From an uncultured Nitrososphaerota archaeon (lineage in GTDB: Archaea; Thermoproteota; Methanomethylicia; Methanomethylicales; Methanomethylicaceae): a stretch of 64,000 nucleotides of DNA. Numbering within the stretch: the first letter of the stretch is position 1; every line of letters starts with the position of its first letter. Shown here one piece after another: positions 1-64,000 of this stretch. The notes below the pieces were generated by a model. The model saw nothing but the letters and a program-made list of their open reading frames with translations. It searched no databases and had not been told where the DNA came from. Where the stretch lies: NCBI GenBank assembly GCA_964634735.1, contig CAZWMA010000009.1:3378-67377 (forward strand), written 5' to 3'. A program made the position numbers and the translations under genes.

Positions 1-489
1 AAGGAGGCGAAGAGCCGGTCGGTGGACCTAGCGGCGCTCGAGGCGGCGATAAACGCCAACGGCGGGGGCAAGGTCGAGGTCATCGGCCTGAAGTATTCCG
101 ACAAGAAGAAGGTGAGGACGCTCAAGGAGAGGGCGAAGGTAGCCGAGAAGACATACAGGGCGCTTGTCGAGGTTGGCTGCCCGGTCTCGAATGAGACGCT
201 TCAAAAATTGGAGAAAAGCTTTAATGGGGGCGTTATAAATCAATTAACTCCGAACAGAGTACTGCATCGGCGAGCGGACAAGCTGAGGCTCAAGAAAGTG
301 CACGAAATGACGGCTAAGCCGGTAGATGACCGGAAGATAGAGTTGGTCGTGCGCTGCCAAGGCGGGCTCTATGTGAAGGAGCTCATATCCGGCGACGAGG
401 GCAGGACTAAGCCATGCGTCGCGGACGTGATTGGCTGTAGCGCCCGGTGCGTTGAACTGGACGTGATTTCGGTAAACGAAGGTGCATAG
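1..489 (+). CDS. pus10: tRNA pseudouridine(54/55) synthase Pus10, C-terminal part (5' truncated by window)
   Basis: Q.TP.RVLHRRAD..R.K.V and GGLYVKELISGDEGRT.P motifs; usual position upstream of rpl21e. Confidence 0.93.
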   Translation, partial: KEAKSRSVDLAALEAAINANGGGKVEVIGLKYSDKKKVRTLKERAKVAEKTYRALVEVGCPVSNETLQKLEKSFNGGVINQLTPNRVLHRRADKLRLKKVHEMTAKPVDDRKIELVVRCQGGLYVKELISGDEGRTKPCVADVIGCSARCVELDVISVNEGA

Positions 490-491
490 GT

Positions 492-788
492 ATGAAGCAT
501 TCAGTAGGATACAGGAACAGGACAAGATCACTGCTCAAGAAGAAGCCCAGGGAGAGAGGGCTCTCTCCAATTAACAGGATCCTCAGGGTCTACGAGAAGG
601 GTGAGAAGGTCGTCGTTAAGATAGACCCGTCAACCCTCAAGGGTATGCCCCACAGGAGGTTCCATGGCAAGACAGCCACTGTTATCGAAAAAAGGGGCAG
701 GGCTTACGTTCTAAATGTCCACATGGGCGGTTACGAGAAGGTAATAATAGCAAGGCCCGAGCACATAAAACCTCTAGAGGCAGCATAA
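492..788 (+). CDS. rpl21e: 50S ribosomal protein L21e
   Basis: S.GYR..TR.LL.K..RERG, KGMPHRRFHGKT and RPEHIK motifs. Confidence 0.97.
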   Translation: MKHSVGYRNRTRSLLKKKPRERGLSPINRILRVYEKGEKVVVKIDPSTLKGMPHRRFHGKTATVIEKRGRAYVLNVHMGGYEKVIIARPEHIKPLEAA

Positions 789-1121
789 ATGCCAAGGGAG
801 ACCGTGCACGAGGAGGAGATAACCCTCCCAAAGGTCAAGATGATGCTTGAGCAGCGCATGAAGGATGGGGAGCTTAGCGACCTCCAGAAGAGGAGCTACG
901 ATTATTCCATCAAGTTCTCCAGACTCACGCCAGAGAAGGCAGATGGCTTGCTCAAGAGGCTCAAGGAGGACGGGATATCATCGTTCATATCCACGCAGAT
1001 AGTGAACATTATGCCGCAGAGCGTCGATGAGTTAAGGATGATATTCATGGCTGAGTCGAAGCTCATGGTCCCGTCGGAGCTAGAGAAGATCCTGACTGTG
1101 GTCAACACGTTCAGGGAATAG
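789..1121 (+). CDS. rpo4: RNA polymerase subunit Rpo4 (RpoF)
   Basis: IVNIMPQSVDELRMI motif; conserved rpl21e-rpoF-DUF655-rsmA order. Confidence 0.92.
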   Translation: MPRETVHEEEITLPKVKMMLEQRMKDGELSDLQKRSYDYSIKFSRLTPEKADGLLKRLKEDGISSFISTQIVNIMPQSVDELRMIFMAESKLMVPSELEKILTVVNTFRE

Positions 1122-1183
1122 CCTATTTTTTATCCTTAATTTTATTAACTCAGCGAAGCAGTTACTTTATCTGGTGTTTCACG

Positions 1184-1774
1184 ATGCAGCCCAACAGAGA
1201 ACAGCCGAGGAAGTTCGAGGAGATAGCATATATCCTCGAGCACCTGCCATACGGCCACCCGAAGGATACAAGGCCGCTATACCGTAGGGAGCCGATTGTA
1301 CAGGCGGTTGGCGAAGATTTCTTCACTCTGCTGGAGCTGATTCCAATCCCCGGAGCCCCGCTGAAGCAAGGGGACCAGATTGCTATCGGCAGGTGGGGCA
1401 GGGACAAGATAGACCACGTCAAGAGGAGGATAGAGTACGACGAGCTGACGCAGAACGCGAAGGATGGCCTCCAAGCGATCGTGGAATCCCTCGTGATGAA
1501 GAATGAGAAGAGATTCGTTGCGTTCTACAACAACTCAGGCCCGGTAACGACGCGCATGCACTCGCTTGAGCTGCTGCCAGGGATCGGGAAGAAGGCGATG
1601 TGGCAGGTCCTCGAAGAGAGGAAGAAGGGCCCGTTTGTGGACTTTGACGACATACAGAAGAGGACGCATATCGCCGACGCGAAGAAGACGATCATCAAGA
1701 GGATATTCGCGGAGATGCAGAACGAAGACAAGTACTACATCTTCTGCAAGCCGCCCATGAAGAAGGAGATCTGA
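1184..1774 (+). CDS. DUF655 family putative nucleic-acid-binding protein
   Basis: QAVGEDFFTLLEL, FYN.SGP.TTRMHSLELLPGIGKK (HhH); conserved synteny. Confidence 0.9.
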   Translation: MQPNREQPRKFEEIAYILEHLPYGHPKDTRPLYRREPIVQAVGEDFFTLLELIPIPGAPLKQGDQIAIGRWGRDKIDHVKRRIEYDELTQNAKDGLQAIVESLVMKNEKRFVAFYNNSGPVTTRMHSLELLPGIGKKAMWQVLEERKKGPFVDFDDIQKRTHIADAKKTIIKRIFAEMQNEDKYYIFCKPPMKKEI

Positions 1775-1777
1775 TGA

Positions 1778-2626
1778 TTGATAAGCCCGGGCCTTTTGAG
1801 CCAGACTAGGCGGGCGCTCTCTGAAATCGGGCTGAAGCCCAGCAAGAAGCTTGGGCAGAACTATGTCGTGGACCAGTCCCTCATCGACTGCATGGTCGAT
1901 GCCGCGGACATAGGGCGTGGCGATACGGTGCTGGAGATAGGCGCAGGCATAGGGACGCTCACCAAGGCAATCGCGTCGAGGGCGGGGAGGGTCATAGCCG
2001 TTGAGAAGGAGGAGGCCGCGGCGGAGTTCCTCGAAGCGGCGCTTCCAGGCAATGCCGAGGTCCTGCTTGGGGATGCGCTGGAGATGCGATTGCCGCCCAC
2101 TGACAAGGTGCTCTCAAATCTCCCTTACTCCATATCGACGCCCCTGACGTTCAAGCTGCTCTCAGAGGGGACGTTCAAGCTGGCCGTCCTCACCTACCAG
2201 AAGGAGGTTGCAGAGAGGATGGTCGCGAAGCCCGGGGGAGCGGATTACTCGAGGCTCAGCGTCGCTTGTCAGCTGAGGGCAGATGTGGAGATAGTCAGGG
2301 CATTCCCAAAGGACTCTTTCTTCCCGGTGCCGAAGGTCGAGAGCGCGGTCGTCAAGATCTCCCCCAAGGAGGATGTGATGAGCGCCTCCCAATGGGCATG
2401 GCTGGACGACACTCTGAAGGCGATGTTCTCCCAAAGGAAGAGGGTCCTCAGGAAGGCGCTGGAGACGTATGGCAAGATAAAACGGATGGACACCCCGCAT
2501 ATCGCAGACGCCATCGGGCAGGAGGTCATGAGGAAGAGGGTCTTCGAGCTTTCCCCGAAGGAGTTCAAGGTCATTGCTGAGGAGCTCAGCAGCAAGCAGG
2601 GGAACAGGCTGGGCGGCGACAGATGA
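1778..2626 (+). CDS. rsmA: 16S rRNA m6,2A dimethyltransferase RsmA/KsgA/Dim1
   Basis: KKLGQN, VLEIGAGIG, SNLPYSIS, F.P.PKV.S motifs; TTG start. Confidence 0.95.
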   Translation: MISPGLLSQTRRALSEIGLKPSKKLGQNYVVDQSLIDCMVDAADIGRGDTVLEIGAGIGTLTKAIASRAGRVIAVEKEEAAAEFLEAALPGNAEVLLGDALEMRLPPTDKVLSNLPYSISTPLTFKLLSEGTFKLAVLTYQKEVAERMVAKPGGADYSRLSVACQLRADVEIVRAFPKDSFFPVPKVESAVVKISPKEDVMSASQWAWLDDTLKAMFSQRKRVLRKALETYGKIKRMDTPHIADAIGQEVMRKRVFELSPKEFKVIAEELSSKQGNRLGGDR

Positions 2627-3216
2627 AGATCGAAGGCTTCGACGTTGCGGTGCTTGAAGGGGTCTACCCCCCGTCAGAGGACACGTTCCTTCTGATTGAT
2701 GCGATAAAGGGCGCCTCAGCAGGCAGCGCCCTTGAGGTCTGCTGCGGCACGGGCGCCGTCGGCCTCAGCGCCGCCAGCAGGGTCCGGTCGATAGTGGAGG
2801 TGGACATAAACCCCCGGGCTGCGGCAAACGCCCGGCTCAACTTTTCGAGGAACGGGCTCGGCGCAAAGGCACTCTTCGTGGTTGGCGACCTCTTCTCGTG
2901 CGTGAGGGGCAGGTTCAGCCTTGTGGTAATGAATCCGCCCTATCTGCCGGACGGGGAGGGCGACCCGCGGGATCCAGCATGGAGCGGCGGTCCAAGCGGG
3001 AGGGAGACAATCGACAGGTTCATAGATGGGCTTGGCGGCGTGCTCGCGCCTGGCGGGAGGGCGTTCTTCCTGCAGTCCTCGCTCAATGGGGAGAGGGAGA
3101 GCATCAGAAGGCTGATGGAGTCGGGGCTCGAGGGGAGGGCTGTGCTCAGAAGGCGTTTCCAGTTCGAGGAGCTTGTTGTCATCGAAGCGTTCCATGGGAA
3201 GGCGCAGAAAGGCTAA
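2623..3216 (+). CDS. HemK2/MTQ2-family methyltransferase (release-factor Gln methylase, Trm112 partner)
   Basis: VYPPSEDTFLL, LEVCCGTG, NPPY, W.GG..GR motifs. Confidence 0.88.
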   Translation: MKIEGFDVAVLEGVYPPSEDTFLLIDAIKGASAGSALEVCCGTGAVGLSAASRVRSIVEVDINPRAAANARLNFSRNGLGAKALFVVGDLFSCVRGRFSLVVMNPPYLPDGEGDPRDPAWSGGPSGRETIDRFIDGLGGVLAPGGRAFFLQSSLNGERESIRRLMESGLEGRAVLRRRFQFEELVVIEAFHGKAQKG

Positions 3217-3263
3217 AATAGGCTTTCAATCTTCCTCATTTGGAAGAAGACGGAGGAATAGAC

Positions 3264-3767
3264 ATGCCAAACGACAGACCGGCAAGCTGTTATCGTTATT
3301 TCGATACGCCAGCGTACACAAGAAGGAAGTACATCAGAGGCGTTCCAGGCTCGAAGATTGTAAAGTTTGACTACGGCGACACGAAGGGAGACTTCCCAGC
3401 GCTGGTCAGGCTGGTCGCGCTCGAGGCGGGGCAGATCAGGCACAACGCCCTCGACGCTGCGAGGGTAATCGTGACCAAGGCGATGTCAATCGGTGTCGGG
3501 GATACGGGCTACCATCTCAAGATAAGGACATACCCGCACCAGGTTCTTAGGGAGAACAAGATGATGGCATTCGCTGGGGCAGACCGTCTGCAGGACGGCA
3601 TGCGAAGGTCGTTCGGCAAGCCGTGCGGAACAGCCGCGAGGCTCAGGTTCCTTCAGCCGATAATCGACGTGAGGGTCCCAGCAGACAAGAGGCAGGTTGC
3701 ACGCGACGCGCTCAAGCTCGCCTGCGCCAAGATGCCCATGCCATGCAGGGTAATCGACGTAGAGTGA
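3264..3767 (+). CDS. rpl10e: 50S ribosomal protein L16/L10e
   Basis: RPA.CYR, YPHQVLRENKM..FAGADRLQDGMR.SFGKP; GGAGG 7 nt before ATG 3264. Confidence 0.97.
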   Translation: MPNDRPASCYRYFDTPAYTRRKYIRGVPGSKIVKFDYGDTKGDFPALVRLVALEAGQIRHNALDAARVIVTKAMSIGVGDTGYHLKIRTYPHQVLRENKMMAFAGADRLQDGMRRSFGKPCGTAARLRFLQPIIDVRVPADKRQVARDALKLACAKMPMPCRVIDVE

Positions 3768-3780
3768 TCTAACTCTGAAC

Positions 3781-3804
3781 GCGCCCGAAAGGGCGCTTCT
3801 TTTC
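3781..3804 (+). terminator. GC hairpin with GAAA tetraloop followed by U-rich tract after rpl10e
   Basis: GCGCCC-GAAA-GGGCGC then TTCTTTTC. Confidence 0.6.
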
Positions 3805-3889
3805 AACAATTTACTATTGATTTTCACGGCACTCCAGCGTCTCAGTCTTATATTGCTGGAGCGAGAACCTGTAATCAAAGGGATCCACC

Positions 3890-4849
3890 ATGAGCGAATA
3901 TGACTTTGAGCCCGAGAGGGTCGTGATGGAGGCGAGGTCGCGCGGAGCGAAGACGCTCCTCATACAGGCTCCGGATGGCCTCAAGCAGCACTTGGCGACG
4001 CTCATCGCCCGGCTCGAGTCGGATGGGTTCTATCCAATAATCTCTGCGGATCCGTGCTACGGGGGGTGCGACCTCGCGGAGGGTGAGGCGCGGCGGGTCC
4101 ATGCGGACATGATAATACACGTGGGGCATTACCGGTTCACGGCAGCAGAAGCAACCGTACCTACGGTCTATGTACCGGCGCGGCATATCGCAGACCTCAG
4201 CGACCTGGCAGCCAAAGCTGCTGAATTTCTGTCCGGGAAGGGGCTGAAGGCGGTCGGCATAGTTGCGAACACGCAGCACCTGTCTTACGTCAGCTGCTTC
4301 CGGGGCGCCCTCGAGTGCGCCGGGATAAAGGCAGTAATCGACGACAGCACCGGGGGGCTCGTTCTCGGATGCAGGACCTCCGCGGCGGCTGCGATTGAAG
4401 GCTCCGTCGATGGGTTCCTATTCATCGGAGGCGGCGACTTCCATGCCCTCGGGGTCGCGATGGCGGTCGAGAAGGATGTCTATGCCGCTGACCCATACAG
4501 GGGCGAGGTGAGGGACATGGCGGCCATGAAGAAGAAGGAGCTCGCAAAGAGGTGGTGGGCGATAATGGAGGCTGCGCGCGCGAAGGCTTTCGGAATCGTG
4601 GTCGTCGCAAAGTCAGGGCAGCTCGACCTGGATGGCGCAAAGTCGCTGAAGGCAAGGCTTGAGGCGAAGGGCAAGAGGGCGTTCCTGATTGTGGCAGACG
4701 AAGCGAGCTGGGACAGGCTTGCCGGCTTCTCGTTTGCAGAGGTGCTTGTGGTGACCGGTTGCCCGAGGGTGGCGCCCGACAACCAAGAATGCTTCCCCAA
4801 GCCGGTCCTAAACGCGCAGGAGGCTGAAGAGCTCCTGAAGAGGATATGA
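3890..4849 (+). CDS. dph2: Diphthamide biosynthesis enzyme Dph2
   Basis: Q.PDGLK, PCYGGCD, VLGC, GGG.FH, GCPR (Fe-S Cys ligands). Confidence 0.93.
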   Translation: MSEYDFEPERVVMEARSRGAKTLLIQAPDGLKQHLATLIARLESDGFYPIISADPCYGGCDLAEGEARRVHADMIIHVGHYRFTAAEATVPTVYVPARHIADLSDLAAKAAEFLSGKGLKAVGIVANTQHLSYVSCFRGALECAGIKAVIDDSTGGLVLGCRTSAAAAIEGSVDGFLFIGGGDFHALGVAMAVEKDVYAADPYRGEVRDMAAMKKKELAKRWWAIMEAARAKAFGIVVVAKSGQLDLDGAKSLKARLEAKGKRAFLIVADEASWDRLAGFSFAEVLVVTGCPRVAPDNQECFPKPVLNAQEAEELLKRI

Positions 4850-4853
4850 GACC

Positions 4854-5474
4854 ATGATAACGTCGAAGAGCGAGCTCGAAATCGCGCTTGAGAGGGTCGG
4901 CAACTTCTCTAACCCAAAGATAAAACTCGAGCAGTACAGGCTCCCGGCGCCGCAGGTGGCGGAGATACTGTGGTACATCGGGCTCAGGCACAGGGATATC
5001 GAGGGGAGGATCGTAGCGGACTTGGGCTGCGGCACAGGCATGTTCACAATAGGCTCCGCGCTCATGGGGGCGGATATGGTCGTTGGTGTCGACCTGGACC
5101 TTGAGGCAATGGCGGCTGCAAAGCGGCTAGCATGCAAGATGAGGGTGAGCGACAGCACGGAGTTCGTGGAAGGCGATGCCGGGCACCCACCGCCGAGGGC
5201 AGATGTGGTCATCCAGAACCCGCCCTTCGGAGTCCAGGTCAGGGAGGCGGATAGGGCATTCCTCAGGGGAGCCCTCGAGTGCGCCCCAACGGTTTACTCG
5301 CTCCATAAGGGGGGGCAGGAAGGGAGGGAGTTCATAGTCAAGTACATCAAGGAGCTTGGCGGAAGGGTGGACGAGGTCCTGCCGTTAAAGATAAAACTAC
5401 CCCCTACATATCACTTCCATACAAAGAGATTTCATGCGTTTGACGTTGATCTTTACAGAATTGTGAGGGATTGA
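4854..5474 (+). CDS. METTL5-family rRNA adenine N6-methyltransferase
   Basis: LEQY..PA..AE, DLGCGTG, VIQNPPFG, AD..FL, VYSLHK. Confidence 0.9.
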   Translation: MITSKSELEIALERVGNFSNPKIKLEQYRLPAPQVAEILWYIGLRHRDIEGRIVADLGCGTGMFTIGSALMGADMVVGVDLDLEAMAAAKRLACKMRVSDSTEFVEGDAGHPPPRADVVIQNPPFGVQVREADRAFLRGALECAPTVYSLHKGGQEGREFIVKYIKELGGRVDEVLPLKIKLPPTYHFHTKRFHAFDVDLYRIVRD

Positions 5475-6037
5475 GAATGACAAAGTCAGGCAAAGATGTC
5501 ATAATGCCCGGGGACGAGCTGGGTGTTATCGAGGAGTATATGCCAGGCAACGGCACCTACGAGGACGATGGCAAAATCAAGTCCAACACCGTAGGCGCGC
5601 TTGACATCGACGCCCAGAACCGGAAGGTGGGCGTCAAGGTCGGCAGGAGGGTTGCAGTCCCAGAGGTCGGGGACATCGTCGAGGCTATAGTCACGCTTGC
5701 GAAGGAGGACAAGGCGGTCGTCAAGATAGTTGCGATAAGGGGGAAGAAGACGCTATCAGGGGACTTCACCGGCGAGCTGCACATATCGCAGGCGGCCAAG
5801 AGCTATACCAAGTCGATGCACGACATCACGAATGTCAACGATAGGATACTGGCAAAGGTCGAGACGGGATGGTCTCCATACCAGCTCTCGACGAGGGACG
5901 ATGATTTGGGGGTAATCTTTGCCACCTGCACGAAGTGCGGCGACAACCTGGTGCTCAAGGGCGACAGGCTTGTGTGCTTGACCGAGAAGGTATACGAGAG
6001 GAGAAAGGTTTCGAAGCAGTATGCGTTGATGGAGTGA
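5471..6037 (+). CDS. csl4: Exosome complex RNA-binding protein Csl4
   Basis: PGDELG..EEY..G.GTY N-terminus, S1 domain, LGVI.A.C..CG zinc ribbon. Confidence 0.93.
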   Translation: MRMTKSGKDVIMPGDELGVIEEYMPGNGTYEDDGKIKSNTVGALDIDAQNRKVGVKVGRRVAVPEVGDIVEAIVTLAKEDKAVVKIVAIRGKKTLSGDFTGELHISQAAKSYTKSMHDITNVNDRILAKVETGWSPYQLSTRDDDLGVIFATCTKCGDNLVLKGDRLVCLTEKVYERRKVSKQYALME

Positions 6038-6043
6038 CATGGA

Positions 6044-6322
6044 ATGAAAATCAAGGTAATAACCGAGACCAAGAACACGCTTGAGATCGAGATTGCAGAC
6101 GAAGATCATACGCTGGGCAACTACCTCAGGACGGCGCTCCTAGCCGAGCCTAAGGTCGAGCAGGCAGGTTACCAGATCGTCCACCCGCTTACCGGCGGCA
6201 TACGGGTTGTCGTGACGACCAAGGAGAACGCGAATCCGAGGAAGGTAATGGACAGCGCGCTCGCGAAGATGGAAGCACAGACCAAGGAGTTCAAGGAAAA
6301 GTTCAAGAAGGCGCAGGCTTAG
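6044..6322 (+). CDS. rpo11: RNA polymerase subunit Rpo11 (RpoL)
   Basis: EDHTLGNYL, AGY...HPL motifs. Confidence 0.95.
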   Translation: MKIKVITETKNTLEIEIADEDHTLGNYLRTALLAEPKVEQAGYQIVHPLTGGIRVVVTTKENANPRKVMDSALAKMEAQTKEFKEKFKKAQA

Positions 6323-6333
6323 GGGGGCGCGCC

Positions 6334-6756
6334 TTGGCGACTGACGCCATTGTCAGGGCGAGGCTTCAGGCTTTCTGTGAGGACAAGGGGCTTGCGCAGC
6401 TAGGCGATTCTTTTGTAAATTTAGTCTACTCGCTGGCTAAGTCACGTGCGAGCGGCAGCCCGGTAGGCGAGAAGGTGCCGGACAAGGTCCTCTCGGAGGC
6501 GCTGGAGCTCTCGAGGCTCCCGGTTCCCGCGCGGCTCAAGCATGGAGAGAGAGGCAACATAGTCGAGGCGGCGCTGGCCCATGCATGGATGGGCAACATG
6601 ATAACGGTAGACGGGGCGGCTGCGGTTCTGCAGGAGTCGCTGGCGAAGATGGAGTTCAAGAGCGCATCGCTCGAGAGGGAGATCGCAGCCAAAGCCTTTT
6701 CCAAGCTCTTCAAAGAAGCCGTGGTGAAGATACTGCTGTCGGAGGGCACTGGTTGA
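6334..6756 (+). CDS. Archaeal ribonuclease III-like (single RNase III domain) family protein
   Basis: DKGLAQLGDSFVNLVYSLA and GNIVEA match the two RNase III signature segments; TTG start. Confidence 0.72.
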   Translation: MATDAIVRARLQAFCEDKGLAQLGDSFVNLVYSLAKSRASGSPVGEKVPDKVLSEALELSRLPVPARLKHGERGNIVEAALAHAWMGNMITVDGAAAVLQESLAKMEFKSASLEREIAAKAFSKLFKEAVVKILLSEGTG

Positions 6757-7157
6757 TGCCAGCCCGCCGCAAGAGGGAGGGCAGGGTGCTCTTCGTTGAC
6801 ATTGCTGGCGGAAGGGGAGGGGGCATCTTGGCGATAGTCTTCCGCGGCGGGTGGATCGACTGCATAGCGGCGGTCAGGGACCCGGGCAGCGCGGACGCAG
6901 CGGCATCGTGGCTTGGGTCGCAGGGATTCATGCTGGAGGTTACAGGCATCGATGTCGGTCCAGGATTGCCGGTGGCGTGGGGAGAGGCGGAAGCCGGGAA
7001 GCTGTCCGAATGGGGCAAGTCAAGGGGATTTACGGCGTGCAAGCTAGGGAGCAGGAATGCGGCTCAGGCGCACGTGATCTCATCGGGTCTTGAAGATTAC
7101 CTCGTTCGCGACCGAATCGGGAAGGCTGCTGAGCACGGCTCGCCTGCTGACCGTTAA
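6756..7157 (+). CDS. Hypothetical protein, divergent and shortened DUF99 (endonuclease dU-like, RNase H fold)
   Basis: TGATG overlap with upstream gene; RVLFVD...AIVFRGGWIDC resembles the DUF99 N-terminus. Confidence 0.45.
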   Translation: MPARRKREGRVLFVDIAGGRGGGILAIVFRGGWIDCIAAVRDPGSADAAASWLGSQGFMLEVTGIDVGPGLPVAWGEAEAGKLSEWGKSRGFTACKLGSRNAAQAHVISSGLEDYLVRDRIGKAAEHGSPADR

Positions 7158-7198
7158 GGTTAAATCGTGAAGGCTTTTGTTGTGGAGCGGGGAATAAA

Positions 7199-7528
7199 AT
7201 GGAGTTCTGCCCTAAGTGCAACTGCTTCCTCATTGAGGACCCGAAGAGAAAGGTCTTTGTGTGCAAGAAGTGCAAGTTCGAGAAGCCAGCCAAGGGAAGC
7301 CAGAGCCAGAGGTTCGTAGAGGTCATCAGCAAGCCCAAGAAAGAGCTGATAGTCAAGGACAGCGACAACCCCAATGACACGACGCTCCCAAAGACACGCG
7401 CGGAGTGCAAGAAGTGCGGCAACATGGAAGCATATTATTGGATGATCCAGACTCGGAGCGCCGATGAGCCTTCAACGAGGTTCTACAGGTGCACAAAGTG
7501 CAGCATGACGTGGCGCGAGTACGAGTGA
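7199..7528 (+). CDS. tfs: Transcription factor S (TFS/RpoM)
   Basis: Two zinc ribbons; QTRSADEP.T.FYRC..C..TWREYE. Confidence 0.96.
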   Translation: MEFCPKCNCFLIEDPKRKVFVCKKCKFEKPAKGSQSQRFVEVISKPKKELIVKDSDNPNDTTLPKTRAECKKCGNMEAYYWMIQTRSADEPSTRFYRCTKCSMTWREYE

Positions 7529-7665
7529 GCTGCACCATGTTTATTGGTGCTTTATTCTAGCGCATATTAATAGAGCCGTTTTTGGCTAGGAAATTGGCTC
7601 GGACGATAGCTCGCAACGGTTAAGTACTCCAACTTTTTATAGAGTTAGGTTGCGGAGGAAGAGTT

Positions 7666-8418
7666 GTGTTCAAGGCAGTACTTGCTGATGGTCGTATTTG
7701 GAAGAGCATTATCGAATCGATATCTACACTGGTTGAGGAGGGCGTTTTCATAGCGGACCCTTCGGGCATCAAGCTCAGGGCAATGGATCCGTCCAGGGTT
7801 GCCATGGTGGACTTGGAGCTCCCGAAGGCTGCTTTCGAGTCCTATGAGTGCGCAGCGGAGATACCGATTGGCATTAACTTCGAGGACATGAAGAATATCA
7901 TGAAGAGGGTAGGCTCGAACGAGAAGCTCGAGCTCGAGAAGATGGATGACGAGGCAAGGCTCAAGACAAGGTTCAAGGGCAAGTCGTCGAGGACGTTCTC
8001 GCTGTCGCTGCTTGACCTTGGCAAGGAGGAGCTCTCGGCGCCGCGCATACCATTCAACGCAACGGTAAAGATACCGGCAGGGACCCTGCTTGAGGCAATC
8101 AGGGATGCGGAGGTCGTAAGCGACTTCGTAAGGGTTTTGGCGGAGAACGGCCAGCTCAAGGTAAGCGCCTCGGGCGACAGGGGTGAAGTCGACGTCATAA
8201 TAACGAAGGACAGCGGCGAACTTCTATCCTTAGAGCTCAAGGAGATGGCGAAGGCGCTCTACAGCCTGTCATATCTTAGCAAGATGATGGCGGCGTCTGC
8301 CCTTTCGGAGATAGCGATAGTCATGTTCTCTACGGACATGCCGCTTAGGCTCGAGTTCAACCTCTCGAGCGGCGGGAAGATAGTCTACTACTTGGCTCCA
8401 AGGATGGAGAACGACTGA
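7666..8418 (+). CDS. pcn: DNA polymerase sliding clamp PCNA
   Basis: LRAMDPSRVAMVDL, YYLAPR; GTG start 7 nt after GGAGG. Confidence 0.97.
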   Translation: MFKAVLADGRIWKSIIESISTLVEEGVFIADPSGIKLRAMDPSRVAMVDLELPKAAFESYECAAEIPIGINFEDMKNIMKRVGSNEKLELEKMDDEARLKTRFKGKSSRTFSLSLLDLGKEELSAPRIPFNATVKIPAGTLLEAIRDAEVVSDFVRVLAENGQLKVSASGDRGEVDVIITKDSGELLSLELKEMAKALYSLSYLSKMMAASALSEIAIVMFSTDMPLRLEFNLSSGGKIVYYLAPRMEND

Positions 8419-8442
8419 GGCGCGGCAGTATCAGCGCTGCGA

Positions 8443-8462
8443 GGCGGCGGGCATCTGCCGCC
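8443..8462 (+). terminator. GC-rich hairpin between pcn and priL
   Basis: GGCGGCGG-GCAT-CTGCCGCC (8 bp with one G.U pair), shortly before TTTTTTATA. Confidence 0.45.
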
Positions 8463-8501
8463 CTAAGCTATTTTTTATAACAGGCAGGACAGAGAGGTCA
8501 G

Positions 8502-9662
8502 GTGAGCCATATGCTGACAAAGGAAGACCTCGCGAAGTACCCGTTCCTTGACCAGTCAGCGGCATTCATTGAGAAGTATAACCTGACGCTCACGGACCTC
8601 TCCGCGCCCGCTTACTCAGGGATAGTGGACCGCGCCTTTGAGAGGGTAAGGGGAAGCATCGAAGGGGAGGAGGCGTCATTGAACCTTGGCGACCCGGAGA
8701 CGGAGATCCTCTCGTATCCGCTCGCCCTAGCTGTCGTGTATGCGAGCAAGGTCAGGTGGCTCGTGAACCGGTTCGCTACTTATGAGGCGAAGAGGTGCGA
8801 GGAGCTCCTCAAGCTGGAGGTCGCTTCCAAGCTCGCAGAGATAGCAAAGGCGAGCTTCGGCTGGAAGGTCGAGCTCCAAGACGTGAAGCTCGAATGGGAG
8901 AGGCGAGGGTTCAAGCTGAGGCTGGACGATTACCTTGAGGTCGCGCCCCAGTTCCATTCGCCGGCGTGGAAGCTTACGAACAAGTACGTCGACAAGGGGT
9001 CAGTCTTCCTTGATTCGAAGGACTTTGCGAGGCTGCTCTCTGAGAACCTGAAGCTCAGGATAACCAAGAGGGCGAATGAGGAGGGGGTGAAGAACTTCGA
9101 GCTCCCCGCCGCGTTCCAGACCCGGATGAGCGGGATAACTGCACTGCTGGATGAGAAGAAGCAGTTCTATGAGGATGAACTTCCTGACGGGCTCGTTGAG
9201 GACGCCAGGCCGCCGTGCATCATTGCGATTGTGAACGACCTCAGCGCAGGGAAGAGCCTGTCCCACATGGCGAGGTTCACGATTACGACATTCATGCTCA
9301 ACGTTGGGGAGAGCGTCGACGGCGTTCTCAAGCTCTTCGGGAACGTTGCCGACTTCGATGAGGGGAAGGCGAGGTACCAGGTGGAGCATATAGCGGGCAT
9401 CACCGGCTCAAGGACGAAGTATGCCCCGCCCAAGTGCGAGGTGCTCAGATCGTTCGGGCTGTGCATCGAGCCGGACGCGCTCTGCGCATCGGTGAGCCAC
9501 CCGCTGAATTATTACAAGAGGAAGGTCAAGGCGAAGGCGCAGATGCAGACGAAGACGCAAACGCAGGTGAGGGCGCCACAAAAGCAGGGGGCATCGCTGA
9601 AGGCAGGAGCAGGAGATAGAACCAGAGGGGGAGGAGACGTTGCACAGGATCGTCCTCGATGA
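8502..9662 (+). CDS. priL: DNA primase large subunit PriL
   Basis: AKYPFL, PPCI, H.ARF, YQVEHIAG..G.R.KY.PP.C, C...HPL.YY (Fe-S domain). Confidence 0.95.
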   Translation: MSHMLTKEDLAKYPFLDQSAAFIEKYNLTLTDLSAPAYSGIVDRAFERVRGSIEGEEASLNLGDPETEILSYPLALAVVYASKVRWLVNRFATYEAKRCEELLKLEVASKLAEIAKASFGWKVELQDVKLEWERRGFKLRLDDYLEVAPQFHSPAWKLTNKYVDKGSVFLDSKDFARLLSENLKLRITKRANEEGVKNFELPAAFQTRMSGITALLDEKKQFYEDELPDGLVEDARPPCIIAIVNDLSAGKSLSHMARFTITTFMLNVGESVDGVLKLFGNVADFDEGKARYQVEHIAGITGSRTKYAPPKCEVLRSFGLCIEPDALCASVSHPLNYYKRKVKAKAQMQTKTQTQVRAPQKQGASLKAGAGDRTRGGGDVAQDRPR

Positions 9663-10869
9663 GTTCAAGGGATACTACTCGCGGCTTCCGGCGGAGGCGC
9701 TGGATGTGAAGGACTTTGCCAAGAGGGAGTATGCCCAGTTGCACTTCGGCGACCAGATGATGATCAGGCACCTGAAGTTTGAGAATGTGGGCGAGCTCAA
9801 GAAGAGCCTCGTCGAAAGGACCCCGGCAAACGTCTACTACTCGTCGGCGTATTACCAGAACCCCCAGGCAGAGGACATGAATGCAAAGGGGTGGGGAGGG
9901 GCAGACTTAATCTTCGATATAGACGCCGACCACATAAAGACCGACTGCAAGGACGACCATGATACGTGGTCTTGCCTTGACTGCGGATCCAAAGGGAGAG
10001 GGTTCCCCCCGGAGGCGTGCCCGAAGTGCGGCAAGAAGAAGATTGAAACGGTCACCTGGGTCTGCGAGAGATGCCTCAATACCGCGAAGAAGGAGATATT
10101 CAAGCTCATTGACGAGTTCATCGTCCCCGACTTTGGCGTGGCTCTTGGCGAGATAGAGATCTGCTTCTCGGGGCACAGGGGCTACCACCTGCATGTGGTC
10201 TCCGAGAACGTCCGCAGCCTCTCCAGCGACGGCAGGAGGGAGATAGCGGACTATGTTAGGGGCATAGGCCTCGATCCGAAGGAGCACGGGTTCAGGCAGG
10301 TCAAAAACAACGGCCCGATGTTTGGCCCGGACATGAGGGATGGCGGATGGAGAGGGAAGATTGCGAGGGCAACATACGAGTTTGTCAGTGGGAAGAGCCA
10401 GGATGAGCTGAAGGCAGTAGTCGGCCACATGGTCGCGGAAACGATAACCAAGGGCAAAGAGAAGTTTCTCCAGAATATCGCGGACACGCCGCCTTACTGG
10501 GGAGGAATAAAAGGGTACAGCTTCGAGAGCCTGCTGAAGATAGCCAATGCGTCCATAAAGGAGCATACGTGCAACATCGACGAGAGGGTCACGCTTGACA
10601 TAAAGAGGCTGATAAGGCAGCCGAACAGCCTGCACGGCAAGTCGGCGCTGAAGACAGCGAGGATATCTTATGCTGACCTGGAGCGTTTTGACCCGCTGAA
10701 GGACGCTGTCGCGTTCATAGGCGGCAGTATAAAGATATATGTGAAGGAGATACCTCGAGTTAGGATAGGGGATTGCGAGGTAGGGCCGGCCAAGGGCATG
10801 GAGATGGAAGTGCCGAAGGCGCTTGGACTCTACCTGCTATGCAAGGGAGCAGCGGATCCCAGGATGTGA
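9640..10869 (+). CDS. priS: DNA primase small (catalytic) subunit PriS
   Basis: REYA, P.NVYYSSAYY, LIFDIDAD, FSGHRGYH, ID..VT.DI.RLIR.P.SLHGKS. Confidence 0.96.
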   Translation: MHRIVLDEFKGYYSRLPAEALDVKDFAKREYAQLHFGDQMMIRHLKFENVGELKKSLVERTPANVYYSSAYYQNPQAEDMNAKGWGGADLIFDIDADHIKTDCKDDHDTWSCLDCGSKGRGFPPEACPKCGKKKIETVTWVCERCLNTAKKEIFKLIDEFIVPDFGVALGEIEICFSGHRGYHLHVVSENVRSLSSDGRREIADYVRGIGLDPKEHGFRQVKNNGPMFGPDMRDGGWRGKIARATYEFVSGKSQDELKAVVGHMVAETITKGKEKFLQNIADTPPYWGGIKGYSFESLLKIANASIKEHTCNIDERVTLDIKRLIRQPNSLHGKSALKTARISYADLERFDPLKDAVAFIGGSIKIYVKEIPRVRIGDCEVGPAKGMEMEVPKALGLYLLCKGAADPRM

Positions 10870-10873
10870 GCCT

Positions 10874-11368
10874 GTGTACAAGAAGATTATCGAGTTCTGG
10901 ACGAGCGAACGGGAGTCGAGTGAGCTACAGGCTCCCCCGTCTGGGTTCACTGAAGGGGTTGACGAGTACCTCAAGGGGCTCGTGAGGTCAGACAGCAGCA
11001 TCCAGTCAAAAATAGCCCAGGCGGAGCTGGTCAGGGCGAAGCGGATGCTCGCGGAGCTCCAGGCAGTCAGGAGGGGAAAGATATGCGCTGCTTCTACCGA
11101 GGGCACCTTGAACGAATCCAACCTGATGGAGAGCGAGGCGGCAGCGACCAACAAAGTGGTCCCAAAGGAGGCGTTTGATGGTGCAGCGTCGCCGGCTGAT
11201 GCTGCGAAAAAGATATTAGTTAGGCTGCTCCGAGATGTTCCATCGTTCGTAGGGGCAGATTTAAAAACCTATGGCCCCTATAAAACCGAAGATGTTGTGC
11301 TGTTGCCAGCACAAAACACGGATGCCCTCATCAAAAGGGGCATAGCGACAGAGATACAAAGAAGGTAG
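10874..11368 (+). CDS. GINS subunit Gins51 (Psf1/Sld5-like)
   Basis: Helical A domain plus C-terminal B domain (VPSFVGADLKTYGPYK.EDV..LP..N...LI.RG); follows priS; GTG start chosen. Confidence 0.85.
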   Translation: MYKKIIEFWTSERESSELQAPPSGFTEGVDEYLKGLVRSDSSIQSKIAQAELVRAKRMLAELQAVRRGKICAASTEGTLNESNLMESEAAATNKVVPKEAFDGAASPADAAKKILVRLLRDVPSFVGADLKTYGPYKTEDVVLLPAQNTDALIKRGIATEIQRR

Positions 11369-11373
11369 CTTAG

Positions 11374-11649
11374 ATGAAAACGCCTAAAGAAATGAACACG
11401 TATTGCCCGAAGTGCAAGAATTACACGGCTCATAGTGTCACTCTGTACAAGAAGGGGAAGGAGAGAGCCCTAGCCCAAGGGACGAGGAGATACGAGAGGA
11501 AGAAGAAAGGCTACGGAAGCTCAAGGAAGCCTGTGCAGAAGAGGACTGCAAAGACGACCAAGAAGATGAGTCTCAGGCTCAAGTGCAAGAAGTGCGGTTA
11601 CATGAACCAGAGGAAGGGCATGAGGCTGAAGAAGCTGGAGATAGTCTGA
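11374..11649 (+). CDS. rpl44e: 50S ribosomal protein L44e
   Basis: TYCPKC..YT.H, GYGS..KP, K.TKK..L..KC..C. Confidence 0.97.
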   Translation: MKTPKEMNTYCPKCKNYTAHSVTLYKKGKERALAQGTRRYERKKKGYGSSRKPVQKRTAKTTKKMSLRLKCKKCGYMNQRKGMRLKKLEIV

Positions 11650-11660
11650 GGTGACATGAT

Positions 11661-11858
11661 GTGAAGAGGAAAGAGATGCTAACACCAGTGCCAAAGAGCA
11701 AGTTCTTCAGGGTCCAGTGCCCGGAGTGCGGAAACGAGCAGACCATATTCTGTAGTGTCGCGTCGGTTGTAAAATGCACCATATGCGGAAAGGAACTCGC
11801 GGTTCCGACCGGCGGCAAGAGCAAGATACTCTCCGATAAGGTAAAAGAGATCGTCTGA
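11661..11858 (+). CDS. rps27e: 30S ribosomal protein S27e
   Basis: PKSKFFRVQCPECGNEQ.IF...C..CG..LA.PTGGK. Confidence 0.97.
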   Translation: MKRKEMLTPVPKSKFFRVQCPECGNEQTIFCSVASVVKCTICGKELAVPTGGKSKILSDKVKEIV

Positions 11859-12018
11859 GCGCTTTTTTCCACGCTCGTCCGTTTTTATGCCCGGGGCCAG
11901 CTTCAGGACCTCGACAGTTTTATTACCCTTAACTTGTTTAGCCATTACTACTTAACGAAAAGCCGTCATCGGGACGGGTATCGTTTATTCGATTGGCTTG
12001 CGAATGGATGGGATGAGA

Positions 12019-12804
12019 ATGGTCCTCAGAAAGAAGAATTACCCAGAGATAGGCGAGTACGTAATAGCGACAGCCACGAGGCTGGAGGGGCACGGCGTCT
12101 ACGTGAACCTTGACGAGTTCGACAAGGGCGGCTACATCCCGATTGGGGAGGTGGCATCGACTTGGGTAAAGAACATAAAGGACTTCGTGAAGGAGGGGCA
12201 GAAGGTTGTGCTGAAGGTCATCAGGATTGATGACCGGAAAGGGCACATAGACCTCTCCCTTAGGAAGGTTACCGAGAGGGAGAAGAAGGAGAAGCTCATC
12301 CAGTACAAGAAGGGCAAGAAGGCAGAGAAGCTGCTTGAGAATGCAGCAAAGACGCTTAACGTGACTTTTCCGGATGCTGTGAAGAGCGTCGGCATTCCGC
12401 TCGAGGACTACTTCGGGGATCTCTACGCGGCGCTTGAGGAGGCAGCTGTGAAGGGGCCAAAAGCGTTTGTCGAGGCGGGCATCTCGGAGGAATGGGCGGA
12501 TGCTCTCTTCGAGTCCTCAAAGGGGCACATAGAGGCGCCGACAGTCCATGTGACAAGCATCATACAGATCAAGTCCCAGAAGCCGAAGGGCGTTGAGGAC
12601 ATAAAGGCTGCAATAATAGCGGGCGTCAAGGCGTCCGCTGGCAAGGATGTTGAGATGGAAGTGACCTATGTCGGTGCGCCGAAGTACCGGATGGATGTCA
12701 CTGCGAAAGATTACAAGACCGCTGAGGATGCGATGAAGAAAGCGGCGGATGTCATCGTCTCAAAGATCACCGCTGCCGGTGGTTCCAGCGAGTTCGTGAG
12801 GTAG
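12019..12804 (+). CDS. eif2a: Translation initiation factor 2 alpha subunit
   Basis: S1 domain (PE.GE.VI, KV..IDDRKGHIDLSLR) and YVGAPKYR; start uncertain (12004/12013/12019). Confidence 0.96.
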   Translation: MVLRKKNYPEIGEYVIATATRLEGHGVYVNLDEFDKGGYIPIGEVASTWVKNIKDFVKEGQKVVLKVIRIDDRKGHIDLSLRKVTEREKKEKLIQYKKGKKAEKLLENAAKTLNVTFPDAVKSVGIPLEDYFGDLYAALEEAAVKGPKAFVEAGISEEWADALFESSKGHIEAPTVHVTSIIQIKSQKPKGVEDIKAAIIAGVKASAGKDVEMEVTYVGAPKYRMDVTAKDYKTAEDAMKKAADVIVSKITAAGGSSEFVR

Positions 12805-12813
12805 GCGGTTCTC

Positions 12814-13005
12814 TTGAAGGGCATGATCCGCAGGTGTTCGTCGTGCGGGGAGTATACGTTGAAGCTAGACCGCTGCCCGAAGTGCGGCGCGGCAGTCAGG
12901 AACCCGCACCCGGCAAAGTTCTCGCCGGATGACAAGTACAGCAGGTTCAGGCTCGCGCTTAAGCTGCAGAACGACGCGGAAGAGAAGGAAGGCAAGCGAG
13001 CTTAA
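12814..13005 (+). CDS. nop10: H/ACA RNP protein Nop10
   Basis: C..CG.YTL...CPKCG....PHPAKFSPDDKY. Confidence 0.95.
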   Translation: MKGMIRRCSSCGEYTLKLDRCPKCGAAVRNPHPAKFSPDDKYSRFRLALKLQNDAEEKEGKRA

Positions 13006-13131
13006 CGGCGGCAGGAGAGCCGGCTCAATTAAGGGCAGGCTGTTTTGGATTTTTATGAGCGTGTCCGGATTTCATTAAGCTGAAGCGATAATGAGGCCCG
13101 AGAAGAAAGAGCAATTGTAAAAAAAAAGAGA

Positions 13132-15135
13132 TCAGAGTATCTTGTAGATCGATACCCACCCGTTCGAGGAGTAGAAGACCGGCGAATACATCGTTGGCGG
13201 GTTGATGGTAATGTTCAGCAGCTGCTTGTAGCCGGTGATGTATGGATAGAAGATGAGCTGGTAGAGGGTCGTGTTTGCTGCTTTTTGGCCTATTGGGAGC
13301 ATCCAGCTGTAGCCACCGATATTCGCATACCCTACGTAATCTGCGGAATTGTAATTGATCCAGACCGCCATTGCCTGGGACTTCTCAAAGTCCCCTGTCA
13401 GGGATGTGATCGGCAGCGCCAATGCGGGGTTGGTGTACACCAATTGGAATGGCTCATAGACCACAACGTAAGTGACGTTCATCGACTTGAAGATGGCGAC
13501 GGAGGTCGTCTCGTTATTGAGGAATGCCTGGGCAACCAGTTGGATCTGCGTGCTGTTCCACGTGGAGTTGTCGTCCAAGACCGACATATTGCCCATCACG
13601 TTGATCCAGTAGCCGTAGTCCCACCAAGCACCTACTATCGTGCCCTCTGGCAGATTGTCCCTCATCCACGCCAGCGCTTCAATCCAGTCAGGTATCTCGA
13701 ATGATGCACCTGTGGAGGCTGAGACAATCATCGCAGGGCGGTTGGCGCTGCCGAGGTTATTGTACGCAACAGGAACCATCGCCGCCATTATGATGGCGAT
13801 TACCAGAATCCCGTAGTACTTGCTGAGCAGCGCACCTTTGTTCTTCTTGTCGGCTCTCTGATGGAGGACAGCCCCTACGCTAGCCATCAGCGTCGAGATT
13901 GCCAATCCAGCGACGATTGCAACCGCAGGAGCGGCCAGTATCAATAGCCTAACGAACGAACCGCTTCCATAGAGCGCGGTCAGGACGAATAGGACCATGA
14001 ATAGGTCTTCCTTGCGGCTCCTTCTTAGCGCAAAGATTATGCCGGCGGGAATCAGGAGAACCAGGACGTGATAAGTGGAGAAGAACTGGCTCCAGATGGC
14101 GGGGAACTGCTCGCCGACCGTGCTGACAGACCCCAGGCCCCCCCTTGAGAAGGGGTTGATTATCGCGAGGAATTTCCCAGTAATATCACCGAAGACGCCC
14201 ATGAGAGTCATTACTCCGAAGACGCCAAGTGTGCCCACAACTATGCCAATCGTGTATTTCTGCCTCTTGACAGCGTCAGGTATGAGCTCTGTGAAGGATC
14301 TGATCAAGCATATCACGATGGCGACTAGTGGACCCACAGTGTAAGCTGAGATTGCTGTCCCGACGCCATAGCTCGGGGTTATTATTATCGTGAAGAGCGT
14401 GATTGACGCGATGATCGAGAACGACGTTGTCAGCTGGCGGCTCCACTTTCCGGTGAGGACCATTATGACGACGAACAGCGCTATGAAGTTGAGCGGGTAG
14501 AGGAAGGCTCTCCAGCACAACGCCATATATGCCATCCCGAGCCCGGCGATAATGGCGTATGGAACGGTTCGGGTCTTGAGGGATTTGATGAAGAATAGGA
14601 GCGCAACGAACATCCCGATCAGGCCAGTGGACTCCGTGTCGAAGAAGCCAAGAGCGGTCCTCTGGATGGAAGTCGGGTCAATCGCAAATATGAATGCAGT
14701 AAGAAGGCCAACACCTCTGTTAACGAGCTGCTTGCCCAGGAAGAAGGCGAGGACGGCGATGATGGCCCCTGCGAAGACCGGGAAGAATGCGCAGACGTCC
14801 AGGAGCGGGAAGTTGAAGCCGAGGGAGGTCAGGAAGAGGTAAATGGCTGCCCCGGTAAACGGAGTCCCAAGAAGCCCCTGCTCGAACTGGTTTGCCCCCC
14901 AAGGCGCCCACCGCGTAGTGTCGACCCAGCTGTACCATGATGAGAAGCCGTTGTCGACGAGGTATTGGGCACCCTTGAACTGGATGTACGGGTCAAACTC
15001 GTCGAGGTAGACGCCCCACTGCAGCGGAAGGAGCCTGATGGCAAGGGTGAGGGCAACTATGGCGGCAAGAGCAGCGTATACCAGGACATCGGTCCGGCTG
15101 ACATTCAGCTTACGCGATGAGGCGCTTGATTCCAT
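13132..15135 (-). CDS. aglB: Oligosaccharyltransferase catalytic subunit AglB/STT3
   Basis: EFDPY, GFFDTE, WWDYG, DNSTWNST and DFEKSQAM motifs; many TM helices; GAGGT 7 nt before ATG 15135. Confidence 0.95.
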   Translation of the reverse strand: MESSASSRKLNVSRTDVLVYAALAAIVALTLAIRLLPLQWGVYLDEFDPYIQFKGAQYLVDNGFSSWYSWVDTTRWAPWGANQFEQGLLGTPFTGAAIYLFLTSLGFNFPLLDVCAFFPVFAGAIIAVLAFFLGKQLVNRGVGLLTAFIFAIDPTSIQRTALGFFDTESTGLIGMFVALLFFIKSLKTRTVPYAIIAGLGMAYMALCWRAFLYPLNFIALFVVIMVLTGKWSRQLTTSFSIIASITLFTIIITPSYGVGTAISAYTVGPLVAIVICLIRSFTELIPDAVKRQKYTIGIVVGTLGVFGVMTLMGVFGDITGKFLAIINPFSRGGLGSVSTVGEQFPAIWSQFFSTYHVLVLLIPAGIIFALRRSRKEDLFMVLFVLTALYGSGSFVRLLILAAPAVAIVAGLAISTLMASVGAVLHQRADKKNKGALLSKYYGILVIAIIMAAMVPVAYNNLGSANRPAMIVSASTGASFEIPDWIEALAWMRDNLPEGTIVGAWWDYGYWINVMGNMSVLDDNSTWNSTQIQLVAQAFLNNETTSVAIFKSMNVTYVVVYEPFQLVYTNPALALPITSLTGDFEKSQAMAVWINYNSADYVGYANIGGYSWMLPIGQKAANTTLYQLIFYPYITGYKQLLNITINPPTMYSPVFYSSNGWVSIYKIL

Positions 15136-15244
15136 TATCCCAACCTCAGAAACAAACAAATTAGTCCCACGTAGAATTTAACTCTAACGGCATTTTATTC
15201 ATCAAACAGCATTATGTATAAAGGATCGAGGAGGCGTTCAACAA

Positions 15245-16375
15245 GTGGGGAGAGGTTCGGCATTGGGCGGGGACAGGACGCTGGGGCTGATCATCAACCC
15301 AGTGGCAGGGATGGGGGGAGCCGTCGGGATGAAGGGGACAGACGGTTCGGAGGCGCTTGGCGAAGCGCTGAGGCGGGGGGCGAAACCCGTTGCCTGCAGC
15401 AGGGCTAGGGCATTCGTCTCAGAGTTCTCGGCGCTGAAGGCTGCAGTCAATTTCATGGCCTGCAGTGGAAGCATGGGCGAATGTGCTTTTCTAGACGCGG
15501 GATACCGGATCAAGGTTATCGGAGTTGGCGTGAGCCCGACCACAGCTATCGATACGAAGGCTGCCGCAGTTGCCATGGAACGCATGGGCGTCTCGATTAT
15601 TGCGTTCTGCGGAGGTGACGGGACGGCTAGGGACATAATGGACGCTGTCGGCGAAAGAGTCCCTGTCATAGGCATACCTGCGGGGGTCAAGATGCACAGC
15701 GGGGTCTTTGCAGTTACGCCAAAGGCGGCGGCTGAGATAGCAATCAAGTTCCTATGGGACGAGCTGCCACTCATGAGGGGGGAGGTCGCAGACGTCGACG
15801 AGGAGGCATTCAGGGCGGGGCGGGTGTCAGCCAGGCTCTACGGTCACCTTTCGGTCCCGCATGAGCCAGAAGGGATGCAGGGCATGAAGGCAGCGTCCCC
15901 GTTCACTGCGGACTCGGAGGCGGACAGGATGGCGATAGCCAAATGGGTCGTCGAGAAGATGGAGGCGGGAACCGCTTACATCCTTGGGCCGGGCAGCACG
16001 GTAAAAGGGATCAGCGAAGCGATGGGGATTGACGGGACGCTGCTGGGCGTGGATGTCGTGCTTGATGGGAGGCTAATCAAGAAAGATGCAGGGGAGTCGG
16101 AGATCATGGAACTCATTGCCGGAAAACCTGCTAAAATAATCGTCTCGCCCATCGGTAGGCAGGGATTCATCTTCGGTAGGGGGAACCAGCAGATCAGCGG
16201 CAAGGTGCTCGCGGCTTTAGGGAAGGAGTCGGTCCTCATCGTCTCCACAAGGGACAAGCTCTCAGGGATAGAGGCGATAAAGGCTGATACAGGGGATCCT
16301 GCAATGGACAGCTGGTTCAAGGGCGGCGTGAAGGTCCTTGTCGACTATAATACGTTCAGGATGAAGAAAGCGTAA
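15245..16375 (+). CDS. ATP-NAD kinase / AcoX-like family protein
   Basis: NPVAGMGG.VG.KGTDG, GGDGTARD, GVKMHSGVFA, GF.FGRGNQQ. Confidence 0.88.
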   Translation: MGRGSALGGDRTLGLIINPVAGMGGAVGMKGTDGSEALGEALRRGAKPVACSRARAFVSEFSALKAAVNFMACSGSMGECAFLDAGYRIKVIGVGVSPTTAIDTKAAAVAMERMGVSIIAFCGGDGTARDIMDAVGERVPVIGIPAGVKMHSGVFAVTPKAAAEIAIKFLWDELPLMRGEVADVDEEAFRAGRVSARLYGHLSVPHEPEGMQGMKAASPFTADSEADRMAIAKWVVEKMEAGTAYILGPGSTVKGISEAMGIDGTLLGVDVVLDGRLIKKDAGESEIMELIAGKPAKIIVSPIGRQGFIFGRGNQQISGKVLAALGKESVLIVSTRDKLSGIEAIKADTGDPAMDSWFKGGVKVLVDYNTFRMKKA

Positions 16376-16439
16376 TATGGGCTGCAGAGTGAGGTGCCAT
16401 TATTCGAGGTGGTACCGGCACGCGGCAGGTCTCTGGCGT

Positions 16440-16847
16440 CTAGAGCATCTTCTTTACAGAGTCGGCGTATTCTTCGGGGGAGAACAGCCTTCCGGGTTCG
16501 CCCTTCACTTCTACTTTGATGAGCCACCCCTCGCCATAAGGGTCTTTGTTGACCAGCTCCGGTTTGCTCTCAAGAACGCCGTTCACCGCGATCACAACGC
16601 CATCGACTGGGGCATATGCCTCGGCGACTGCCTTAATCGATTCGAGGGTGCACATGGTCGTCCCTTTCTTCAGGATTTGTCCAACTTTTGGAAGCTCCAC
16701 GAAGACGACGTCGTGAAGGCTCTTCTGAGCGTAGTCGGATATTCCAACCTTTGCCGGAGATGAGGATAGGTCAATCCACTCGTGCGTGGCGGCGTATTTC
16801 AGACCAGCCTTTATCGAGTTGCCGCCTGCATCAATCGCATTGGACAT
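16440..16847 (-). CDS. gcvH: Glycine cleavage system H protein
   Basis: HEW, VGISDYAQ..L.D.VFVELP, lipoyl motif ESIKA, VNKDPYGEGW. Confidence 0.95.
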   Translation of the reverse strand: MSNAIDAGGNSIKAGLKYAATHEWIDLSSSPAKVGISDYAQKSLHDVVFVELPKVGQILKKGTTMCTLESIKAVAEAYAPVDGVVIAVNGVLESKPELVNKDPYGEGWLIKVEVKGEPGRLFSPEEYADSVKKML

Positions 16848-16876
16848 TCGGCTTAAGCCTCAAGGGTGATTGAGGG

Positions 16877-17662
16877 TCAGTGGGATTTAACTTTAACCAT
16901 TATGCCATGCAGGTCGCTAAACGAGGCGTTTGCAATAAGGGGGATTTTCTTGCCAGAGGAGGTGAAGTTGTAGATTTGGATTTGCTTCGAGAGTGAGGAC
17001 AGTAGATCTCCGGCTATCTCGAGCTTTTTCAACTTCCGCACAAGCGGTTCCCCCGACAGGTCTGGCTTCGAGTACCTGCCGATGATTGGTCCCAAGTCCA
17101 TGCCGAAGAGGAAGATGGCGGATGCGCCTAGCTCAAATGCCCAATGTGCAGCGCGGTCGCCGTCAGTAAAGCCGCCCAGGTTAAGCACATATGGTGGGAT
17201 CGGGTGGACCTGCGTTGAACCGAACACCTTTCCGGTGAACGACTTTGTGAGCCTGCGGAGGGCGGGTAGGTTGTCGCCATGAGCATGAATTACGGCCAGG
17301 CTGCCTAGTGAATTCGCCTTGAGCAAGTCTGTGCTCGGGCCATCTAGATCCGTGAAGAGCATGTGTGGAACCTTCTCCGATTCGAGGAAGGCAGTCACCG
17401 CACCATCTGCGGCAAAATTGGCGGTGGATTCGAGGAGACCGAAGTCGATTGCCCTAGCGAGGTCCTGTTCGAGGGATGGCCCGGCTCCCCAGACGCTGAC
17501 GACCTGCCCGGTGACGGACCGCACCAGGTCCTCTACCCGGGCGGTCGGCGTGCCTTCGAGGATCGATGCGAGTTCGATTGCCGCGGATGCGTCCCTCTCT
17601 TCGTCAAGAGACAGCGCTGCAGCTATGCGCCTGTATGTCCTTATCCATGATGATAAACGCAA
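16877..17662 (-). CDS. mptE: 6-hydroxymethyl-7,8-dihydropterin pyrophosphokinase MptE-like
   Basis: GAGPSL, ADGA, TDLDG, HAHGDN, N.GGFTDGDRA, K.KKL..A. Confidence 0.88.
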   Translation of the reverse strand: MRLSSWIRTYRRIAAALSLDEERDASAAIELASILEGTPTARVEDLVRSVTGQVVSVWGAGPSLEQDLARAIDFGLLESTANFAADGAVTAFLESEKVPHMLFTDLDGPSTDLLKANSLGSLAVIHAHGDNLPALRRLTKSFTGKVFGSTQVHPIPPYVLNLGGFTDGDRAAHWAFELGASAIFLFGMDLGPIIGRYSKPDLSGEPLVRKLKKLEIAGDLLSSLSKQIQIYNFTSSGKKIPLIANASFSDLHGIMVKVKSH

Positions 17663-17679
17663 AAAACATCATCGACCGC

Positions 17680-17901
17680 TCAGCGGCCTTTCTGGAAGAT
17701 CTTAAGGAGCCCTTTCTTTTCGGGGTCCCCTATGGTTATGGTTAGCTTGGACGGGTCAAATGTCAGCGGTGTCGAGCACTTTGGGCATTTGCCCTCTGAC
17801 TTCTCGATAACCTCTTTGGGCGAGACGAGCTCAGGATCCTCATAAATGACCGCTTTACATTGATGGCATACCAGTCTGACGGGCAATAATATCACCGACA
17901 T
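17680..17901 (-). CDS. Small zinc-ribbon protein
   Basis: CHQC...GKCPKC with P.EVI spacer, typical of conserved TACK small proteins. Confidence 0.75.
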   Translation of the reverse strand: MSVILLPVRLVCHQCKAVIYEDPELVSPKEVIEKSEGKCPKCSTPLTFDPSKLTITIGDPEKKGLLKIFQKGR

Positions 17902-18415
17902 CCTTGTAAGGGTTCAGCTCTCCGATGAGGTCGAAACCTTTCTTAGCTAAAGATTCGAACCATATCTCGGAAGCGAGTATTAGATAAGGTTCGGTTGCTT
18001 TTAAATAATTCTCGCCAATCTCCCTTTGGGACTGGTCCATTATGGCTTCGATATATGCTGACGCCTGGCGGACGTCGGAGAGGTAGCAAATCACAGTTCG
18101 CCTTGACCGGAGAAGAGCATGCGACTCTTCGATGTTGAACCCGAGGCTGATTCGCCCCTTCCAGTTGCCTGCCAAGAAGAGTACCGCGCCTCCGACCACG
18201 AATATCTCCGCCAAAGGGGATGACGCCTGAAATGATAGCGTGTGGTCCAGCGCAAAGACCACTCCAGCAATGCCTGTGACGAAGATGCCCACCATTCCAA
18301 CCGCAGCTCGCCTAATCTTTGCGTCAGTCCAGAGCCGGTCAGCGAAGGCGGCGTCGTAGAATATCGAGAGCGAAAGAAGGATGAACTTGGATTTTATTGC
18401 CTTCAGTGGTTGCAT
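17855..18415 (-). CDS. Hypothetical membrane protein
   Basis: 186-aa ORF filling the gap, two hydrophobic segments; no family recognised. Confidence 0.55.
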   Translation of the reverse strand: MQPLKAIKSKFILLSLSIFYDAAFADRLWTDAKIRRAAVGMVGIFVTGIAGVVFALDHTLSFQASSPLAEIFVVGGAVLFLAGNWKGRISLGFNIEESHALLRSRRTVICYLSDVRQASAYIEAIMDQSQREIGENYLKATEPYLILASEIWFESLAKKGFDLIGELNPYKDVGDIIARQTGMPSM

Positions 18416-18475
18416 AAGCCAGGACAGGATTAATAGTCATAGCAGGCGTAATAAAGTTTGATACGAGTGGGTCTG

Positions 18476-20584
18476 ATGGTCAAACAGCTCATCATCTGCG
18501 AGAAGCCATCTGCCGCATTGAAGGTAGCTTATGCCCTGGGCGAAGGCGGCGTGAAGAGGGTAGGGAGCAGATTCTTCCCTGCCTATAGCTTCTCAAGGGG
18601 GGCTCACACGGTCACAGTCATCTCCGCGCTCGGCCACCTCTACTCGGTGGACCAGAAGAGCATTGGGTGGAGCTACCCCGTCTTCGACATCAGCTGGGTG
18701 CCGATATACGAGGCTGAGAGAAGGATGACGAGGGCGAAGGGCTGGATCGCCGCAATCTCAAAGTATGCAGCCGAGGCGGACGAGTTCGTGAGCGCTTGCG
18801 ACTTCGACACAGAGGGCAGCCTGATAGCATTCAACATCCTTAGGTATGCATGCGGCGGGGCGGATGCGAAGGCGAAGCGGATGCGATTCTCTACGCTGAC
18901 GAAGCAGGACCTTGTTGCTGCTTACGAGGGGATGTCAAAAGAACTCGATACGCCTGTCATTGAGGCGGGTCGGACGAGGCACGAGCTTGACTGGATATTT
19001 GGAGTCAATGCGTCCCGTGCCCTCATGGACTCTCAGATAATGGCCGGTGGCGGGTATGAGGTCCTGAGCGCCGGGAGGGTCCAGAGTCCGACGCTTTACG
19101 CGCTGTATAGGAGGGAGAATGGCATCAAGCTCCACGTGCCCGACCCCTATTGGGTTATCATTGCAGAGGCGGAGATAGCGGGTGAAGGGCTTCCTGCGGA
19201 GTACGCAGAGGGGGAGATTCTCTCGCGCAAGGAGGCAGAGGGGATAGTCCAGAGGTGCAATGGGGCAGAAGGAATTGTGAGCAGCGTCTCGGATAAGAGG
19301 ATGATCATGCCCCCTCCAGCGCCATTCGACTTGGGCGCCTTGCAGTCTGAGGCATTCAAACACTTCGGGCTTTCCCCATCAAAAACGCAGAAGATTGCGG
19401 AGAAGCTGTACTTGGATGCGCTGATATCTTACCCCAGAACGTCCAGCCAGAGGCTGCCCCCGTCGCTTGGTTACGCCCGGATAATGCAGGCGCTGAAGAG
19501 GAATGGGCATTATGCGGACGCCGTTGATGAGCTCCTGATGAGCGGAAAGCCACTCAGACCAAGGGAGGGGATGAAGTTCGATCCGGCTCACCCTGCGATA
19601 CATCCGACTGGCAACCTCGCTGAGAGACTGGGGAGGGATGAGTTCAGGGTTTACGACCTCATTGTAAAGAGGTTCCTCGCTACGTTCGGGGAGGAGGCGA
19701 TTAAGGCTCTGACCTCGATCGAGATATCATGCGGAGGTGCGGATGCGTTCATTGTGAAGGGCGAGGCGGTCCTAAGCGAGGGTTGGACGAGGCTCTACGC
19801 ACCGTACGCATTCCTCAGAGAGACCAAGGTTCCTGCCACCATGAAAGGGGATCAGGCAAGGATGACTTCGGTAACGTGTGATGAACGGTACACTGCCGCT
19901 CTGCCTAGGTTCAACCAGAGCAGCATCATAAAGTTCATGGAGAGGAACGGCCTTGGCACAAAGTCAACGAGGGCGGACGCCGTGGAGACGCTTTACAGGC
20001 GCGGTTACATCGAGGGTGGGAGGATAGAGGTGACTGACCTTGGGGCAGGCGTCATTGCCGCGCTCAAGGAGCACTTCCCCCGCCTTGTCTCAATTGACCT
20101 GACGAGGAAGGTGGAGGAGGGCATGGAGGGGATAGAGGGCGGGAAGATGAGCAGGGAGCAGGTCATGCTGAACGCGATTGATGAGATGAAGGCGACCTAC
20201 GAGAGGATGATGGATGGGCAGGAGGGGCTGGGCGCTAGCCTCGCCGAACTCGTAAAGGTCAAGAAAGACGATGCGAAGACCGTCGGGCAGTGCCCATCAT
20301 GCAAGACGGGAAGGCTGATAATGATAAGGTCTAAGAAGAGCGGCAAGCGGTTCGTGGGATGCTCAAGGTATAGCGAGGGGTGCAGGTTCGCGGCTCCGCT
20401 CCCCCAGAGGGGGAGGGTCACGACGTCGAAGAGGACCTGCAAGGACTGCGGGTATCCGGTTGTTGAAGTCAGGGGATTGGGGAGGTATGTTTGGAGGTTG
20501 TGCATAAATGTCGAGTGCCCGGGGAAGAGGAAAAATGGGAAGGGAAACGAAAACGGGGAAGATAGCGCCAAGCAAAGCGAGTGA
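18476..20584 (+). CDS. topA: DNA topoisomerase type IA (archaeal TopA/Topo III-like)
   Basis: TOPRIM EKPS and D.DTEG, SAGRVQSPTL, catalytic LISYPRT, AHPAIHPT, GLGTKSTR, C-terminal zinc ribbons. Confidence 0.96.
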   Translation: MVKQLIICEKPSAALKVAYALGEGGVKRVGSRFFPAYSFSRGAHTVTVISALGHLYSVDQKSIGWSYPVFDISWVPIYEAERRMTRAKGWIAAISKYAAEADEFVSACDFDTEGSLIAFNILRYACGGADAKAKRMRFSTLTKQDLVAAYEGMSKELDTPVIEAGRTRHELDWIFGVNASRALMDSQIMAGGGYEVLSAGRVQSPTLYALYRRENGIKLHVPDPYWVIIAEAEIAGEGLPAEYAEGEILSRKEAEGIVQRCNGAEGIVSSVSDKRMIMPPPAPFDLGALQSEAFKHFGLSPSKTQKIAEKLYLDALISYPRTSSQRLPPSLGYARIMQALKRNGHYADAVDELLMSGKPLRPREGMKFDPAHPAIHPTGNLAERLGRDEFRVYDLIVKRFLATFGEEAIKALTSIEISCGGADAFIVKGEAVLSEGWTRLYAPYAFLRETKVPATMKGDQARMTSVTCDERYTAALPRFNQSSIIKFMERNGLGTKSTRADAVETLYRRGYIEGGRIEVTDLGAGVIAALKEHFPRLVSIDLTRKVEEGMEGIEGGKMSREQVMLNAIDEMKATYERMMDGQEGLGASLAELVKVKKDDAKTVGQCPSCKTGRLIMIRSKKSGKRFVGCSRYSEGCRFAAPLPQRGRVTTSKRTCKDCGYPVVEVRGLGRYVWRLCINVECPGKRKNGKGNENGEDSAKQSE

Positions 20585-20798
20585 GAGGTGCCAGATCTGC
20601 GCCAAGGCAGCCGGCGGAGAGCTCTGCGAGATACATGTGGAGGCAAAGAAGAGGCTGGAGAAGCACTTTGAGGTGTGGAAAGCCCGCATGGACATCGGCT
20701 GGCAGGAGTATTTAGTGAAGGTGCAATCCAACCCCAATACCGGTTCGGCAATCAGGGATGCGGCGGCTTTTGCGCTCAAGGCTCAAGGCTCAAGGTGA
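20535..20798 (+). CDS. Small conserved hypothetical protein (C-x2-C...C-x2-H) downstream of topA
   Basis: CQIC...LCEIH..A...L...F..WK......W.EYL....NP.TG; overlaps the topA end; start uncertain. Confidence 0.65.
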   Translation: MGRETKTGKIAPSKASERCQICAKAAGGELCEIHVEAKKRLEKHFEVWKARMDIGWQEYLVKVQSNPNTGSAIRDAAAFALKAQGSR

Positions 20799-22255
20799 GC
20801 AGAGTATAAGTCCATAGCGCGCATGCCCTTCTTGATTGGGGCAGAGAGGTCTTCGATTGAAGAAGCGGTCTTCTTGGCGAAGAGCTTCCTCTCGTCGAGC
20901 ATCCTCCTCACTTCCTTGACCGCGGGACCGCCCGTTGTCGTCCTGACGTTTACATTCTTTAGTGGGTCTATTGCGGCAGCTATGGAAGCCTCCCTGATGC
21001 GAACGCCTGCCTTGGCAAAGACCATGGCAGCGATGTCAGCGGCAGGCTCTTCGGACAGCGATTTTGAAGCATCGGAGAGATCCCTCACTATTGCACCAAC
21101 CACCTGGTGCGCTTTCCTGAACGGCAAGCCACCCGCCCTCACGAGCACGTCTGCGAGCTCAGTAGCGACTGAGAAGTCGTCCATGACGCTCTGCTTGAGG
21201 CGCTGCTCCCTGAAGTTTACTTTACGTACCAGGTCAGCCATGACCCGGAGCGAGAGCAGGGCTGCGTCGCATGCGCGCCAGATGTGAGGATTGACCTCCT
21301 GCATGTCGAGGTTGTACGTCAACGGGAGGGACTTCATGATGATAGTCATGGCAGCCAGCTCTCCGAATACGTCTCCGCTCTTTGCCCTCATGATCTCGGA
21401 GGTGACTGGATTCTTCTTTTGAGGCATTATGCTGCTCGTCGAGGAGTGATCGTCGGGCATCTCCAGGTAACCGAACTCGTGCGAGCTCCAGATGACCAGT
21501 TCCTCCGCCATCCGGCTCATGTCGACCATCATTATCGAGAGCGACGAGACTGCCTCGAGCGCGAAGTCCCGCGACCCTACGGCGTCCATTGTATTTTCCA
21601 ATAGACCGTCAAAGCCCAGGTAGCTTGCGACGAGGGCACGGTCTATCGGGAATCCAGTGCCTGCCAAGGCTGCTGCGCCCATCGGAGACAGGTTTACACG
21701 CTTGTAGCAGTCGATCATCCGGCTGAGGCTCCTGCCGAACATGTCGCTGTACGCAAGCAGGTGAAGGGCGGCGCTCACTGGCTGGGCGTGCTGCAGGTGC
21801 GTGAACCCTGGTACGATGATATCGGCGGACGCCTCGGCCTTGTCGTTCAGCGCAACCTGGAGGTCGGATATCCGGCAGCATATCTCGATAAGGTACGAGC
21901 GGAGGCGCATCCGGAGTGCAGTTGCGACCTGGTCGTTCCTGCTCTTGCCGGTGTGCATCTTTCCCCCAATCTCGGCACCTACAGCCTTCGTGACCTCCTC
22001 TTCGATGACCATGTGGACGTCCTCCATCTCTGGCGGGACGGCAGTTATCTTGCCGATGAGGGGTTTAAGCGCGTTTACGAGCGCCTTGCCTTCCGCGGGG
22101 GTAAGGCAACCTACCTTCACAAGCATGAGGGTGTGGGCGATGTTGATCTTGATTACATCGTCTGCGATGTAGTGGTCGTGTTCAGATGATGAGGTAAGCC
22201 TGGCCACATCCGCGGTCAGGTCCCCCGATAGCCGCCCCCCACGAGTGATCTTCAT
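20783..22255 (-). CDS. argH: Argininosuccinate lyase
   Basis: EDVHM, HTGKSRNDQV, PGFTHLQHAQP, SSIMPQKKNP; start moved to ATG 22255. Confidence 0.97.
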   Translation of the reverse strand: MKITRGGRLSGDLTADVARLTSSSEHDHYIADDVIKINIAHTLMLVKVGCLTPAEGKALVNALKPLIGKITAVPPEMEDVHMVIEEEVTKAVGAEIGGKMHTGKSRNDQVATALRMRLRSYLIEICCRISDLQVALNDKAEASADIIVPGFTHLQHAQPVSAALHLLAYSDMFGRSLSRMIDCYKRVNLSPMGAAALAGTGFPIDRALVASYLGFDGLLENTMDAVGSRDFALEAVSSLSIMMVDMSRMAEELVIWSSHEFGYLEMPDDHSSTSSIMPQKKNPVTSEIMRAKSGDVFGELAAMTIIMKSLPLTYNLDMQEVNPHIWRACDAALLSLRVMADLVRKVNFREQRLKQSVMDDFSVATELADVLVRAGGLPFRKAHQVVGAIVRDLSDASKSLSEEPAADIAAMVFAKAGVRIREASIAAAIDPLKNVNVRTTTGGPAVKEVRRMLDERKLFAKKTASSIEDLSAPIKKGMRAMDLYSAHLEP

Positions 22256-22280
22256 GCAAGGCACCCTTAATCCAATGCGC

Positions 22281-23492
22281 TCATTCTTTCTTCTTCGACC
22301 GCAGCATGACCTTGTTGGAGACCACCGTTGGCAGCCCCCAGAGAGGCACGAATCCGTTTGAGAGTGTCTGGTCGAATGTCGAAGAAGAGTCATATGTTGC
22401 GGTCTTGAAGTCGTATACAGAGTTCGGGGACTCCCTGCCGCAGACAATCATCGAGCCCTTGTAGAGCTTGACCTTGACCCGGCCATCAACGCGTTCGTTG
22501 GACTTGTCTATGAAGGCGTCGAGCTCTTCGCGGAGCGGATCGTCCCACAGACCGGCGTAAACCATAAAGGTCCACTTGTCGTCTACGAACTTCTTGAACT
22601 CCTGCTCGTGCCTGTTGAGGACAAGTTTCTCGAGGTCGCGGTGAGCTTCCAGCAGCACCAGCGCCGCCGGGCACTCGTATGTCTCGCGGGACTTGATGCC
22701 GACGATGCGGTCCTCCATGTGGTCTATCCTGCCCACGCCGTTGTCCCCAGCAATCTTGTTGACCTTACGGATGAGGGGCACCGGCGCCATGCGCTCGCCA
22801 TCGAGTGCTATTGGGACGCCATTCTTGAACGTAATCTCGAGGATGGTAGGCTTGTCCGGCGCATTTTCAGGCGATTTGGTCCAGAGCCAGCCGTCTTCCT
22901 GCGGCTCGTTCCACGGGTTCTCGAGCGGTCCGCTCTCAATCGACCTGCCCCACAGGTTCTCGTCGATGCTGTACTTCTTGGCAGCCTTCGAGATTGGGAT
23001 GCCGGCGTTCTTCGCGTACTCGATCTCTTGGTCCCGGCTCATTCCCCAATTGCGAGTGGGGGCGAGGATGGTAAGCGTCGGATCCTGTGCTCTTGAGGAT
23101 ATCTCGATGCGTAACTGGTCGTTGCCTTTCCCCGTGCAGCCGTGTGCAACAGCGTCGCAGTTCTCCTTGTGGGCAATCTCGACTAGCTTCTTTGCGATGA
23201 GAGGTCTAGTGAGGGATGTCGATATGGGGTATTTGCCCTGGTAGATACCGTTCGCCTTGATTGAGGGGAAGAGGTAGTCCCTTGCAAACTCGTCCTTTGC
23301 ATCTATAGTGTAATGGTTCTCGGCGCCGACTTTCAAGGCTTTATCTCCTACGAACTTGAAGTCGTCCTCCTGGCCGACGTCCACGGTAACCGTGATTACC
23401 TTTGCGTTGTACTTGTCGGCGAGCCACTTCATTGCAACAGAAGTGTCTAAACCGCCCGAATAAGCGAGAGCTATTCTCTTGATTTCAGCCAC
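22281..23492 (-). CDS. argG: Argininosuccinate synthase
   Basis: LAYSGGLDTS, HGCTGKGNDQ.R, SIDENLWG, E.R..GIKSRE.YE.P; GGTGA before GTG. Confidence 0.97.
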   Translation of the reverse strand: MAEIKRIALAYSGGLDTSVAMKWLADKYNAKVITVTVDVGQEDDFKFVGDKALKVGAENHYTIDAKDEFARDYLFPSIKANGIYQGKYPISTSLTRPLIAKKLVEIAHKENCDAVAHGCTGKGNDQLRIEISSRAQDPTLTILAPTRNWGMSRDQEIEYAKNAGIPISKAAKKYSIDENLWGRSIESGPLENPWNEPQEDGWLWTKSPENAPDKPTILEITFKNGVPIALDGERMAPVPLIRKVNKIAGDNGVGRIDHMEDRIVGIKSRETYECPAALVLLEAHRDLEKLVLNRHEQEFKKFVDDKWTFMVYAGLWDDPLREELDAFIDKSNERVDGRVKVKLYKGSMIVCGRESPNSVYDFKTATYDSSSTFDQTLSNGFVPLWGLPTVVSNKVMLRSKKKE

Positions 23493-23725
23493 TTTTATCA
23501 CCTATTCAATATCCCTTAACATTTCGCAAAAAAAAGGTTGCTAAACGTTTACTTATAAGTATTCTCTTTAGAGAGCATTAGTTTTTTGGTATAAAAAATT
23601 GTTTTTAATTAGCAGTCGAAATGCCAGCCCTAGTTATTCTAACCGACCGCTTGACAAGGCATAGGTTTGGCAAGGTTAAGGGAGACCTGATTTGACCCCT
23701 CGAACCCATCCTTGCCATCGCACAG

Positions 23726-24493
23726 TCAGTGATAGGTGTGCTCTTGGGCGGGATATTGACCGTTTTTCACCTCTCGTTTGAAAGCATCAACGGAATTCGA
23801 GATTATTTTGCTCAGGTCGGCATACTTCTTGACATACTTGGGCGTGAAAGTTGGGTCGAGCCCAAGCAGATCATTTATCACCAAGACCTGACCGTCGCAG
23901 TATTTACCTGCCCCGATCCCAATGGTTGGAGCCCGAACAGCTTCCGTAATCTCTTTCGCCAAACCTTCCGGCATTGACTCAAGGACCATGGAGAAGACTC
24001 CCAATTCGTCCAGGTGTATGGCATCCTCAAGGATTTTTTGTGCGTCCTCAGGCGTCTTCCCCATTACTCGGTAGGTCGCAGCGGTCTGTGGCAGGAGCCC
24101 GATATGGGCCATCACCGGGATGCCGTTTCCTATCAGGGTCTTTATCGCCTCGGTTTTTCGCCCTTCGATTTTAACCCCTTCAGCCCCTGCTCCCAGAAGG
24201 CGACGGGCATTCCTGAGGGCGCCGGATTTGGTGGAGTCGCTCTTGAAGGGCATATCCGCGACTATTGGCGTCTTTTTGGCACCCCTGGCAACGGCTTGGG
24301 TATGATAAAGCATGTCGCGCATTGTTACATTCCTGGTTTCTGCGTTCCCCTGAAAGACCATTCCAAGGCTATCCCCGATCAAGATAATATCAATTGCAAC
24401 TTGATCGATTATTTTGGCGATTTGACTGTCATAGGCAGTCAGCATGACTATCTTCTCTTTGCCTTTCCAATCCCTAAACTCGTTGAGTTTCAT
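23726..24493 (-). CDS. panB: 3-methyl-2-oxobutanoate hydroxymethyltransferase
   Basis: MLTAYD, GDSLGM, ADMPF, VKIEG, HIGLLPQ, IGIGAG..CDGQVLV..DLLG. Confidence 0.97.
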   Translation of the reverse strand: MKLNEFRDWKGKEKIVMLTAYDSQIAKIIDQVAIDIILIGDSLGMVFQGNAETRNVTMRDMLYHTQAVARGAKKTPIVADMPFKSDSTKSGALRNARRLLGAGAEGVKIEGRKTEAIKTLIGNGIPVMAHIGLLPQTAATYRVMGKTPEDAQKILEDAIHLDELGVFSMVLESMPEGLAKEITEAVRAPTIGIGAGKYCDGQVLVINDLLGLDPTFTPKYVKKYADLSKIISNSVDAFKREVKNGQYPAQEHTYH

Positions 24494-25380
24494 CTTTGAG
24501 CCTCCATGAATCTAATCAGCTCCACCATCGTTTCGTTCACGGGTACCCTGATGCCGTATTTTTCCCCAAGTTCAATTATCTTTGCGTTGAGGAAGCCAAT
24601 CTCGGTGGCCTTGCCTTTCATTATGTCCTGGTACATCGAAGAGTAATTTTTATAGTTCATTATTCTGCGATCGGTGTCAGCTTCTAGGTCGTCGCCGAAA
24701 TGAACCCCTTCAACTTCTGCAACAGATGCGCACTCGCGCATGAGCGAGCGCCTCGTCGCGCTCAGGCCTGGTGCGCCTACCTCGTTATCCCTGACCTTTA
24801 GGATTGCGGATAATGGATTTACAATGCAATTGATGAGCATTTTGTTCCATTCGTGTCTCCTGATATCCGAGGTAATTTTGGTTTCCAGACCGCTATTTTC
24901 GAATAAAGCTTGGATTGCCTTCCCATTCTTCGTTTTTTCCATTATCGTGGGACCTTTCCAATACGTGACTTTTCCCGGCTCCAGAAACTCCGCTGCCATT
25001 AGGACCACCCCCCTGACCACATTTGCTTTTTCGGCGATAGCCTCCAAGATTAGCTCTTTTATCCCCAGCCCGTTTTGCAAAGCCAGCAAGACGGTGTCAC
25101 TCCTCAATATCGGCAGTAGTGCTTCACAGGCCTTTGCAACATCCTGCGCTTTCATGGTTAAGAGTATCAATGAATTTTCTGGAACGTCGGATATGGCGGT
25201 CTTTGCATTTAAATGAAAAATGCCCTTGAGGTCGCCGTCGATAATCAACCCCTTGGAGTTGATGGCGCCAACGTGGGACGGGTTGCCAACCAATGTTACA
25301 TCGTTCTTTCTTGATAATAATGCGCCATAGCAGCTGCCAACAGCCCCAGCGCCCATTATGAAAATCTTATGAAATGTCAT
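24490..25380 (-). CDS. panE: 2-dehydropantoate 2-reductase
   Basis: GAGAVG, LQNGLG, W.K..INC..NPL, SSMYQD..KG..TEI..LN. Confidence 0.93.
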   Translation of the reverse strand: MTFHKIFIMGAGAVGSCYGALLSRKNDVTLVGNPSHVGAINSKGLIIDGDLKGIFHLNAKTAISDVPENSLILLTMKAQDVAKACEALLPILRSDTVLLALQNGLGIKELILEAIAEKANVVRGVVLMAAEFLEPGKVTYWKGPTIMEKTKNGKAIQALFENSGLETKITSDIRRHEWNKMLINCIVNPLSAILKVRDNEVGAPGLSATRRSLMRECASVAEVEGVHFGDDLEADTDRRIMNYKNYSSMYQDIMKGKATEIGFLNAKIIELGEKYGIRVPVNETMVELIRFMEAQR

Positions 25381-25439
25381 TTTCATTTTCTCCAAGATCC
25401 CAGGTATGCCCGTTCCATCAGGTTGGTGCCCGCATCCAT

Positions 25440-26216
25440 TCAATCGCACTTCTCTTTAGCGAGGGTAGTCAGCCGATCCCTGATGAAAATGATTACATCG
25501 GAGAGGTTCTTCTTGTTGCTGAAGCCCGAAAGGGCTGCCTTCAAGGATGCATTGTCGAGGCGCTTCATCTCGCGGATGGCGCGAGTGACGCTGGGGACCG
25601 CCCGAATCACATTGTCGACGATCGTTATGTCAGCGGCTTGGGCTGTCCTCGAGAGTGGGTTGAGGTCGATGGTGATTATGAACTTGCCCATGCGCTTCAG
25701 TGCTTCAGTCCGGTCGCCGTCCTCCAGCGGAACTACGACTACATCGGCTTTGTAGATGCCCTCGGGATCGACAATCCTCCTGTCGCTGAACAACTCAGGT
25801 ATCGACTCCTTCTTTGAGCCTAAGCCGAGGACTGATGTCGCACCAGCATTCAAGAGAGCTTTGCGTATGGCAAGCTCCCGCTTCCTCGTCCTGTAGAAGA
25901 GGTTGACCTCAAGTGGGGCGCCAGAGATCTTCGAGAGCTCGACCAGCGCCTCGGGGACGAGTGCGGTCATATTTCCGTTGACTGATATGACCGGGTGCGA
26001 TGCCAACAAGAGCGACGCCGCTGCGGCGCGTGCTGCAAGGAATGCATGAGGTATGGATTCCTCCCCGAGGAGGTAGTCAAATGCCTCCCCACGGCCGTGG
26101 GCTATGAGACCAGCCTTTGCGACGACAGAGTTCTCCTCGGCATCAATCAGCTTCTCCCTGACCCTTAGAGATTCAGCCCTTGAATGGTTTTTTGGTATCT
26201 TCAAATGCGTTCCCAT
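25440..26216 (-). CDS. pps: 4-phosphopantoate--beta-alanine ligase (phosphopantothenate synthetase)
   Basis: H.RA.SL..RE, GLIAHGRGEAFDYL.GE, VPLEDGDR, IDLNPLSRT. Confidence 0.95.
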   Translation of the reverse strand: MGTHLKIPKNHSRAESLRVREKLIDAEENSVVAKAGLIAHGRGEAFDYLLGEESIPHAFLAARAAAASLLLASHPVISVNGNMTALVPEALVELSKISGAPLEVNLFYRTRKRELAIRKALLNAGATSVLGLGSKKESIPELFSDRRIVDPEGIYKADVVVVPLEDGDRTEALKRMGKFIITIDLNPLSRTAQAADITIVDNVIRAVPSVTRAIREMKRLDNASLKAALSGFSNKKNLSDVIIFIRDRLTTLAKEKCD

Positions 26217-27205
26217 CAAAATGCCCCTCCTTTTGCAATCTCGGTTATGATAAGATTGATCCCGTTGGAGCCATGCAGGACCAGTGGCAATGGCTCATCA
26301 GGGGCGGGCATCGCGGACCCGAGCTTCCTGACGACTGATCCAAGCTCATCGCGATTTATGATTCCAAAGACCATGCCCTTCTTTACAGAAGGATGCTTCA
26401 CTCCGGCGTTCTCGAAGAGCCTCAATGCGGCGAGCATGCGCTGCTCCTCGATGCCTACGCCCATCCAAAAGAGGCGCGACTGGAGCATAAGGTTCTCGAT
26501 GTTCGGGCAGTCCATGAATGCGCCCATGGCCTTCGCGCCGAGCATGTTTATTTTGTCCACGTACCGTGGGGATGTAATCATGGTCTTTGTAGGGAACTTG
26601 ACTACCGGCGCAGTTACGACGACCATCCCTTCTGGGCGGGGCAGACTGCGGACCTCTCCAAGGCCTGGCGCACCTGGCCTCAGCCTGACCTCGATCCCGC
26701 CAGCGAGCTGAGCCGTCACGTCCCCGAGCCCAGTCAGGAGCGCCACTTCGGCCTTGTGCGCGAATTGGCCGACCTCATTCATCGAGAGGCGCAGGTCTGC
26801 AGCCTTGTTGATCGCAATCGCTAGGCTGAGCGCGGATGCGCCACTGAGTCCGTACCCATAGTTGGGGGGGAGGGCGGATTCCTGTTCTGCCACGACCGAA
26901 AACTCGCTCCCGAAGCTAGCATTCATGGACTTAACGAGGAAATTGCAGGTCGGCACGGATGGGAGCGCCCTCCCGTTGAAGGAGAGGTGAAGCGGTTTCT
27001 TCCTTGATGATGAAGGCCGGATGGTGACCCTTGTGTGGACCCCTTCCTCGAGGCAGATTCCTGCTCCGGTCGATCCTGTGAGCATCGGGTCGTTCGTCAT
27101 GTGTATGCTGAAGAATGCAGTAATGTGTCCTGGCGAGTAGCCTTCTCCGACCATGCAATCGAGGATTGAGGCTGCGATGCCCCTGCTGAGCATCGTGCTG
27201 CTCAT
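26216..27205 (-). CDS. pok: Pantoate kinase (GHMP family)
   Basis: PGHIT.FF, GSTGAG, P..YGYGLSGA, E....TGLGDV; true start may be downstream. Confidence 0.9.
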   Translation of the reverse strand: MSSTMLSRGIAASILDCMVGEGYSPGHITAFFSIHMTNDPMLTGSTGAGICLEEGVHTRVTIRPSSSRKKPLHLSFNGRALPSVPTCNFLVKSMNASFGSEFSVVAEQESALPPNYGYGLSGASALSLAIAINKAADLRLSMNEVGQFAHKAEVALLTGLGDVTAQLAGGIEVRLRPGAPGLGEVRSLPRPEGMVVVTAPVVKFPTKTMITSPRYVDKINMLGAKAMGAFMDCPNIENLMLQSRLFWMGVGIEEQRMLAALRLFENAGVKHPSVKKGMVFGIINRDELGSVVRKLGSAMPAPDEPLPLVLHGSNGINLIITEIAKGGAF

Positions 27206-28449
27206 TGCCTGGACTCCCTGCTTGAGTACGCGTCGAGTATCTGGCGCGCAACCTCGCGCTTATGCGAGAGCGGGACGCGGTGGAAGAGCCCGCTGCGGTC
27301 GATGAGGTAGACCTCGTTCGTCTCGGATTCGAACCCGCGCCCTGCTTTGGAGAGGTCGTTCGCCGCGATTAGGTCCATACCAGAGTCGGTGAGTCGGGCT
27401 AGTGCGCGCTGGATGAGCTCTTCTTCGGGGAGATCATACTCCGCCTTGAAGCCGATTATGAATAGCATTGGGGAAGCGTTCCGTGCAGCCCGGGATATCT
27501 TCGGCAGTGGGGAGAGCTTGAGGCTGAGCACCGAGTCGCTCGATATCTTGCCGTTTTTCCGCCTGCTGAATGCGAAGTCGAGGGGAGCCGCGGCGAGAAT
27601 CAAGGCGTCGTAATGCCCCGATTTGAGCTCGGAGAGGACCGCGTCAAGCATCTCCTCCGTCGTGGAGACGCGCGTGACGGGGATCCCGGGCAACTCGGGT
27701 ACCGAGACTGGCCCTGCTACGAGCCTGACCTCGGCGCCCCTTGCGGATGCCTCCAGGGCAAGGGCGAAGCCCATCTTCCCAGAGCTGGAGTTGGTCAAAT
27801 ACCTGATAGCGTCCATGTAAGACCGGGTCGAGCCGGCAGTGATCAGAATCCGCTTGCCCTTCAGGTCCTTCTTTGCGAGCGCCGCAAGCGCAGCCTCGAC
27901 GATCCTCTCGTTGCTTGCAATCTTTGCCTTTCCCTCCGCCTGCTCTGGGGCAAGGACGGTAATCCCCATGGCCTCGAGCCGCTTCATGTTCTCGACGACT
28001 GCGGGATGGCGCATCATACTGGCATGCATCGCAGGGGCGACTATCATCGGAATGCCAGCGCCTATGGCAGTGGTCGCGAGAGAGGTAACCGGCGTGTCAT
28101 CTATGCCCAAGGCTATCTTGCTGACGGTGTTTGCAGTAGCCGGGGCGATTATAACGAGATTGGCGCTCCCGTCGCAGCCGCCCCCCAGGGCAACATGCTC
28201 TATCTTGCCTGTCAGGGAGGTCACCACTGGATTCCCGGTTGCCCATTCCATAAGGTCGGGGGTGATAAGCGATTGGGATGCGGCGGACATCACCGCGAAG
28301 ACCTCGGCGCCGTGCCTCATCAGGCCCCTTGCGAGGTCAGGGGACCGCACAGCGGCGACGCTGCCGCATAATGCCAATGCGATGCGCTTGCCCGCGAGAA
28401 GCCGGCTTGTGGCGCAGATTATGTCCTTTGAAGGGTGAATGCCCAACAC
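27202..28449 (-). CDS. coaBC: Bifunctional phosphopantothenoylcysteine decarboxylase/ligase
   Basis: GSVAA, EH..LG, APATANT..KIA.GI.D, PAMH, ITAG.T...D..RY.TN.SSGKMG, GFKAE. Confidence 0.96.
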   Translation of the reverse strand: MLGIHPSKDIICATSRLLAGKRIALALCGSVAAVRSPDLARGLMRHGAEVFAVMSAASQSLITPDLMEWATGNPVVTSLTGKIEHVALGGGCDGSANLVIIAPATANTVSKIALGIDDTPVTSLATTAIGAGIPMIVAPAMHASMMRHPAVVENMKRLEAMGITVLAPEQAEGKAKIASNERIVEAALAALAKKDLKGKRILITAGSTRSYMDAIRYLTNSSSGKMGFALALEASARGAEVRLVAGPVSVPELPGIPVTRVSTTEEMLDAVLSELKSGHYDALILAAAPLDFAFSRRKNGKISSDSVLSLKLSPLPKISRAARNASPMLFIIGFKAEYDLPEEELIQRALARLTDSGMDLIAANDLSKAGRGFESETNEVYLIDRSGLFHRVPLSHKREVARQILDAYSSRESRQ

Positions 28450-28618
28450 CTCTTCTACAAGAGGACCGAGGTCGCTTATGTAATTTATGTATGTATAACC
28501 CATAATGTGTATTTTTTCAATAATATACATAAAATATGTTCGAATAGGCAAACGGCGCTCCAAAACATTTAAAGATTTGCGGAGGCGTTTAGATGATTAT
28601 TGTGATCCGGTGGTCAAG

Positions 28619-28981
28619 ATGGACTTTAACATCATCCCGAAGAAGTATTACGCCTACATCGCAGCCATTGCATCGATCTTCCTGACTAGCGGCGGAATAT
28701 ACGTCTTGATTATGCAACCGGGAGCGGCAATCCAGATTAGCAGTGTCGTCAAGTTCTTGATACCTGCAAGCGTATCGTCGATGAGCATGACATCGACGGA
28801 GTTCTTGGTTTCAATCTTTCTTTCGTTAGCCGGGATGGCGGGATTCGTACTGCTTGACAGGGCGCTCCAGAGGAGCTTTGACCTCAACGGTTCGAAGATG
28901 CAGTATGTGATTGCGGTTTCGCTGATTGTCATCGCAATAATCGTATTCGAGTTCATGGTCAATGCAAAAACGACCGGATAG
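28619..28981 (+). CDS. OST3/OST6-family (DC2/OSTC-like) oligosaccharyltransferase subunit
   Basis: Three TM helices; FLTSGGIY.LI..P, EFLVS.FL...G..GF.LLDR and terminal K..G parallel eukaryotic DC2/OSTC as recalled. Confidence 0.72.
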   Translation: MDFNIIPKKYYAYIAAIASIFLTSGGIYVLIMQPGAAIQISSVVKFLIPASVSSMSMTSTEFLVSIFLSLAGMAGFVLLDRALQRSFDLNGSKMQYVIAVSLIVIAIIVFEFMVNAKTTG

Positions 28982-29141
28982 CGGAGAGCCGGTCAGCCAT
29001 TTTTAACGGTTGAACTCTATAATTGCAAGCGAAGGACTATGCGCCAACAAAGCGCAGAGCTGTTTGCATGCGAATTGAGGCGATGTAAGGGCAAAGTTTT
29101 ATTCATGTGAGATAAAGTGTCAAGATGGAGGCGATGCCCCC

Positions 29142-29541
29142 GTGGACCATGTCAGAGCTTTTGATATCCCTGTCAACGATATGAGAAGGGCAAAGAGGTT
29201 CTACGAGAAAGCCTTTGGCTGGCAGATTCGCCCAGTTCCTGGCAGCGGAGGCGATTTCCACGCAGCAAATACGGCACCGGTCGACGAGAATGATGAGCTA
29301 CAGATCCGCGGGGCAATTAATGGCGGCTTCTTCAGGAGGGGTACTCATGACCTGAAGGAGACTTTCCTTGAAGTCAATGTTCAGTCCATTGACGAGTGTC
29401 TCAAGAAGATATTGGAAGAAGGCGGTCAATTGATGACCTAAAGCTCCAATATTGGATATCGCGTTCTTTGCAGTGATCAAAGATACTGAAGGCAATGCCG
29501 TAGGACTCTGGGAAGACGTGAAGAGAGAGCGCCATCGATAA
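29142..29541 (+). pseudogene. VOC/glyoxalase-family protein split by a frameshift at ~29437
   Basis: F.IP..D..RA..FY...FGW and GAINGG in one frame to TAA 29439-29441; expected C-terminus PKAPI...FA.IKDTEGN.VGLWE continues in the +1 frame to TAA 29541. Confidence 0.85.
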
Positions 29542-29744
29542 TCGCCTATTGACAAACAATCGCCTATCGCGTTTTTTTTGTAATGGTTGCAGAATTACTG
29601 AATTTTGGGGACAAATTATTCGCTATTGAAAATGCGCAGCATAAGAAAGCAGCCTAAAAAAACAATACGAATGGGGCATGACCATTGGAGATTAACCAGT
29701 GAGCACAAGGCAATCAAGTGGCGTTTGATAACTTGGAGATGCGC

Positions 29745-30227
29745 TTACCACGGGTACTGCTTCAGCTTAAGCAGGTATGCAAATACGTTCGCGACAAGAT
29801 GAATCGGCGGCGTCACTATCAGCAGGAAGAGCGCTTGCTCCGGGGCATACTGGTAGACGGGGTACACGAATGCCAAGGCGCCAACGACGAAGTCTATCTG
29901 GTCAAGGACTGGCGCAGGCTTCCCTCTGGCTATCCCGAGCCGCCTCTTTATGAATGCACCAACCATATCGCCGCAGAGCGCCCCAAGGGAGAGCAGGAAT
30001 GACTCTAGCGGGTATCCGAATATGGCACCGGATAGGGTGCCCATAGCTAACCCCGCCAAGAACCCCTCGATCGTCTTTCCGTCCCCGAGTATTCTCTTGC
30101 CGTCCCACAGGTTCTTGCCCCGGTCGATGGGCCGCTTGCCTCTGGCGAGCACGGGGACGGAGTTTGCAATGAACGCGGGTGCGATCAGCACGAATGACAT
30201 GAAAACCATTTGCAGCAGATCGTTCAT
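29745..30227 (-). CDS. carS: CDP-archaeol synthase (DUF46)
   Basis: PA..AN..PV, PID.G....DG.RILGDGKT.EG, GD..GAFIKRR.G..RG...P.LDQ.DF. Confidence 0.93.
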   Translation of the reverse strand: MNDLLQMVFMSFVLIAPAFIANSVPVLARGKRPIDRGKNLWDGKRILGDGKTIEGFLAGLAMGTLSGAIFGYPLESFLLSLGALCGDMVGAFIKRRLGIARGKPAPVLDQIDFVVGALAFVYPVYQYAPEQALFLLIVTPPIHLVANVFAYLLKLKQYPW

Positions 30228-30919
30228 ACCGGGCTATCACCCATCCCTTCTAAACCTAACTGTGTAACTTTTATTAATGCGTCACCCTTGGATGGGGGCT
30301 TCGTGGCGGTTGCCTTTCGCACGTTCCCAGTGAGCTTCTCGAGGCGGACGGCGCGATTCGCCCAGTAACCGAGAATCCTGTACGCGACAGGCTGGACGGC
30401 AAGGCTGTTGAGCTGTGCCCTGACATCGCTCGTTAGCATGACGAAGAGCCCCATCTCCTTTGCTGCGGACTTGAGGAGGGCAAGCTGCCGGCTGAAGGAC
30501 TTGTTTATTGAGATGTTCTCATCGTGCTCCCCCAGCTTGGCTCTGTACAGGGAGGTTATCGTGTCGACTACCAGAAGGGCGGTTCCGGGAGGGATCTGGG
30601 AGTGCAGCGCCTCCAGTATAGCGTCCTGCTCCTCGTAGGTCTTGACTTCGAGCAGGTAGCACCTGTCCCCGACCGACTGCCATGAGGTGCCCGCGATCTC
30701 CATGAGGCGCTCAACTGGAGCCCTGCCTTCGGTGTAGAGCATTGTTGCCTTTAGGCCGCGGCGGGCGGCGCCGACCATCGACTGGAAGGCAAGCGAGGTC
30801 TTTCCGGATCCACGTTCCCCGAAGAAGAGCGCGATCTCCCCCAGGCTAAGGCCTCCGCCCATGATGGAGTCAATGGCAGGGCACCCGGTGCTCATGCTTT
30901 TAATAACATTGTCCGCCAA
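30224..30919 (-). CDS. radB: DNA repair protein RadB
   Basis: STGC..ID..MGGG, Walker A GERGSGKT, LLVVDTIT; no N-terminal HhH domain, unlike RadA. Confidence 0.85.
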   Translation of the reverse strand: MADNVIKSMSTGCPAIDSIMGGGLSLGEIALFFGERGSGKTSLAFQSMVGAARRGLKATMLYTEGRAPVERLMEIAGTSWQSVGDRCYLLEVKTYEEQDAILEALHSQIPPGTALLVVDTITSLYRAKLGEHDENISINKSFSRQLALLKSAAKEMGLFVMLTSDVRAQLNSLAVQPVAYRILGYWANRAVRLEKLTGNVRKATATKPPSKGDALIKVTQLGLEGMGDSPV

Positions 30920-30938
30920 TACTTATCTGACCTCCGCT

Positions 30939-31550
30939 ATGATCCGCTTGAAACACATAGGAGTCGTTGCTGATAACATTAAGGATGCTTACAGCGTAAT
31001 AAGGGAATTGAAGCGGCTCGGCGTCCCTTTCACGATGGTCAGCCCGGAAGGCCCGATGCCGGCGCATGTCAACGCAGCCATCGCCTGCGGCGAATGGCGC
31101 GGAACCCCATTTGACAGCATTGTCGATTACCGCGGGGACGCAAGGCGCTCGGTCCTTGAGTCGCTCAGCCTTGCGGCGGGGAGGAGGGAGTTCAGGGAGG
31201 TCGTCGTGGGCATAGATCCGGGCGAGTGCGTCGGGTTTGCGACCATCGCTGACGGCGAGCTCATCGAGGCGTACACGCTGCCGAAGTCGGATGCAAAAGG
31301 AGAGGCAAGGAGAATCGCAGGCGTCTATCCATCGGAGAGGATGCGATTCAGGATCGGCGCCGGCAGTGGGATAGCTTACAGCCCGGAGTCGCTGCCGGGA
31401 GGGGCGCGGATTATCATTGAGTATGTCGAGGAAGCCTCCGCGAGGAGGAGGCTGCTGCCGCCATTCTGGAGGAAGGGCTTGAGGAAGGATGCAAAGTCGG
31501 CGCTTGGCATAGCTCTCGGAGGGCCGATCGGAAGCGGGGCGCGCCGATGA
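30939..31550 (+). CDS. Conserved archaeal protein with RNase H-like (YqgF/RuvC-like) C-terminal domain
   Basis: VVGIDPG...GFA..ADG, RIG.G, V.E, D..SA..IA pattern. Confidence 0.65.
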   Translation: MIRLKHIGVVADNIKDAYSVIRELKRLGVPFTMVSPEGPMPAHVNAAIACGEWRGTPFDSIVDYRGDARRSVLESLSLAAGRREFREVVVGIDPGECVGFATIADGELIEAYTLPKSDAKGEARRIAGVYPSERMRFRIGAGSGIAYSPESLPGGARIIIEYVEEASARRRLLPPFWRKGLRKDAKSALGIALGGPIGSGARR

Positions 31551-31573
31551 TTGCGGCGGCTGGAAGGGCGCGT

Positions 31574-33508
31574 TCACTGGAAAAAGTCCCTTACGACCCT
31601 TTGAAGGGCCCCTGGGTCGTCCTCGACTTCGTGTATCCGCTCCTTTATCCATGCAGGAAGGAACCGCTTGACGTAGGAGGTCGAGAAGCGATAGTCCATG
31701 AATACGACGACTCCCCTGTCGTCCAGGTTCCTGAATGGTCGCCCAGCGGCCTGCGATGCCTTTCTCATGGCGGGAATGATGTATCCATACTCTCGCCCCT
31801 TGCCAGGAAAGATGGATTCGTAGTAGCTTATCTGCGCGTTGACCTTGGCTGTTGGCTTGGGGTAAGGGACGCCAACGATGATAACGGAGTTCATCTCGTC
31901 GCCGGGATAGTCCTCGCCCTCGCTGAACCGCCCTCCCATCACGCCCGCGAGGACGGCGCCGCCCCTCTTGGACATCGCCTTGTATTCGTCGAGGAGCGTG
32001 TCCTGCTCGGTCGACTTGATCTTCTGCTTCTCCAGGAAGAGCGGCTTGGTGACAGCTTTCTCGAGCCCGGCGCTAAGCAGGCCGTCCAAGATGCCGTATG
32101 ATGCGCAGAATATCCCGGTGTTGGCAGGCGTGTTGCGGGTCACCTCGGAGATCTTTGAGACCATCTTGGCGTAGGACTCGGCGCCCCGGCTCCCGTAGAG
32201 CGTGGAGACGCCCTTGCACACGAGCACGAGGGTCTGGTGCTCGCCGAATGGGGAGGGAAGGGTAACCTTCGAGCAGTCATCTGGAAGGCCCATCACCTTG
32301 CGGTAAGACTCGAGGTCCTCGAGCGTGCCGGACATGCTGATCGATGAGGCCGCGGCCGAGATGACGTCAGAGGTTGCCGATCGTGGGTCGAGCGAGACGA
32401 TCTCGGAGATGTAGGCCTTCTCCCCCGATGCCCGACCGCGATCCTTCTCGTCGGAGTAAATGAGATGCGCGTAAGATGGCTTGCCGCTCGTTTCGTGCCC
32501 CTTCTGGAAGAACTCGCCGAGGCGATGGATGTATGACCGCGGGATGCGGCCGTTCTCGAGCAGGTCAAACTTGATCTTGTCCCCGAACTCGTGCGTCTCC
32601 TCGAGGAAGACCCCGGGGTCCTCGTCCACCCGTGCTTCCTTCATCGCAGTTTCGGCGAGCTCCTTGAAGTTGGCGGTGTGCTCTCCAGGCCCCTTCGCTT
32701 TTATTATCTTGAGCATGCTGTCCGCGAAGCGCTCGACGTCCGGCTTGCCGTATTTGTCTGCCTCCTGCGATGCCATGGAGACGCTTATCGAAACAAGGGA
32801 GTCGCTCTCGTACTCATTGGCGGTCTCCGGGAGGTTGTGGGCCTCGTCGAGGATCAGGACATACTGGGAGAGCGACCTGACCTCGCCTCCCCCGAGCCGC
32901 TTCAGGAACGGGTCCCGTATCTTCCTGTCGAAGAGGTAGGCATAGCTCAGCGCCACGACATCGACGTGCGGGAGGAGGAGTTTTATCATCTCATAGGGGC
33001 AGAGCTCGTTCTCCTTCGTTGAGCATATTAGCTGGTATGCTGACGTTGGCTCGGCAAGGAAGTTGTCCCGGAGCGACTTGACGAGCCTCCCGCGGTCCTC
33101 CATGTTCTCGTAATAGGGGCACTTGTGGTCCTTTGTGAGGTCCGAGCAGAGTTCGGAGACGGTTTTGGGGTCCCGGGAGAGGCGCAGCACCGCTTCGTTG
33201 ACGCAGGTCTCGGACCGGCCCCTTATTGATATGCCCGAGACCTTCTCCTTCTTGTTGATCTCGACCAGCTCCTCGACCACACGGTCCAGCTCCTTGTAGG
33301 TTCGGGCGGCGTAGAGTATGCGCAGCCCTCTGGGCTTGCATGCCTGGAGGGCGCCGGCAAGGGCACCCACAGTCTTGCCTAGTCCACTGGCGCCGTCGAT
33401 TGCGACGTGCGAGTTCTTGCTTATCGCTTCCGAGACGGATGTGAGGAGGGCCTCCTGGTTAGGCTTGAATGAAGGGTAAGGGAAGTATTTCCAGTGGCAG
33501 GAGGCCAA
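31574..33508 (-). CDS. xpd: XPD/Rad3-family Fe-S DNA helicase
   Basis: Q motif, GASGLGKT, four Fe-S Cys (TC, LC, CPYY, LCPY), DEAHN, SGTL, GRFSEG.D, QAAGR..R. Confidence 0.93.
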   Translation of the reverse strand: MASCHWKYFPYPSFKPNQEALLTSVSEAISKNSHVAIDGASGLGKTVGALAGALQACKPRGLRILYAARTYKELDRVVEELVEINKKEKVSGISIRGRSETCVNEAVLRLSRDPKTVSELCSDLTKDHKCPYYENMEDRGRLVKSLRDNFLAEPTSAYQLICSTKENELCPYEMIKLLLPHVDVVALSYAYLFDRKIRDPFLKRLGGGEVRSLSQYVLILDEAHNLPETANEYESDSLVSISVSMASQEADKYGKPDVERFADSMLKIIKAKGPGEHTANFKELAETAMKEARVDEDPGVFLEETHEFGDKIKFDLLENGRIPRSYIHRLGEFFQKGHETSGKPSYAHLIYSDEKDRGRASGEKAYISEIVSLDPRSATSDVISAAASSISMSGTLEDLESYRKVMGLPDDCSKVTLPSPFGEHQTLVLVCKGVSTLYGSRGAESYAKMVSKISEVTRNTPANTGIFCASYGILDGLLSAGLEKAVTKPLFLEKQKIKSTEQDTLLDEYKAMSKRGGAVLAGVMGGRFSEGEDYPGDEMNSVIIVGVPYPKPTAKVNAQISYYESIFPGKGREYGYIIPAMRKASQAAGRPFRNLDDRGVVVFMDYRFSTSYVKRFLPAWIKERIHEVEDDPGALQRVVRDFFQ

Positions 33509-33653
33509 AAAAATCCACCGCTACCTATCAAAAAAGTTAACCGATTTAAGTTTACCGTCCTTCTCCTGCGGCGCTGCGCCGGAGAGGTCGTCCAAAAAGG
33601 TTTTAGCCATAGCGAATCATGGTATTGTATAGCAATGCTGTTTTCTTGGTGGC

Positions 33654-34970
33654 ATGGTAATGAGCTTCAGGCAGTTTCTCGAGGATGAGAGGAGGATTGA
33701 AGGCCAAGTAGCGGATGTGCCAGACCAACTCTCTGCTGAATACGAGGCGCCAGCGGTCATGAAAGCGCACGACGGCGGAGAGGTGCTCGTCTTCAGCAAG
33801 ATTAGGGGGCACAAGGCTAGGGCGGTCGCCGGGCTCTGCGGGACGAGGGAGAGGGTTTACAGGGCAATCGGGGCGACTTCGAAGGATTATTACTCCAAGC
33901 TCATAGCGGCAGCCGGAAAGCCCATCGAGCCAGAGCTGGTTAGCTGCGGCCCGGTCATGGAGTTGTCGGGCCAAGCGGACCTGGGCAAGCTGCCTATATT
34001 CAGGCACTACGAGAAGGATGGCGGGAAGTACATAACCTCGGGCATTGTTGTCGCGAGGAGCCCCGACGGCAAGTTCCAGAACGCGTCGATCCACAGGCTG
34101 CTGGTCCTCGGCAAGGACAGGCTCGCCATCAGGATAGTCCCGAGGCACCTCTATGCGCTCCACCAGGAGGCGAAGGCAAGGGGCGAGGACCTCCAGGTGG
34201 CGATAGTAATAGGCGTCAATCCGGCGCTCTCGGTAGGAGTGAACGCGGGGCCGAAGCTCGGCGTAGACGAGACGTGGGTCGGCAACGCGTTGATGGGCGG
34301 GGGGCTGAAGGTCGTTAAGTGCAAGGGCACCGGCGTGATGGTCCCGGCTGAGGCCGAGATCGTGCTCGAGGGCGCAATCAAGGCGGATGAGACCGTTGAT
34401 GAGGGACCGTTCGTCGACCTGACGGGGACCTACGATATCATTAGGAAGCAGCCGGTCATACAGCTCACAGGAATGATGATGCGGAAGGACGCGATCTACC
34501 AGGCGATTCTCCCGGGCGGCGCGGAGCACAAGCTCCTCATGGGGCTGCCGAAGGAGGCGAGGATGTACGACGCCATATCGAGGGCGGTCCCGGAGGTTAT
34601 GGGCGTCAGGCTTACTCTTGGCGGGGGGTGCTGGTTCCACGCCGCGGTATCGATAAGGAAGCAGGCTGACGGCGACGGGAAGAACGCGCTCCTAGCCGCT
34701 CTCGGCTCGAACCCGAGCGTGAAGCATGTAGTGGTGGTCGATGAGGACATCAATATTGACGATATGTCCGAGGTGGAGTGGGCGATTGCGACCCGATTCC
34801 AGGGCGACTCAGGGATCATAAAGGTGAAGAGGGCGCGGGGGTCCTCGCTGGACCCGTCGTCCGACCAGGAGAGGATTCTGACCACGAAGCTGGGCATAGA
34901 CGCCACTGTGCCATGGGGCAAGCCGAGGCAGAAGTTCGAGAAGGCGAGGATACCCAAGGCAGCTCTTTGA
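33654..34970 (+). CDS. UbiD-family decarboxylase (probable anhydromevalonate phosphate decarboxylase)
   Basis: D.G.YITSG, N.SIHR, EGPF.D.TG.YD, EH..LMG.P, VD.DI...D..EVEWAIATR; adjacent to AcnX subunits. Confidence 0.9.
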   Translation: MVMSFRQFLEDERRIEGQVADVPDQLSAEYEAPAVMKAHDGGEVLVFSKIRGHKARAVAGLCGTRERVYRAIGATSKDYYSKLIAAAGKPIEPELVSCGPVMELSGQADLGKLPIFRHYEKDGGKYITSGIVVARSPDGKFQNASIHRLLVLGKDRLAIRIVPRHLYALHQEAKARGEDLQVAIVIGVNPALSVGVNAGPKLGVDETWVGNALMGGGLKVVKCKGTGVMVPAEAEIVLEGAIKADETVDEGPFVDLTGTYDIIRKQPVIQLTGMMMRKDAIYQAILPGGAEHKLLMGLPKEARMYDAISRAVPEVMGVRLTLGGGCWFHAAVSIRKQADGDGKNALLAALGSNPSVKHVVVVDEDINIDDMSEVEWAIATRFQGDSGIIKVKRARGSSLDPSSDQERILTTKLGIDATVPWGKPRQKFEKARIPKAAL

Positions 34971-34995
34971 GATTTCGATATTTTGTGGTGGTCTC

Positions 34996-36213
34996 ATGCA
35001 CCTTACGCGGGAAGAGGAGAGGATGCTGGCGGGGAGGGACGGGCAGGGCGTTCAGAAGGCTATGCAATTGCTCGTGGCCCTGGGCGACGTCCTGGGCGCC
35101 GACAAGCTCATACCGATAACAAGCGCACAGGTCGCTGGCGTATCATATGGGAACATAGGGGACGCGGGGATGGAACTCCTCGAGGACTGGGCGAAGTCCG
35201 GCGCGAAGGCGAGGGTCATGACAACGCTCAACCCCGCGGGCATGGATCTCGATAGCTGGCGCATAATGGGGGTCAGCCAGGAGTACCATGACAAGCAGCT
35301 CAGGATAATCAAGGCGTTCGAGAGGATGGGGGTCAAAACTACGTGCACGTGCACGCCGTACCTCGTCGGGAACCTGCCCAAGAGGGGGGAGCACATAGCG
35401 TGGTCGGAGTCGTCCGCGATAGGGTATGCCAACTCGTTCCTTGGCGCCATGACGAACAGGGAGGGGGGACCTTCAGCACTCGCCGCGGCGCTGACGGGAA
35501 AGACGCCGCGATACGGGCTCCACCTGAATGAGAATCGGAGGGCAACGGTTGTAGTTGACGTGGATGCCGGGGCAGGGCTCAAGACGGCGTACGATTTCAG
35601 TGTCCTCGGCTACGCGGTAGGTAGGGCTGTCGGCTCAGGGATACCGTTCTTCACAGGCATAGGGAATGCTGATTCCGACAGGATCAAGATAATGTCTGCC
35701 GCGCTCGCTGCGGCAGGCGGGATAGCGATGTTCCATATCAAGGGCGTGACCCCTGAGGCGAGGGCGCAGAGGCTCGACAGGCTGGAGAGGGTTGCCATCG
35801 GGAGGCGAGAGGTGGACGAGGCGCGGCGGAGGCTCACAGCGGAAGGGAGCCCGGACTTGGCTTGCATCGGATGCCCGCACTGCAGCCTGGAGGAGATCAG
35901 GGATATTGCGAGGCTCGTCGAGGGGCGCAGGGTAGCGCTTGGCAAGGGGCTCTGGGTCTGGACATCCAGGGGCGTCTACGGCAGAGCGAAGAGGAGAGGT
36001 TTTGTAGGCGCAATAGAGGCTGCCGGAGGCAAGGTCTTCGCGGACACGTGCATGGTCGTGTGCCCACTCGAAGGGACCGGCTTCAGGCACATGGTTACGA
36101 ACTCGTGCAAGGCGGCGCACTACGTGATGTCGGCGCCCGGGATGAAGGCGTCCATCGCTGAGCTGCACGCTGCCATCGCAGGCGTCGTTGAGGGCAAGGG
36201 GGCCAAGGCATGA
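34996..36213 (+). CDS. Aconitase X catalytic subunit (probable phosphomevalonate dehydratase large subunit)
   Basis: Q.AGVSY.N.G..G, TLNP.G.D, CTCTPY, AWSESSA...ANS..GA.TNREGGP, IGCPH.S, DTC.VV.P, TNS.KAA.Y. Confidence 0.92.
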   Translation: MHLTREEERMLAGRDGQGVQKAMQLLVALGDVLGADKLIPITSAQVAGVSYGNIGDAGMELLEDWAKSGAKARVMTTLNPAGMDLDSWRIMGVSQEYHDKQLRIIKAFERMGVKTTCTCTPYLVGNLPKRGEHIAWSESSAIGYANSFLGAMTNREGGPSALAAALTGKTPRYGLHLNENRRATVVVDVDAGAGLKTAYDFSVLGYAVGRAVGSGIPFFTGIGNADSDRIKIMSAALAAAGGIAMFHIKGVTPEARAQRLDRLERVAIGRREVDEARRRLTAEGSPDLACIGCPHCSLEEIRDIARLVEGRRVALGKGLWVWTSRGVYGRAKRRGFVGAIEAAGGKVFADTCMVVCPLEGTGFRHMVTNSCKAAHYVMSAPGMKASIAELHAAIAGVVEGKGAKA

Positions 36214-36656
36214 CGGGGATGGAGCACTACGCCGCAGAGGCGCGCAGGTACCGTTGCAGGGGCATCGCGAAGTTCCACGGCGAAGGCTATGCGCTTGTGA
36301 CAGGGCAAGGGCTCTCATTCTTCGGAGGAGTCGACCCTAAGACCGGCGAGATCAAGGAGAAGGGGCACGAGCTCTTCGGCGAGGAGGTGGCAGGGAAGGT
36401 CCTCGTCTTCCCGAAGGGGAAGGGGAGCACGGTCGGGTCCTATGTGATATACCAGCTCAGGAAGAACGGGAAGGCACCCGCTGCCATAATCAACGCCGAG
36501 ACGGAGACCATCATTGCGACTGGCTGCATACTGGCGGAGGTCCCGCTCGTCGACAGGCTGGAGGCGGACCCGCTCAAGGCGATAAAGACCGGCGACTGGG
36601 TAGCGGTGGACGGCAGGCTGGGGACGGTAACGGTCACCGATAACCATCAACTATAA
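36210..36656 (+). CDS. Aconitase X swiveling subunit DUF126 (phosphomevalonate dehydratase small subunit)
   Basis: SFFGGVDP.TG, GKVLVFP.GKGSTVGSYV.Y. Confidence 0.93.
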   Translation: MTGMEHYAAEARRYRCRGIAKFHGEGYALVTGQGLSFFGGVDPKTGEIKEKGHELFGEEVAGKVLVFPKGKGSTVGSYVIYQLRKNGKAPAAIINAETETIIATGCILAEVPLVDRLEADPLKAIKTGDWVAVDGRLGTVTVTDNHQL

Positions 36657-36691
36657 GTTGCCCGGCATCGAACGTTTATTCGGTAATTGCC

Positions 36692-37957
36692 ATGGCCAGA
36701 CCTTGGGGTATGATCAAGGATCCCGTCCACGGTTATGTTCACGTCTCGGAGACCGAGAAGAAGGTCATCGATACCCTTCCGATGCAGAGGCTGAGGAGGG
36801 TCAAGCAACTCGTCTTCGCAGAGTACGTCTACCCCGGGGCGAACCATACCCGCTTCGAGCACTCGATAGGGGTGATGCATCTCGCAGGGGTGATGGGGAA
36901 GTCGCTGCCTGTTCCGATAGGGGAGGGGGAGCTGCAGCGCCTCAGGCTGGCAGGTTTGTGCCACGACCTCGGGCATGGCCCGTTCTCGCACACGTTCGAG
37001 CAGATGCTTCTGAGGAAGCTCGACAAGACTCATGAAGACCTCACGCCTTGGATAATCAATGGCAGCGAACTGAAGGACGTGATATCGGGCTGCGGCCTGA
37101 ACGTGGCGGATGTCGCGGACCTGGCGGTCGGGAGGGCTTCAGGGATAAAGCCATTCATAAACCAGATCATATCGAGCTCGGTGGATGTCGACAAGATGGA
37201 TTTCCTTGTCCGTGACACGCACCACACCGGGGCGGAGTATGGAAAGATCGACATCTACAGGCTCATCTACACGATGGATGTCTTTGACGACTCGCTGGCG
37301 GTGGACAGTTCTGCGCTCGCTGCCCTGGAGGCGTTCCTCATAGCTAGGGTGGAGTCGTTCAGGGCGATTTACTACCACAAGACCGCGAGGGCAGGCCAGA
37401 TAATGCTCGTCAGGGCGATGGAGGCGGCGGACGAGGAGCTCGGGCTCTGCGACTTCAAGACCCCCGAGGAGTACCTGGAGCTCGACGACATCAGTCTTTG
37501 GGCGAAGCTTAAGGCGTGCAGCAAGTCAAGCAAGATCATGAAGGACCTTGAGAGGCGGAAGCTGCTCAAGTGTGCCTATGAGAGGGAGATGCAGGCGGAG
37601 GACAAGTCCGTTAGCAGCCTCTTCGGTGTGGAGGGGATAAGGAGGCAGGTTGAGGAGGAGATAGCGTCGATGGCAGGCGTCCCAAAGGACTGCGTCTTCA
37701 TAGACACCCCATCGCTCCCGTCCATACCTTACTTCAACAAGCTAAGCTTCGATCCCATGGAGATACCAGTCGTCGACGGCACAGGCAGCGAGAGGAAGCT
37801 GCTGAAGGCAACGAAGGTCTCTAGGACGATTCAGGTGCTTAAGGGATTCGTGAATATTGTGAGGGTTTATACCGATTCGGACTGCAGGTTGCAGGTCGAG
37901 GAGGCGGCGGAGAAGGTTCTCGGGAACATACCCGAGTCGGCGAGGGTCTCTTACTGA
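36692..37957 (+). CDS. HD-domain phosphohydrolase (dNTP triphosphohydrolase-like)
   Basis: DPVHG, QRLRRV.QL, HTRFEHS.G, HDLGHGPFSH, D.DKMDFL.RD, YYHKT.R. Confidence 0.9.
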   Translation: MARPWGMIKDPVHGYVHVSETEKKVIDTLPMQRLRRVKQLVFAEYVYPGANHTRFEHSIGVMHLAGVMGKSLPVPIGEGELQRLRLAGLCHDLGHGPFSHTFEQMLLRKLDKTHEDLTPWIINGSELKDVISGCGLNVADVADLAVGRASGIKPFINQIISSSVDVDKMDFLVRDTHHTGAEYGKIDIYRLIYTMDVFDDSLAVDSSALAALEAFLIARVESFRAIYYHKTARAGQIMLVRAMEAADEELGLCDFKTPEEYLELDDISLWAKLKACSKSSKIMKDLERRKLLKCAYEREMQAEDKSVSSLFGVEGIRRQVEEEIASMAGVPKDCVFIDTPSLPSIPYFNKLSFDPMEIPVVDGTGSERKLLKATKVSRTIQVLKGFVNIVRVYTDSDCRLQVEEAAEKVLGNIPESARVSY

Positions 37958-37994
37958 AATCGGGCAAGCGACCGGCGTGCAGACCTTGGCAGGC

Positions 37995-38618
37995 TCATTC
38001 TTTGGCAGGCAGGTCGGCAACGGACAGCAGGAGCGGAAGCACTGCCTTCACGATGGTGTTGTGGACTTCATCGAGAGGCTTGCTTGCATCCACGACATCG
38101 TAGCCCATCCGGGCAGCCCTCTCGAGGAAGCGGGCCCTCACACTGGACAGGAATGCGGCCCTCTCGAAGCGCTCCCTTGGCGAGGTCTTTCGCTTCAGCG
38201 AAATCTCCGGGTCGATGTCCATTATTATCGTTAGATCCGGCTTCAGCGCGAAGCGGTTTATGGCCAGCACCCAGCTCTCGCTTAGCCCTTGGGAGGTCTG
38301 GTACGCAACTGATGACTCGAGGTACCTGTCAGAGACGACAATCTTCTTGGACTCGAGCCAGCCCCTGACCAGGCGGCAGGAGTGGTCTACGCGATCCGCT
38401 GCGAAGAGCAGGGCGTCCAGCGCCGGCAGGCCGTCGTCGTTTCCGAGGTAGCCCCTGATCACAGGTTCGACCTTCCCTTCAGGGTTTGGTTCCTTCGTTG
38501 CGACAGAATCAAAACCCTTCTCCCTGAGGAGATCGACCAGCATCTTGGTCTGCGTCGATGAGCCGGAGCCGTCAACCCCTTCGAGGGCGATAAATAACCC
38601 GCGCTTGATCTGAAGCAT
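37995..38618 (-). CDS. tmk: Thymidylate kinase
   Basis: EGVDGSGSST, LLFAADR.DH, DRY..SS.AYQ, PDL. Confidence 0.94.
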   Translation of the reverse strand: MLQIKRGLFIALEGVDGSGSSTQTKMLVDLLREKGFDSVATKEPNPEGKVEPVIRGYLGNDDGLPALDALLFAADRVDHSCRLVRGWLESKKIVVSDRYLESSVAYQTSQGLSESWVLAINRFALKPDLTIIMDIDPEISLKRKTSPRERFERAAFLSSVRARFLERAARMGYDVVDASKPLDEVHNTIVKAVLPLLLSVADLPAKE

Positions 38619-38678
38619 GCTCTGATATTTGGGTGGGACCGATTATATTTTTATCGAAAGAGAGCGAGATGGTAAGGT

Positions 38679-39452
38679 ATGGTCAAAGCAAGGGCTGAGG
38701 GCGCGAGCCGGGGAGGGCAGGGGACGCTGGCGAGCTACATCAAGAAAGGCACGGCCCAGGAGAAGGTCATCATAGTCACTGACCACAGGGAGAACGGCAC
38801 GCCATTCGTCCAAGAGCTCATCAAGCTCGGGGTCCAGCTCGAGTTCAAGGCACTCAAGGTGGGGGATTACATCGTCTCGGACGATGTGGCGGTTGAGAGG
38901 AAGACGCTCAACGACTTTGTTAGCTCGATAATAGACAGGAGGCTGTTCGAGCAGGCGCGGGCAATGAAGGATTCATATTCGAGGCCGCTCCTGCTCATAG
39001 AGAACGAGGAGGTGATGGAGCGGGGCATATCGAAGGAGGCGATGAGGGGGGCGCTGCTCAGCGTCGTGCTGGACATCGGAGTCCCTGCGCTAATCGGGAG
39101 GGACACTGCGGACGCCGCGGAGACGCTCGTCGCGATAGCCAAGAGGGAGCAGAGGGGGGCGCCCAACGGGCCTTCGCTCAAGGACCGGAGGAAGCCCCAG
39201 ACGCCTGACGGGGAGAGGGAGTACGTCGTCGCCAGCCTCCCTTTCGTCGAGGCCACCCTTGCCAAGAGGCTCCTTGAGGCGTTCAAGACTGTGGAAGGGG
39301 TATTCTCGGCAAGCGAGGAGGACCTTCAAAAGATAGACAAGATCGGCCCGAAGAAGGCTAAGAGGATAAGGGAGCTCGCCGCCGGCGAGTACGGGAAGTC
39401 TGCGGCGGATGCCAAGAGTGGAAGCGGCAAGGGAGCCAAGGCGAAGGGCTGA
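38679..39452 (+). CDS. xpf: Short-form XPF/ERCC4 structure-specific endonuclease
   Basis: DHRE, GDY..S...AVERKT..DF..SI.D.RLF.Q, tandem HhH; no helicase domain. Confidence 0.92.
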   Translation: MVKARAEGASRGGQGTLASYIKKGTAQEKVIIVTDHRENGTPFVQELIKLGVQLEFKALKVGDYIVSDDVAVERKTLNDFVSSIIDRRLFEQARAMKDSYSRPLLLIENEEVMERGISKEAMRGALLSVVLDIGVPALIGRDTADAAETLVAIAKREQRGAPNGPSLKDRRKPQTPDGEREYVVASLPFVEATLAKRLLEAFKTVEGVFSASEEDLQKIDKIGPKKAKRIRELAAGEYGKSAADAKSGSGKGAKAKG

Positions 39453-39459
39453 GTCGGGG

Positions 39460-39813
39460 TTACTTCTTGTCCTTGCGGACGCGTTCTAGCAGGTCGTAAA
39501 GCGAGGTCATTGTCTTTGAGAGCTTGTCCAACTCTTCAGGGTCGTCGCTTTCGGCTATCTTGAGCTTGATCTGTGAAATCTTCGCCAGGAGTATGGACTC
39601 AAGCTCGGAGGACTCCTCCGCTGCTGCCCTGACCTTCTCGACCTCGTTGGGCTTTGCGAAGACCGCCTTCCTTCCGCATCCCGCGCAAATGATGGAACCG
39701 TCGGTCAGCTTGAACAGGGGCGTCTTGCAGTCGGGGCATGATTGCGAGAGCATGATAGAGCCGCCCCTCAGGAGCGCCGCCATCTTCTTGACTTTGTCAT
39801 CGTTGGTGCTCGT
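39460..39813 (-). CDS. UPF0148 / Sjogren autoantigen-1-like zinc-ribbon protein
   Basis: KMA.LLR.G..ML...CP.C..PLF......C..C; first ATG at 39783, possible ACG start at 39813. Confidence 0.85.
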   Translation of the reverse strand, partial: TSTNDDKVKKMAALLRGGSIMLSQSCPDCKTPLFKLTDGSIICAGCGRKAVFAKPNEVEKVRAAAEESSELESILLAKISQIKLKIAESDDPEELDKLSKTMTSLYDLLERVRKDKK

Positions 39814-39882
39814 TTGTCAGCCCCCGAGTAAAAATAATATAAGGAGGGCTATATGCTATTTGCTGGTAATAAGGTGGTTTAA

Positions 39883-40137
39883 ATGGTCGATGATAAAATG
39901 GCGCAGGCGCTAAATATCCTCCAGAAGATAGCAGACGATAACGGAGTGCCGCGAAACATAAGGAGGGCAGCGACTGAGGCTATGAAGGTGCTTCAGGGCA
40001 AGGTCTACACGGGCGCCGTCAAGGCATCGAATGCAATCAGCATCCTTGAGGAGTGCGGGCAGGATCCGAACATGCCGCTCTTTGCGAGGACTGCAATCTG
40101 GCAGGCAATCAGCTTCCTTGAGCAGATCAGGGACTGA
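39883..40137 (+). CDS. UPF0147 family protein
   Basis: I.DD..VPRNIRRAA, A.NAIS.LEE...DPNMP..AR..IW. Confidence 0.92.
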   Translation: MVDDKMAQALNILQKIADDNGVPRNIRRAATEAMKVLQGKVYTGAVKASNAISILEECGQDPNMPLFARTAIWQAISFLEQIRD

Positions 40138-40221
40138 GCTTAGCTAAGCCCGATTTTTTATTGTGCTTTTACATTGTGCAGCGGAGCGTCCCGCTTGTGC
40201 ACTGCCCAGTCCATCGCTGGT

Positions 40222-41022
40222 TCATTGCACCCGGATTATCGACAGAGCCTCGGCGCACGCGCCTTTTGATCCGGCAACGAGCGATACCCTCTGCTTTAGG
40301 TCGAGGGGGCAGTCCAACTCCTTCCCATCGAGCCCCAGCGTGACGCCTCCGGCTTCCTTGAGAATAATGATCGCCGCGGCTATGTCGGTCACCCTTAGCA
40401 GCCCCCTGTTGTCTGCATAGAGGTCGAGGGCGCCGCTTGCGACGTAGCTCAGCTCGAGGGCGGCGGACCCCATGTTGCGCACGTGCTTGACGGCAAGACA
40501 CAGCCCGGTCATCTCCTTGAACCTCTTCCTATTGCCCATCACGTTCAGGTCAACGCCGATCAGCGCGCCCTGCAGGGAGGCGGGATTGTTAGTTCTTATT
40601 GGCTTCCCGTCGAGAAGAGCGCCCCTGCCGCGTTCGCCCGTGAAGAGCCGCCCGGAGGGGAGTTCGAGGACGGCGCCGGCATAAACATCGCGCATCGTTG
40701 GCCCGCTCGAGACAGCGACAGATATCGAGTAGAAGCTGATGCCCCTCGTTGCGTTGGTAGTGCCGTCGATTGGGTCCAGCACGATCAGAGGGTAGTCGCT
40801 GGAGCCGAAGCGCTTCTCGCCGAGCTCCTCGCTGACCAGCCTGCCGCTGAAGCCAATGCCCTCCAGGTACGCGACGCAGGCAGCTTCTGCGGTCGAGTCA
40901 ATGACCTTCGTGAAGTCGCCGCTAGCGCCTTGCCTGAGAACCTGCCCTGCTGCGTCCTGTGACAATGCCGAGATTGCCTCCCGCTCAGCATTGCATATCC
41001 CTCGAAGAAGGCTGAGAGTCAT
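40222..41022 (-). CDS. suhB: Inositol monophosphatase / FBPase class IV family
   Basis: GD.T..ID..AE, SEE.G, DPIDGTTN, R..GSAALEL.YVA.G..D, DIAA. Confidence 0.9.
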   Translation of the reverse strand: MTLSLLRGICNAEREAISALSQDAAGQVLRQGASGDFTKVIDSTAEAACVAYLEGIGFSGRLVSEELGEKRFGSSDYPLIVLDPIDGTTNATRGISFYSISVAVSSGPTMRDVYAGAVLELPSGRLFTGERGRGALLDGKPIRTNNPASLQGALIGVDLNVMGNRKRFKEMTGLCLAVKHVRNMGSAALELSYVASGALDLYADNRGLLRVTDIAAAIIILKEAGGVTLGLDGKELDCPLDLKQRVSLVAGSKGACAEALSIIRVQ

Positions 41023-41066
41023 AGCTGTAAGAATATATGTAAGCATTTTTAAATTATTAGGAACAA

Positions 41067-41151
41067 GCGGGGGTTGCCAAGCCAGGTCAAAGGCGTAAGG
41101 CTCAGGACCTTATGGCGAAGGCCTTCGTGGGTTCGAATCCCACTCCCCGCA
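41067..41151 (+). tRNA. tRNA-Leu (CAG), intron-less, long variable arm, CCA not encoded
   Basis: Acceptor GCGGGGG/CTCCCGC-type pairing, anticodon arm TAAGG-CTCAGGA-CCTTA, T arm GTGGG-TTCGAAT-CCCAC. Confidence 0.96.
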
Positions 41152-41263
41152 CTACCGTTTATGCCGCGCTTCAGATTCGCTTGGTAAGTCTTTTATGAAA
41201 CCTGCATGCACGTGATAGAAACAGGAATGATTGTTTTTCCTTTTTTCGAGTGGGTGCAGACAG

Positions 41264-42133
41264 ATGTGCCAATGGTGTATGAAACACGGTGCTGGCGGCA
41301 AGTGGTATATGAACGCCAGAAATTATTCCAACGAGCTCGCGGACAGCATCCAGGCGAAGGAGTACCTGACCGAGCAGTGGAAGAACTTCGAGCAGGTTTA
41401 CATAAGGAAAGTCATGGGGATATCCTCAATCGACCTCGGCTACAAGCTGCAGATGCCTATCATCGGGAAGGTCCTGCGCTGGCAGGTGGAGAAGATGATC
41501 CACAGCGAGTCGAAGGGCAGGAAGCCGAACAGGGCGGACGGCCACTTCGGGCAGGTTATCCCGCTCGAGGACGCGAAGGCAATACTGGGGAACCTTGCTG
41601 CCGAGCCAATCATCGAGAACTACTGCATGTGCAGGTGGATGCAGAGGGGGATCAAGGAGGCGTGCTGCATAAACTTCGGCAACCTCTCTGGGGTAATCGA
41701 GAAGCTCCCCCGGTTCATACCCAAGAACAACGTCTACAAGCTGGACCGCGAGGAGGCGATAAAGAGGCTGGAGAAGCACAACCGGAAGGGCTACGTCGCA
41801 TCGGTCTGGTTCCAGCCAGTGCCGTACATCAACGCCATCTGCTCCTGCGAGAACCCGGAGTGCGGCGGGATGAGGCTGAGGAACGATTTCGGGCTCAATA
41901 CGGTCTACAAGTCGGAGTACGTCATACAGACTGATGCGGAGAGCTGCAAAGGCTGCGCACTCTGCATATCGAAGTGCCAGTTTGGCGCGCTGAGGTTCAT
42001 CTCGTCCCTGAAGAGGGTGATGGTGGACCAGACGAAGTGCTGGGGCTGCGGAGTCTGCAGGCACATGTGCCGGCAGGAGGCCCTCAAGATAGTCCCGAGA
42101 GAGTCGGTCCCAGTGGCGAAGGGGATGTTCTAG
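41264..42133 (+). CDS. 4Fe-4S dicluster-domain protein
   Basis: N-terminal MCQWCMKHG..GKWY, central C.CR...C and IC.C...C, C-terminal CxxCxxCxxxC twice. Confidence 0.8.
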   Translation: MCQWCMKHGAGGKWYMNARNYSNELADSIQAKEYLTEQWKNFEQVYIRKVMGISSIDLGYKLQMPIIGKVLRWQVEKMIHSESKGRKPNRADGHFGQVIPLEDAKAILGNLAAEPIIENYCMCRWMQRGIKEACCINFGNLSGVIEKLPRFIPKNNVYKLDREEAIKRLEKHNRKGYVASVWFQPVPYINAICSCENPECGGMRLRNDFGLNTVYKSEYVIQTDAESCKGCALCISKCQFGALRFISSLKRVMVDQTKCWGCGVCRHMCRQEALKIVPRESVPVAKGMF

Positions 42134-42145
42134 GGGAGCGGTCGT

Positions 42146-42394
42146 ATGGGGAGCCCAAAAGTAAAGGTGGACTATGCGAAGTGCGGCGAGAAGGGGAAGG
42201 TTGACCCTAGGGCATGCTGCAAGTGCCTGAAGGCATGCGACCCGGCTATATTCATAATGCACGAGCCGGTTGGATTGGATCAGGATTACATCGACCCGCA
42301 GATGTGGAGGATAACCCCGGTCTGGCTGTCGCTCTGCACCAGATGCATGAAGTGCGTCGAGGTATGCCCGGAGAAGGCAATAACGGTAGACTGA
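42146..42394 (+). CDS. Small ferredoxin-like protein
   Basis: C..C...C.P and CTRCMKCVEVCP motifs. Confidence 0.8.
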   Translation: MGSPKVKVDYAKCGEKGKVDPRACCKCLKACDPAIFIMHEPVGLDQDYIDPQMWRITPVWLSLCTRCMKCVEVCPEKAITVD

Positions 42395-42426
42395 CGGGAT
42401 GGGAAAAGAGAGGCGCTTTTGGCGCC

Positions 42427-43338
42427 TTAGAATTTCTTTACGAGGTATTCGGCTACGCCGTAGCCTTCTTTACCTTCGTATTCGTACCTTGCCAGCGGTT
42501 CGTATAGGACCGACAGGCTCTTCCCATCAGTGGACTGGAACGGAAGCGCGGCTTTCCGGATTGCGGTCGCTGTTACTGAGTGCGCATGCCCCTCCTTGTC
42601 GGTGAGGACCATGCTCAAAGACGCTGGCGAGCCGTCCTCTGCATAATCAGTGTGTATGTCGGCCTTGACCAGTGGCACGTTCCTCCCCTTCAGGTGTATG
42701 AATCCGGCGTCGACCTCGCCCTGGGGCACGACTAGCTTGGTGACGTTGAGGGCATAGTCGTTGGAGAACTGGCACGTGAGCCATATCCACATGTTGGGGG
42801 CGTTCCATTCCCGGACGCCCCAGGAGTGGTCCCTCTCGCCCATGCCGTTTATGATGTACTCCTTCCCGGCTATATTCAGCACGCCAGTTACCCTGCCGAA
42901 CTGCTCCAGATGCTCAGAGGCAACGCTCTGCGAGATCTGCTCCTTGATGCCGCTGACGCACTCCCTGTAGTTGAATATCTTGTTCACGGTCTCGAACCCT
43001 ATGGAGAAGGAGACATTCACCGGGACTGGCTTTGCTCCGCCGAGGAGGGCCAGGCGTCCGCTGAAGTTCAGCGCCCACTTCTTCTCGGGGAATATCTTGA
43101 CGAAGGAGAGCCCCCTTGCGGAGAGCTCCATGTTTGTGAGCGGCTCCTTGTCCTTTATCCCGATAAGCGAGCTGTCAGGCATCAGGAAGCAGCAGAAGAC
43201 TTCCTTCTCCTTCTTGTTCGGTTTCAGCCCTATCCTCATGAAGGCGAAGATTCCGCTCTCCCTGTCGTAGAAGTTGAAGTAGAAGCTCTCGTTCCATTCC
43301 AGATGGCTGCCAACAGGGTGTATTATGTCGGTGCTCAA
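42427..43338 (-). CDS. DUF7064/DUF7065-like beta-barrel protein (CrtC/AttH-like fold)
   Basis: WNES.YF.F.D, H.EQ.G...G, G.G.RDHSWG.R.W motifs; GGAGGA before TTG. Confidence 0.65.
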   Translation of the reverse strand: MSTDIIHPVGSHLEWNESFYFNFYDRESGIFAFMRIGLKPNKKEKEVFCCFLMPDSSLIGIKDKEPLTNMELSARGLSFVKIFPEKKWALNFSGRLALLGGAKPVPVNVSFSIGFETVNKIFNYRECVSGIKEQISQSVASEHLEQFGRVTGVLNIAGKEYIINGMGERDHSWGVREWNAPNMWIWLTCQFSNDYALNVTKLVVPQGEVDAGFIHLKGRNVPLVKADIHTDYAEDGSPASLSMVLTDKEGHAHSVTATAIRKAALPFQSTDGKSLSVLYEPLARYEYEGKEGYGVAEYLVKKF

Positions 43339-43341
43339 TGC

Positions 43342-45960
43342 TCATTCCTCCATTATGAAGATCACGCCGTCGTTGCCATCAATAGTTATTCGCTGCCCTG
43401 TCTTGAAGATTTGCTTCGCGCCCTTGACGGCGGTGACGGCGGGTATGCCGTACTCCCTTGAGACGACGGCACCGTGCGAGAGTATGCCGCCGGTCTCCGT
43501 TATCAGCCCTGCGAGCTGCGAGAAGACGGGCGTCCATCCAGGATCAGTGTTCGAGGTGACGAGTATCTCGCCGCTCTTGACGGTATGGATCTCGTCAATG
43601 GATTCCACAACCCTGACGCGCCCGGTGGCGACGCCTGGACTGGCAGAGGTCCCTGTGACCTTGAGGACGTTGCCCTTCTGCACGACCGTGTCGTCGAACT
43701 CGATCTTTCCCTTGAGGAACTTCTGCGGGAGGATGTCCCGGTACCTGTCGAAGTCAGCTCTCCTGTCGGTTACCGCTTGCTTCATGTCTGTCAGCTCGCC
43801 TTTTGCCATGGCGAATATCTCCTCCTTGGAGAGGAAGAAGATGTCGTCCTGTCTGGTTATCATGCTGCGCTCGGCGAACCTTCTGCCGTATTCCATGAAT
43901 ATGCGCCTCTGGCGGCTGATCATGTGGTCAAGGTAGAAGCGCTGGTTCTCTCGGAATATCAGGTAGGTCTGTGCATACCTGAGTATGATCTTGAAGATTT
44001 GCTTCTTGATGAAGCCGAAACGGACCTTTGAGATCCTGCGGGAAATCTCTTGCTCCGCCTCGATCCGCTTCGCCAGAGTCTCCTTCTCCATGCGCTCCAC
44101 ATCGATGTCGGGCGCCGCGGATAGCGACTTCAGGATGTCCACAACCAGCGTCGGGTCGTCCGCCCATCTCGGGAAGTATATCTCACGCGTGTGTGACCTG
44201 TGCCCGTACTCATTCAGGAACGATTCGAACTCAGCTTTGAAGGCATTTAGGGCGGGGTTAGAGCGCACTTCGTTGAGGAACTCTGACGAAGGATTGGACT
44301 GGATCGGGCCTATCAGCAGGGGGTTATTCCTTACGGATCTTGCCAGCACTATGAGGGCGTTGTTCGTGAGGATAGTCTTGTTGTCTGGCAGCCCGGAGAC
44401 GATGCTTGCATATAATGAGCCGTTCTTATCGCCTGCCCAGTCGTAAAGCCACTGCTTGGCTATTAGGTTCATGCCAATGCTATGCGTGACCATGCCATAG
44501 CGGATGAGGCGGTAATGCTTCAGGAAGGCTTGGACCTGGGACGCGTACTCTTCGTAGAGAGCCTCGTCGGAGATGGTTTTGAGGTCAAGCGAGTCGAACC
44601 GCGCCATCTTCTCGAGGTATCCAGCAGCCCATTTCCTGTACGCCTTGTCGGTTTTGGTGATCATCCCGTCGGAGTCCTTGAATGCGATCCTTACCTCAGA
44701 CAACACGCGCCTGAGGAGCTTCGTCTTCGCGTCCCTGATGCGGTCCTGGTCCTTCTCCGGGAAGTAGTTGAGCAGCTCTTTTGTCCTGGAGAATTTGGGG
44801 TTGAAGGTGAAGACTGCCTCAAGGACTGCGGCGTTGAAGTAAATGTGCCCCTTATAGAGCTTTAGGAGCTCGAGTCCTTTCAACTCCCAATATCCCATTA
44901 TGCCGTAGCCCTCTTCTAGGACGTATTTGGAGAGCCACTCGCCGAGCCACGAGTAGAATAGTGGCGAGGTCACATCCGACCAGTACTCGTCGCCGTATGC
45001 CCTGGTCCATAGGGTCTCTTCGCCCTTCCCAATAGTGGTGATGGGCCGGGACTGGAGTATGAATAGGTGACCGCCGTCTATCGACCATTCGATGTCTTGT
45101 GGAGACCCAAAGTGGGATTCGATGCTGATCCCCAGAGATGCGAGGTCTTTTGCCTCGTTGTCGGTGATTGAGGTGGAGTTCTGCTTCGGCCCCTCGATCG
45201 CGACGGGCGTTTTGCCGGAGAGGTATATCGCCTTCGTCTTCTTGTTAATCTTCTTTTCAGATATCTTGAGGCTGCTTTTGTCGAGAAGGAACCGATCGGG
45301 GCTGACGATGCCTGAGACTATCGCTTCCCCGAGGCCCCAGCTTGACTCTATGATGATGGAGCCGGGATTGCCCGAGACCGGGTCGCTGGTGAACATTACG
45401 CCCGATGATGATGCATTTACCATAGACTGGATCACGACGGCTATCCCGCTCCCCATTTGGGGAATCCCAACATTGTGGCGGTAGGCAATCGCGCGCTCGT
45501 TCCAGTATGACCCCCAGCACATCCTTGCCATCTCTGCCACGTCCTCCGGTTTGACGTTCAGGTACGTGTCCTGCTGCCCTGCGAACGAAGCCCCCGGAAG
45601 GTCCTCCGAGACGGCTGATGAGCGGACTGCCCACAGCGAGCCAGGAAAGCCGCTGACCGCCGAGGCGACCTCGTCGAGGAGCCCTGGATCGATGAGGCCT
45701 GATGCTATAGCGGATTTTATTCGGGACGAGCATTCGGAGAGCGCCCTCTCGTCGTTGAGGTCATATTTGGAGAGAATATCCTTGATCTCTGCCCTAAGCG
45801 AATTGGAGTCGAGGAAGCGGTCATACTCCCCCACAGGTATTATGACCCCGTCAGGGACTGGAAATCCTGCGGCATGGAGCGCTGCGAGGTTTGCGGCTTT
45901 TCCGCCTACAACACTAGCGTTTGCTTGTGCGGAGGATGAGATTGGGATGAGACGGCTCAA
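43342..45960 (-). CDS. PEP-utilising enzyme of rifampicin-phosphotransferase/PigC architecture (ATP-grasp, substrate domain, C-terminal phospho-His swivel)
   Basis: GGKA.NL, AVRSSA..ED....SFAGQ.DT.LNV, WGLGE.IVSG, DIEW, LQSRPITT; C-terminal TE.GG.LSHGAVVSREYGIPAV. Confidence 0.85.
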   Translation of the reverse strand: MSRLIPISSSAQANASVVGGKAANLAALHAAGFPVPDGVIIPVGEYDRFLDSNSLRAEIKDILSKYDLNDERALSECSSRIKSAIASGLIDPGLLDEVASAVSGFPGSLWAVRSSAVSEDLPGASFAGQQDTYLNVKPEDVAEMARMCWGSYWNERAIAYRHNVGIPQMGSGIAVVIQSMVNASSSGVMFTSDPVSGNPGSIIIESSWGLGEAIVSGIVSPDRFLLDKSSLKISEKKINKKTKAIYLSGKTPVAIEGPKQNSTSITDNEAKDLASLGISIESHFGSPQDIEWSIDGGHLFILQSRPITTIGKGEETLWTRAYGDEYWSDVTSPLFYSWLGEWLSKYVLEEGYGIMGYWELKGLELLKLYKGHIYFNAAVLEAVFTFNPKFSRTKELLNYFPEKDQDRIRDAKTKLLRRVLSEVRIAFKDSDGMITKTDKAYRKWAAGYLEKMARFDSLDLKTISDEALYEEYASQVQAFLKHYRLIRYGMVTHSIGMNLIAKQWLYDWAGDKNGSLYASIVSGLPDNKTILTNNALIVLARSVRNNPLLIGPIQSNPSSEFLNEVRSNPALNAFKAEFESFLNEYGHRSHTREIYFPRWADDPTLVVDILKSLSAAPDIDVERMEKETLAKRIEAEQEISRRISKVRFGFIKKQIFKIILRYAQTYLIFRENQRFYLDHMISRQRRIFMEYGRRFAERSMITRQDDIFFLSKEEIFAMAKGELTDMKQAVTDRRADFDRYRDILPQKFLKGKIEFDDTVVQKGNVLKVTGTSASPGVATGRVRVVESIDEIHTVKSGEILVTSNTDPGWTPVFSQLAGLITETGGILSHGAVVSREYGIPAVTAVKGAKQIFKTGQRITIDGNDGVIFIMEE

Positions 45961-46056
45961 CAGGTTTGCCAAGATAATCATCAACAACTGACGTATATTA
46001 GTTCGACAATTTTGTTCGTCAGTGCTATTATATATTGCGAGTGGAAGCGCGTCAGA

Positions 46057-46953
46057 TCATTTGAGTACCTTGCCAGTCTTGATGTACCAGAGGTAAAGGT
46101 CCAGGTCCGCCTGCGTTATGTTAAGCTTGAGCGCGATGGCAGAAAGGAGGCGCTCTATCTCGAGGTAACGCTTCCTTGTGAGCGCTTTCGAGGGGTCGAT
46201 TAACCCCTTTCCCGCAAGGTAAGAGAGGATGTGCCGGTCGATTATTGCGACATCCTTGAATCCAATGTTCCGCAGGAAGTGGCTAGCCTCCTTAAATCCG
46301 ATCCCCTTGACATTGTCCGCGAGCCACTCTCTCGCCGCAGACCCGCTGGAGAAGCCATCAAGCATCCCGCCTAATTTGCCGCATATGCATTGGGCTTCCG
46401 CGATGAACTCCGCGCGCTTGTTTGGGAATCGATGCCCCATTGCTTTCAGCTTGGCGGCCAATTCGTCCCTGCTTGCGCCCGGGAAGTCGCGCGAGAGGGC
46501 TTTCTGTATCCGCAGACCGCCCTCCGCGGTGTAGTTGGCGGTCAGGATGCAGAAGCAGAGCTCGCTGAAAACGGCGCTTTCCGAGCTTCTGATGGCCATG
46601 AACTCGCCTTCCCGCTGCTTGACTATCCCTCTTACGGCGCCCATAGCGCTTGAAATCTCGCCCAAGAAGTCCAGCTTGACGATCTGGGCGCGGCAACTCC
46701 TGTCTGCAGGCGCCATTGGGGCGAGATCCCAGAGGGCATGGGGGTGCCCAGACCGGGCTTCGAGAATTGATAAGAAGTCGTCGATGTAGTCAAAGAGGCA
46801 GCAGCTCGCGCAGGCATCTCCACTCATCAATGCCACGAGGACTGGGCCGTCAGCTTTGGTCACCTCGATGGCAGATTCATGGGAGAACCGGCGATTGAAG
46901 TCATCAACGGCAAGAAGTGTGCAGTCATCGGGATCTGAGTGGTGTGCGTTCAT
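46057..46953 (-). CDS. ogg: 8-oxoguanine DNA glycosylase/lyase (OGG2 family) with extra N-terminal CxxC domain
   Basis: F.ELCFCILTAN.TAEGG.RIQ, GHRF...RA, KGIG.KEASHFLRN.G, DRHIL, terminal LWY.KTGKVLK. Confidence 0.92.
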   Translation of the reverse strand: MNAHHSDPDDCTLLAVDDFNRRFSHESAIEVTKADGPVLVALMSGDACASCCLFDYIDDFLSILEARSGHPHALWDLAPMAPADRSCRAQIVKLDFLGEISSAMGAVRGIVKQREGEFMAIRSSESAVFSELCFCILTANYTAEGGLRIQKALSRDFPGASRDELAAKLKAMGHRFPNKRAEFIAEAQCICGKLGGMLDGFSSGSAAREWLADNVKGIGFKEASHFLRNIGFKDVAIIDRHILSYLAGKGLIDPSKALTRKRYLEIERLLSAIALKLNITQADLDLYLWYIKTGKVLK

Positions 46954-47098
46954 GGAGATCAGCCCATACAGTTGCGCTGCAAGCGCTCAATCGTGCATCG
47001 GGTAATACACATGTGCAGAGGGATTTTAGGTTGACGCCCGGATTCGGGGACGTTTAAAGCTTATATTTTAGCTCAAGCAGTAATAAAGCGGGATAAAA

Positions 47099-47752
47099 AT
47101 GTCAGAAAATATGAGGTTGCCCCTTATAGGCGATAAGGCTCCAGAATTTTTAGCACAGACAACAAAGGGAATGATAAGCTTCCCGAAGGATTACAGAGGC
47201 AAATGGGTAATACTCTTCAGCCATCCGGCGGACTTCACGCCTGTCTGCACGAGCGAGTTCTATTCATTCGCAACGAGGTTCAACGAATTCAAGGCGCTGA
47301 ATGCAGAGCTGATAGGGCTTTCGATCGATCAAGTTTATTCCCATATGAAGTGGACCGAGTGGATAAAGGAGAAGCTCGGCAAGGAGGTCCCGTTCCCGGT
47401 CATTGCGGATAGCATAGGAAAGATAGCAGCGCAGTACGGCATGCTGCATCCGGAGGCGAAGGGGACGCAGGCAGTGAGGGCGGTCTTCTTCATCGACACG
47501 GAAAGCTTTGTCAGGGCAATCATCTACTACCCGCTCTCCATAGGCAGGAACATGGATGAGATCTTAAGGCTGCTGAAAGCGCTGCAGGTTAGCGATAAGG
47601 AGGGTGTGTCACTTCCAGCCAACTGGCCAAAGAACGAGCTCATCGGAGACAGGGGCATAATACCTCCGCCAGGAAACGAAGAAGATGCAAAAGAGAGGCT
47701 GAAGAAGTACGAAGGCTTTGACTGGTGGTTCTGCCACCGGAAAATCGAATAA
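47099..47752 (+). CDS. Peroxiredoxin (archaeal Prx6-type)
   Basis: [22 protein letters not shown]...GRN.DE, PANWP, WWFC. Confidence 0.95.
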
Positions 47753-47790
47753 AGCATAATGAAAAAACAGTATGTATGGTGATATGAAAG

Positions 47791-48180
47791 ATGACTGAAC
47801 GACTACAAGTCTACAAATGTGAAATCTGCGGAAACATAGTGATGGTGCTGCATGCTGGCACAGGGGCGCTAGTCTGTTGCGGTCAGCCCATGAAGCTCCA
47901 GCAGGAGAACACTGTCGACGCCAGCAAGGAGAAGCACGTCCCAGTAATAGAGAAGACCAAAAATGGCGTGCTTGTAAAGGTCGGTGCAGTGGCGCATCCC
48001 ATGGAGGAGAAGCATTACATCGAGTGGATTGAAGCATACTCTGGGGATACAGTGATGCTAAAGTTCCTCAAGGCAGGAGACAAGCCCGAAGCGCTCTTCG
48101 AGAATGTGAAAGACTCCAAGAAGGCCAGGGAGTACTGCAACGTTCACGGGCTATGGGCATTGAAAAAGACATCGGGATAA
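47791..48180 (+). CDS. dfx: Desulfoferrodoxin (superoxide reductase)
   Basis: YKC..CGNIV...L.CCG.PM plus EKHVP, HPM...HYIEWI, YCN.HGLW. Confidence 0.95.
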
Positions 48181-48355
48181 CAATCCCCCTTTTTTATTGT
48201 AAACAATCGCAAATTTGCCAGTTTTATTGAAGTACAATAGCAAATTTTGTTTAGGCATTTTGCGTTATATTTGAATATTTTTCAGTATTTTGCCAGAAAG
48301 TTTTATATATCTTGTAAAAGATGTGTAAAAAATTGTTTTGATATCTGGTGATAGC

Positions 48356-49720
48356 ATGAAAAACTTCAAGGATGCAACATGGAAGCAGAAAGTGACTGAT
48401 GTTGTCAAGAAGATCAAGGACAACGAAATCAAGTTTGTAAGGCTTCAATTCACTGACATCAACGGCATGGTAAAGAGTTTGGCGGTCAGCTCAAAGAATA
48501 TTGAAAGCATCTTCGAGAACGGCCAATCTTTTGACGGCTCGTCGATAACAGGATACAGGCCGATAGAGGAGTCGGACATGGTGCTCTACCCCGACCCGAA
48601 CACGTTTGCGGTCATCCCATGGAGACCTAAGGAGAAGTCATCATGCAGGCTCCTCTGCGACATATATACGCCCAACAACGCACGCTTCGAGGGAGACCCC
48701 AGGTATGTCTTGGAGAGAGCGCTGACTAAGCTTCGCGATGCAGGGTATACCTACTTCTGCGCGCCAGAGCTTGAGTTCTTCATAGTGAAAGAGGGGGAGA
48801 ACGGCAATGGACCTACTCCAATAGACATGGCAGGTTACTTCGATTTCCATCCAAGCGACCTCACTGATGATCTCAGGAGGGAGATAGCTGATGCTGCTGA
48901 GAGTTTCGACATTGAAATCGAGATATCTCACCATGAGGTGGCGCTTGGGCAGAACGAGATGGACTTCAAGTATGATGAAGGCTTGATTACGGCGGATAGG
49001 GCGGTCTCGATGAAGGTAGTGACCAAAGTGGTGGCAGCAAGGAATGGTTACGTTGCCACTTATATGCCGAAGCCCTTCTTCGGCGTTAACGGTTCAGGCA
49101 TGCACGTCCACCAGAGCCTGTGGAACGAGGATAGGACGAAGAACGTGTTCTATTCAGACGACCCTGAGAAGGGGTACCTCTCCGACATGGCGCGGTATAG
49201 CATTGGAGGGCAACTGTTGCACGGCAGGGAGATGTGCGGAATCCTCTCATCGTGGCCAAACTCCTATAAGAGGCTCGTGCCAGGATACGAGGCGCCAGTC
49301 TATGTGGCGTGGGCATTCAAGAACAGGTCACCGCTCATAAGAGTGCCAAACTTCGGCGGCAGGAAGAATGCGGCGAGGTTTGAGATAAGGTGCCCGGACC
49401 CTGCAGGCAACCCATATCTGCAAATCGCGGTGCTCGCAGCAGCCACTCTTGATGGAATAAGGAAGAAGGCGGATCCAGGTCCACCAACCGAGTTGAACGT
49501 ATACAAGATGACTTACGAAGAGCGGAAGGCTAAAGGAATTGTCTCGCTCCCCGAGAGTCTCAAAGAGGCGCTGGACGAGATTGAGAAGAGCAGTTTCATC
49601 AGGGAAGTGCTCGGCGATGTTGCGTTCAACAACTATCTCTCTGTTAAGAGGAAGGAATGGGACAGCTACAAGATGCAGGTAACTAATTGGGAGATAGAGA
49701 GGTACCTCAAGAGGCTCTAA
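48356..49720 (+). CDS. glnA: Glutamine synthetase type I
   Basis: FDGSSI.GY, ELEF, HHEV, NGSGMHVHQSL, NSYKRLVPGYEAP, R.E.R.PDP; GGTGA before ATG. Confidence 0.97.
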   Translation: MKNFKDATWKQKVTDVVKKIKDNEIKFVRLQFTDINGMVKSLAVSSKNIESIFENGQSFDGSSITGYRPIEESDMVLYPDPNTFAVIPWRPKEKSSCRLLCDIYTPNNARFEGDPRYVLERALTKLRDAGYTYFCAPELEFFIVKEGENGNGPTPIDMAGYFDFHPSDLTDDLRREIADAAESFDIEIEISHHEVALGQNEMDFKYDEGLITADRAVSMKVVTKVVAARNGYVATYMPKPFFGVNGSGMHVHQSLWNEDRTKNVFYSDDPEKGYLSDMARYSIGGQLLHGREMCGILSSWPNSYKRLVPGYEAPVYVAWAFKNRSPLIRVPNFGGRKNAARFEIRCPDPAGNPYLQIAVLAAATLDGIRKKADPGPPTELNVYKMTYEERKAKGIVSLPESLKEALDEIEKSSFIREVLGDVAFNNYLSVKRKEWDSYKMQVTNWEIERYLKRL

Positions 49721-49831
49721 AAAAATCCAATGGTGCCCTCATCAAGGGCATATATTTATTTTTTTGTTGGCGCCTCCTTTCATCTTTTTGCAAAGTTTAT
49801 AGGTAGATTAGCGGTTTTATTTATTCGGTGT

Positions 49832-50110
49832 ATGTTCTTGAAGAGAAGGCTCATGGACATCCTTGCATGCCCGATATGCAAAAATCATCCTCTGGAACTC
49901 CTAGCTTTTGAGGAGAAAGAAGAGATTGAGGAAGGGATGCTTCTGTGCGGAAGCTGCGGAAGGTGGTATCCGATCATCGAGACCATACCGCATATGCTGC
50001 CGGATGACCTCAGGGACGTTGCAGAGGACAAAGGTTTCTTGATCAAGTGGGGTAAGAAGGTTCCTGAGCGCGTATCGAAGAACGGAAAGCCGTTCAATCT
50101 AGTTGAATGA
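49832..50110 (+). CDS. trm112: Trm112-family methyltransferase activator
   Basis: KRRLMDILACP.CK..PLEL, IEEG.L.C..CGRWYPI...IP.MLPD. Confidence 0.9.
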   Translation: MFLKRRLMDILACPICKNHPLELLAFEEKEEIEEGMLLCGSCGRWYPIIETIPHMLPDDLRDVAEDKGFLIKWGKKVPERVSKNGKPFNLVE

Positions 50111-50196
50111 AGGTACAGCAGAACTTTGAAAAGAAGGAAAATTAAGAAGAGGAAAGCGAAGGCTTTCCCTGAACTATTGAATGAAAGAAAAAGAGA

Positions 50197-50340
50197 TTAC
50201 TTTTTCTTATCACATTTCTGGCAATGAATCTCTCCATTAGCTAACATTGTGCCTTCCTCACCGAATGGTGGGCGATGGCAGATATAGTATGTGCTACCAG
50301 ATGGAGTCTTATAGGTCTCAAACAGCGTGCATTGCGGCAT
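50197..50340 (-). CDS. 47-aa Cys/His-rich small protein (absent from ORF track)
   Basis: MPQCTLFETYKTPSGSTYYICHRPPFGEEGTMLANGEIHCQKCDKKK; GGAGGTG 8 nt upstream; U-rich tract after the stop. Confidence 0.6.
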   Translation of the reverse strand: MPQCTLFETYKTPSGSTYYICHRPPFGEEGTMLANGEIHCQKCDKKK

Positions 50341-50467
50341 TTAACTTACACCTCCGAACATATCGACATTCCTAAAAAATGGAGCTACTATATAAAGATT
50401 GTTTGTCCTAGGTTCTGTAAAGTTGCCGGTTGGTTGGACCCGTTGTAAAAAAACGGTGGGTAAGGCA

Positions 50468-51571
50468 TTAATCTCGTGCTTTTAGCTTGGCAATTGATTC
50501 TAGTTGTTTCAGAAGGTCTTTATCAATTGAAGATTTAGTTGCAACATAATCTTTAATTTTCTCAACACCTACCATTGATCGAACCTGTGTTGCTTCAGAG
50601 AGTTGTTCTAAGCGATTACGCTTCTTTAATTCGTCTGAAGTTACGGTCCTTCCTATAATTTCAGAAACACGCGAATATGGCGATATTAAATAGGAATATC
50701 GCTCTTTAGAAAAGACCTTTGCACGCTGTTCAGCAGGCGGTTTACCTTCAATAATTTCTACTTTTTTATTATTGTCGCGTCCTCTTGATTTGAAAGTAGT
50801 TCCAAAAATATCAATATATGAAAATATGCTGAGAAAGTCATGCGCTTTGATCTCATTTTTCTCATAGGGTGAATATCCAAGATTGCACCCATATATCAAA
50901 GTCTCAGATAAGGGGGTAACAGTTCGTATTTCAGAAAGTATGTTACGGAGGTCAATTTCACCAGATTCGAATATGTTACGTAGACCCGCATCTATGGCAT
51001 ATGATGTTATGCCATTATTTTGGTAAAGATTAATGATCGGTTTTGTAAATTTTACTGATGATAGTAACGGAACCGTTCCCATAAACGCCTTATGATTACC
51101 AGAACTCTCACATTCATCAATGATTATTTTCATCATATGCAGATATTTTTCCAACCTATCCAATGTTAATTTTCCATCTACTTTGAATAAGCCACTTTTT
51201 ACTGTAGGTAAGACAATTACCTTATCGCTAGCGGAATAAAGACAATTTGACAATAACCTCAAAGTTTCATCAGATGGAACCGAGTCGATCTTTAGGTCAA
51301 ACAATGTCAAGTTTAACTTTCTTAATACATACTGTAATCTTATTTTCGAGATGAAATCGTTTTTATCGTCGGTTAATGACAAGAGTAAATCATCGTCTAT
51401 TTTCCTAACAATTTCATTAGCCATAATAGGAGTTTCGTATGGTTTTTTGATATTCTTCAAAGATACTGTTGGAGTCTCTATCGATTCATCGCTTGAAATT
51501 TTTACTTCTTTTCGAATAACACCGAGGTCATCGTCTTTCATGATTAGGTTAGTTTTTAATACCTTCGCCAT
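50468..51571 (-). CDS. Uncharacterised 367-aa protein, possibly a degenerate TGT-like TIM barrel
   Basis: Long AT-rich ORF; N-terminal K.I.....IETP and later FMGTVP / YAID / IDIFG echo TGT strands; no C-terminal Zn site. Confidence 0.5.
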   Translation of the reverse strand: MAKVLKTNLIMKDDDLGVIRKEVKISSDESIETPTVSLKNIKKPYETPIMANEIVRKIDDDLLLSLTDDKNDFISKIRLQYVLRKLNLTLFDLKIDSVPSDETLRLLSNCLYSASDKVIVLPTVKSGLFKVDGKLTLDRLEKYLHMMKIIIDECESSGNHKAFMGTVPLLSSVKFTKPIINLYQNNGITSYAIDAGLRNIFESGEIDLRNILSEIRTVTPLSETLIYGCNLGYSPYEKNEIKAHDFLSIFSYIDIFGTTFKSRGRDNNKKVEIIEGKPPAEQRAKVFSKERYSYLISPYSRVSEIIGRTVTSDELKKRNRLEQLSEATQVRSMVGVEKIKDYVATKSSIDKDLLKQLESIAKLKARD

Positions 51572-51603
51572 ATTTATAGGAAGGGTTTTCTATGAATTTA
51601 AAC
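51572..51603. promoter_or_regulatory. 32-bp bidirectional promoter for two leaderless genes
   Basis: TTTATA (51573-78) centred ~28 nt before ATG 51604; TTTAAA (51597-602) centred ~28 nt before minus-strand ATG 51571. Confidence 0.55.
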
Positions 51604-52278
51604 ATGTCTTATATTAGCGATTATGGTTTGGATTCACCTGCTCGTGGTCTCACATTATTGGTTCTTTCAATTGAAGATAAGAAAAAAAGGAAACTAATGG
51701 ATACAATTCACATACATAAAACAATTAGATATTTCTTAGCTTTGACTGGTAAAAAAAATGTAGGTTACTCAAACTATAAATTAGGAGGGGTTTCTTTCGA
51801 GATAGAAGACACATTAGATATTTTACAAGAGAATGGCTTAATTGATCAGTTGGATAACGGGTATATTCCTACTGCTGAGGGGGAATTGGTTGTAAAGCGT
51901 GGATTGAAAGATTTTTATGGTAATGACGTTTTTGAAAAATTGTCCTTTGCCAAGAGAAGGTTAAACGAATTAATTAGTAATGAACTGATGTATTTCATGT
52001 ATAATATGCTTCCTGAAACAAAAGAAAATTCTACAGAGTTTTTACGATTGGAAAAAGACCGTGATAAGTTAATAAGAAATCTTTTTTTAAAAGGTACTAT
52101 TGATATAGAAAATTATAGATTTTTTGGAATAACCGATAAGCAATTCAATGAAAGCATGGCCATTGCTAATGATTCTGAATTTATAGACGCTATTGAAAAA
52201 GGCAGTAAAGATATTCAACAAGGCAACATGCGACCACTATCCGAGTTATTGCGCAAACACAAAGTGTATTGCACTTGA
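51604..52278 (+). CDS. Putative antitoxin: YwgA/SocA(Panacea)-like wHTH domain with RelB/YefM-like C-terminal tail
   Basis: HK..RYF, Y..YKLGG.S..I.D.L..L..NG.I; tail NDSEFIDAIEKGSKDIQQGNMRPLSEL; directly upstream of relE. Confidence 0.6.
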   Translation: MSYISDYGLDSPARGLTLLVLSIEDKKKRKLMDTIHIHKTIRYFLALTGKKNVGYSNYKLGGVSFEIEDTLDILQENGLIDQLDNGYIPTAEGELVVKRGLKDFYGNDVFEKLSFAKRRLNELISNELMYFMYNMLPETKENSTEFLRLEKDRDKLIRNLFLKGTIDIENYRFFGITDKQFNESMAIANDSEFIDAIEKGSKDIQQGNMRPLSELLRKHKVYCT

Positions 52279-52291
52279 TAAGGTCTGAAGC

Positions 52292-52582
52292 ATGTACGAA
52301 ATCGTATATTCTCGCTATTTTGAAAAACAGCTTGATAAGCTCGGCGACAATGGCATTATTACAAGGATTTTAAAAGGAATATGCGATTTAGAAAGAGATC
52401 CGCTAATAGGTGAAAAACTACTTAATTTTCAATCTTACAGAAGTCTTCGAATTGGTGATTGGCGAGTAATTTACGAGATTAAAGATTCTCAAGTTCTCAT
52501 CGTGGCAATGGGTCACGGACATGATATTTATGATGAGCTTAAGAGATATAATAGAGCAACGAGGAAGTCCTTATCAATTTAG
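52292..52582 (+). CDS. relE: RelE/ParE-family toxin
   Basis: MY.I.YS..F.KQL.KL, P..G..L, LRIGDWRVIYEI, ..GH..DIY. Confidence 0.88.
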   Translation: MYEIVYSRYFEKQLDKLGDNGIITRILKGICDLERDPLIGEKLLNFQSYRSLRIGDWRVIYEIKDSQVLIVAMGHGHDIYDELKRYNRATRKSLSI

Positions 52583-53654
52583 ACTAGCGTTCTGTATCAA
52601 CGTCTTCCATTTATCATTCCCCATCACTTCAATTCCGCAAGCCTCTGCGGGGGGCTTTCCCTTCAGCGCCTCGTGCGGGCGAATGAAGTTGTGGTAAATC
52701 TGGTGGCCGGCGAATATCGGCGTCTTCTCGGACTTCAGCCCGCGCATGACCTTCTCTCGGTCCCTTATCGAGCCGTTGAAGCGCTCCATCTTATTGTTGT
52801 TCATGTCGCCCTGAAGCTTGATCGTATTGATGTGGACAGTTCGCGGCTGTGCTGACGTATAGTACTCCTTCCGCCACGCCTCATGGTAAGACTCCAAGCC
52901 ATCGGTTATGATGACGTTGGGGTTCCTTCCAGCTACTTCTTTAGCCATCCTGAAGAGGTTCCGGGCGTCGTGCTTGTGCTTCGTCTCTGCAACCTCTTGG
53001 GCAAGCCAGAACCGCGTCTCGTCGTCGATCAGCGCGAAGAGGTACTTGAGATCGCCCTTCATCTTTATGAAAAGCTCGGCAGCCCTCCATGCGCCTGAGA
53101 CGTTCGGCTTCAGTCCATCGGCGTATTTCTGGAGGAGCGCGGAATACTTCTTGATCCAGTTGTAAACGGTCTGATGGGAAACCTGAAAGCCCAACAGCTT
53201 GAGGGAGTGCATCGTGTTCCTCAACGACTCCCCGCCGTAGTAAAGCTGCATAGCCATCGTGATCGCCTTCGGGTCGTGCTTCATGCGCTCAAAGCCCAAG
53301 TTGAAAGAGAACTTGCTGCTGCAATCCTTGCACCGGTAGGTCTGGATGTTGCATGACCTGTTCCTCCGGATTCCCCACTTCATTATGTTGGAAGAGCCGC
53401 AGATCGTGCACTCGGTTAGGGTCTCTATTGGCTCGATCCTCCGTATGGCAACTTCCGTCCTCATGGCAAGCGAGATGTGGACCGCGATCAGGTGCTTGCA
53501 GGTAGCGCGCCTGTAATAATAGTCAGGGCAGTTGCAAAGCTGTGCCCTGAACTGCCCGTAGAAACAATCTACCCATTGATGACATTTGACTCAGGCGATT
53601 TCAGGTAGCACAATCGCCTGAAATCAATTTCCCTTTTTTCTTATTCGCTTCCAT
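52574..53654 (-). pseudogene. IS6/IS240-like DDE transposase with SWIM and InsA-type zinc fingers, decayed
   Basis: In-frame SWIM CNCPD...CKH upstream of ATG 53464 with no start codon (TGA at 53591-93); C..C/C..C ribbon; HTH; WRAAE in place of W.ADE; TDG; N..ER.N. Confidence 0.8.
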
Positions 53655-53795
53655 AACGTGACCGGTGACAATGAGAATGGCCACATACGGGCTCAAGCTC
53701 CCTGACTGGTCATTTTATGGAGATTAACAAAGAACTGCCCGGGAAGGTACATTTTTTAACGAAGACGCGGTATCGTCACGTGGTGCGGATTTGTC

Positions 53796-54599
53796 GTGGA
53801 GGGCGAAATCGCTGTAGGGATTGTGCAGATCGCGAGCTGCGCAGACAAGACGAAGAACCTGGCTAAGGCGCGGCGGATGTTAGTAGAGGCTGCAGATAAT
53901 GGGGCAGAGCTTGTCCTTTTGCCGGAGCTTTTCAATTACTTGCCGCCGAGGATTGACAAAGAAGCCTACGCCGAACAGGCCGAGGGGATTGATGGTAAGA
54001 CGCTCTCCATGGTGGCAGATGTTGCTAATGAAAAGGGGATTGCCATAATCGCAGGAAGCATGATTGAGAGAGATGGCGCAGAGCTTTACAACACCTGCTA
54101 TGCAGTCTCCCCAAAGGGCATTGTTGCGAAGTACAGGAAGACACACCTGTTCACATACGGGAAGATAAACGAGGGGCAGGTCTTCAAGCCTGGGGTTGCC
54201 AGCGTGGTGGCGGAGATAGCGGGTTTTAGGGTGGGATTGACCATCTGCTTCGACCTGCGGTTCCCGGAGCTTTATAGGAAGGAGGCTATTGATGGCGCGG
54301 AGTTAATTTCCAATGTAGCTGCATTCCTTCTCGAGACAGGTAAGGCGCACTGGATGACACTGCTCAGGGCACGGGCCATAGAGAATCAGATATACATAGT
54401 TGCGGCAAATCAGGCGCTGGGCGGTTCCGGAGGACCGGAATACTTCGGGCACAGCTGTATAGTAGATCCGTGGGGAAAGGTTATCGCCTTGGCGGGTGTC
54501 GAGGAGTGCATCATCTCAGGGGTAGTGAAGAGGAGCAGAGTATCGCAAGTAAGGGAGAAGCTCCACTGCATCGAAGCAGCAAGGGGTGCAAAGTTCTAG
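53796..54599 (+). CDS. Carbon-nitrogen hydrolase (Nit family amidase)
   Basis: Catalytic triad motifs LPELF, YRKTHLF, ICFDLRFPE; RARAIENQ. Confidence 0.92.
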   Translation: MEGEIAVGIVQIASCADKTKNLAKARRMLVEAADNGAELVLLPELFNYLPPRIDKEAYAEQAEGIDGKTLSMVADVANEKGIAIIAGSMIERDGAELYNTCYAVSPKGIVAKYRKTHLFTYGKINEGQVFKPGVASVVAEIAGFRVGLTICFDLRFPELYRKEAIDGAELISNVAAFLLETGKAHWMTLLRARAIENQIYIVAANQALGGSGGPEYFGHSCIVDPWGKVIALAGVEECIISGVVKRSRVSQVREKLHCIEAARGAKF

Positions 54600-54673
54600 T
54601 CAGAAGGGATTTTTGACGGGTAGGATGGAAGCTTTGGCAGAAGGTTGATAAAAAAAGGGAAAAAGGGCTTTGC

Positions 54674-54817
54674 TTACTTCTGAGCTGCCCTGAAGAACGC
54701 ACCACAGCCTGAACACTTGTACAGGCCGATTGTGATTGCTTTCTTGCCTTTCGGTGCTAAGCGCCACGTCTTTGTTGGCTTAGCAATTTCTACGCCGCAT
54801 TTCGGACACTTGGCCAT
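54674..54817 (-). CDS. cren7: Chromatin protein Cren7 homologue with two CxxC pairs (47 aa, absent from ORF track)
   Basis: MAKCPKCGVEIAKPTKTWRLAPKGKKAITIGLYKCSGCGAFFRAAQK; P.K.W.LAPKG.K...IGL.K....G..FR signature; GGAGG upstream. Confidence 0.85.
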   Translation of the reverse strand: MAKCPKCGVEIAKPTKTWRLAPKGKKAITIGLYKCSGCGAFFRAAQK

Positions 54818-54849
54818 CGAGATTTTCCTCCAAGATCTTCCTGATGATA

Positions 54850-54864
54850 ATCATGGTCCATGAT
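54850..54864. promoter_or_regulatory. Perfect 7-1-7 palindrome in the cren7 promoter
   Basis: ATCATGG-T-CCATGAT directly downstream (minus strand) of a TTTTTAATA TATA-like box. Confidence 0.45.
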
Positions 54865-55184
54865 ATTAAAAAGAGTTATGGTAATGGTGCACCATCAACA
54901 ACGGCTATTTATGGGCTTAATGGTAGCTGATGGAGGTATGTTGATGTTGATGTTTTTAAATGCAAATATAAAAAAATATATAAAAAAAAGTCATAAATTG
55001 TTTCATTTATATAAACTTTTTTAAGTTACATTACGCGGTTACAAGAGAAGTCAATAATTTGTATTGGTGGAATCCATTGCGTCCTAAAGGGAATGCGGAT
55101 GCTGATGAATGGATTTTGAACAGATGATATTGAGCGGGGACTTGATGCAGAGGGTTGTTCGAGAAATCAATCATAGCAGAAAGG

Positions 55185-56873
55185 TTACTTTGCGTGGTTT
55201 TCTTTTTCTCTAAGGACCTCGCGGAGCACTTTGCCCACGCGGCTCTTTGGGAGTTCGTTAACGAACTCAATTTGTTTGGGGAGTTTGTAAGGGGCAAGGT
55301 TTTCGCTGCAGAAAGAGATGAGTTGCTCCTTGTCGACCTTATCTTTCATGCCATACTTGAGAACAATGAATGCCTTGATTACCTGATAATCGTCCTTTGT
55401 GTCAACTCCAATCACCGCGGACTCTCTTACTGCGGGATGTTCGTTTATGATGCGCTCTAGTTCCTTTGGAAATACCTGGAAACCCTTGTATTTTATGATG
55501 TCCTTTATGCGTTCGGTGAAGTAGAACCAGCCATCCTCGTCCATGTATCCGACATCGCCAGTTCTGAGCCAGCTCTTGCCTCCAATCTTGGCGAAGTACT
55601 TTGCGGTTCGTTCCGGATTATTCCAAACGCCCACCGTAACCTGCGGCCCGTTGACTGCAATCTCGCCGGTCTCGCCGACTGGTAAGAATTCGTCTGCGTT
55701 GGGGTTGATGATGGCGACGTATGTGGACGGCAACGGTATGCCTATTGAGCTAGCTTTAGGCTTTGGTGACATGGGGCCGGTTACGCCACCGCATGTCTCA
55801 GTAAGACCATATCCCTCTACAATCTTGGCGCCAGTTAGTTGTTGGAATTCTTCAACAACGCTGGAAGGAGTCTTGTCAGAGCCTGTCGCGCAGTATTTGA
55901 GTGATTTTAGGCTGTGCTTGCCGCTCTTGATATGCTTTACCATGAGGCTGTACGACGCAGGAACCCCGTAGAACATGGTGATTTTGTATTTGTCTATCAT
56001 CGACAGCAGTTCCTCGAAGTTGGGGTTCGGGACAACCACCAAAGTCTTACCCGACGATAAACCCCCTGCCAACATGATTATCTGGCCATAAATATGGAAG
56101 AAGGGGAGGTAGGCTAGCAGGTAGTTTGATTCGCCTAGATCGTATACATTGGCACACCCTTCGGTGATTTTCAAACCAGATACAAAATTAGAGTGGGTGA
56201 TGACTATGCCTTTAGGCAAGCCGGTTGTGCCGGCAGTATAGCATATGGAAGCAACATCATCCGGTGACACGTTTGCTGCGAAGCGTGACTTGCCTGAAAA
56301 AGGCTCGATGAGCTTCTCGAGGAATACCGGAGCCGTACCTGGCGGGGGTATAAATTTTGGTATCTTTCCAGTCAAGCGCCCCAAGGACCGCTTGATCGGT
56401 GAGAGGAAGTGGACCATGCTGGTTAGAATGACGTGCTCAATTTTGAGCTCGTTAAGCATCTGCATCTGCTTCTCGTACATGAGGTCCAACATAACGACGC
56501 ATTTTGCCCCTGAATTTGAGAGTTGCTCCTTCATCTCGCGCGGGGTATATAGGAAGCTCACGGCGGTCGGGATGGCTCCGAGTTTCTGCAAAGCGTAGAA
56601 AGCCATGATGAACTGAGGGCAGTTCGGGAGATATATTGCGACCACCGAGCCCTTCTTAATCCCAATCGAGGCTAATGCTTCAGCGGTACGATCGATGTAT
56701 GAAGCGAGCTCCCGGTAAGTAATCTTTGTGCCAAGGAAGACAAGCGCTATCCGGTCAGGATATTTTGATGCAGCATCGTCGACGAGCGAGAAAACAGGCA
56801 CTTGATTAATCTTGAAATCAGGGTCGAGGAGTGGCAGGTATGATTTCAGCCACGGACGGTCAAGGTAAGACGT
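55185..56873 (-). CDS. Long-chain acyl-CoA synthetase (AMP-binding family)
   Basis: YTAGTTGLPKG, YLPFFHIYG, EGYGLTE, W.RTGD, R.KD.IKYKG..V.P.E.E, LPKSRVGK.LR; conserved RPWLKSY lies upstream of the first GTG (56801). Confidence 0.9.
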   Translation of the reverse strand, partial: TSYLDRPWLKSYLPLLDPDFKINQVPVFSLVDDAASKYPDRIALVFLGTKITYRELASYIDRTAEALASIGIKKGSVVAIYLPNCPQFIMAFYALQKLGAIPTAVSFLYTPREMKEQLSNSGAKCVVMLDLMYEKQMQMLNELKIEHVILTSMVHFLSPIKRSLGRLTGKIPKFIPPPGTAPVFLEKLIEPFSGKSRFAANVSPDDVASICYTAGTTGLPKGIVITHSNFVSGLKITEGCANVYDLGESNYLLAYLPFFHIYGQIIMLAGGLSSGKTLVVVPNPNFEELLSMIDKYKITMFYGVPASYSLMVKHIKSGKHSLKSLKYCATGSDKTPSSVVEEFQQLTGAKIVEGYGLTETCGGVTGPMSPKPKASSIGIPLPSTYVAIINPNADEFLPVGETGEIAVNGPQVTVGVWNNPERTAKYFAKIGGKSWLRTGDVGYMDEDGWFYFTERIKDIIKYKGFQVFPKELERIINEHPAVRESAVIGVDTKDDYQVIKAFIVLKYGMKDKVDKEQLISFCSENLAPYKLPKQIEFVNELPKSRVGKVLREVLREKENHAK

Positions 56874-57002
56874 TGTTATGCCTCCGGCAATGAAAGAGAA
56901 TAGAACTTATCATTTATTTAAGGATGTTAATGTCAAAAATCAGATCGGATATCGTTGATTTATATCATTTATAATGGGTATAAAGATCGGATGTCTGAAC
57001 AA

Positions 57003-57078
57003 TGGTAGCCCGGAAGAGATTCGAACTCTTGTCGGCGGGGCCAAAGCCCGCTATGCTTGGCCGCTACACCACCGGGCT
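57003..57078 (-). tRNA. tRNA-Gln (TTG), intron-less, CCA encoded
   Basis: AGCCCGG/CCGGGCT acceptor, anticodon arm GCGGG-CTTTGGC-CCCGC, T arm AAGAG-TTCGAAT-CTCTT, ACCA end. Confidence 0.96.
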
Positions 57079-57133
57079 GAAAGACAAGTGGAGCGGCTCA
57101 GTTTTATTTTTTGTTGTCCGCATCCCCAGCTTG

Positions 57134-57820
57134 TCAGAACCCTCTCAACAGGACAAGGACCAGGAAGGAGGACACCGTGATGAGGATGTTATCATCTATT
57201 GGCCCGAATTCGAAGTGCTCTGCGATCGAAGCGACGACAGCGGCAACAAGTCCGGCGACCCCTGCGTAGTACCAGCCAATGGGCAGACAGACGATAAGCA
57301 TCGCCACGTTTCCTATCCAGTGCTTTGTGCGCCTCTTGAAAGTCATGTTCCGGACAAGACCGGTAACCGCATCGCCGAATGCCATGAAGAGAGCGGGCAC
57401 GATACCGTATATCGGGTCGCCGAACAAGAACCAAGAAAGGGAGATAGCAGCGCCCCACGCAATCGCGAAGTTGACTTCATATATATTCTCGTTGACTTGG
57501 AACCAATATAGGATCTTGTTCATTTTGTGCGGCAGATAGATTACAAGAACCAGGACGAGGGCAAGGATCAGTGGAATGGTAACTCCTGTGAACACTACCG
57601 GGAATAGAAGCGTTATGACGCCTGCGCCAAATATGTGGATGATCTTCCGGTTGTAGTATACTGCGACGCCCTTGTCGAAGTTGTGCTTCATCATTAAATT
57701 GTAGGTGATTTTTGTTCCAAAGACAACCGCAAGGAGGTAGACCAACATAGCCAATGCTATTAAGAGCTCTTGCGCAGGATTAGCGTGGACAAATGTCTCG
57801 AAATGCAAACCGAAGTCCAT
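57134..57820 (-). CDS. Dolichol/phytol kinase family (CTP-dependent polyprenol kinase)
   Basis: RK..HI..AG, FGDA...LV, K..K.W.G, .DDN..I; multiple TM helices. Confidence 0.8.
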   Translation of the reverse strand: MDFGLHFETFVHANPAQELLIALAMLVYLLAVVFGTKITYNLMMKHNFDKGVAVYYNRKIIHIFGAGVITLLFPVVFTGVTIPLILALVLVLVIYLPHKMNKILYWFQVNENIYEVNFAIAWGAAISLSWFLFGDPIYGIVPALFMAFGDAVTGLVRNMTFKRRTKHWIGNVAMLIVCLPIGWYYAGVAGLVAAVVASIAEHFEFGPIDDNILITVSSFLVLVLLRGF

Positions 57821-58013
57821 GAAATCAGCCCAGCACGTGTGATGAACACACTAAGCATTCACCATATTTATCAAGTTTTTGTAGATGCGAAATTCCAAAT
57901 AGCCCCGATGCAAGGCGGATTCGGGCATGCGTAAATGGAATTGATGAGTAATCGGGCAGGATGGCGTCTTTGTGGAGATGGTAAAAAAGAGATATGTTTA
58001 GGGTTCGGAAAGC

Positions 58014-59288
58014 CTACTTCTTGCTCGGTTGTTTCTGCTGAGGCTGTTTCGATGGCGGAGGGGTCTTTTTAGACGACGTGGTCTGTGTTTGGACTGCCGC
58101 AACAGCCTTCGGTCGCCTCAATATTGTGTATGCGACATAAGCGGCTACAGCGATGACCAGAACTATCACGAGGATCAAAGCCCAGCTTATGGGCGCTGCA
58201 ACTGCGGCGTACGAGAAAGACAGCGAGTAGGGTTTGTTGAAATACGGCGAAATAATCAGGCCGGAATAGCTAGCAAAGAGTTCTCCGTTGCTTGTGTTTA
58301 CGACGCCGTCTGTGGCGACTGCGTTCGAGCTTCCTTCAGGCATAATTATCAAAAGGTTCAATTCAGACACGAGATAGTTGCACCAATCTGGGAGAAGGTT
58401 GCCTGAGAGGGATATAGTATTTCCGCTGACTGATATTGACGATGCGGGAAGGTCATATTCAAGTGTGAATGCTGCAAGCTCGCCAATGTTAATCTTGGAA
58501 TGGAATTTGACGGTCAGTTCATCCCCGTTAATTGACGTCACCAAGTTACCGATGGAGTCGTATGCGCGCAGGTTAGCAGCTCCAGAGGGGACTGTGAAGG
58601 TGGCGTTCTCGGCTTTTGCAGTTGCAACATTAATGAACTCGAAATTTTCGCTAACGTGAATCCCCGCAGAAGTGACCTCGAATACCCGATCTAATGACTG
58701 CAGTTCAACGAGGCTGAAGGTGCCGTTGTAGGTGACGTTGTTGAAGGTTGTTGCATTTGGAGATGTCTGGATAGCTCCTGAGAGGATGGTCCTGCCTCCA
58801 ACAACGGTGGATGTGATTGTGGAGTCGTTGATTGCGAGCAACTCTGATTCGAGCGGCATGTAGACCGTTGTCGTAGCTGCGATCGATCCGTTAATGGACG
58901 GATAGAAGTTGATGGGGGTCGTATAGTTGTTGGATTTTATTGTTGTGGCGTGGAGGATGGTTACGAGCCTGAAGCTTGAAAGTTCGCCGGCTTGGACTGT
59001 GACCGTGAATAGGCGGGTCGAGTAGTCCAACATGCCAGTCACTTGCAGAGACTGGTTGTCAGGCGAATAGGCTCTAATCGAATGAATGTTGTAGGACGAA
59101 CTCAACTTGAATGTTGTTGAGAAGTTGCCTGCAGCAGTGCCCAAGTTGTAGTCATCGATGTAAATCTGATAACTCGGCTCGAGGTATACTTGCCTCTGCA
59201 TTGATGCCTCAGTCGAATATACAACAGGGGAGCATGAAACTGCTATCAGCGATAGCAATACGAAGGCTACTGCGACCTTATGATGCAA
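58014..59288 (-). CDS. Ribophorin I (RPN1/Ost1)-like single-pass glycoprotein
   Basis: Signal peptide, beta-rich ectodomain with many N-x-S/T sequons, [31 protein letters not shown], C-terminal TM and basic tail. Confidence 0.75.
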   Translation of the reverse strand: [424 protein letters not shown]

Positions 59289-59354
59289 AATTTAACACCT
59301 TGGGATAAAATTACTTATCCCACAAGCTCCAATATTAAGATGCGTGTTCTGACT

Positions 59355-60740
59355 ATGCTCGGTAAGCACCCATATCTTCCCAATGCGTCATCATCACTTG
59401 ACGAGATGCTGAAGAGGATCGGACGGGATGACGTCGAGGAACTGTTTTCGGATATGCCTGCTATGGACTCAGACTTTGGGCTGGCGACCGACCCGATGGA
59501 TGAGGCGTCGCTGAGTAGGGCAGTCTCGAAGGAGCTCTCGCGTAATAGGGTCTTTTCCGGGAGGTGCTTCACAGGAGGCGGGCCATGGTTCCACCATGTC
59601 CCTAGCACGATAAAGCACATAGTCTCGAGGGGAGAGTTCCTGACATCTTACACGCCGTACCAAGCAGAGGTGAGCCAGGGGACGCTCCAAGCTCTCTTCG
59701 AGTTCCAGAGCATGGTGTGCGAGCTTTACGGCATGGATGTGGCAAATGCCTCGATGTACGACCTTCCGACAGCCATCGGGGAGGCGGGGCTCCTCTGTTC
59801 CAGGGTTACAGGCAGGAAGAAATTCATCGTCCCAACGTCGCTCCCGAGGGAGAGGGTGTCGGTCATTAGGAATTACCTTGAGCCGCAGGGCATTCAGTTG
59901 TCGGAGGTTCAGTATTCGCTTGAAGATGGGGGCGTTGATGCTGCGTCGTTCCGCAGGCAACTCAGCGTACCAGGGGGCATAGCGGGGGCTTACATCGAGA
60001 GCCCAACGTTCTTTGGGACACTGGAGATGCGTGCGGAGGAACTCATTGGCGCGGTTCATGAAGTGGGAGGGCTGGCGGTAATGGGGGCAGATCCGCTTTC
60101 GCTTGGTGTGCTCAAGCCGCCAGGGGAGATGGGGGCAGATGTCACGGTGGGGGATGGGCAACCGCTGGGCATCCCGCCGGGGTTTGGCGGGAATACGCTG
60201 GGGATCATGGCTTGCAGGGGGGAACAGAGGATACTGAGGCAGATGCCGGGCAGGATAGTCGGCATGACCTCAGAGAAGGAGGGGGGCGGAGGGGCGGGGC
60301 GGGACGGTTACGTCCTTGCGCTAGCGACGCGGGAGCAGTACATCAGGAGGGAGAAGGCTACATCGAACATCTGCACCAACGAGACGCTTCTAGCAATCTC
60401 AGCTGCAGTATACATGTCGCTTATGGGGAAGTCCGGGCTCGAGGAGGTATCGAAGGCGATTTTGTCGAGAACGAGATACGCTGAAGAGCGCCTCATGGCA
60501 TGCGGCATCGAGCCCCTCTTCGCAGGCATCAAGTTCAGGGACCTTGCGGTCAAGGTAAGGGACCCAGCCGCGGTCAACAGGGTGCTGCTCAACAGAGGTT
60601 TTGCAGGTGGCAGGATTCTCCGTGACGACTTTCCCGAGCTTCCAAGAGGGCTCCTCTTCGCATTCACCGAAGCAAACAGTAAAGAGGATATTGATGAATT
60701 TTTAGAGGCGATGGCGGATGCCTCTGAAGGGAGGGGCTAG
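59355..60740 (+). CDS. gcvPA: Glycine dehydrogenase subunit 1
   Basis: HPYLP, F.G.G...HHVP, RGEFLTSYTPYQAE.SQG.LQA.FEFQS, NASMYD, TRE.QYIRREKATSNICTN. Confidence 0.96.
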   Translation: MLGKHPYLPNASSSLDEMLKRIGRDDVEELFSDMPAMDSDFGLATDPMDEASLSRAVSKELSRNRVFSGRCFTGGGPWFHHVPSTIKHIVSRGEFLTSYTPYQAEVSQGTLQALFEFQSMVCELYGMDVANASMYDLPTAIGEAGLLCSRVTGRKKFIVPTSLPRERVSVIRNYLEPQGIQLSEVQYSLEDGGVDAASFRRQLSVPGGIAGAYIESPTFFGTLEMRAEELIGAVHEVGGLAVMGADPLSLGVLKPPGEMGADVTVGDGQPLGIPPGFGGNTLGIMACRGEQRILRQMPGRIVGMTSEKEGGGGAGRDGYVLALATREQYIRREKATSNICTNETLLAISAAVYMSLMGKSGLEEVSKAILSRTRYAEERLMACGIEPLFAGIKFRDLAVKVRDPAAVNRVLLNRGFAGGRILRDDFPELPRGLLFAFTEANSKEDIDEFLEAMADASEGRG

Positions 60741-60742
60741 CA

Positions 60743-62245
60743 TTGTTCAGGCAGGCGTCTTACGGAGAGCCGTCGATATTTGCGCTTGGGAGGTCAGGAA
60801 GGACGGGGACCTCCGAAGTGTGGGGGAGCAAGGCAGGTATGCCGACGGTGCGCCTGCCAGATGGTATGGTGAGAGGGAGGATGGAGTTGCCGGAGGTGTC
60901 GCAGGTCGAGGTCGTTAGGCACTACACAAGGCTCTCCCAAATGACATGGGGCATCGACGTAGGGCCGTACCCCCTTGGGTCGTGCACCATGAAGTACAAC
61001 CCCAAGATCAACGAGGATCTTGCAGCCATGGATACGGTCCAGCAGATGCACCCCGGGCAGGGGGAGGGGAGCATCCAAGGAGCGCTTGCCCTCATGTACA
61101 AACTCGAGCGCATGCTCTCATCGCTGACGGGAATGTCGAAGTTCACGCTGCAGCCGGCCGCAGGGGCGCACGGGGAGCTGACCGGGTGCATCATCATGAG
61201 GAAGCACTTCAAGATTTCAGGCAAGGACAGATCGGAAGTGATCGTGCCGGATTCGGCTCACGGCACAAATCCAGCGAGCGCTGCCATGGCTGGGTTCAAG
61301 GTTGTAGAGGTTCCTACGGGAAAGGACGGTTGCATCGACATAGAGATGCTGAAGGGGGCAGTCTCGAGCGCCACAGCAGGGTTGATGATGACAAACCCCA
61401 ATACGCTGGGCATCTTCGAGGGCAGGGCTTGCGAGATCGCGGAGATAGTGCATGATGCGGGAGGGCTGATGTATTACGATGGGGCTAACCTGCAGGGCAT
61501 AATCGGGAGGGCGAGGCCCGGCGACCTTGGCTTTGACATAATCCACCTCAACCTCCACAAAACGTTCTCGACGCCGCATGGAGGCGGCGGCCCGGGTTCC
61601 GGGCCTGTGGGGGTCTCGAAGGGCCTCGAGGGGCTCCTGCCGGTCCCGACCGTTGAGCTTGAGCGGGGCACCATGGCGGGGCATGGAAGGTATAGGCTTG
61701 AATATGACAGGCCCAACAGCGTGGGCAAGGTAAGGGCATGGTATGGGAGCTTCCCCGTCCTTGTGAGGGCTTATGCCTACCTGCTGTCAATGGGGGCGGA
61801 CGGCTTGAGGGCATCCAGTGGTCTGGCTGTGCTCAACACGAACTACTTTTTGGAGTCCGTTTCAGGCATAAGGGGTTTCGATACCCCATACGGCAACAGA
61901 TTGAGGAAGCATGAGGTCGTCGTGAGCGCCGAGAGGCTCGCAAGGGAGGCAGGGGTAGGTGCAGGGGATGTCGGGAAGGCCCTGATCGACATGGGGCTGC
62001 ATCCGCCTACGGTCTACTTCCCTTTGATAGTGAAGGAGGCGCTCATGTTCGAGTTCGCTGACAGCGAAACAAAGGAGAATATTGATGCTTACACTGATGC
62101 GCTCAAGAAGGTGTCCGATGAGGCATACTCAAACCGCTCGAATGTCCTCGCCGCTCCGAGGAATGCAACAGTCAGGAGGCTTGACGAAGTCAGGGCGAGC
62201 CATCCCAAAACCATGAAGCTCAGCCAGAGGCATACGGTGCATTGA
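60743..62245 (+). CDS. gcvPB: Glycine dehydrogenase subunit 2
   Basis: YPLGSCTMKYNP, QPAAGAHGE, SAHGTNPASA, PLP motif LNLHKTFSTPHGGGGPG, H.PT.YFP. Confidence 0.97.
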   Translation: MFRQASYGEPSIFALGRSGRTGTSEVWGSKAGMPTVRLPDGMVRGRMELPEVSQVEVVRHYTRLSQMTWGIDVGPYPLGSCTMKYNPKINEDLAAMDTVQQMHPGQGEGSIQGALALMYKLERMLSSLTGMSKFTLQPAAGAHGELTGCIIMRKHFKISGKDRSEVIVPDSAHGTNPASAAMAGFKVVEVPTGKDGCIDIEMLKGAVSSATAGLMMTNPNTLGIFEGRACEIAEIVHDAGGLMYYDGANLQGIIGRARPGDLGFDIIHLNLHKTFSTPHGGGGPGSGPVGVSKGLEGLLPVPTVELERGTMAGHGRYRLEYDRPNSVGKVRAWYGSFPVLVRAYAYLLSMGADGLRASSGLAVLNTNYFLESVSGIRGFDTPYGNRLRKHEVVVSAERLAREAGVGAGDVGKALIDMGLHPPTVYFPLIVKEALMFEFADSETKENIDAYTDALKKVSDEAYSNRSNVLAAPRNATVRRLDEVRASHPKTMKLSQRHTVH

Positions 62246-62318
62246 GGTGACGGAGGCCGAATTGCGGTTGCCTCCAAGAGCGCCAGAATTATATGCAAGG
62301 CGTATATGAGCTTCAATT

Positions 62319-62807
62319 ATGTCGACTATCCACAACTTCTTCACAAAACCCGTCAAGTACATCATGCAGGAGAGGGGCAAGTTGATGGAGAGCGGAGATG
62401 CGGTTTTAGAAGCCGTGGAGTATATGAAGAAAAACGATGAGGGTTTTGTCATAGTGAAGTTGGACAACGAGAAGTTCGGGATAGTAACCGAGAGCGACCT
62501 TGCGTTCAGGGTTCTCGGCGAGATGAGGGACCCAAAGAAGACGCTCCTCAAAGAAGTGGTTACAAAGAATCCCACCACAATTAACCAGAATGCGTCACTC
62601 GAATTGGCTTTTAGGCTCATGAGGGATAAAAATTTAAGGCGATTGATAGTGGTCGACGACTATGGCAAGCCTGTAGGCAGGCTCGACCAGAAATTCTTTT
62701 TCAGGTCGTTTGTGAATGTTGCGACCGGCTCTGACGATTCTGAGGGTCAATCCTGGGTAAATAGGTACATACACGATATCGTAGACCACAACGTAAACCA
62801 CAGGTAA
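62319..62807 (+). CDS. Tandem CBS-domain protein
   Basis: GIVTESDL, V.EV.T.NP.TI, A..LM....IRRL.V.D..G...G. Confidence 0.88.
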   Translation: MSTIHNFFTKPVKYIMQERGKLMESGDAVLEAVEYMKKNDEGFVIVKLDNEKFGIVTESDLAFRVLGEMRDPKKTLLKEVVTKNPTTINQNASLELAFRLMRDKNLRRLIVVDDYGKPVGRLDQKFFFRSFVNVATGSDDSEGQSWVNRYIHDIVDHNVNHR

Positions 62808-62853
62808 TAGTGAAAGATAATTGTTCGCGCCTAAAAAAAGGTAGGCGCGGCAT

Positions 62854-64000
62854 TCAAGGGAAGAAAACCATCAGCCAGATCGTCCCAACGAGCATAGGTA
62901 GGAAACCGCCTATGATGCCAATCCCCAGCCACTTCAAGAACTTCATATGGTAGTCAAACTGCTTTTCGAGCATCCCAAGCGCAACTATGTTTGCGGTGCT
63001 GCCTATCATGGTTATGTTACCGCCAAATACCCCGCCGAAGAGAAGCGCCCACCATAAGGGGTCGCCATTGAAGCCCATTTGTACAAGGCTCTGCACAACG
63101 GGGATTAGTGCAGCGATGAGGACAACGTTGTCGAGTAGTGATGAGAATATGCCACTGAACCAAACCATGAAAGTCTGGATCTGCAACTGTGATGTCGCAA
63201 TCGAGGCAATGCCGCCTGCTAGCACGTCGGTTAGGCCGGTGTACTTCAGTGCGCCAGCCTTGGCGAAGAGGAACATGAAGAAGACGAGGGTCCACCAGTC
63301 GACGCCCTTCTCGACTATATGCTGTGCCTTGCTTCTCTTCCATAGCAGCCCGATGCCGGCACCTGCAAAGGCAGCCACCAGCAGGTAAGTGAACTTTTCG
63401 ACGCCGAGGAGCATCTCGATGCGGTAATGCAGCGCTACTGCAATTATGGTTGCGAAGAGGAGCACCCCGCTTAGCTTGACATCGCGCATCTTGTCCTTCC
63501 CGATCTCCTCGAAGACTTCGCCGCTAGCTTGTTTGAGCTTTGCGTTTACCTTAATTTTATTCTCCCGGAGCGGCTTCCTGTACCAGAAGGTGCAGATAGG
63601 GATCAGAAGGATAAGGGAGATGATGGCAACAGGCGCTGCCCAGATAAGGAAGTCTTCGAAGGTCAGGTTTCCCCGGAGCCCTATCAGGATGCCCACAGGG
63701 TTGCCGAGCATAGTCGCTGCGCTCCCGATATTGGTCGCAAGCACACACGAGATAACGTATGGAAGCGGATCCAGATCGAAGTGCCTGCAATACTCGAAGA
63801 CGATTGCAACTATGAAGAGTATCGAGGTAACCTCATCGACCATAGCCGCCATAAGCGTGGACATGATCAGAAGAACAATCATGACTTTTTTCGGGTCATA
63901 TTGAGTGACGCTCAGGAGCTTCCCCAGCAGCCATGTGAAGAACCCGCTGTCCTTCGCAATGTTCACAACTATCATCATTGCGATGAGAAAGACGATGACA
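62854..64000 (-). CDS. ArsB/NhaD (ion transporter superfamily) permease, 5' end beyond window
   Basis: A.VD.VT..L, A.NIG.AAT..GNP..I.I, S..LDNV, GGN.T.IGS.AN.VA.G; reading frame open to position 64000. Confidence 0.88.
   Translation of the reverse strand, partial: VIVFLIAMMIVVNIAKDSGFFTWLLGKLLSVTQYDPKKVMIVLLIMSTLMAAMVDEVTSILFIVAIVFEYCRHFDLDPLPYVISCVLATNIGSAATMLGNPVGILIGLRGNLTFEDFLIWAAPVAIISLILLIPICTFWYRKPLRENKIKVNAKLKQASGEVFEEIGKDKMRDVKLSGVLLFATIIAVALHYRIEMLLGVEKFTYLLVAAFAGAGIGLLWKRSKAQHIVEKGVDWWTLVFFMFLFAKAGALKYTGLTDVLAGGIASIATSQLQIQTFMVWFSGIFSSLLDNVVLIAALIPVVQSLVQMGFNGDPLWWALLFGGVFGGNITMIGSTANIVALGMLEKQFDYHMKFLKWLGIGIIGGFLPMLVGTIWLMVFFP

Follow-up and report, generated by a model that had tools for sequence, protein, structure and literature searches.

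The non-catalytic subunits of the oligosaccharyltransferase (OST) are counted among the "eukaryotic signature proteins" and are used in arguments on the origins of the ER translocon and of glycosylation; DC2 (OSTC), in particular, is usually regarded as having been added late, and only in metazoa and plants. DC2 has three transmembrane (TM) helices in an Ncyt-Clum topology and corresponds to TM2-4 of Ost3p; Ost3p and Ost6p bear a signal peptide, a thioredoxin domain and four TM helices in an Nlum-Clum topology, and DC2 on STT3A and Ost3p on Stt3 occupy the same site (PMC6761772).

Lombard (2016) found no prokaryotic homologues of non-catalytic OST subunits. Later work described homologues of Ost1 and Ost3/6 in Asgard archaea, and Carilo et al. 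(2024) assign, in one sentence, OST1 and OST3/6 to eukaryotes, TACK and Asgard, the MK-D1 protein being treated as one without a signal peptide (PMC11417166). As OST3/6 in TACK is already in print (PMC11417166), the advance reported here is incremental: the protein described below belongs to a kind already known and is a previously unannotated member from Methanomethylicia. A full-text literature search turned up no account of a three-helix, DC2-like architecture as a general TACK form, of the better match of archaeal proteins to DC2 than to Ost3/6, of the conserved linkage to STT3, of the spread over Bathyarchaeia, Methanomethylicia and Nezhaarchaeales, or of a Methanomethylicia subfamily that escapes Pfam.

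The gene and its host

The window, i.e., the whole stretch of DNA analysed here, comprises 64,000 nucleotides of an archaeal contig. Closest to it are the genome records of Candidatus Methanomethylicus mesodigestus and oleisabuli and of a MAG named "Nitrososphaerota archaeon" (64-66% identity), and the host is related to Ca. Methanomethylicus, within the class Methanomethylicia of the TACK archaea (Thermoproteota). The features of the locus to which we refer throughout are the following, X standing for the DC2-like gene.

13132..15159, minus strand: AglB/STT3, catalytic oligosaccharyltransferase and presumed partner (PF02516 at E 4.8e-31; match to STT3A; motifs)
18458..20798, plus strand: topoisomerase I (TopoI) and a small zinc-ribbon ORF (20508-20798), synteny markers and not functional parts (conserved block STT3 .. 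TopoI - zinc ribbon - X)
28504..28618, no strand: divergent intergenic region between CoaBC and the 120-aa gene, 115 bp, A+T-rich (CoaBC start from contig L005)
28619..28981, plus strand: gene of a DC2/OSTC-like membrane protein of the OST3/OST6 family, 120 aa (ORF, dN/dS, family profile, Foldseek, hhalign)
29745..30919, minus strand: CarS (29745-30227) and RadB (30224-30919), synteny markers only (convergent neighbours in nearly all relatives)

The ORF lies exactly where the preliminary description had placed it, opening with an ATG at 28619 and closing with a TAG that ends at 28981. Values of dN/dS between 0.13 and 0.22 (Nei-Gojobori; the window gene and four orthologous loci) reveal purifying selection on the encoded protein of 120 aa, and the ORF is thus a real gene. 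On one side it is flanked by the divergent CoaBC gene, on the other by the convergent CarS-RadB pair. The CoaBC ORF spans 27202-28563, and gene calls on the identical contig L005 set its start at window position 28503. An in-frame ATG further upstream, at 28505, was considered as an alternative start, giving a form of 158 aa with 38 additional residues; it was rejected, as the start of the homologues coincides with 28619 and as the CoaBC start called on the identical contig likewise contradicts it. In the remaining spacer, the sequence reads TTTAAA at 28568-28573, about 46-51 nt before the ATG, and GGTGGT at 28609-28614, 5 nt before it, which may represent a TATA-box-like promoter element and a Shine-Dalgarno-like site, respectively.

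Homology to OST subunits

The preliminary description had likened the protein to human DC2 by eye, on the basis of three peptides. All of them are found in the translation, IFLTSGGIYVLIMQPG at aa 20-35, TEFLVSIFLSLAGMAGFVLLDR at aa 60-81 and VNAKTTG at aa 114-120, and each of the pairings proposed, namely FLxxGGxIY..P, the TM2 block and the terminal K with MRMKL, was reproduced by HMMER. When searched alone, the window protein gives a borderline match to OST3/OST6/DC2. Against the Pfam profile OST3_OST6 (PF04756) it scored 6.2 bits (E 7.9) and missed the gathering threshold of 27 bits, this weak alignment covering the expected region (residues 8-115 to positions 181-283 of the 294 in the model). 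Among the 177,635 distinct sequences of the PDB, two matched at E<=10, human and canine OSTC (E 0.09 and 0.15), and an NCBIfam scan of the protein gave no match.

Homology is therefore decided by family profiles and intermediate sequences, the lone sequence lying below detection. Four alignments were used for this purpose: A1, the Methanomethylicus subfamily; A2, comprising 25 sequences; A3, a wider archaeal profile; and A4, the Bathyarchaeia subfamily. The OST3_OST6 search, which had been chosen beforehand as the check on the DC2 assignment, returned matches at E<=10 for eight of the nine closest homologues, the best at 1.4e-6. Nine scanned members of the family reach or exceed the gathering score of 27 bits, with P0012 at 50.2 bits (E 3.2e-13) and P0022 at 50.1 bits in the lead and P0021, P0014, P0017, P0024, P0008, P0010 and P0023 following at 27.6-33.9 bits. 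These alignments always fall on the C-terminal membrane part of PF04756 (about positions 170-294 of 294). Since P0012 shares 40% identity with the window protein and is found by the A1 profile at E 1.6e-26, the chain from the window protein via P0012 to PF04756 is a short one.

In the reverse direction, the match of the A2 profile to human OSTC has an E of 2.3e-15 and runs over the full length (residues 29-143 of 149), and that to residues 208-325 of MagT1, i.e., its TM2-4, has an E of 7.5e-9. OSTC was also found with A3 (E 2e-15) and A4 (E 9.3e-7). In bits, OSTC compares with MagT1 as 59.7 vs 38.6 for A2, 59.9 vs 30.4 for A3 and 32 vs no match for A4, and yeast Ost3/6 was not detected at E<=1 by any of these three profiles. 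The subfamilies A1 and A4 are themselves related, as aligned by hhalign with 98% probability over 108 columns (E 2e-13). Across 25 members, the positions F21, G25, G26, E61, G72, G75 and K117 are invariant or nearly invariant, and these align with FLITGG, MEG, GGLG and MRMK of OSTC. Taken together, the window protein is a genuine, strongly diverged member of the OST3/OST6/DC2 family, in agreement with the identity first proposed for it.

This family is widespread. Nine close homologues were found in public data (53-100% identity, 118-124 aa), and an HMMER search of 1.84 billion representative proteins with the profile of these close homologues yielded 16 clusters at E<=1e-3, all of 114-156 aa. 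The wider profile A3 retrieved at least 302 relatives, and the members listed are 120-185 aa long. Remoter ones carry the labels Methanomethylicia/Verstraetearchaeota, Nezhaarchaeales and Thermoprotei, and Bathyarchaeia are present in large numbers, so that the family extends broadly over Bathyarchaeia, Methanomethylicia and Nezhaarchaeales. That such proteins are hidden as hypotheticals, as had been remarked for this gene, holds for every named relative seen except one, P0004, which bears the JGI label "YidH (DUF202 family)". This label is probably a mis-annotation; DUF202 appeared only below threshold (E 0.02-0.1) and in two distant members. Pfam already detects about half of the Bathyarchaeia relatives, and the family has stayed unannotated because part of it falls below the Pfam threshold.

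Predicted topology and structure

Hydropathy analysis of the window protein gives three hydrophobic segments, and AlphaFold2 (AF2), run with the 25-sequence alignment, predicts three helices (residues 8-32, kinked into 8-23 and 26-32; 59-84; and 89-119) with a short hairpin in the first loop. Both agree with the three-helix character claimed for the protein at the outset. The parts of the protein are assigned as follows.

28649..28714, plus strand: TM1, about aa 11-32, with the FLTSGG-Y motif; G25 invariant, F21 and G26 nearly so in 25 members (hydropathy, AF2, alignment A2)
28715..28795, plus strand: predicted extracytoplasmic loop 1, about aa 33-59, with a predicted beta hairpin (strands 38-40 and 43-45; AF2; mean K+R 1.2 over 25 residues)
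28796..28858, plus strand: TM2, about aa 60-80, E61 and G75 invariant, G72 nearly so (A2, AF2, hydropathy; aligned with DC2)
28859..28900, plus strand: predicted cytoplasmic loop 2, about aa 81-94, K/R-rich (family mean K+R 3.4 over 14 residues)
28901..28963, plus strand: TM3, about aa 95-115, followed by the invariant K117 (A2, AF2, hydropathy; the K aligned with DC2 MRMKL)

In profile A2, the TM1 motif aligns with FLITGGIIY of DC2. The family means of K+R are high for the N-terminus (4.4) and loop 2 (3.4) and low for loop 1 and the C-terminal tail (1.2 each). By the positive-inside rule, this distribution puts the N-terminus and loop 2 on the cytoplasmic side and the C-terminus on the outer one. 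The predicted topology is consequently N-in/C-out with three TM helices, as reported for DC2, and no differing topology emerged from this check.

The best AF2 model reached a pLDDT of 88.3 and a pTM of 0.74; the remaining four were less confident (pLDDT 68-74), which we count against the partner role discussed below. When the model was compared with the PDB by Foldseek, ranks 1-9 were all taken by OST subunits with DC2 first: the DC2 chains 9N9J_J, 8B6L_J, 8PN9_H and 6S7O_H (query-normalised TM-scores of 0.66-0.77), MagT1 (6S7T_H), yeast Ost3p (8AGC_H, 8AGE_H, 6EZN_C) and Ost6p (7OCI_C). From rank 10 downwards, the matches were unrelated (E > 2). The modelled window protein thus adopts the three-helix fold of DC2 and of Ost3p TM2-4.

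Neither a signal peptide nor a thioredoxin domain is present. TM1 starts at about residue 11 of a protein of only 120 aa, upstream of which 115 bp remain before CoaBC, and translation and AF2 model show zero cysteines and no extramembrane domain. The lack of the thioredoxin domain, noted already in the preliminary description, makes an oxidoreductase activity impossible.

Genomic neighbourhood and AglB

The window encodes an AglB whose best PDB matches are human STT3A (E 7.8e-70, 239 bits), STT3B (193 bits) and yeast Stt3 (192 bits), whereas euryarchaeal AglBs match it through their C-terminal domains only (E 1e-4 to 1e-7). Its motifs are WWDYGYW, followed by the double sequon DDNSTWNST. Such a "double sequon" has been reported for eukaryotic STT3 and for the AglBs of TACK and Asgard archaea (PMC8993221). 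By sequence, the window AglB is eukaryote-like.

For a comparison of gene order, 98 related loci, found with A1 and A4, were searched with STT3, TopoI, CarS, RadB, eIF2-alpha and CoaBC of the window. The usual order is STT3(-) .. TopoI(+) - zinc-ribbon ORF(+) - X(+) - CarS(-) - RadB(-). Of the 33 loci whose upstream sequence spans at least 8 kb, 18 carry STT3 no more than 10 kb upstream, typically about 4 kb off; in the other 15 no STT3 was found over this distance, which counts against a partnership with AglB. In a Bathyarchaeia subgroup (L016, L017, L019, L020 and L029), the DC2-like gene is located 435-593 bp from STT3 and divergent from it, and matches to TopoI and CarS are absent on these five loci. 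The strongest argument for a functional connection is that the link to STT3 is kept on loci lacking these other neighbours. The loci are, however, phylogenetically related and not independent, so the STT3 linkage is partly inherited synteny.

In the window itself, a distance of 13.5 kb separates the DC2-like gene from AglB; the two lie on opposite strands, with unrelated housekeeping genes between them, which likewise counts against a partnership. Here, the conserved block is interrupted between the zinc-ribbon ORF and X by arginine, pantothenate and CoA genes on the minus strand (20783-28563, about 7.8 kb), of which ArgG and the pantothenate genes were identified from homologous loci. Housekeeping functions make up the neighbourhood: Pus10, KsgA, L10e, diphthamide synthase, PCNA, primase, GINS and eIF2-alpha, and further NAD kinase, TopoI, ArgH, CoaBC, XPD, CarS, RadB and pantoate kinase. 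A Pfam scan of 50 ORFs found no other OST subunit homologue and no SecY in the window. The small ORFs beside the gene in its relatives were considered as Ost4/Ost5-like subunits and discarded, being soluble, cysteine-rich zinc-ribbon proteins. CarS was likewise dismissed as a functional partner via lipid-carrier chemistry: it is convergent, it gives no match in the STT3-adjacent subgroup, and its proximity is mere synteny.

Discussion

Most likely, and in our view probably, the window protein serves as a non-catalytic membrane partner of AglB at the DC2/Ost3 site. It would dock on the TM domain of AglB at the site that DC2 takes on STT3A and Ost3p TM2-4 on yeast Stt3. Docking at this site is suggested because the homologues bind STT3 there, DC2 on STT3A, MagT1 on STT3B and both Ost3p and Ost6p on Stt3 (PDB entries; PMC6761772). 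Indirectly, the linkage of the gene to STT3 in relatives and the resemblance of the window AglB to STT3A speak for this role. Besides the points from gene order and modelling noted above, the single-sequence Pfam score below threshold and the lack of further OST subunit homologues among the scanned ORFs of the window count against it. The archaeal oligosaccharyltransferase would thereby be an enzyme of at least two subunits, to which the small protein would contribute structurally, by stabilising or positioning AglB or by linking it to another membrane machine.

A more specific role, which we regard as possible if on the unlikely side, is that of a tether to the translocon. The protein would then bind AglB by one face and SecYE-beta by TM1 and TM3, and would keep AglB beside the channel for the glycosylation of nascent chains as they are translocated. 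For DC2, the contacts to Sec61 are made by TM1 and TM3, and STT3A is bound by the face opposite (PMC6761772), and the architecture and topology of the window protein are those of DC2 and not of Ost3/6. Consistently, A2, A3 and A4 all rank OSTC over MagT1 and leave yeast Ost3/6 undetected at E<=1, and the best score of the cognate AglB is that with the translocon-associated isoform, STT3A (239 bits, compared with 193 for STT3B and 192 for Stt3 of yeast). The lead of OSTC may, however, stem only from a shared length and loop structure, and in yeast, Ost3p sits at the same Stt3 site in an enzyme that shows no coupling to the channel (PMC6761772). Moreover, genes for SecY or for KCP2-like and ribophorin-like proteins were not seen among the scanned ORFs of the window or in the examined gene tables of related loci. 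The missing thioredoxin domain, from which a translocon-bridging type had been argued, does not discriminate between functions, as it is absent from every TACK homologue listed. With 120-185 aa, all of these homologues are too short for such a domain; its absence looks like the general archaeal state and by itself gives no indication of translocon bridging.

Carried further, this tether could be projected back onto the common ancestor of TACK, Asgard and eukaryotes, which would have possessed an STT3A-like AglB and a DC2-like subunit tethering it to SecYE-beta, with DC2 as the ancestral form and Ost3/Ost6/TUSC3/MagT1 as derived ones. We consider this scenario unlikely. If it were true, translocon-coupled N-glycosylation would be older than eukaryotes and even than Asgard archaea, Ost3/Ost6/TUSC3/MagT1 would be eukaryotic derivatives with an added first TM helix and thioredoxin domain, and the usual view of DC2 as a late addition would be reversed.

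The protein might, as a true homologue, also act independently of AglB, in the handling of cations (Mg2+) or in another membrane role. Handling of Mg2+ was once proposed for MagT1/TUSC3, and Pfam describes PF04756 as "OST3 / OST6 family, transporter family". The invariant charged residue E61 at the start of TM2 would fit such a role, and so would the neighbourhood, in that AglB is not an immediate neighbour of the gene in the window and those that stay most constant are CarS and RadB, which are not glycosylation genes. CarS, however, is convergent and hence not co-transcribed, and it is the STT3 linkage that is retained in the Bathyarchaeia subgroup without a CarS or TopoI match. All solved structures recovered show the homologous domain as an STT3-bound OST subunit, and a monomer of three helices is unlikely as a transporter. 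A function apart from AglB is therefore improbable.

That the ORF is spurious, or its similarity a chance resemblance of hydrophobic segments, has negligible probability: the single-sequence statistics are non-significant (Pfam E 7.9, PDB E 0.09) and compositional matches are frequent among membrane proteins, but this reading is refuted by purifying selection, by synteny conserved across classes, by full-length profile matches at E 1e-13 to 1e-15, by family-conserved motif positions that are those common to DC2 and by a structural search topped only by OST subunits.

The protein is of wider interest in several respects. A DC2-sized homologue without a thioredoxin domain is a conserved core gene across Methanomethylicia, Bathyarchaeia and Nezhaarchaeales, and a eukaryote-like AglB accompanies it. 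In practice, a name could be given to hundreds of "hypothetical proteins". Furthermore, the pair offers a simple archaeal system of two genes for asking what purpose the DC2/Ost3 site on STT3 serves, and whether the coupling to the secretion channel is of ancient origin.

Comparison with known systems

With Ost3p/Ost6p and TUSC3/MagT1 (PF04756), the window protein shares a homologous membrane domain, i.e., the last three TM helices (residues 208-325 of MagT1), and the same fold (Foldseek matches 6S7T_H, 8AGC_H and 7OCI_C). Unlike them, it has no signal peptide, no lumenal thioredoxin domain with CxxC and no counterpart of the first of their four TM helices; the alignment to MagT1 begins at residue 208, after the first TM helix of that protein. 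The similarity is also weaker than that to DC2, with MagT1 at 7.5e-9 and yeast Ost3/6 undetected by sequence.

The Asgard homologues of OST3/6, e.g., QEE15371.1 of Ca. Prometheoarchaeum MK-D1, likewise represent an OST3/6-family protein beside a eukaryote-like AglB. What sets the window protein apart from the archaeal OST3/6 proteins reported so far is its membership in a Methanomethylicia subfamily too diverged for a Pfam call.

From human and mammalian DC2 (OSTC; 6S7O_H, 6FTG_3, 8B6L_J), the window protein differs in its shorter TM1-TM2 loop and in an identity of only 16-24% in structural alignments. As its host is an archaeon, its membrane is the cytoplasmic one and the channel would be SecYE-beta instead of Sec61, and no KCP2 partner is known for it. 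The binding of DC2 to STT3 and to the channel is established, and it is by sequence and predicted structure that the archaeal protein is likened to it. In size, the two are similar (149 aa vs 120 aa), and both have three TM helices, a cytoplasmic N-terminus and an outer or lumenal C-terminus (predicted for the archaeal protein), and neither a thioredoxin domain nor a signal peptide. They further share FLxxGG(I)Y..P in TM1, E..GxxG in TM2 and a K after TM3, and DC2 is the best match of the window protein both in sequence (family profile, E 2.3e-15) and in structure (TM-score up to 0.77).

Conserved gene block

The DC2-like gene lies in a block that is common to Bathyarchaeia and Methanomethylicia and deeply conserved between them, running from STT3 (-) to topoisomerase I (+), a zinc-ribbon gene (+), the DC2-like gene (+), CarS (-) and RadB (-). 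We found it in the related archaeal loci L010, L028, L031, L035, L039, L051, L057 and others; the window copy (13132-30919) is interrupted by about 7.8 kb of minus-strand genes (20783-28563) for arginine, pantothenate and CoA biosynthesis. The smaller members and neighbours of the block are:

20508-20798 (+), small cysteine-rich ORF 3' of topoisomerase I, overlapping its end
L001:1880-2086, L010:7685-7945, L018:6769-7017 and L057:9760-9987, the small cysteine-rich ORF in relatives
29142-29441, 99-aa ORF in the gap that separates CarS from the DC2-like gene
L057:2962-3831 (-), 289-aa polytopic membrane protein directly downstream of STT3 in a Bathyarchaeia locus

The zinc-ribbon proteins (68–96 aa) are soluble and cysteine-rich with a CxxC .. 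C.H pattern, for which a Pfam scan returned no match, and in most relatives their gene stands immediately 5' of the DC2-like gene. On the other side, the gap to CarS (28982-29744) measures 764 bp in the window, whereas it is only about 74 bp in L001–L004. The first ~34 residues of the 99-aa ORF match the N-termini of glyoxalase/bleomycin-resistance proteins, and this frame may represent a short VOC-family gene or the remnant of an insertion.

Compared by eye, the L057 membrane protein resembles an AglH/Alg7-type GlcNAc-1-P transferase, and if this identity were true, L057 would be an N-glycosylation locus.

For P0004, an orthologue of the DC2-like protein, the JGI record gives "uncharacterized membrane protein YidH (DUF202 family)". 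This label is probably mistaken, since within the DC2-like family DUF202 gave only sub-threshold matches, in two distant members.

Low-GC island and further reading frames

The stretch 50001-53464 includes a low-GC island (GC 0.357 at 50–52 kb vs. about 0.55 elsewhere) with two ORFs and, beside it, a transposase; it is probably mobile or foreign DNA. It comprises:

50468-51571 (-), ORF, no Pfam match
51592-52278 (+), ORF, no Pfam match
52574-53464 (-), IS240-type DDE transposase adjoining the island

At the thresholds used, the Pfam scan also gave no match for four sizeable predicted ORFs of the window (186–424 aa):

6585-7157 (+)
17855-18415 (-)
57134-57820 (-)
58014-59288 (-)

Eukaryote-like AglB/STT3

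Judged from its sequence, the AglB/STT3 of the window (13132-15159, -) is strikingly eukaryote-like. It carries the motif WWDYGYW and the double sequon DDNSTWNST. In a sequence search of the PDB, human STT3A came first (E 7.8e-70), with STT3B and yeast Stt3 ranking below it; similarity to euryarchaeal AglBs was confined to the C-terminal domain.

Follow-up and report, generated by a model that had tools for sequence, protein, structure and literature searches.

The DNA analysed here, a stretch of 64,000 nucleotides that we call the window, carries a cassette of the type II toxin-antitoxin (TA) or defence kind, one obligatory component of which is undescribed and has the predicted fold of tRNA-guanine transglycosylase (TGT). 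This component, here named X, is obligately linked to the antitoxin-like protein encoded beside it (the partner), and X together with this composite antitoxin makes up the constant core of the cassette. X is probably a third working part of the TA or defence module. The reading that we prefer, with a probability of about 50%, is that of a mobile cassette built on X and the composite antitoxin and completed by an exchangeable toxin, in which X would be a second effector held in check by the antitoxin. The coordinates of the features are collected in Table 1.

Table 1 Features of the cassette and its surroundings in the window
Feature	Position	Strand	Description
X	50468..51571	-	367-aa protein with a predicted TGT-like TIM-barrel fold; undescribed archaeal family
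Divergent intergenic region	51572..51603		32 bp, TATA-like box at each end
Partner, antitoxin-like	51604..52278	+	224 aa from the ATG that agrees with the starts of homologues
Partner N-domain	51631..52095	+	Winged helix and helical region; DarG C-terminal domain/YwgA-like
Partner C-terminal tail, NDSEFIDAIEKGSKDIQQGNMRPLSELLRKHKVYCT	52168..52278	+	Found only in ParE/RelE-paired copies
ParE/RelE-family toxin	52292..52582	+	96 aa, 13 bp downstream of the partner
IS6-family transposase	52574..53464	-	Abuts the toxin stop codon; part of the island, not of the module
Inserted island	50410..53751		About 3.3 kb; X, partner, RelE, and IS6 element

Results

The X family and its conserved residues

The reading frame of X is intact in the ORF listing, and its length, position, and strand are exactly those of the original prediction. 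The five motif strings in which that prediction had seen echoes of TGT were all located in the protein, with IETP at residues 31-34, FMGTVP at 163-168, YAID at 191-194, IYGCNLG at 226-232, and IDIFG at 253-257. They coincide with the family-conserved residues T33, P34, G165, T166, P168, D194, N230, G232, D254, and G257, and they map to predicted strands β1, β5, β6, β7, and β8 of the structural model.

The label of orphan that had been attached to X was wrong. Thirty-three close homologues (35-48% identity) were found, and the family comprises about 88 representative clusters among the 1.84 billion proteins searched, including a distant branch at 24-30% identity. The named sources are archaeal MAGs throughout, mostly Bathyarchaeia together with a Methanomethylicota-labelled MAG, Nitrososphaerales, and Ca. 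Sifarchaeum (Asgard); the scan of genomes for X-bearing sources used the closer alignment, A1. The distribution is patchy: X occurs in 7 of the 61 related genomes and is missing from all 5 genomes of the same genus. A viral origin was considered and rejected, no relatives of X having been found in IMG/VR. Neither X nor 61 of its homologues gave a family match in Pfam, NCBIfam, PHROGs, or PADLOC, and a search of the PDB sequences with the family profile returned no match and no TGT. We conclude that X represents an undescribed, archaea-only family.

In the wide alignment of the family, N230, D254, and K346 were invariant, and T33, P34, E53, P122, N159, K161, G165, P168, Y183, D194, D245, G257, F287, Y292, Y294, N319, and E326 were conserved in at least 90% of the sequences. 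No conserved Cys or His was present in alignment A1 or A3. The pattern of conservation suggests that X carries an invariant polar set of its own, comprising E53, N159/K161, D194, N230, D245, D254, and K346.

The predicted fold and its relation to TGT

The AlphaFold2 model of X, built from the 33-sequence alignment, had a pLDDT of 90 and a pTM of 0.90 and showed alternating strands and helices, with the eight strands at residues 35-39, 51-58, 86-93, 118-122, 162-168, 191-194, 226-229, and 251-256. When the model was compared with the PDB by Foldseek, the top 25 matches were all TGT, QTRT1, or ArcTGT structures with E values of 1.7e-7 to 9e-6, among them mouse QTRT1 (6h62), Z. mobilis TGT, the T. 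maritima structure 2ash, and P. horikoshii ArcTGT (1iq8). These matches extended over ∼390-430 aligned columns, which is the whole protein, and were remote, with TM scores of 0.5-0.6 and rmsd values of 6-10 Å. Generic TIM barrels (OMP decarboxylase and others) ranked below the TGTs, with E values of at least 1.7e-4 and only ∼210-250 columns aligned, and the best match in a viral structure library had an E value of 3e-5 and a poor TM score. A barrel was predicted, as the original prediction had supposed, and its best matches were TGTs; the model also contains the TGT-type N-terminal cap and C-terminal subdomain. The architecture of X as modelled is a β-hairpin cap that ends in ETP, a (β/α)8 barrel, and a C-terminal helical subdomain.

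The echoes of TGT were thus clearly above chance at the level of the fold (Foldseek), whereas at the level of sequence (PF01702, PDB profile search, and hhalign) they were not. X and 61 homologues gave no match to PF01702 and fall short of the curated cut-off for the TGT family, and a six-frame search of the genome with PF01702 returned a normal ArcTGT on another contig as its sole match. For comparison by hhalign, an alignment was made of 30 ArcTGTs from the same phylum as the host; the X family matched it with a probability of only 3-11% (P of 0.0027-0.016). The alignment at 11% (P of 0.0027) was co-linear over residues 1-367 and placed DLGVIRKEV..SIETP opposite DLAARIGIL..DVETP.

The original prediction had proposed that both the nucleophile and the zinc site of TGT are missing in X, and both losses were borne out. 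We take the TGT nucleophile to be Asp280 in the DxFD motif of the Z. mobilis enzyme, the numbering being fixed by the structure of the C281S mutant. The hhalign register across β7 and β8 was unstable, with three solutions that bring G257, S288, or E237 to the nucleophile position, and no conserved Asp occupied this position in any of them. Because there are three such registers, no particular residue of X is asserted as the replacement of the nucleophile. The register proposed at the outset (IDIFG against DxFD, with G257 in place of Asp) appears to fit best with the count of eight strands in the model. In that register, the invariant D254 lies three residues upstream of the nucleophile position. 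With neither Cys nor His conserved, the family lacks a zinc site, and the CxCxxC...H segment is deleted in the hhalign alignment. In the same comparison, which is of low confidence, Pro122 of X stands opposite the guanine-binding Asp of TGT.

X therefore resembles bacterial TGT, QTRT1, and ArcTGT (PF01702) in its full-length fold, its size of ∼360 aa, the hairpin ending in ETP before β1, and a co-linear profile alignment, but it differs from them in having 9-11% identity, no HMM-level match, no CxCxxC...H, no conserved nucleophile Asp, and a Pro opposite the guanine-binding Asp, and in being a gene of a mobile TA cassette rather than a housekeeping gene. On the evidence of the model, X would have the architecture of TGT with a remodelled active site and would fall outside the TGT family as defined.

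Linkage of X to its partner

The partner adjoins X in 27 of the 27 distinct loci that have upstream DNA, usually in divergent orientation, and the adjacency extends to distant copies of X with 24-30% identity (L054, L055, and L057). In L059 the order is partner, PIN, and X, and all three genes are co-directional. Among the 61 related genomes, a full-length partner occurred in exactly the 7 that possess X (hypergeometric P ∼2e-9). In every locus that could be examined the homologues of X were linked to TA genes, as had been anticipated for the window.

The short gap between the two genes in the window contains ATTTATAG beside the ATG of X and TTTAAAC beside the ATG of the partner. A start-to-start gap of 32-35 bp with AT-rich, TATA-like boxes at both ends was present in 13 distinct loci, the window included. 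We regard the 32-bp gap as a pair of putative back-to-back promoters giving rise to two leaderless transcripts. Each TATA box would then lie ∼27 bp from the start that it serves, and the binding of one repressor could suffice to control the two genes.

A distant X-like protein, in L087, is encoded by a gene that overlaps the gene for a DarG C-terminal domain (DarG-CTD)/YwgA-like domain alone, with no PIN gene. The L087 protein aligned co-linearly with the X family in hhalign (probability 25%, P of 7.6e-4) and agrees with it at N159, K161, P168, D194, D245, D254, F287, N319, and K346.

The partner as a composite antitoxin

The longest ORF of the partner starts at 51592 and encodes 228 aa (51592-52278). 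The window partner is 38-64% identical to the gene adjacent to X in other loci. Of 22 partner homologues, 17 matched UPF0175 and 17 matched the winged-helix family HTH_45 in Pfam; in PADLOC all 22 matched PDC-M19A (E values down to 9e-13), 16 matched the retron III-A winged helix, 14 matched DarG (down to 1e-7), and LmuC was also among the matches. The positions of the DarG model matched by relatives of the partner were 165-321 of 329, corresponding to the C-terminal domain and not to the macrodomain. PF13274 (SocA_Panacea) was matched weakly by 2 of the 22 homologues (best E of 0.024) and was not matched by the window copy. For the window partner the only HMM match was to PDC-M19A, at 6e-4; it gave no match to UPF0175, the helix-turn-helix of which is degenerate in this copy. 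The predicted structure of the partner had a pLDDT of 88, and its best PDB match was to the ∼187-aa chains B/D of the DarTG complex 7yk3, with an E value of 0.011 and TM scores of 0.40-0.48; we take these chains to be the DarG-CTD. Every other PDB match had an E value of at least 0.19.

The ends of the partners vary with the toxin. In alignment A4, PIN-linked partners stop after the UPF0175 helix-turn-helix, MazF-linked partners add an acidic tail, and RelE-linked partners (the window, P0121, and P0122) add the tail EFIDAIEKGSKDIQQGNMRPLSELL. The C-terminal tail of the window partner is presumably the segment that neutralises the toxin. Taken together, the domain matches and alignments indicate that the partner is a composite antitoxin, consisting of an N-domain like the DarG-CTD, a UPF0175 helix-turn-helix, and a toxin-specific tail.

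The toxin and its replacement

The gene that follows the partner encodes a toxin that matched PF05016 (1.4e-11), TIGR02385 (32.8 bits, against a cut-off of 27.9), and the RelE-like phrog_1213 (1.9e-13). The layout is of the RelBE/ParDE type, with a toxin of ParE/RelE fold directly 3′ of an antitoxin-like gene at a distance of 13 bp, and the same pair recurs in L079. The operon beside X that had been proposed as a RelE TA pair thus does contain a ParE/RelE-family toxin gene, preceded by an antitoxin-like gene.

The identity of the toxin varied among the loci: a DUF3368 PIN protein in 19, ParE/RelE in the window and L079, and MazF in L062 and L065. MazF was truncated in L008/L074 and in L071, and L060 had no detectable toxin; X and the partner were intact in L008, L071, and L060 despite the truncated or missing toxin. 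In the tree of X, the MazF-type clade (support 99/100) and the RelE-type clade (97/94) are each nested among PIN-type cassettes, which implies two replacements of the toxin in cassettes that kept X and its partner together. The toxin is exchangeable, the DUF3368 PIN being the ancestral type that was replaced once by MazF and once by ParE/RelE. Between the two RelE-type cassettes, those of the window and L079, the toxins are 86% identical, the partners 63%, and the X proteins 44%.

The mobile island

In six related genomes that lack the island, the genes for GlnA, Trm112, a 47-aa protein, a nitrilase-like protein, and a Cren7-like protein are contiguous. Homology between the window and these relatives ends at ∼50404-50412 and restarts at 53752; X, the partner, RelE, and the IS6 element therefore constitute an insertion of about 3.3 kb. 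The insertion, beside an IS6 element, is recent. A left boundary at 50109 was ruled out, with 50109-50403 conserved in the relatives. The 47-aa Cys/His ORF was rejected as a partner in the module; it is shared as a core gene by the six island-less relatives, at 83-91% identity. The OGG gene at 46057-46953 likewise belongs to the core genome and lies outside the island. No convincing terminal inverted repeats or target-site duplication of the island were detected.

The transposase matched NF033587 (2.6e-35) and DDE_Tnp_IS240 (4e-16), and the genome holds a second, partial IS6 copy with homology from window position 52584 onwards. The cassettes of L001 and L003 also adjoin an IS6-family transposase. 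The stretch containing X has a GC content of 32-39% in a genome of ∼55%, and the cassette has 34% GC compared to 55% for its flanks; in 17 of 18 loci the GC content of the cassette lay below that of its flanks, as for L079 (0.34 versus 0.58). Neighbouring genes in other loci encode restriction-modification proteins, AbiEii, Orc1/Cdc6, ParB, and terminase, and a terminase gene adjoins the cassette of L012. We conclude that the cassette, ∼2.2 kb in length, has spread horizontally among Bathyarchaeia, Methanomethylicota-labelled MAGs, Nitrososphaerales, and an Asgard MAG.

Discussion

The original prediction, of a non-canonical TGT-like protein beside a RelE TA pair in an undescribed module, is supported by the TIM-barrel fold of X and by its TA linkage, and full-text searches of the literature found no description of a cassette that joins X, an antitoxin, and a toxin. 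TGT-fold enzymes are known for base exchange in tRNA and DNA, and we know of none that is an obligate partner of an antitoxin.

Several known systems share parts with the cassette. In DarTG, the toxin DarT, which modifies DNA, is bound directly and so neutralised by the C-terminal domain of DarG, and the N-domain of the partner is homologous to that domain; however, no match to DarT or to a macrodomain was found, X is a TIM barrel and not an ADP-ribosyltransferase, and the partner, unlike DarG, combines its N-domain with UPF0175 and a tail matched to the toxin, and has a second toxin to guard, an RNase. Panacea (SocA/PanA) and other multi-component TA systems similarly pair one antitoxin scaffold with different toxins through modular change, whereas in the cassette the scaffold also keeps a constant second partner, X, and a PF13274 match was weak and limited to 2 of 22 copies. 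UPF0175 (COG2886) with a DUF3368/COG2405 PIN protein is a predicted type II TA pair (Makarova 2009, PMC2701414; Matelska 2017, PMC5499597), and this order of antitoxin domain followed by PIN toxin is seen in 19 of the related cassettes. The cassette differs from that pair in the extra ∼150-aa N-domain of its antitoxin and in X as an obligate third gene, and the window differs further in having ParE/RelE in place of PIN and a partner with no UPF0175 match. The three-component COG2405 systems, composed of an HTH protein, a DUF955 protease, and a PIN protein (PMC5499597), were considered as the identity of the cassette and rejected on the difference in composition.

In the mechanism that we propose, the DNA-binding parts of the antitoxin would repress both of the divergent, leaderless promoters. 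By analogy with the action of DarG-CTD on DarT, the DarG-CTD-like domain would bind X directly and keep it inactive, and one labile antitoxin would guard two effectors, with addiction or abortive defence as the outcome. The chance that X serves as a second effector and acts enzymatically on a base or nucleotide of RNA or DNA is, in our estimate, slightly short of even. We favour an effector on five grounds. The fold is that of enzymes that work by base flipping on RNA or DNA and cleavage of the glycosidic bond; the invariant polar residues of X are dense; the domain that is constant in its partner has homology to the part of DarG that silences DarT; both X and the partner are still intact in L008, L071, and L060, even though the RNase toxin there is truncated or missing; and the X-like protein of L087 is paired with a DarG-CTD/YwgA-like domain alone. 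On the modelled fold, X may have a base-exchange or nucleic-acid activity. Against an effector stand the divergent transcription, an arrangement that toxin and antitoxin genes seldom show, the lack of an experimental or PADLOC precedent, and the weakness of the DarG-like signal in the window partner (E of 0.011 for the fold and 6e-4 for PDC-M19A). The preferred explanation must also accommodate the facts that X was assigned to the TGT family by none of the sequence methods and that no relatives of X were found in viral contigs. A narrower proposal, which we hold tentatively and consider rather unlikely, is that X is the first TGT-fold toxin or immune effector, a base-flipping enzyme that would excise, exchange, or in some other way attack a base of tRNA, rRNA, or DNA and would be silenced by the DarG-CTD-like domain. 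Its new catalytic set may then consist of E53, D194, N230, D254, and K346, and the antitoxin may also guard the RNase toxin.

Divergent rather than co-directional transcription, the loss of the canonical catalytic residues and zinc site of TGT, and an antitoxin linkage that is obligate for any type of RNase all speak for X as a sensor or regulator of the cassette; it would then be no toxin but a TGT-like protein with remodelled catalysis, able to bind nucleic acid or a free base. We judge this to be unlikely. The ligand might in that case be, for example, 7-deazaguanine-modified viral DNA or damaged tRNA, and X would control the stability or the DNA binding of the antitoxin and thereby free the RNase toxin. 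Against this, some 20 polar residues are invariant or nearly so, which points to an active site and not just to a surface for binding, and a pure trigger would not explain why X and the partner outlast the truncation or loss of the RNase toxin; the distant X-like gene of L087 is, moreover, paired with an N-domain-only partner and no toxin.

It is improbable that X is an ordinary metabolic enzyme of the TIM-barrel type, with an incidental likeness to TGT, that hitch-hikes beside a TA pair. TIM barrels do often match each other, as the values of ∼1e-4 for OMP decarboxylase and others illustrate, and the TGT signal is invisible to sequence methods, but the 25 best matches were all TGTs, were ∼1000-fold better, and covered the whole protein and not the barrel alone. 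The adjacency in 27 of 27 loci and the co-occurrence in 7 of 7 genomes, which hold down to 24% identity and across three toxin types, and the conserved head-to-head spacing of 32-35 bp also argue against a chance companion.

TGT paralogues serve in defence as DpdA (dpd system) and Cap10 (type IV CBASS), archaeal hosts make preQ0 for archaeosine, and X is likewise a TGT-fold protein in a mobile or defence context. No specific link of X to DpdA or Cap10 was nevertheless found; X lacks the catalytic Asp and the zinc signature, PADLOC gave no significant match for X and 61 homologues and none to the Dpd model, and no X locus contained dpdB/dpdC, 7-deazaguanine synthesis, QueC-like, CD-NTase, or OGG partner genes. 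An active DpdA-like transglycosylase or modification enzyme that draws on host preQ0 to modify nucleic acids (DNA or RNA) of the element or its host, with the TA pair merely stabilising the element, would suit the fold of X and the ArcTGT of the genome, yet it is very improbable in view of a nucleophile position without a conserved Asp in any register, the missing zinc site, Pro122 in the place of the guanine-binding Asp (hhalign), the lack of PF01702 and PADLOC Dpd matches, and the occurrence of dpdB, dpdC, or queC/D/E beside X in no locus.

The toxin-antitoxin and defence biology of archaea has been little explored, and X adds to it a new putative enzyme family with defined invariant residues. 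The cassettes provide a natural series in which one antitoxin scaffold swaps its tails to suit PIN, MazF, or RelE toxins. They may also represent a second case, after DarTG, of a DarG-CTD-type domain that restrains an enzyme directed at nucleic acid. If X is indeed a second effector held by the composite antitoxin, the whole would be an archaeal addiction or defence cassette with a single antitoxin and two effectors.

Variation and movement of the cassette

The cassette (the gene for the TGT-fold protein X, its composite antitoxin partner, and a toxin) occurs in decayed, rearranged, and possibly proviral forms. At locus L073, X and the partner are each split into two ORFs and the PIN ORF (180 aa) is whole. 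The cassette at L059 is very divergent in sequence and has all three genes on one strand rather than head-to-head; the same genome, G084, carries a second copy (L057) of the divergent-orientation type. At L012, a large terminase gene lies ∼2 kb from a PIN-type cassette that may sit in a provirus, and a search of IMG/VR found no relative. The IS6-family transposase of the island has a partial second copy elsewhere in the same genome (88% identity), and the homology between the two copies starts at window position 52584, immediately past the RelE stop codon. The cassettes of L001 and L003 are likewise flanked by IS6-type transposases, which hints that cassette movement is assisted by IS6.

Coordinates of cassette variants and associated features
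Feature	Location	Strand	Remarks
L073 decayed cassette	3329-5007		
L059 cassette	G084 contig 1, 1429-3738	-	co-directional partner, PIN, X
L012 PIN-type cassette	8155-9309		
IS6-family transposase	window 52574-53464	-	partial second copy at G000 contig 20:332-861
L087 two-gene locus	G058 contig 7, 290-2067	-	X-like gene and DarG-CTD/YwgA-like gene
L090 locus	G090 contig 81, 1471-3227	+	DarG-CTD/YwgA-like gene between two larger ORFs
47-aa Cys/His microprotein gene	window 50197-50340	-	between Trm112 and nitrilase-like gene

The 47-aa Cys/His gene beside the island was ruled out as a cassette member, as it is kept at 83-91% identity in six related genomes, all without the island; it is a conserved core gene. 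Separately, weak matches to the TGT family profile PF01702 were seen in G023 and G031, of the same phylum, in long open frames each broken by a single TAG; such matches in interrupted frames occur in several genomes of one genus.

The DarG-CTD/YwgA-like domain with other apparent partners

At L087, the gene for a 398-aa distantly X-like protein, which matches most invariant X residues co-linearly in hhalign, overlaps by 22 nt the gene for a 200-aa protein consisting only of the DarG-CTD/YwgA-like domain. This locus has neither PIN nor UPF0175 and is possibly the X system in a minimal, two-gene form. At L090, a 141-aa DarG-CTD/YwgA-like protein is encoded immediately upstream of a 443-aa HD-domain protein, an arrangement similar to the ywgA-ywfO gene pair of B. 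subtilis; a 400-aa ORF, apparently for a HerA-type ATPase, precedes both. The DarG-CTD/YwgA-like domain appears to pair with different enzymes.
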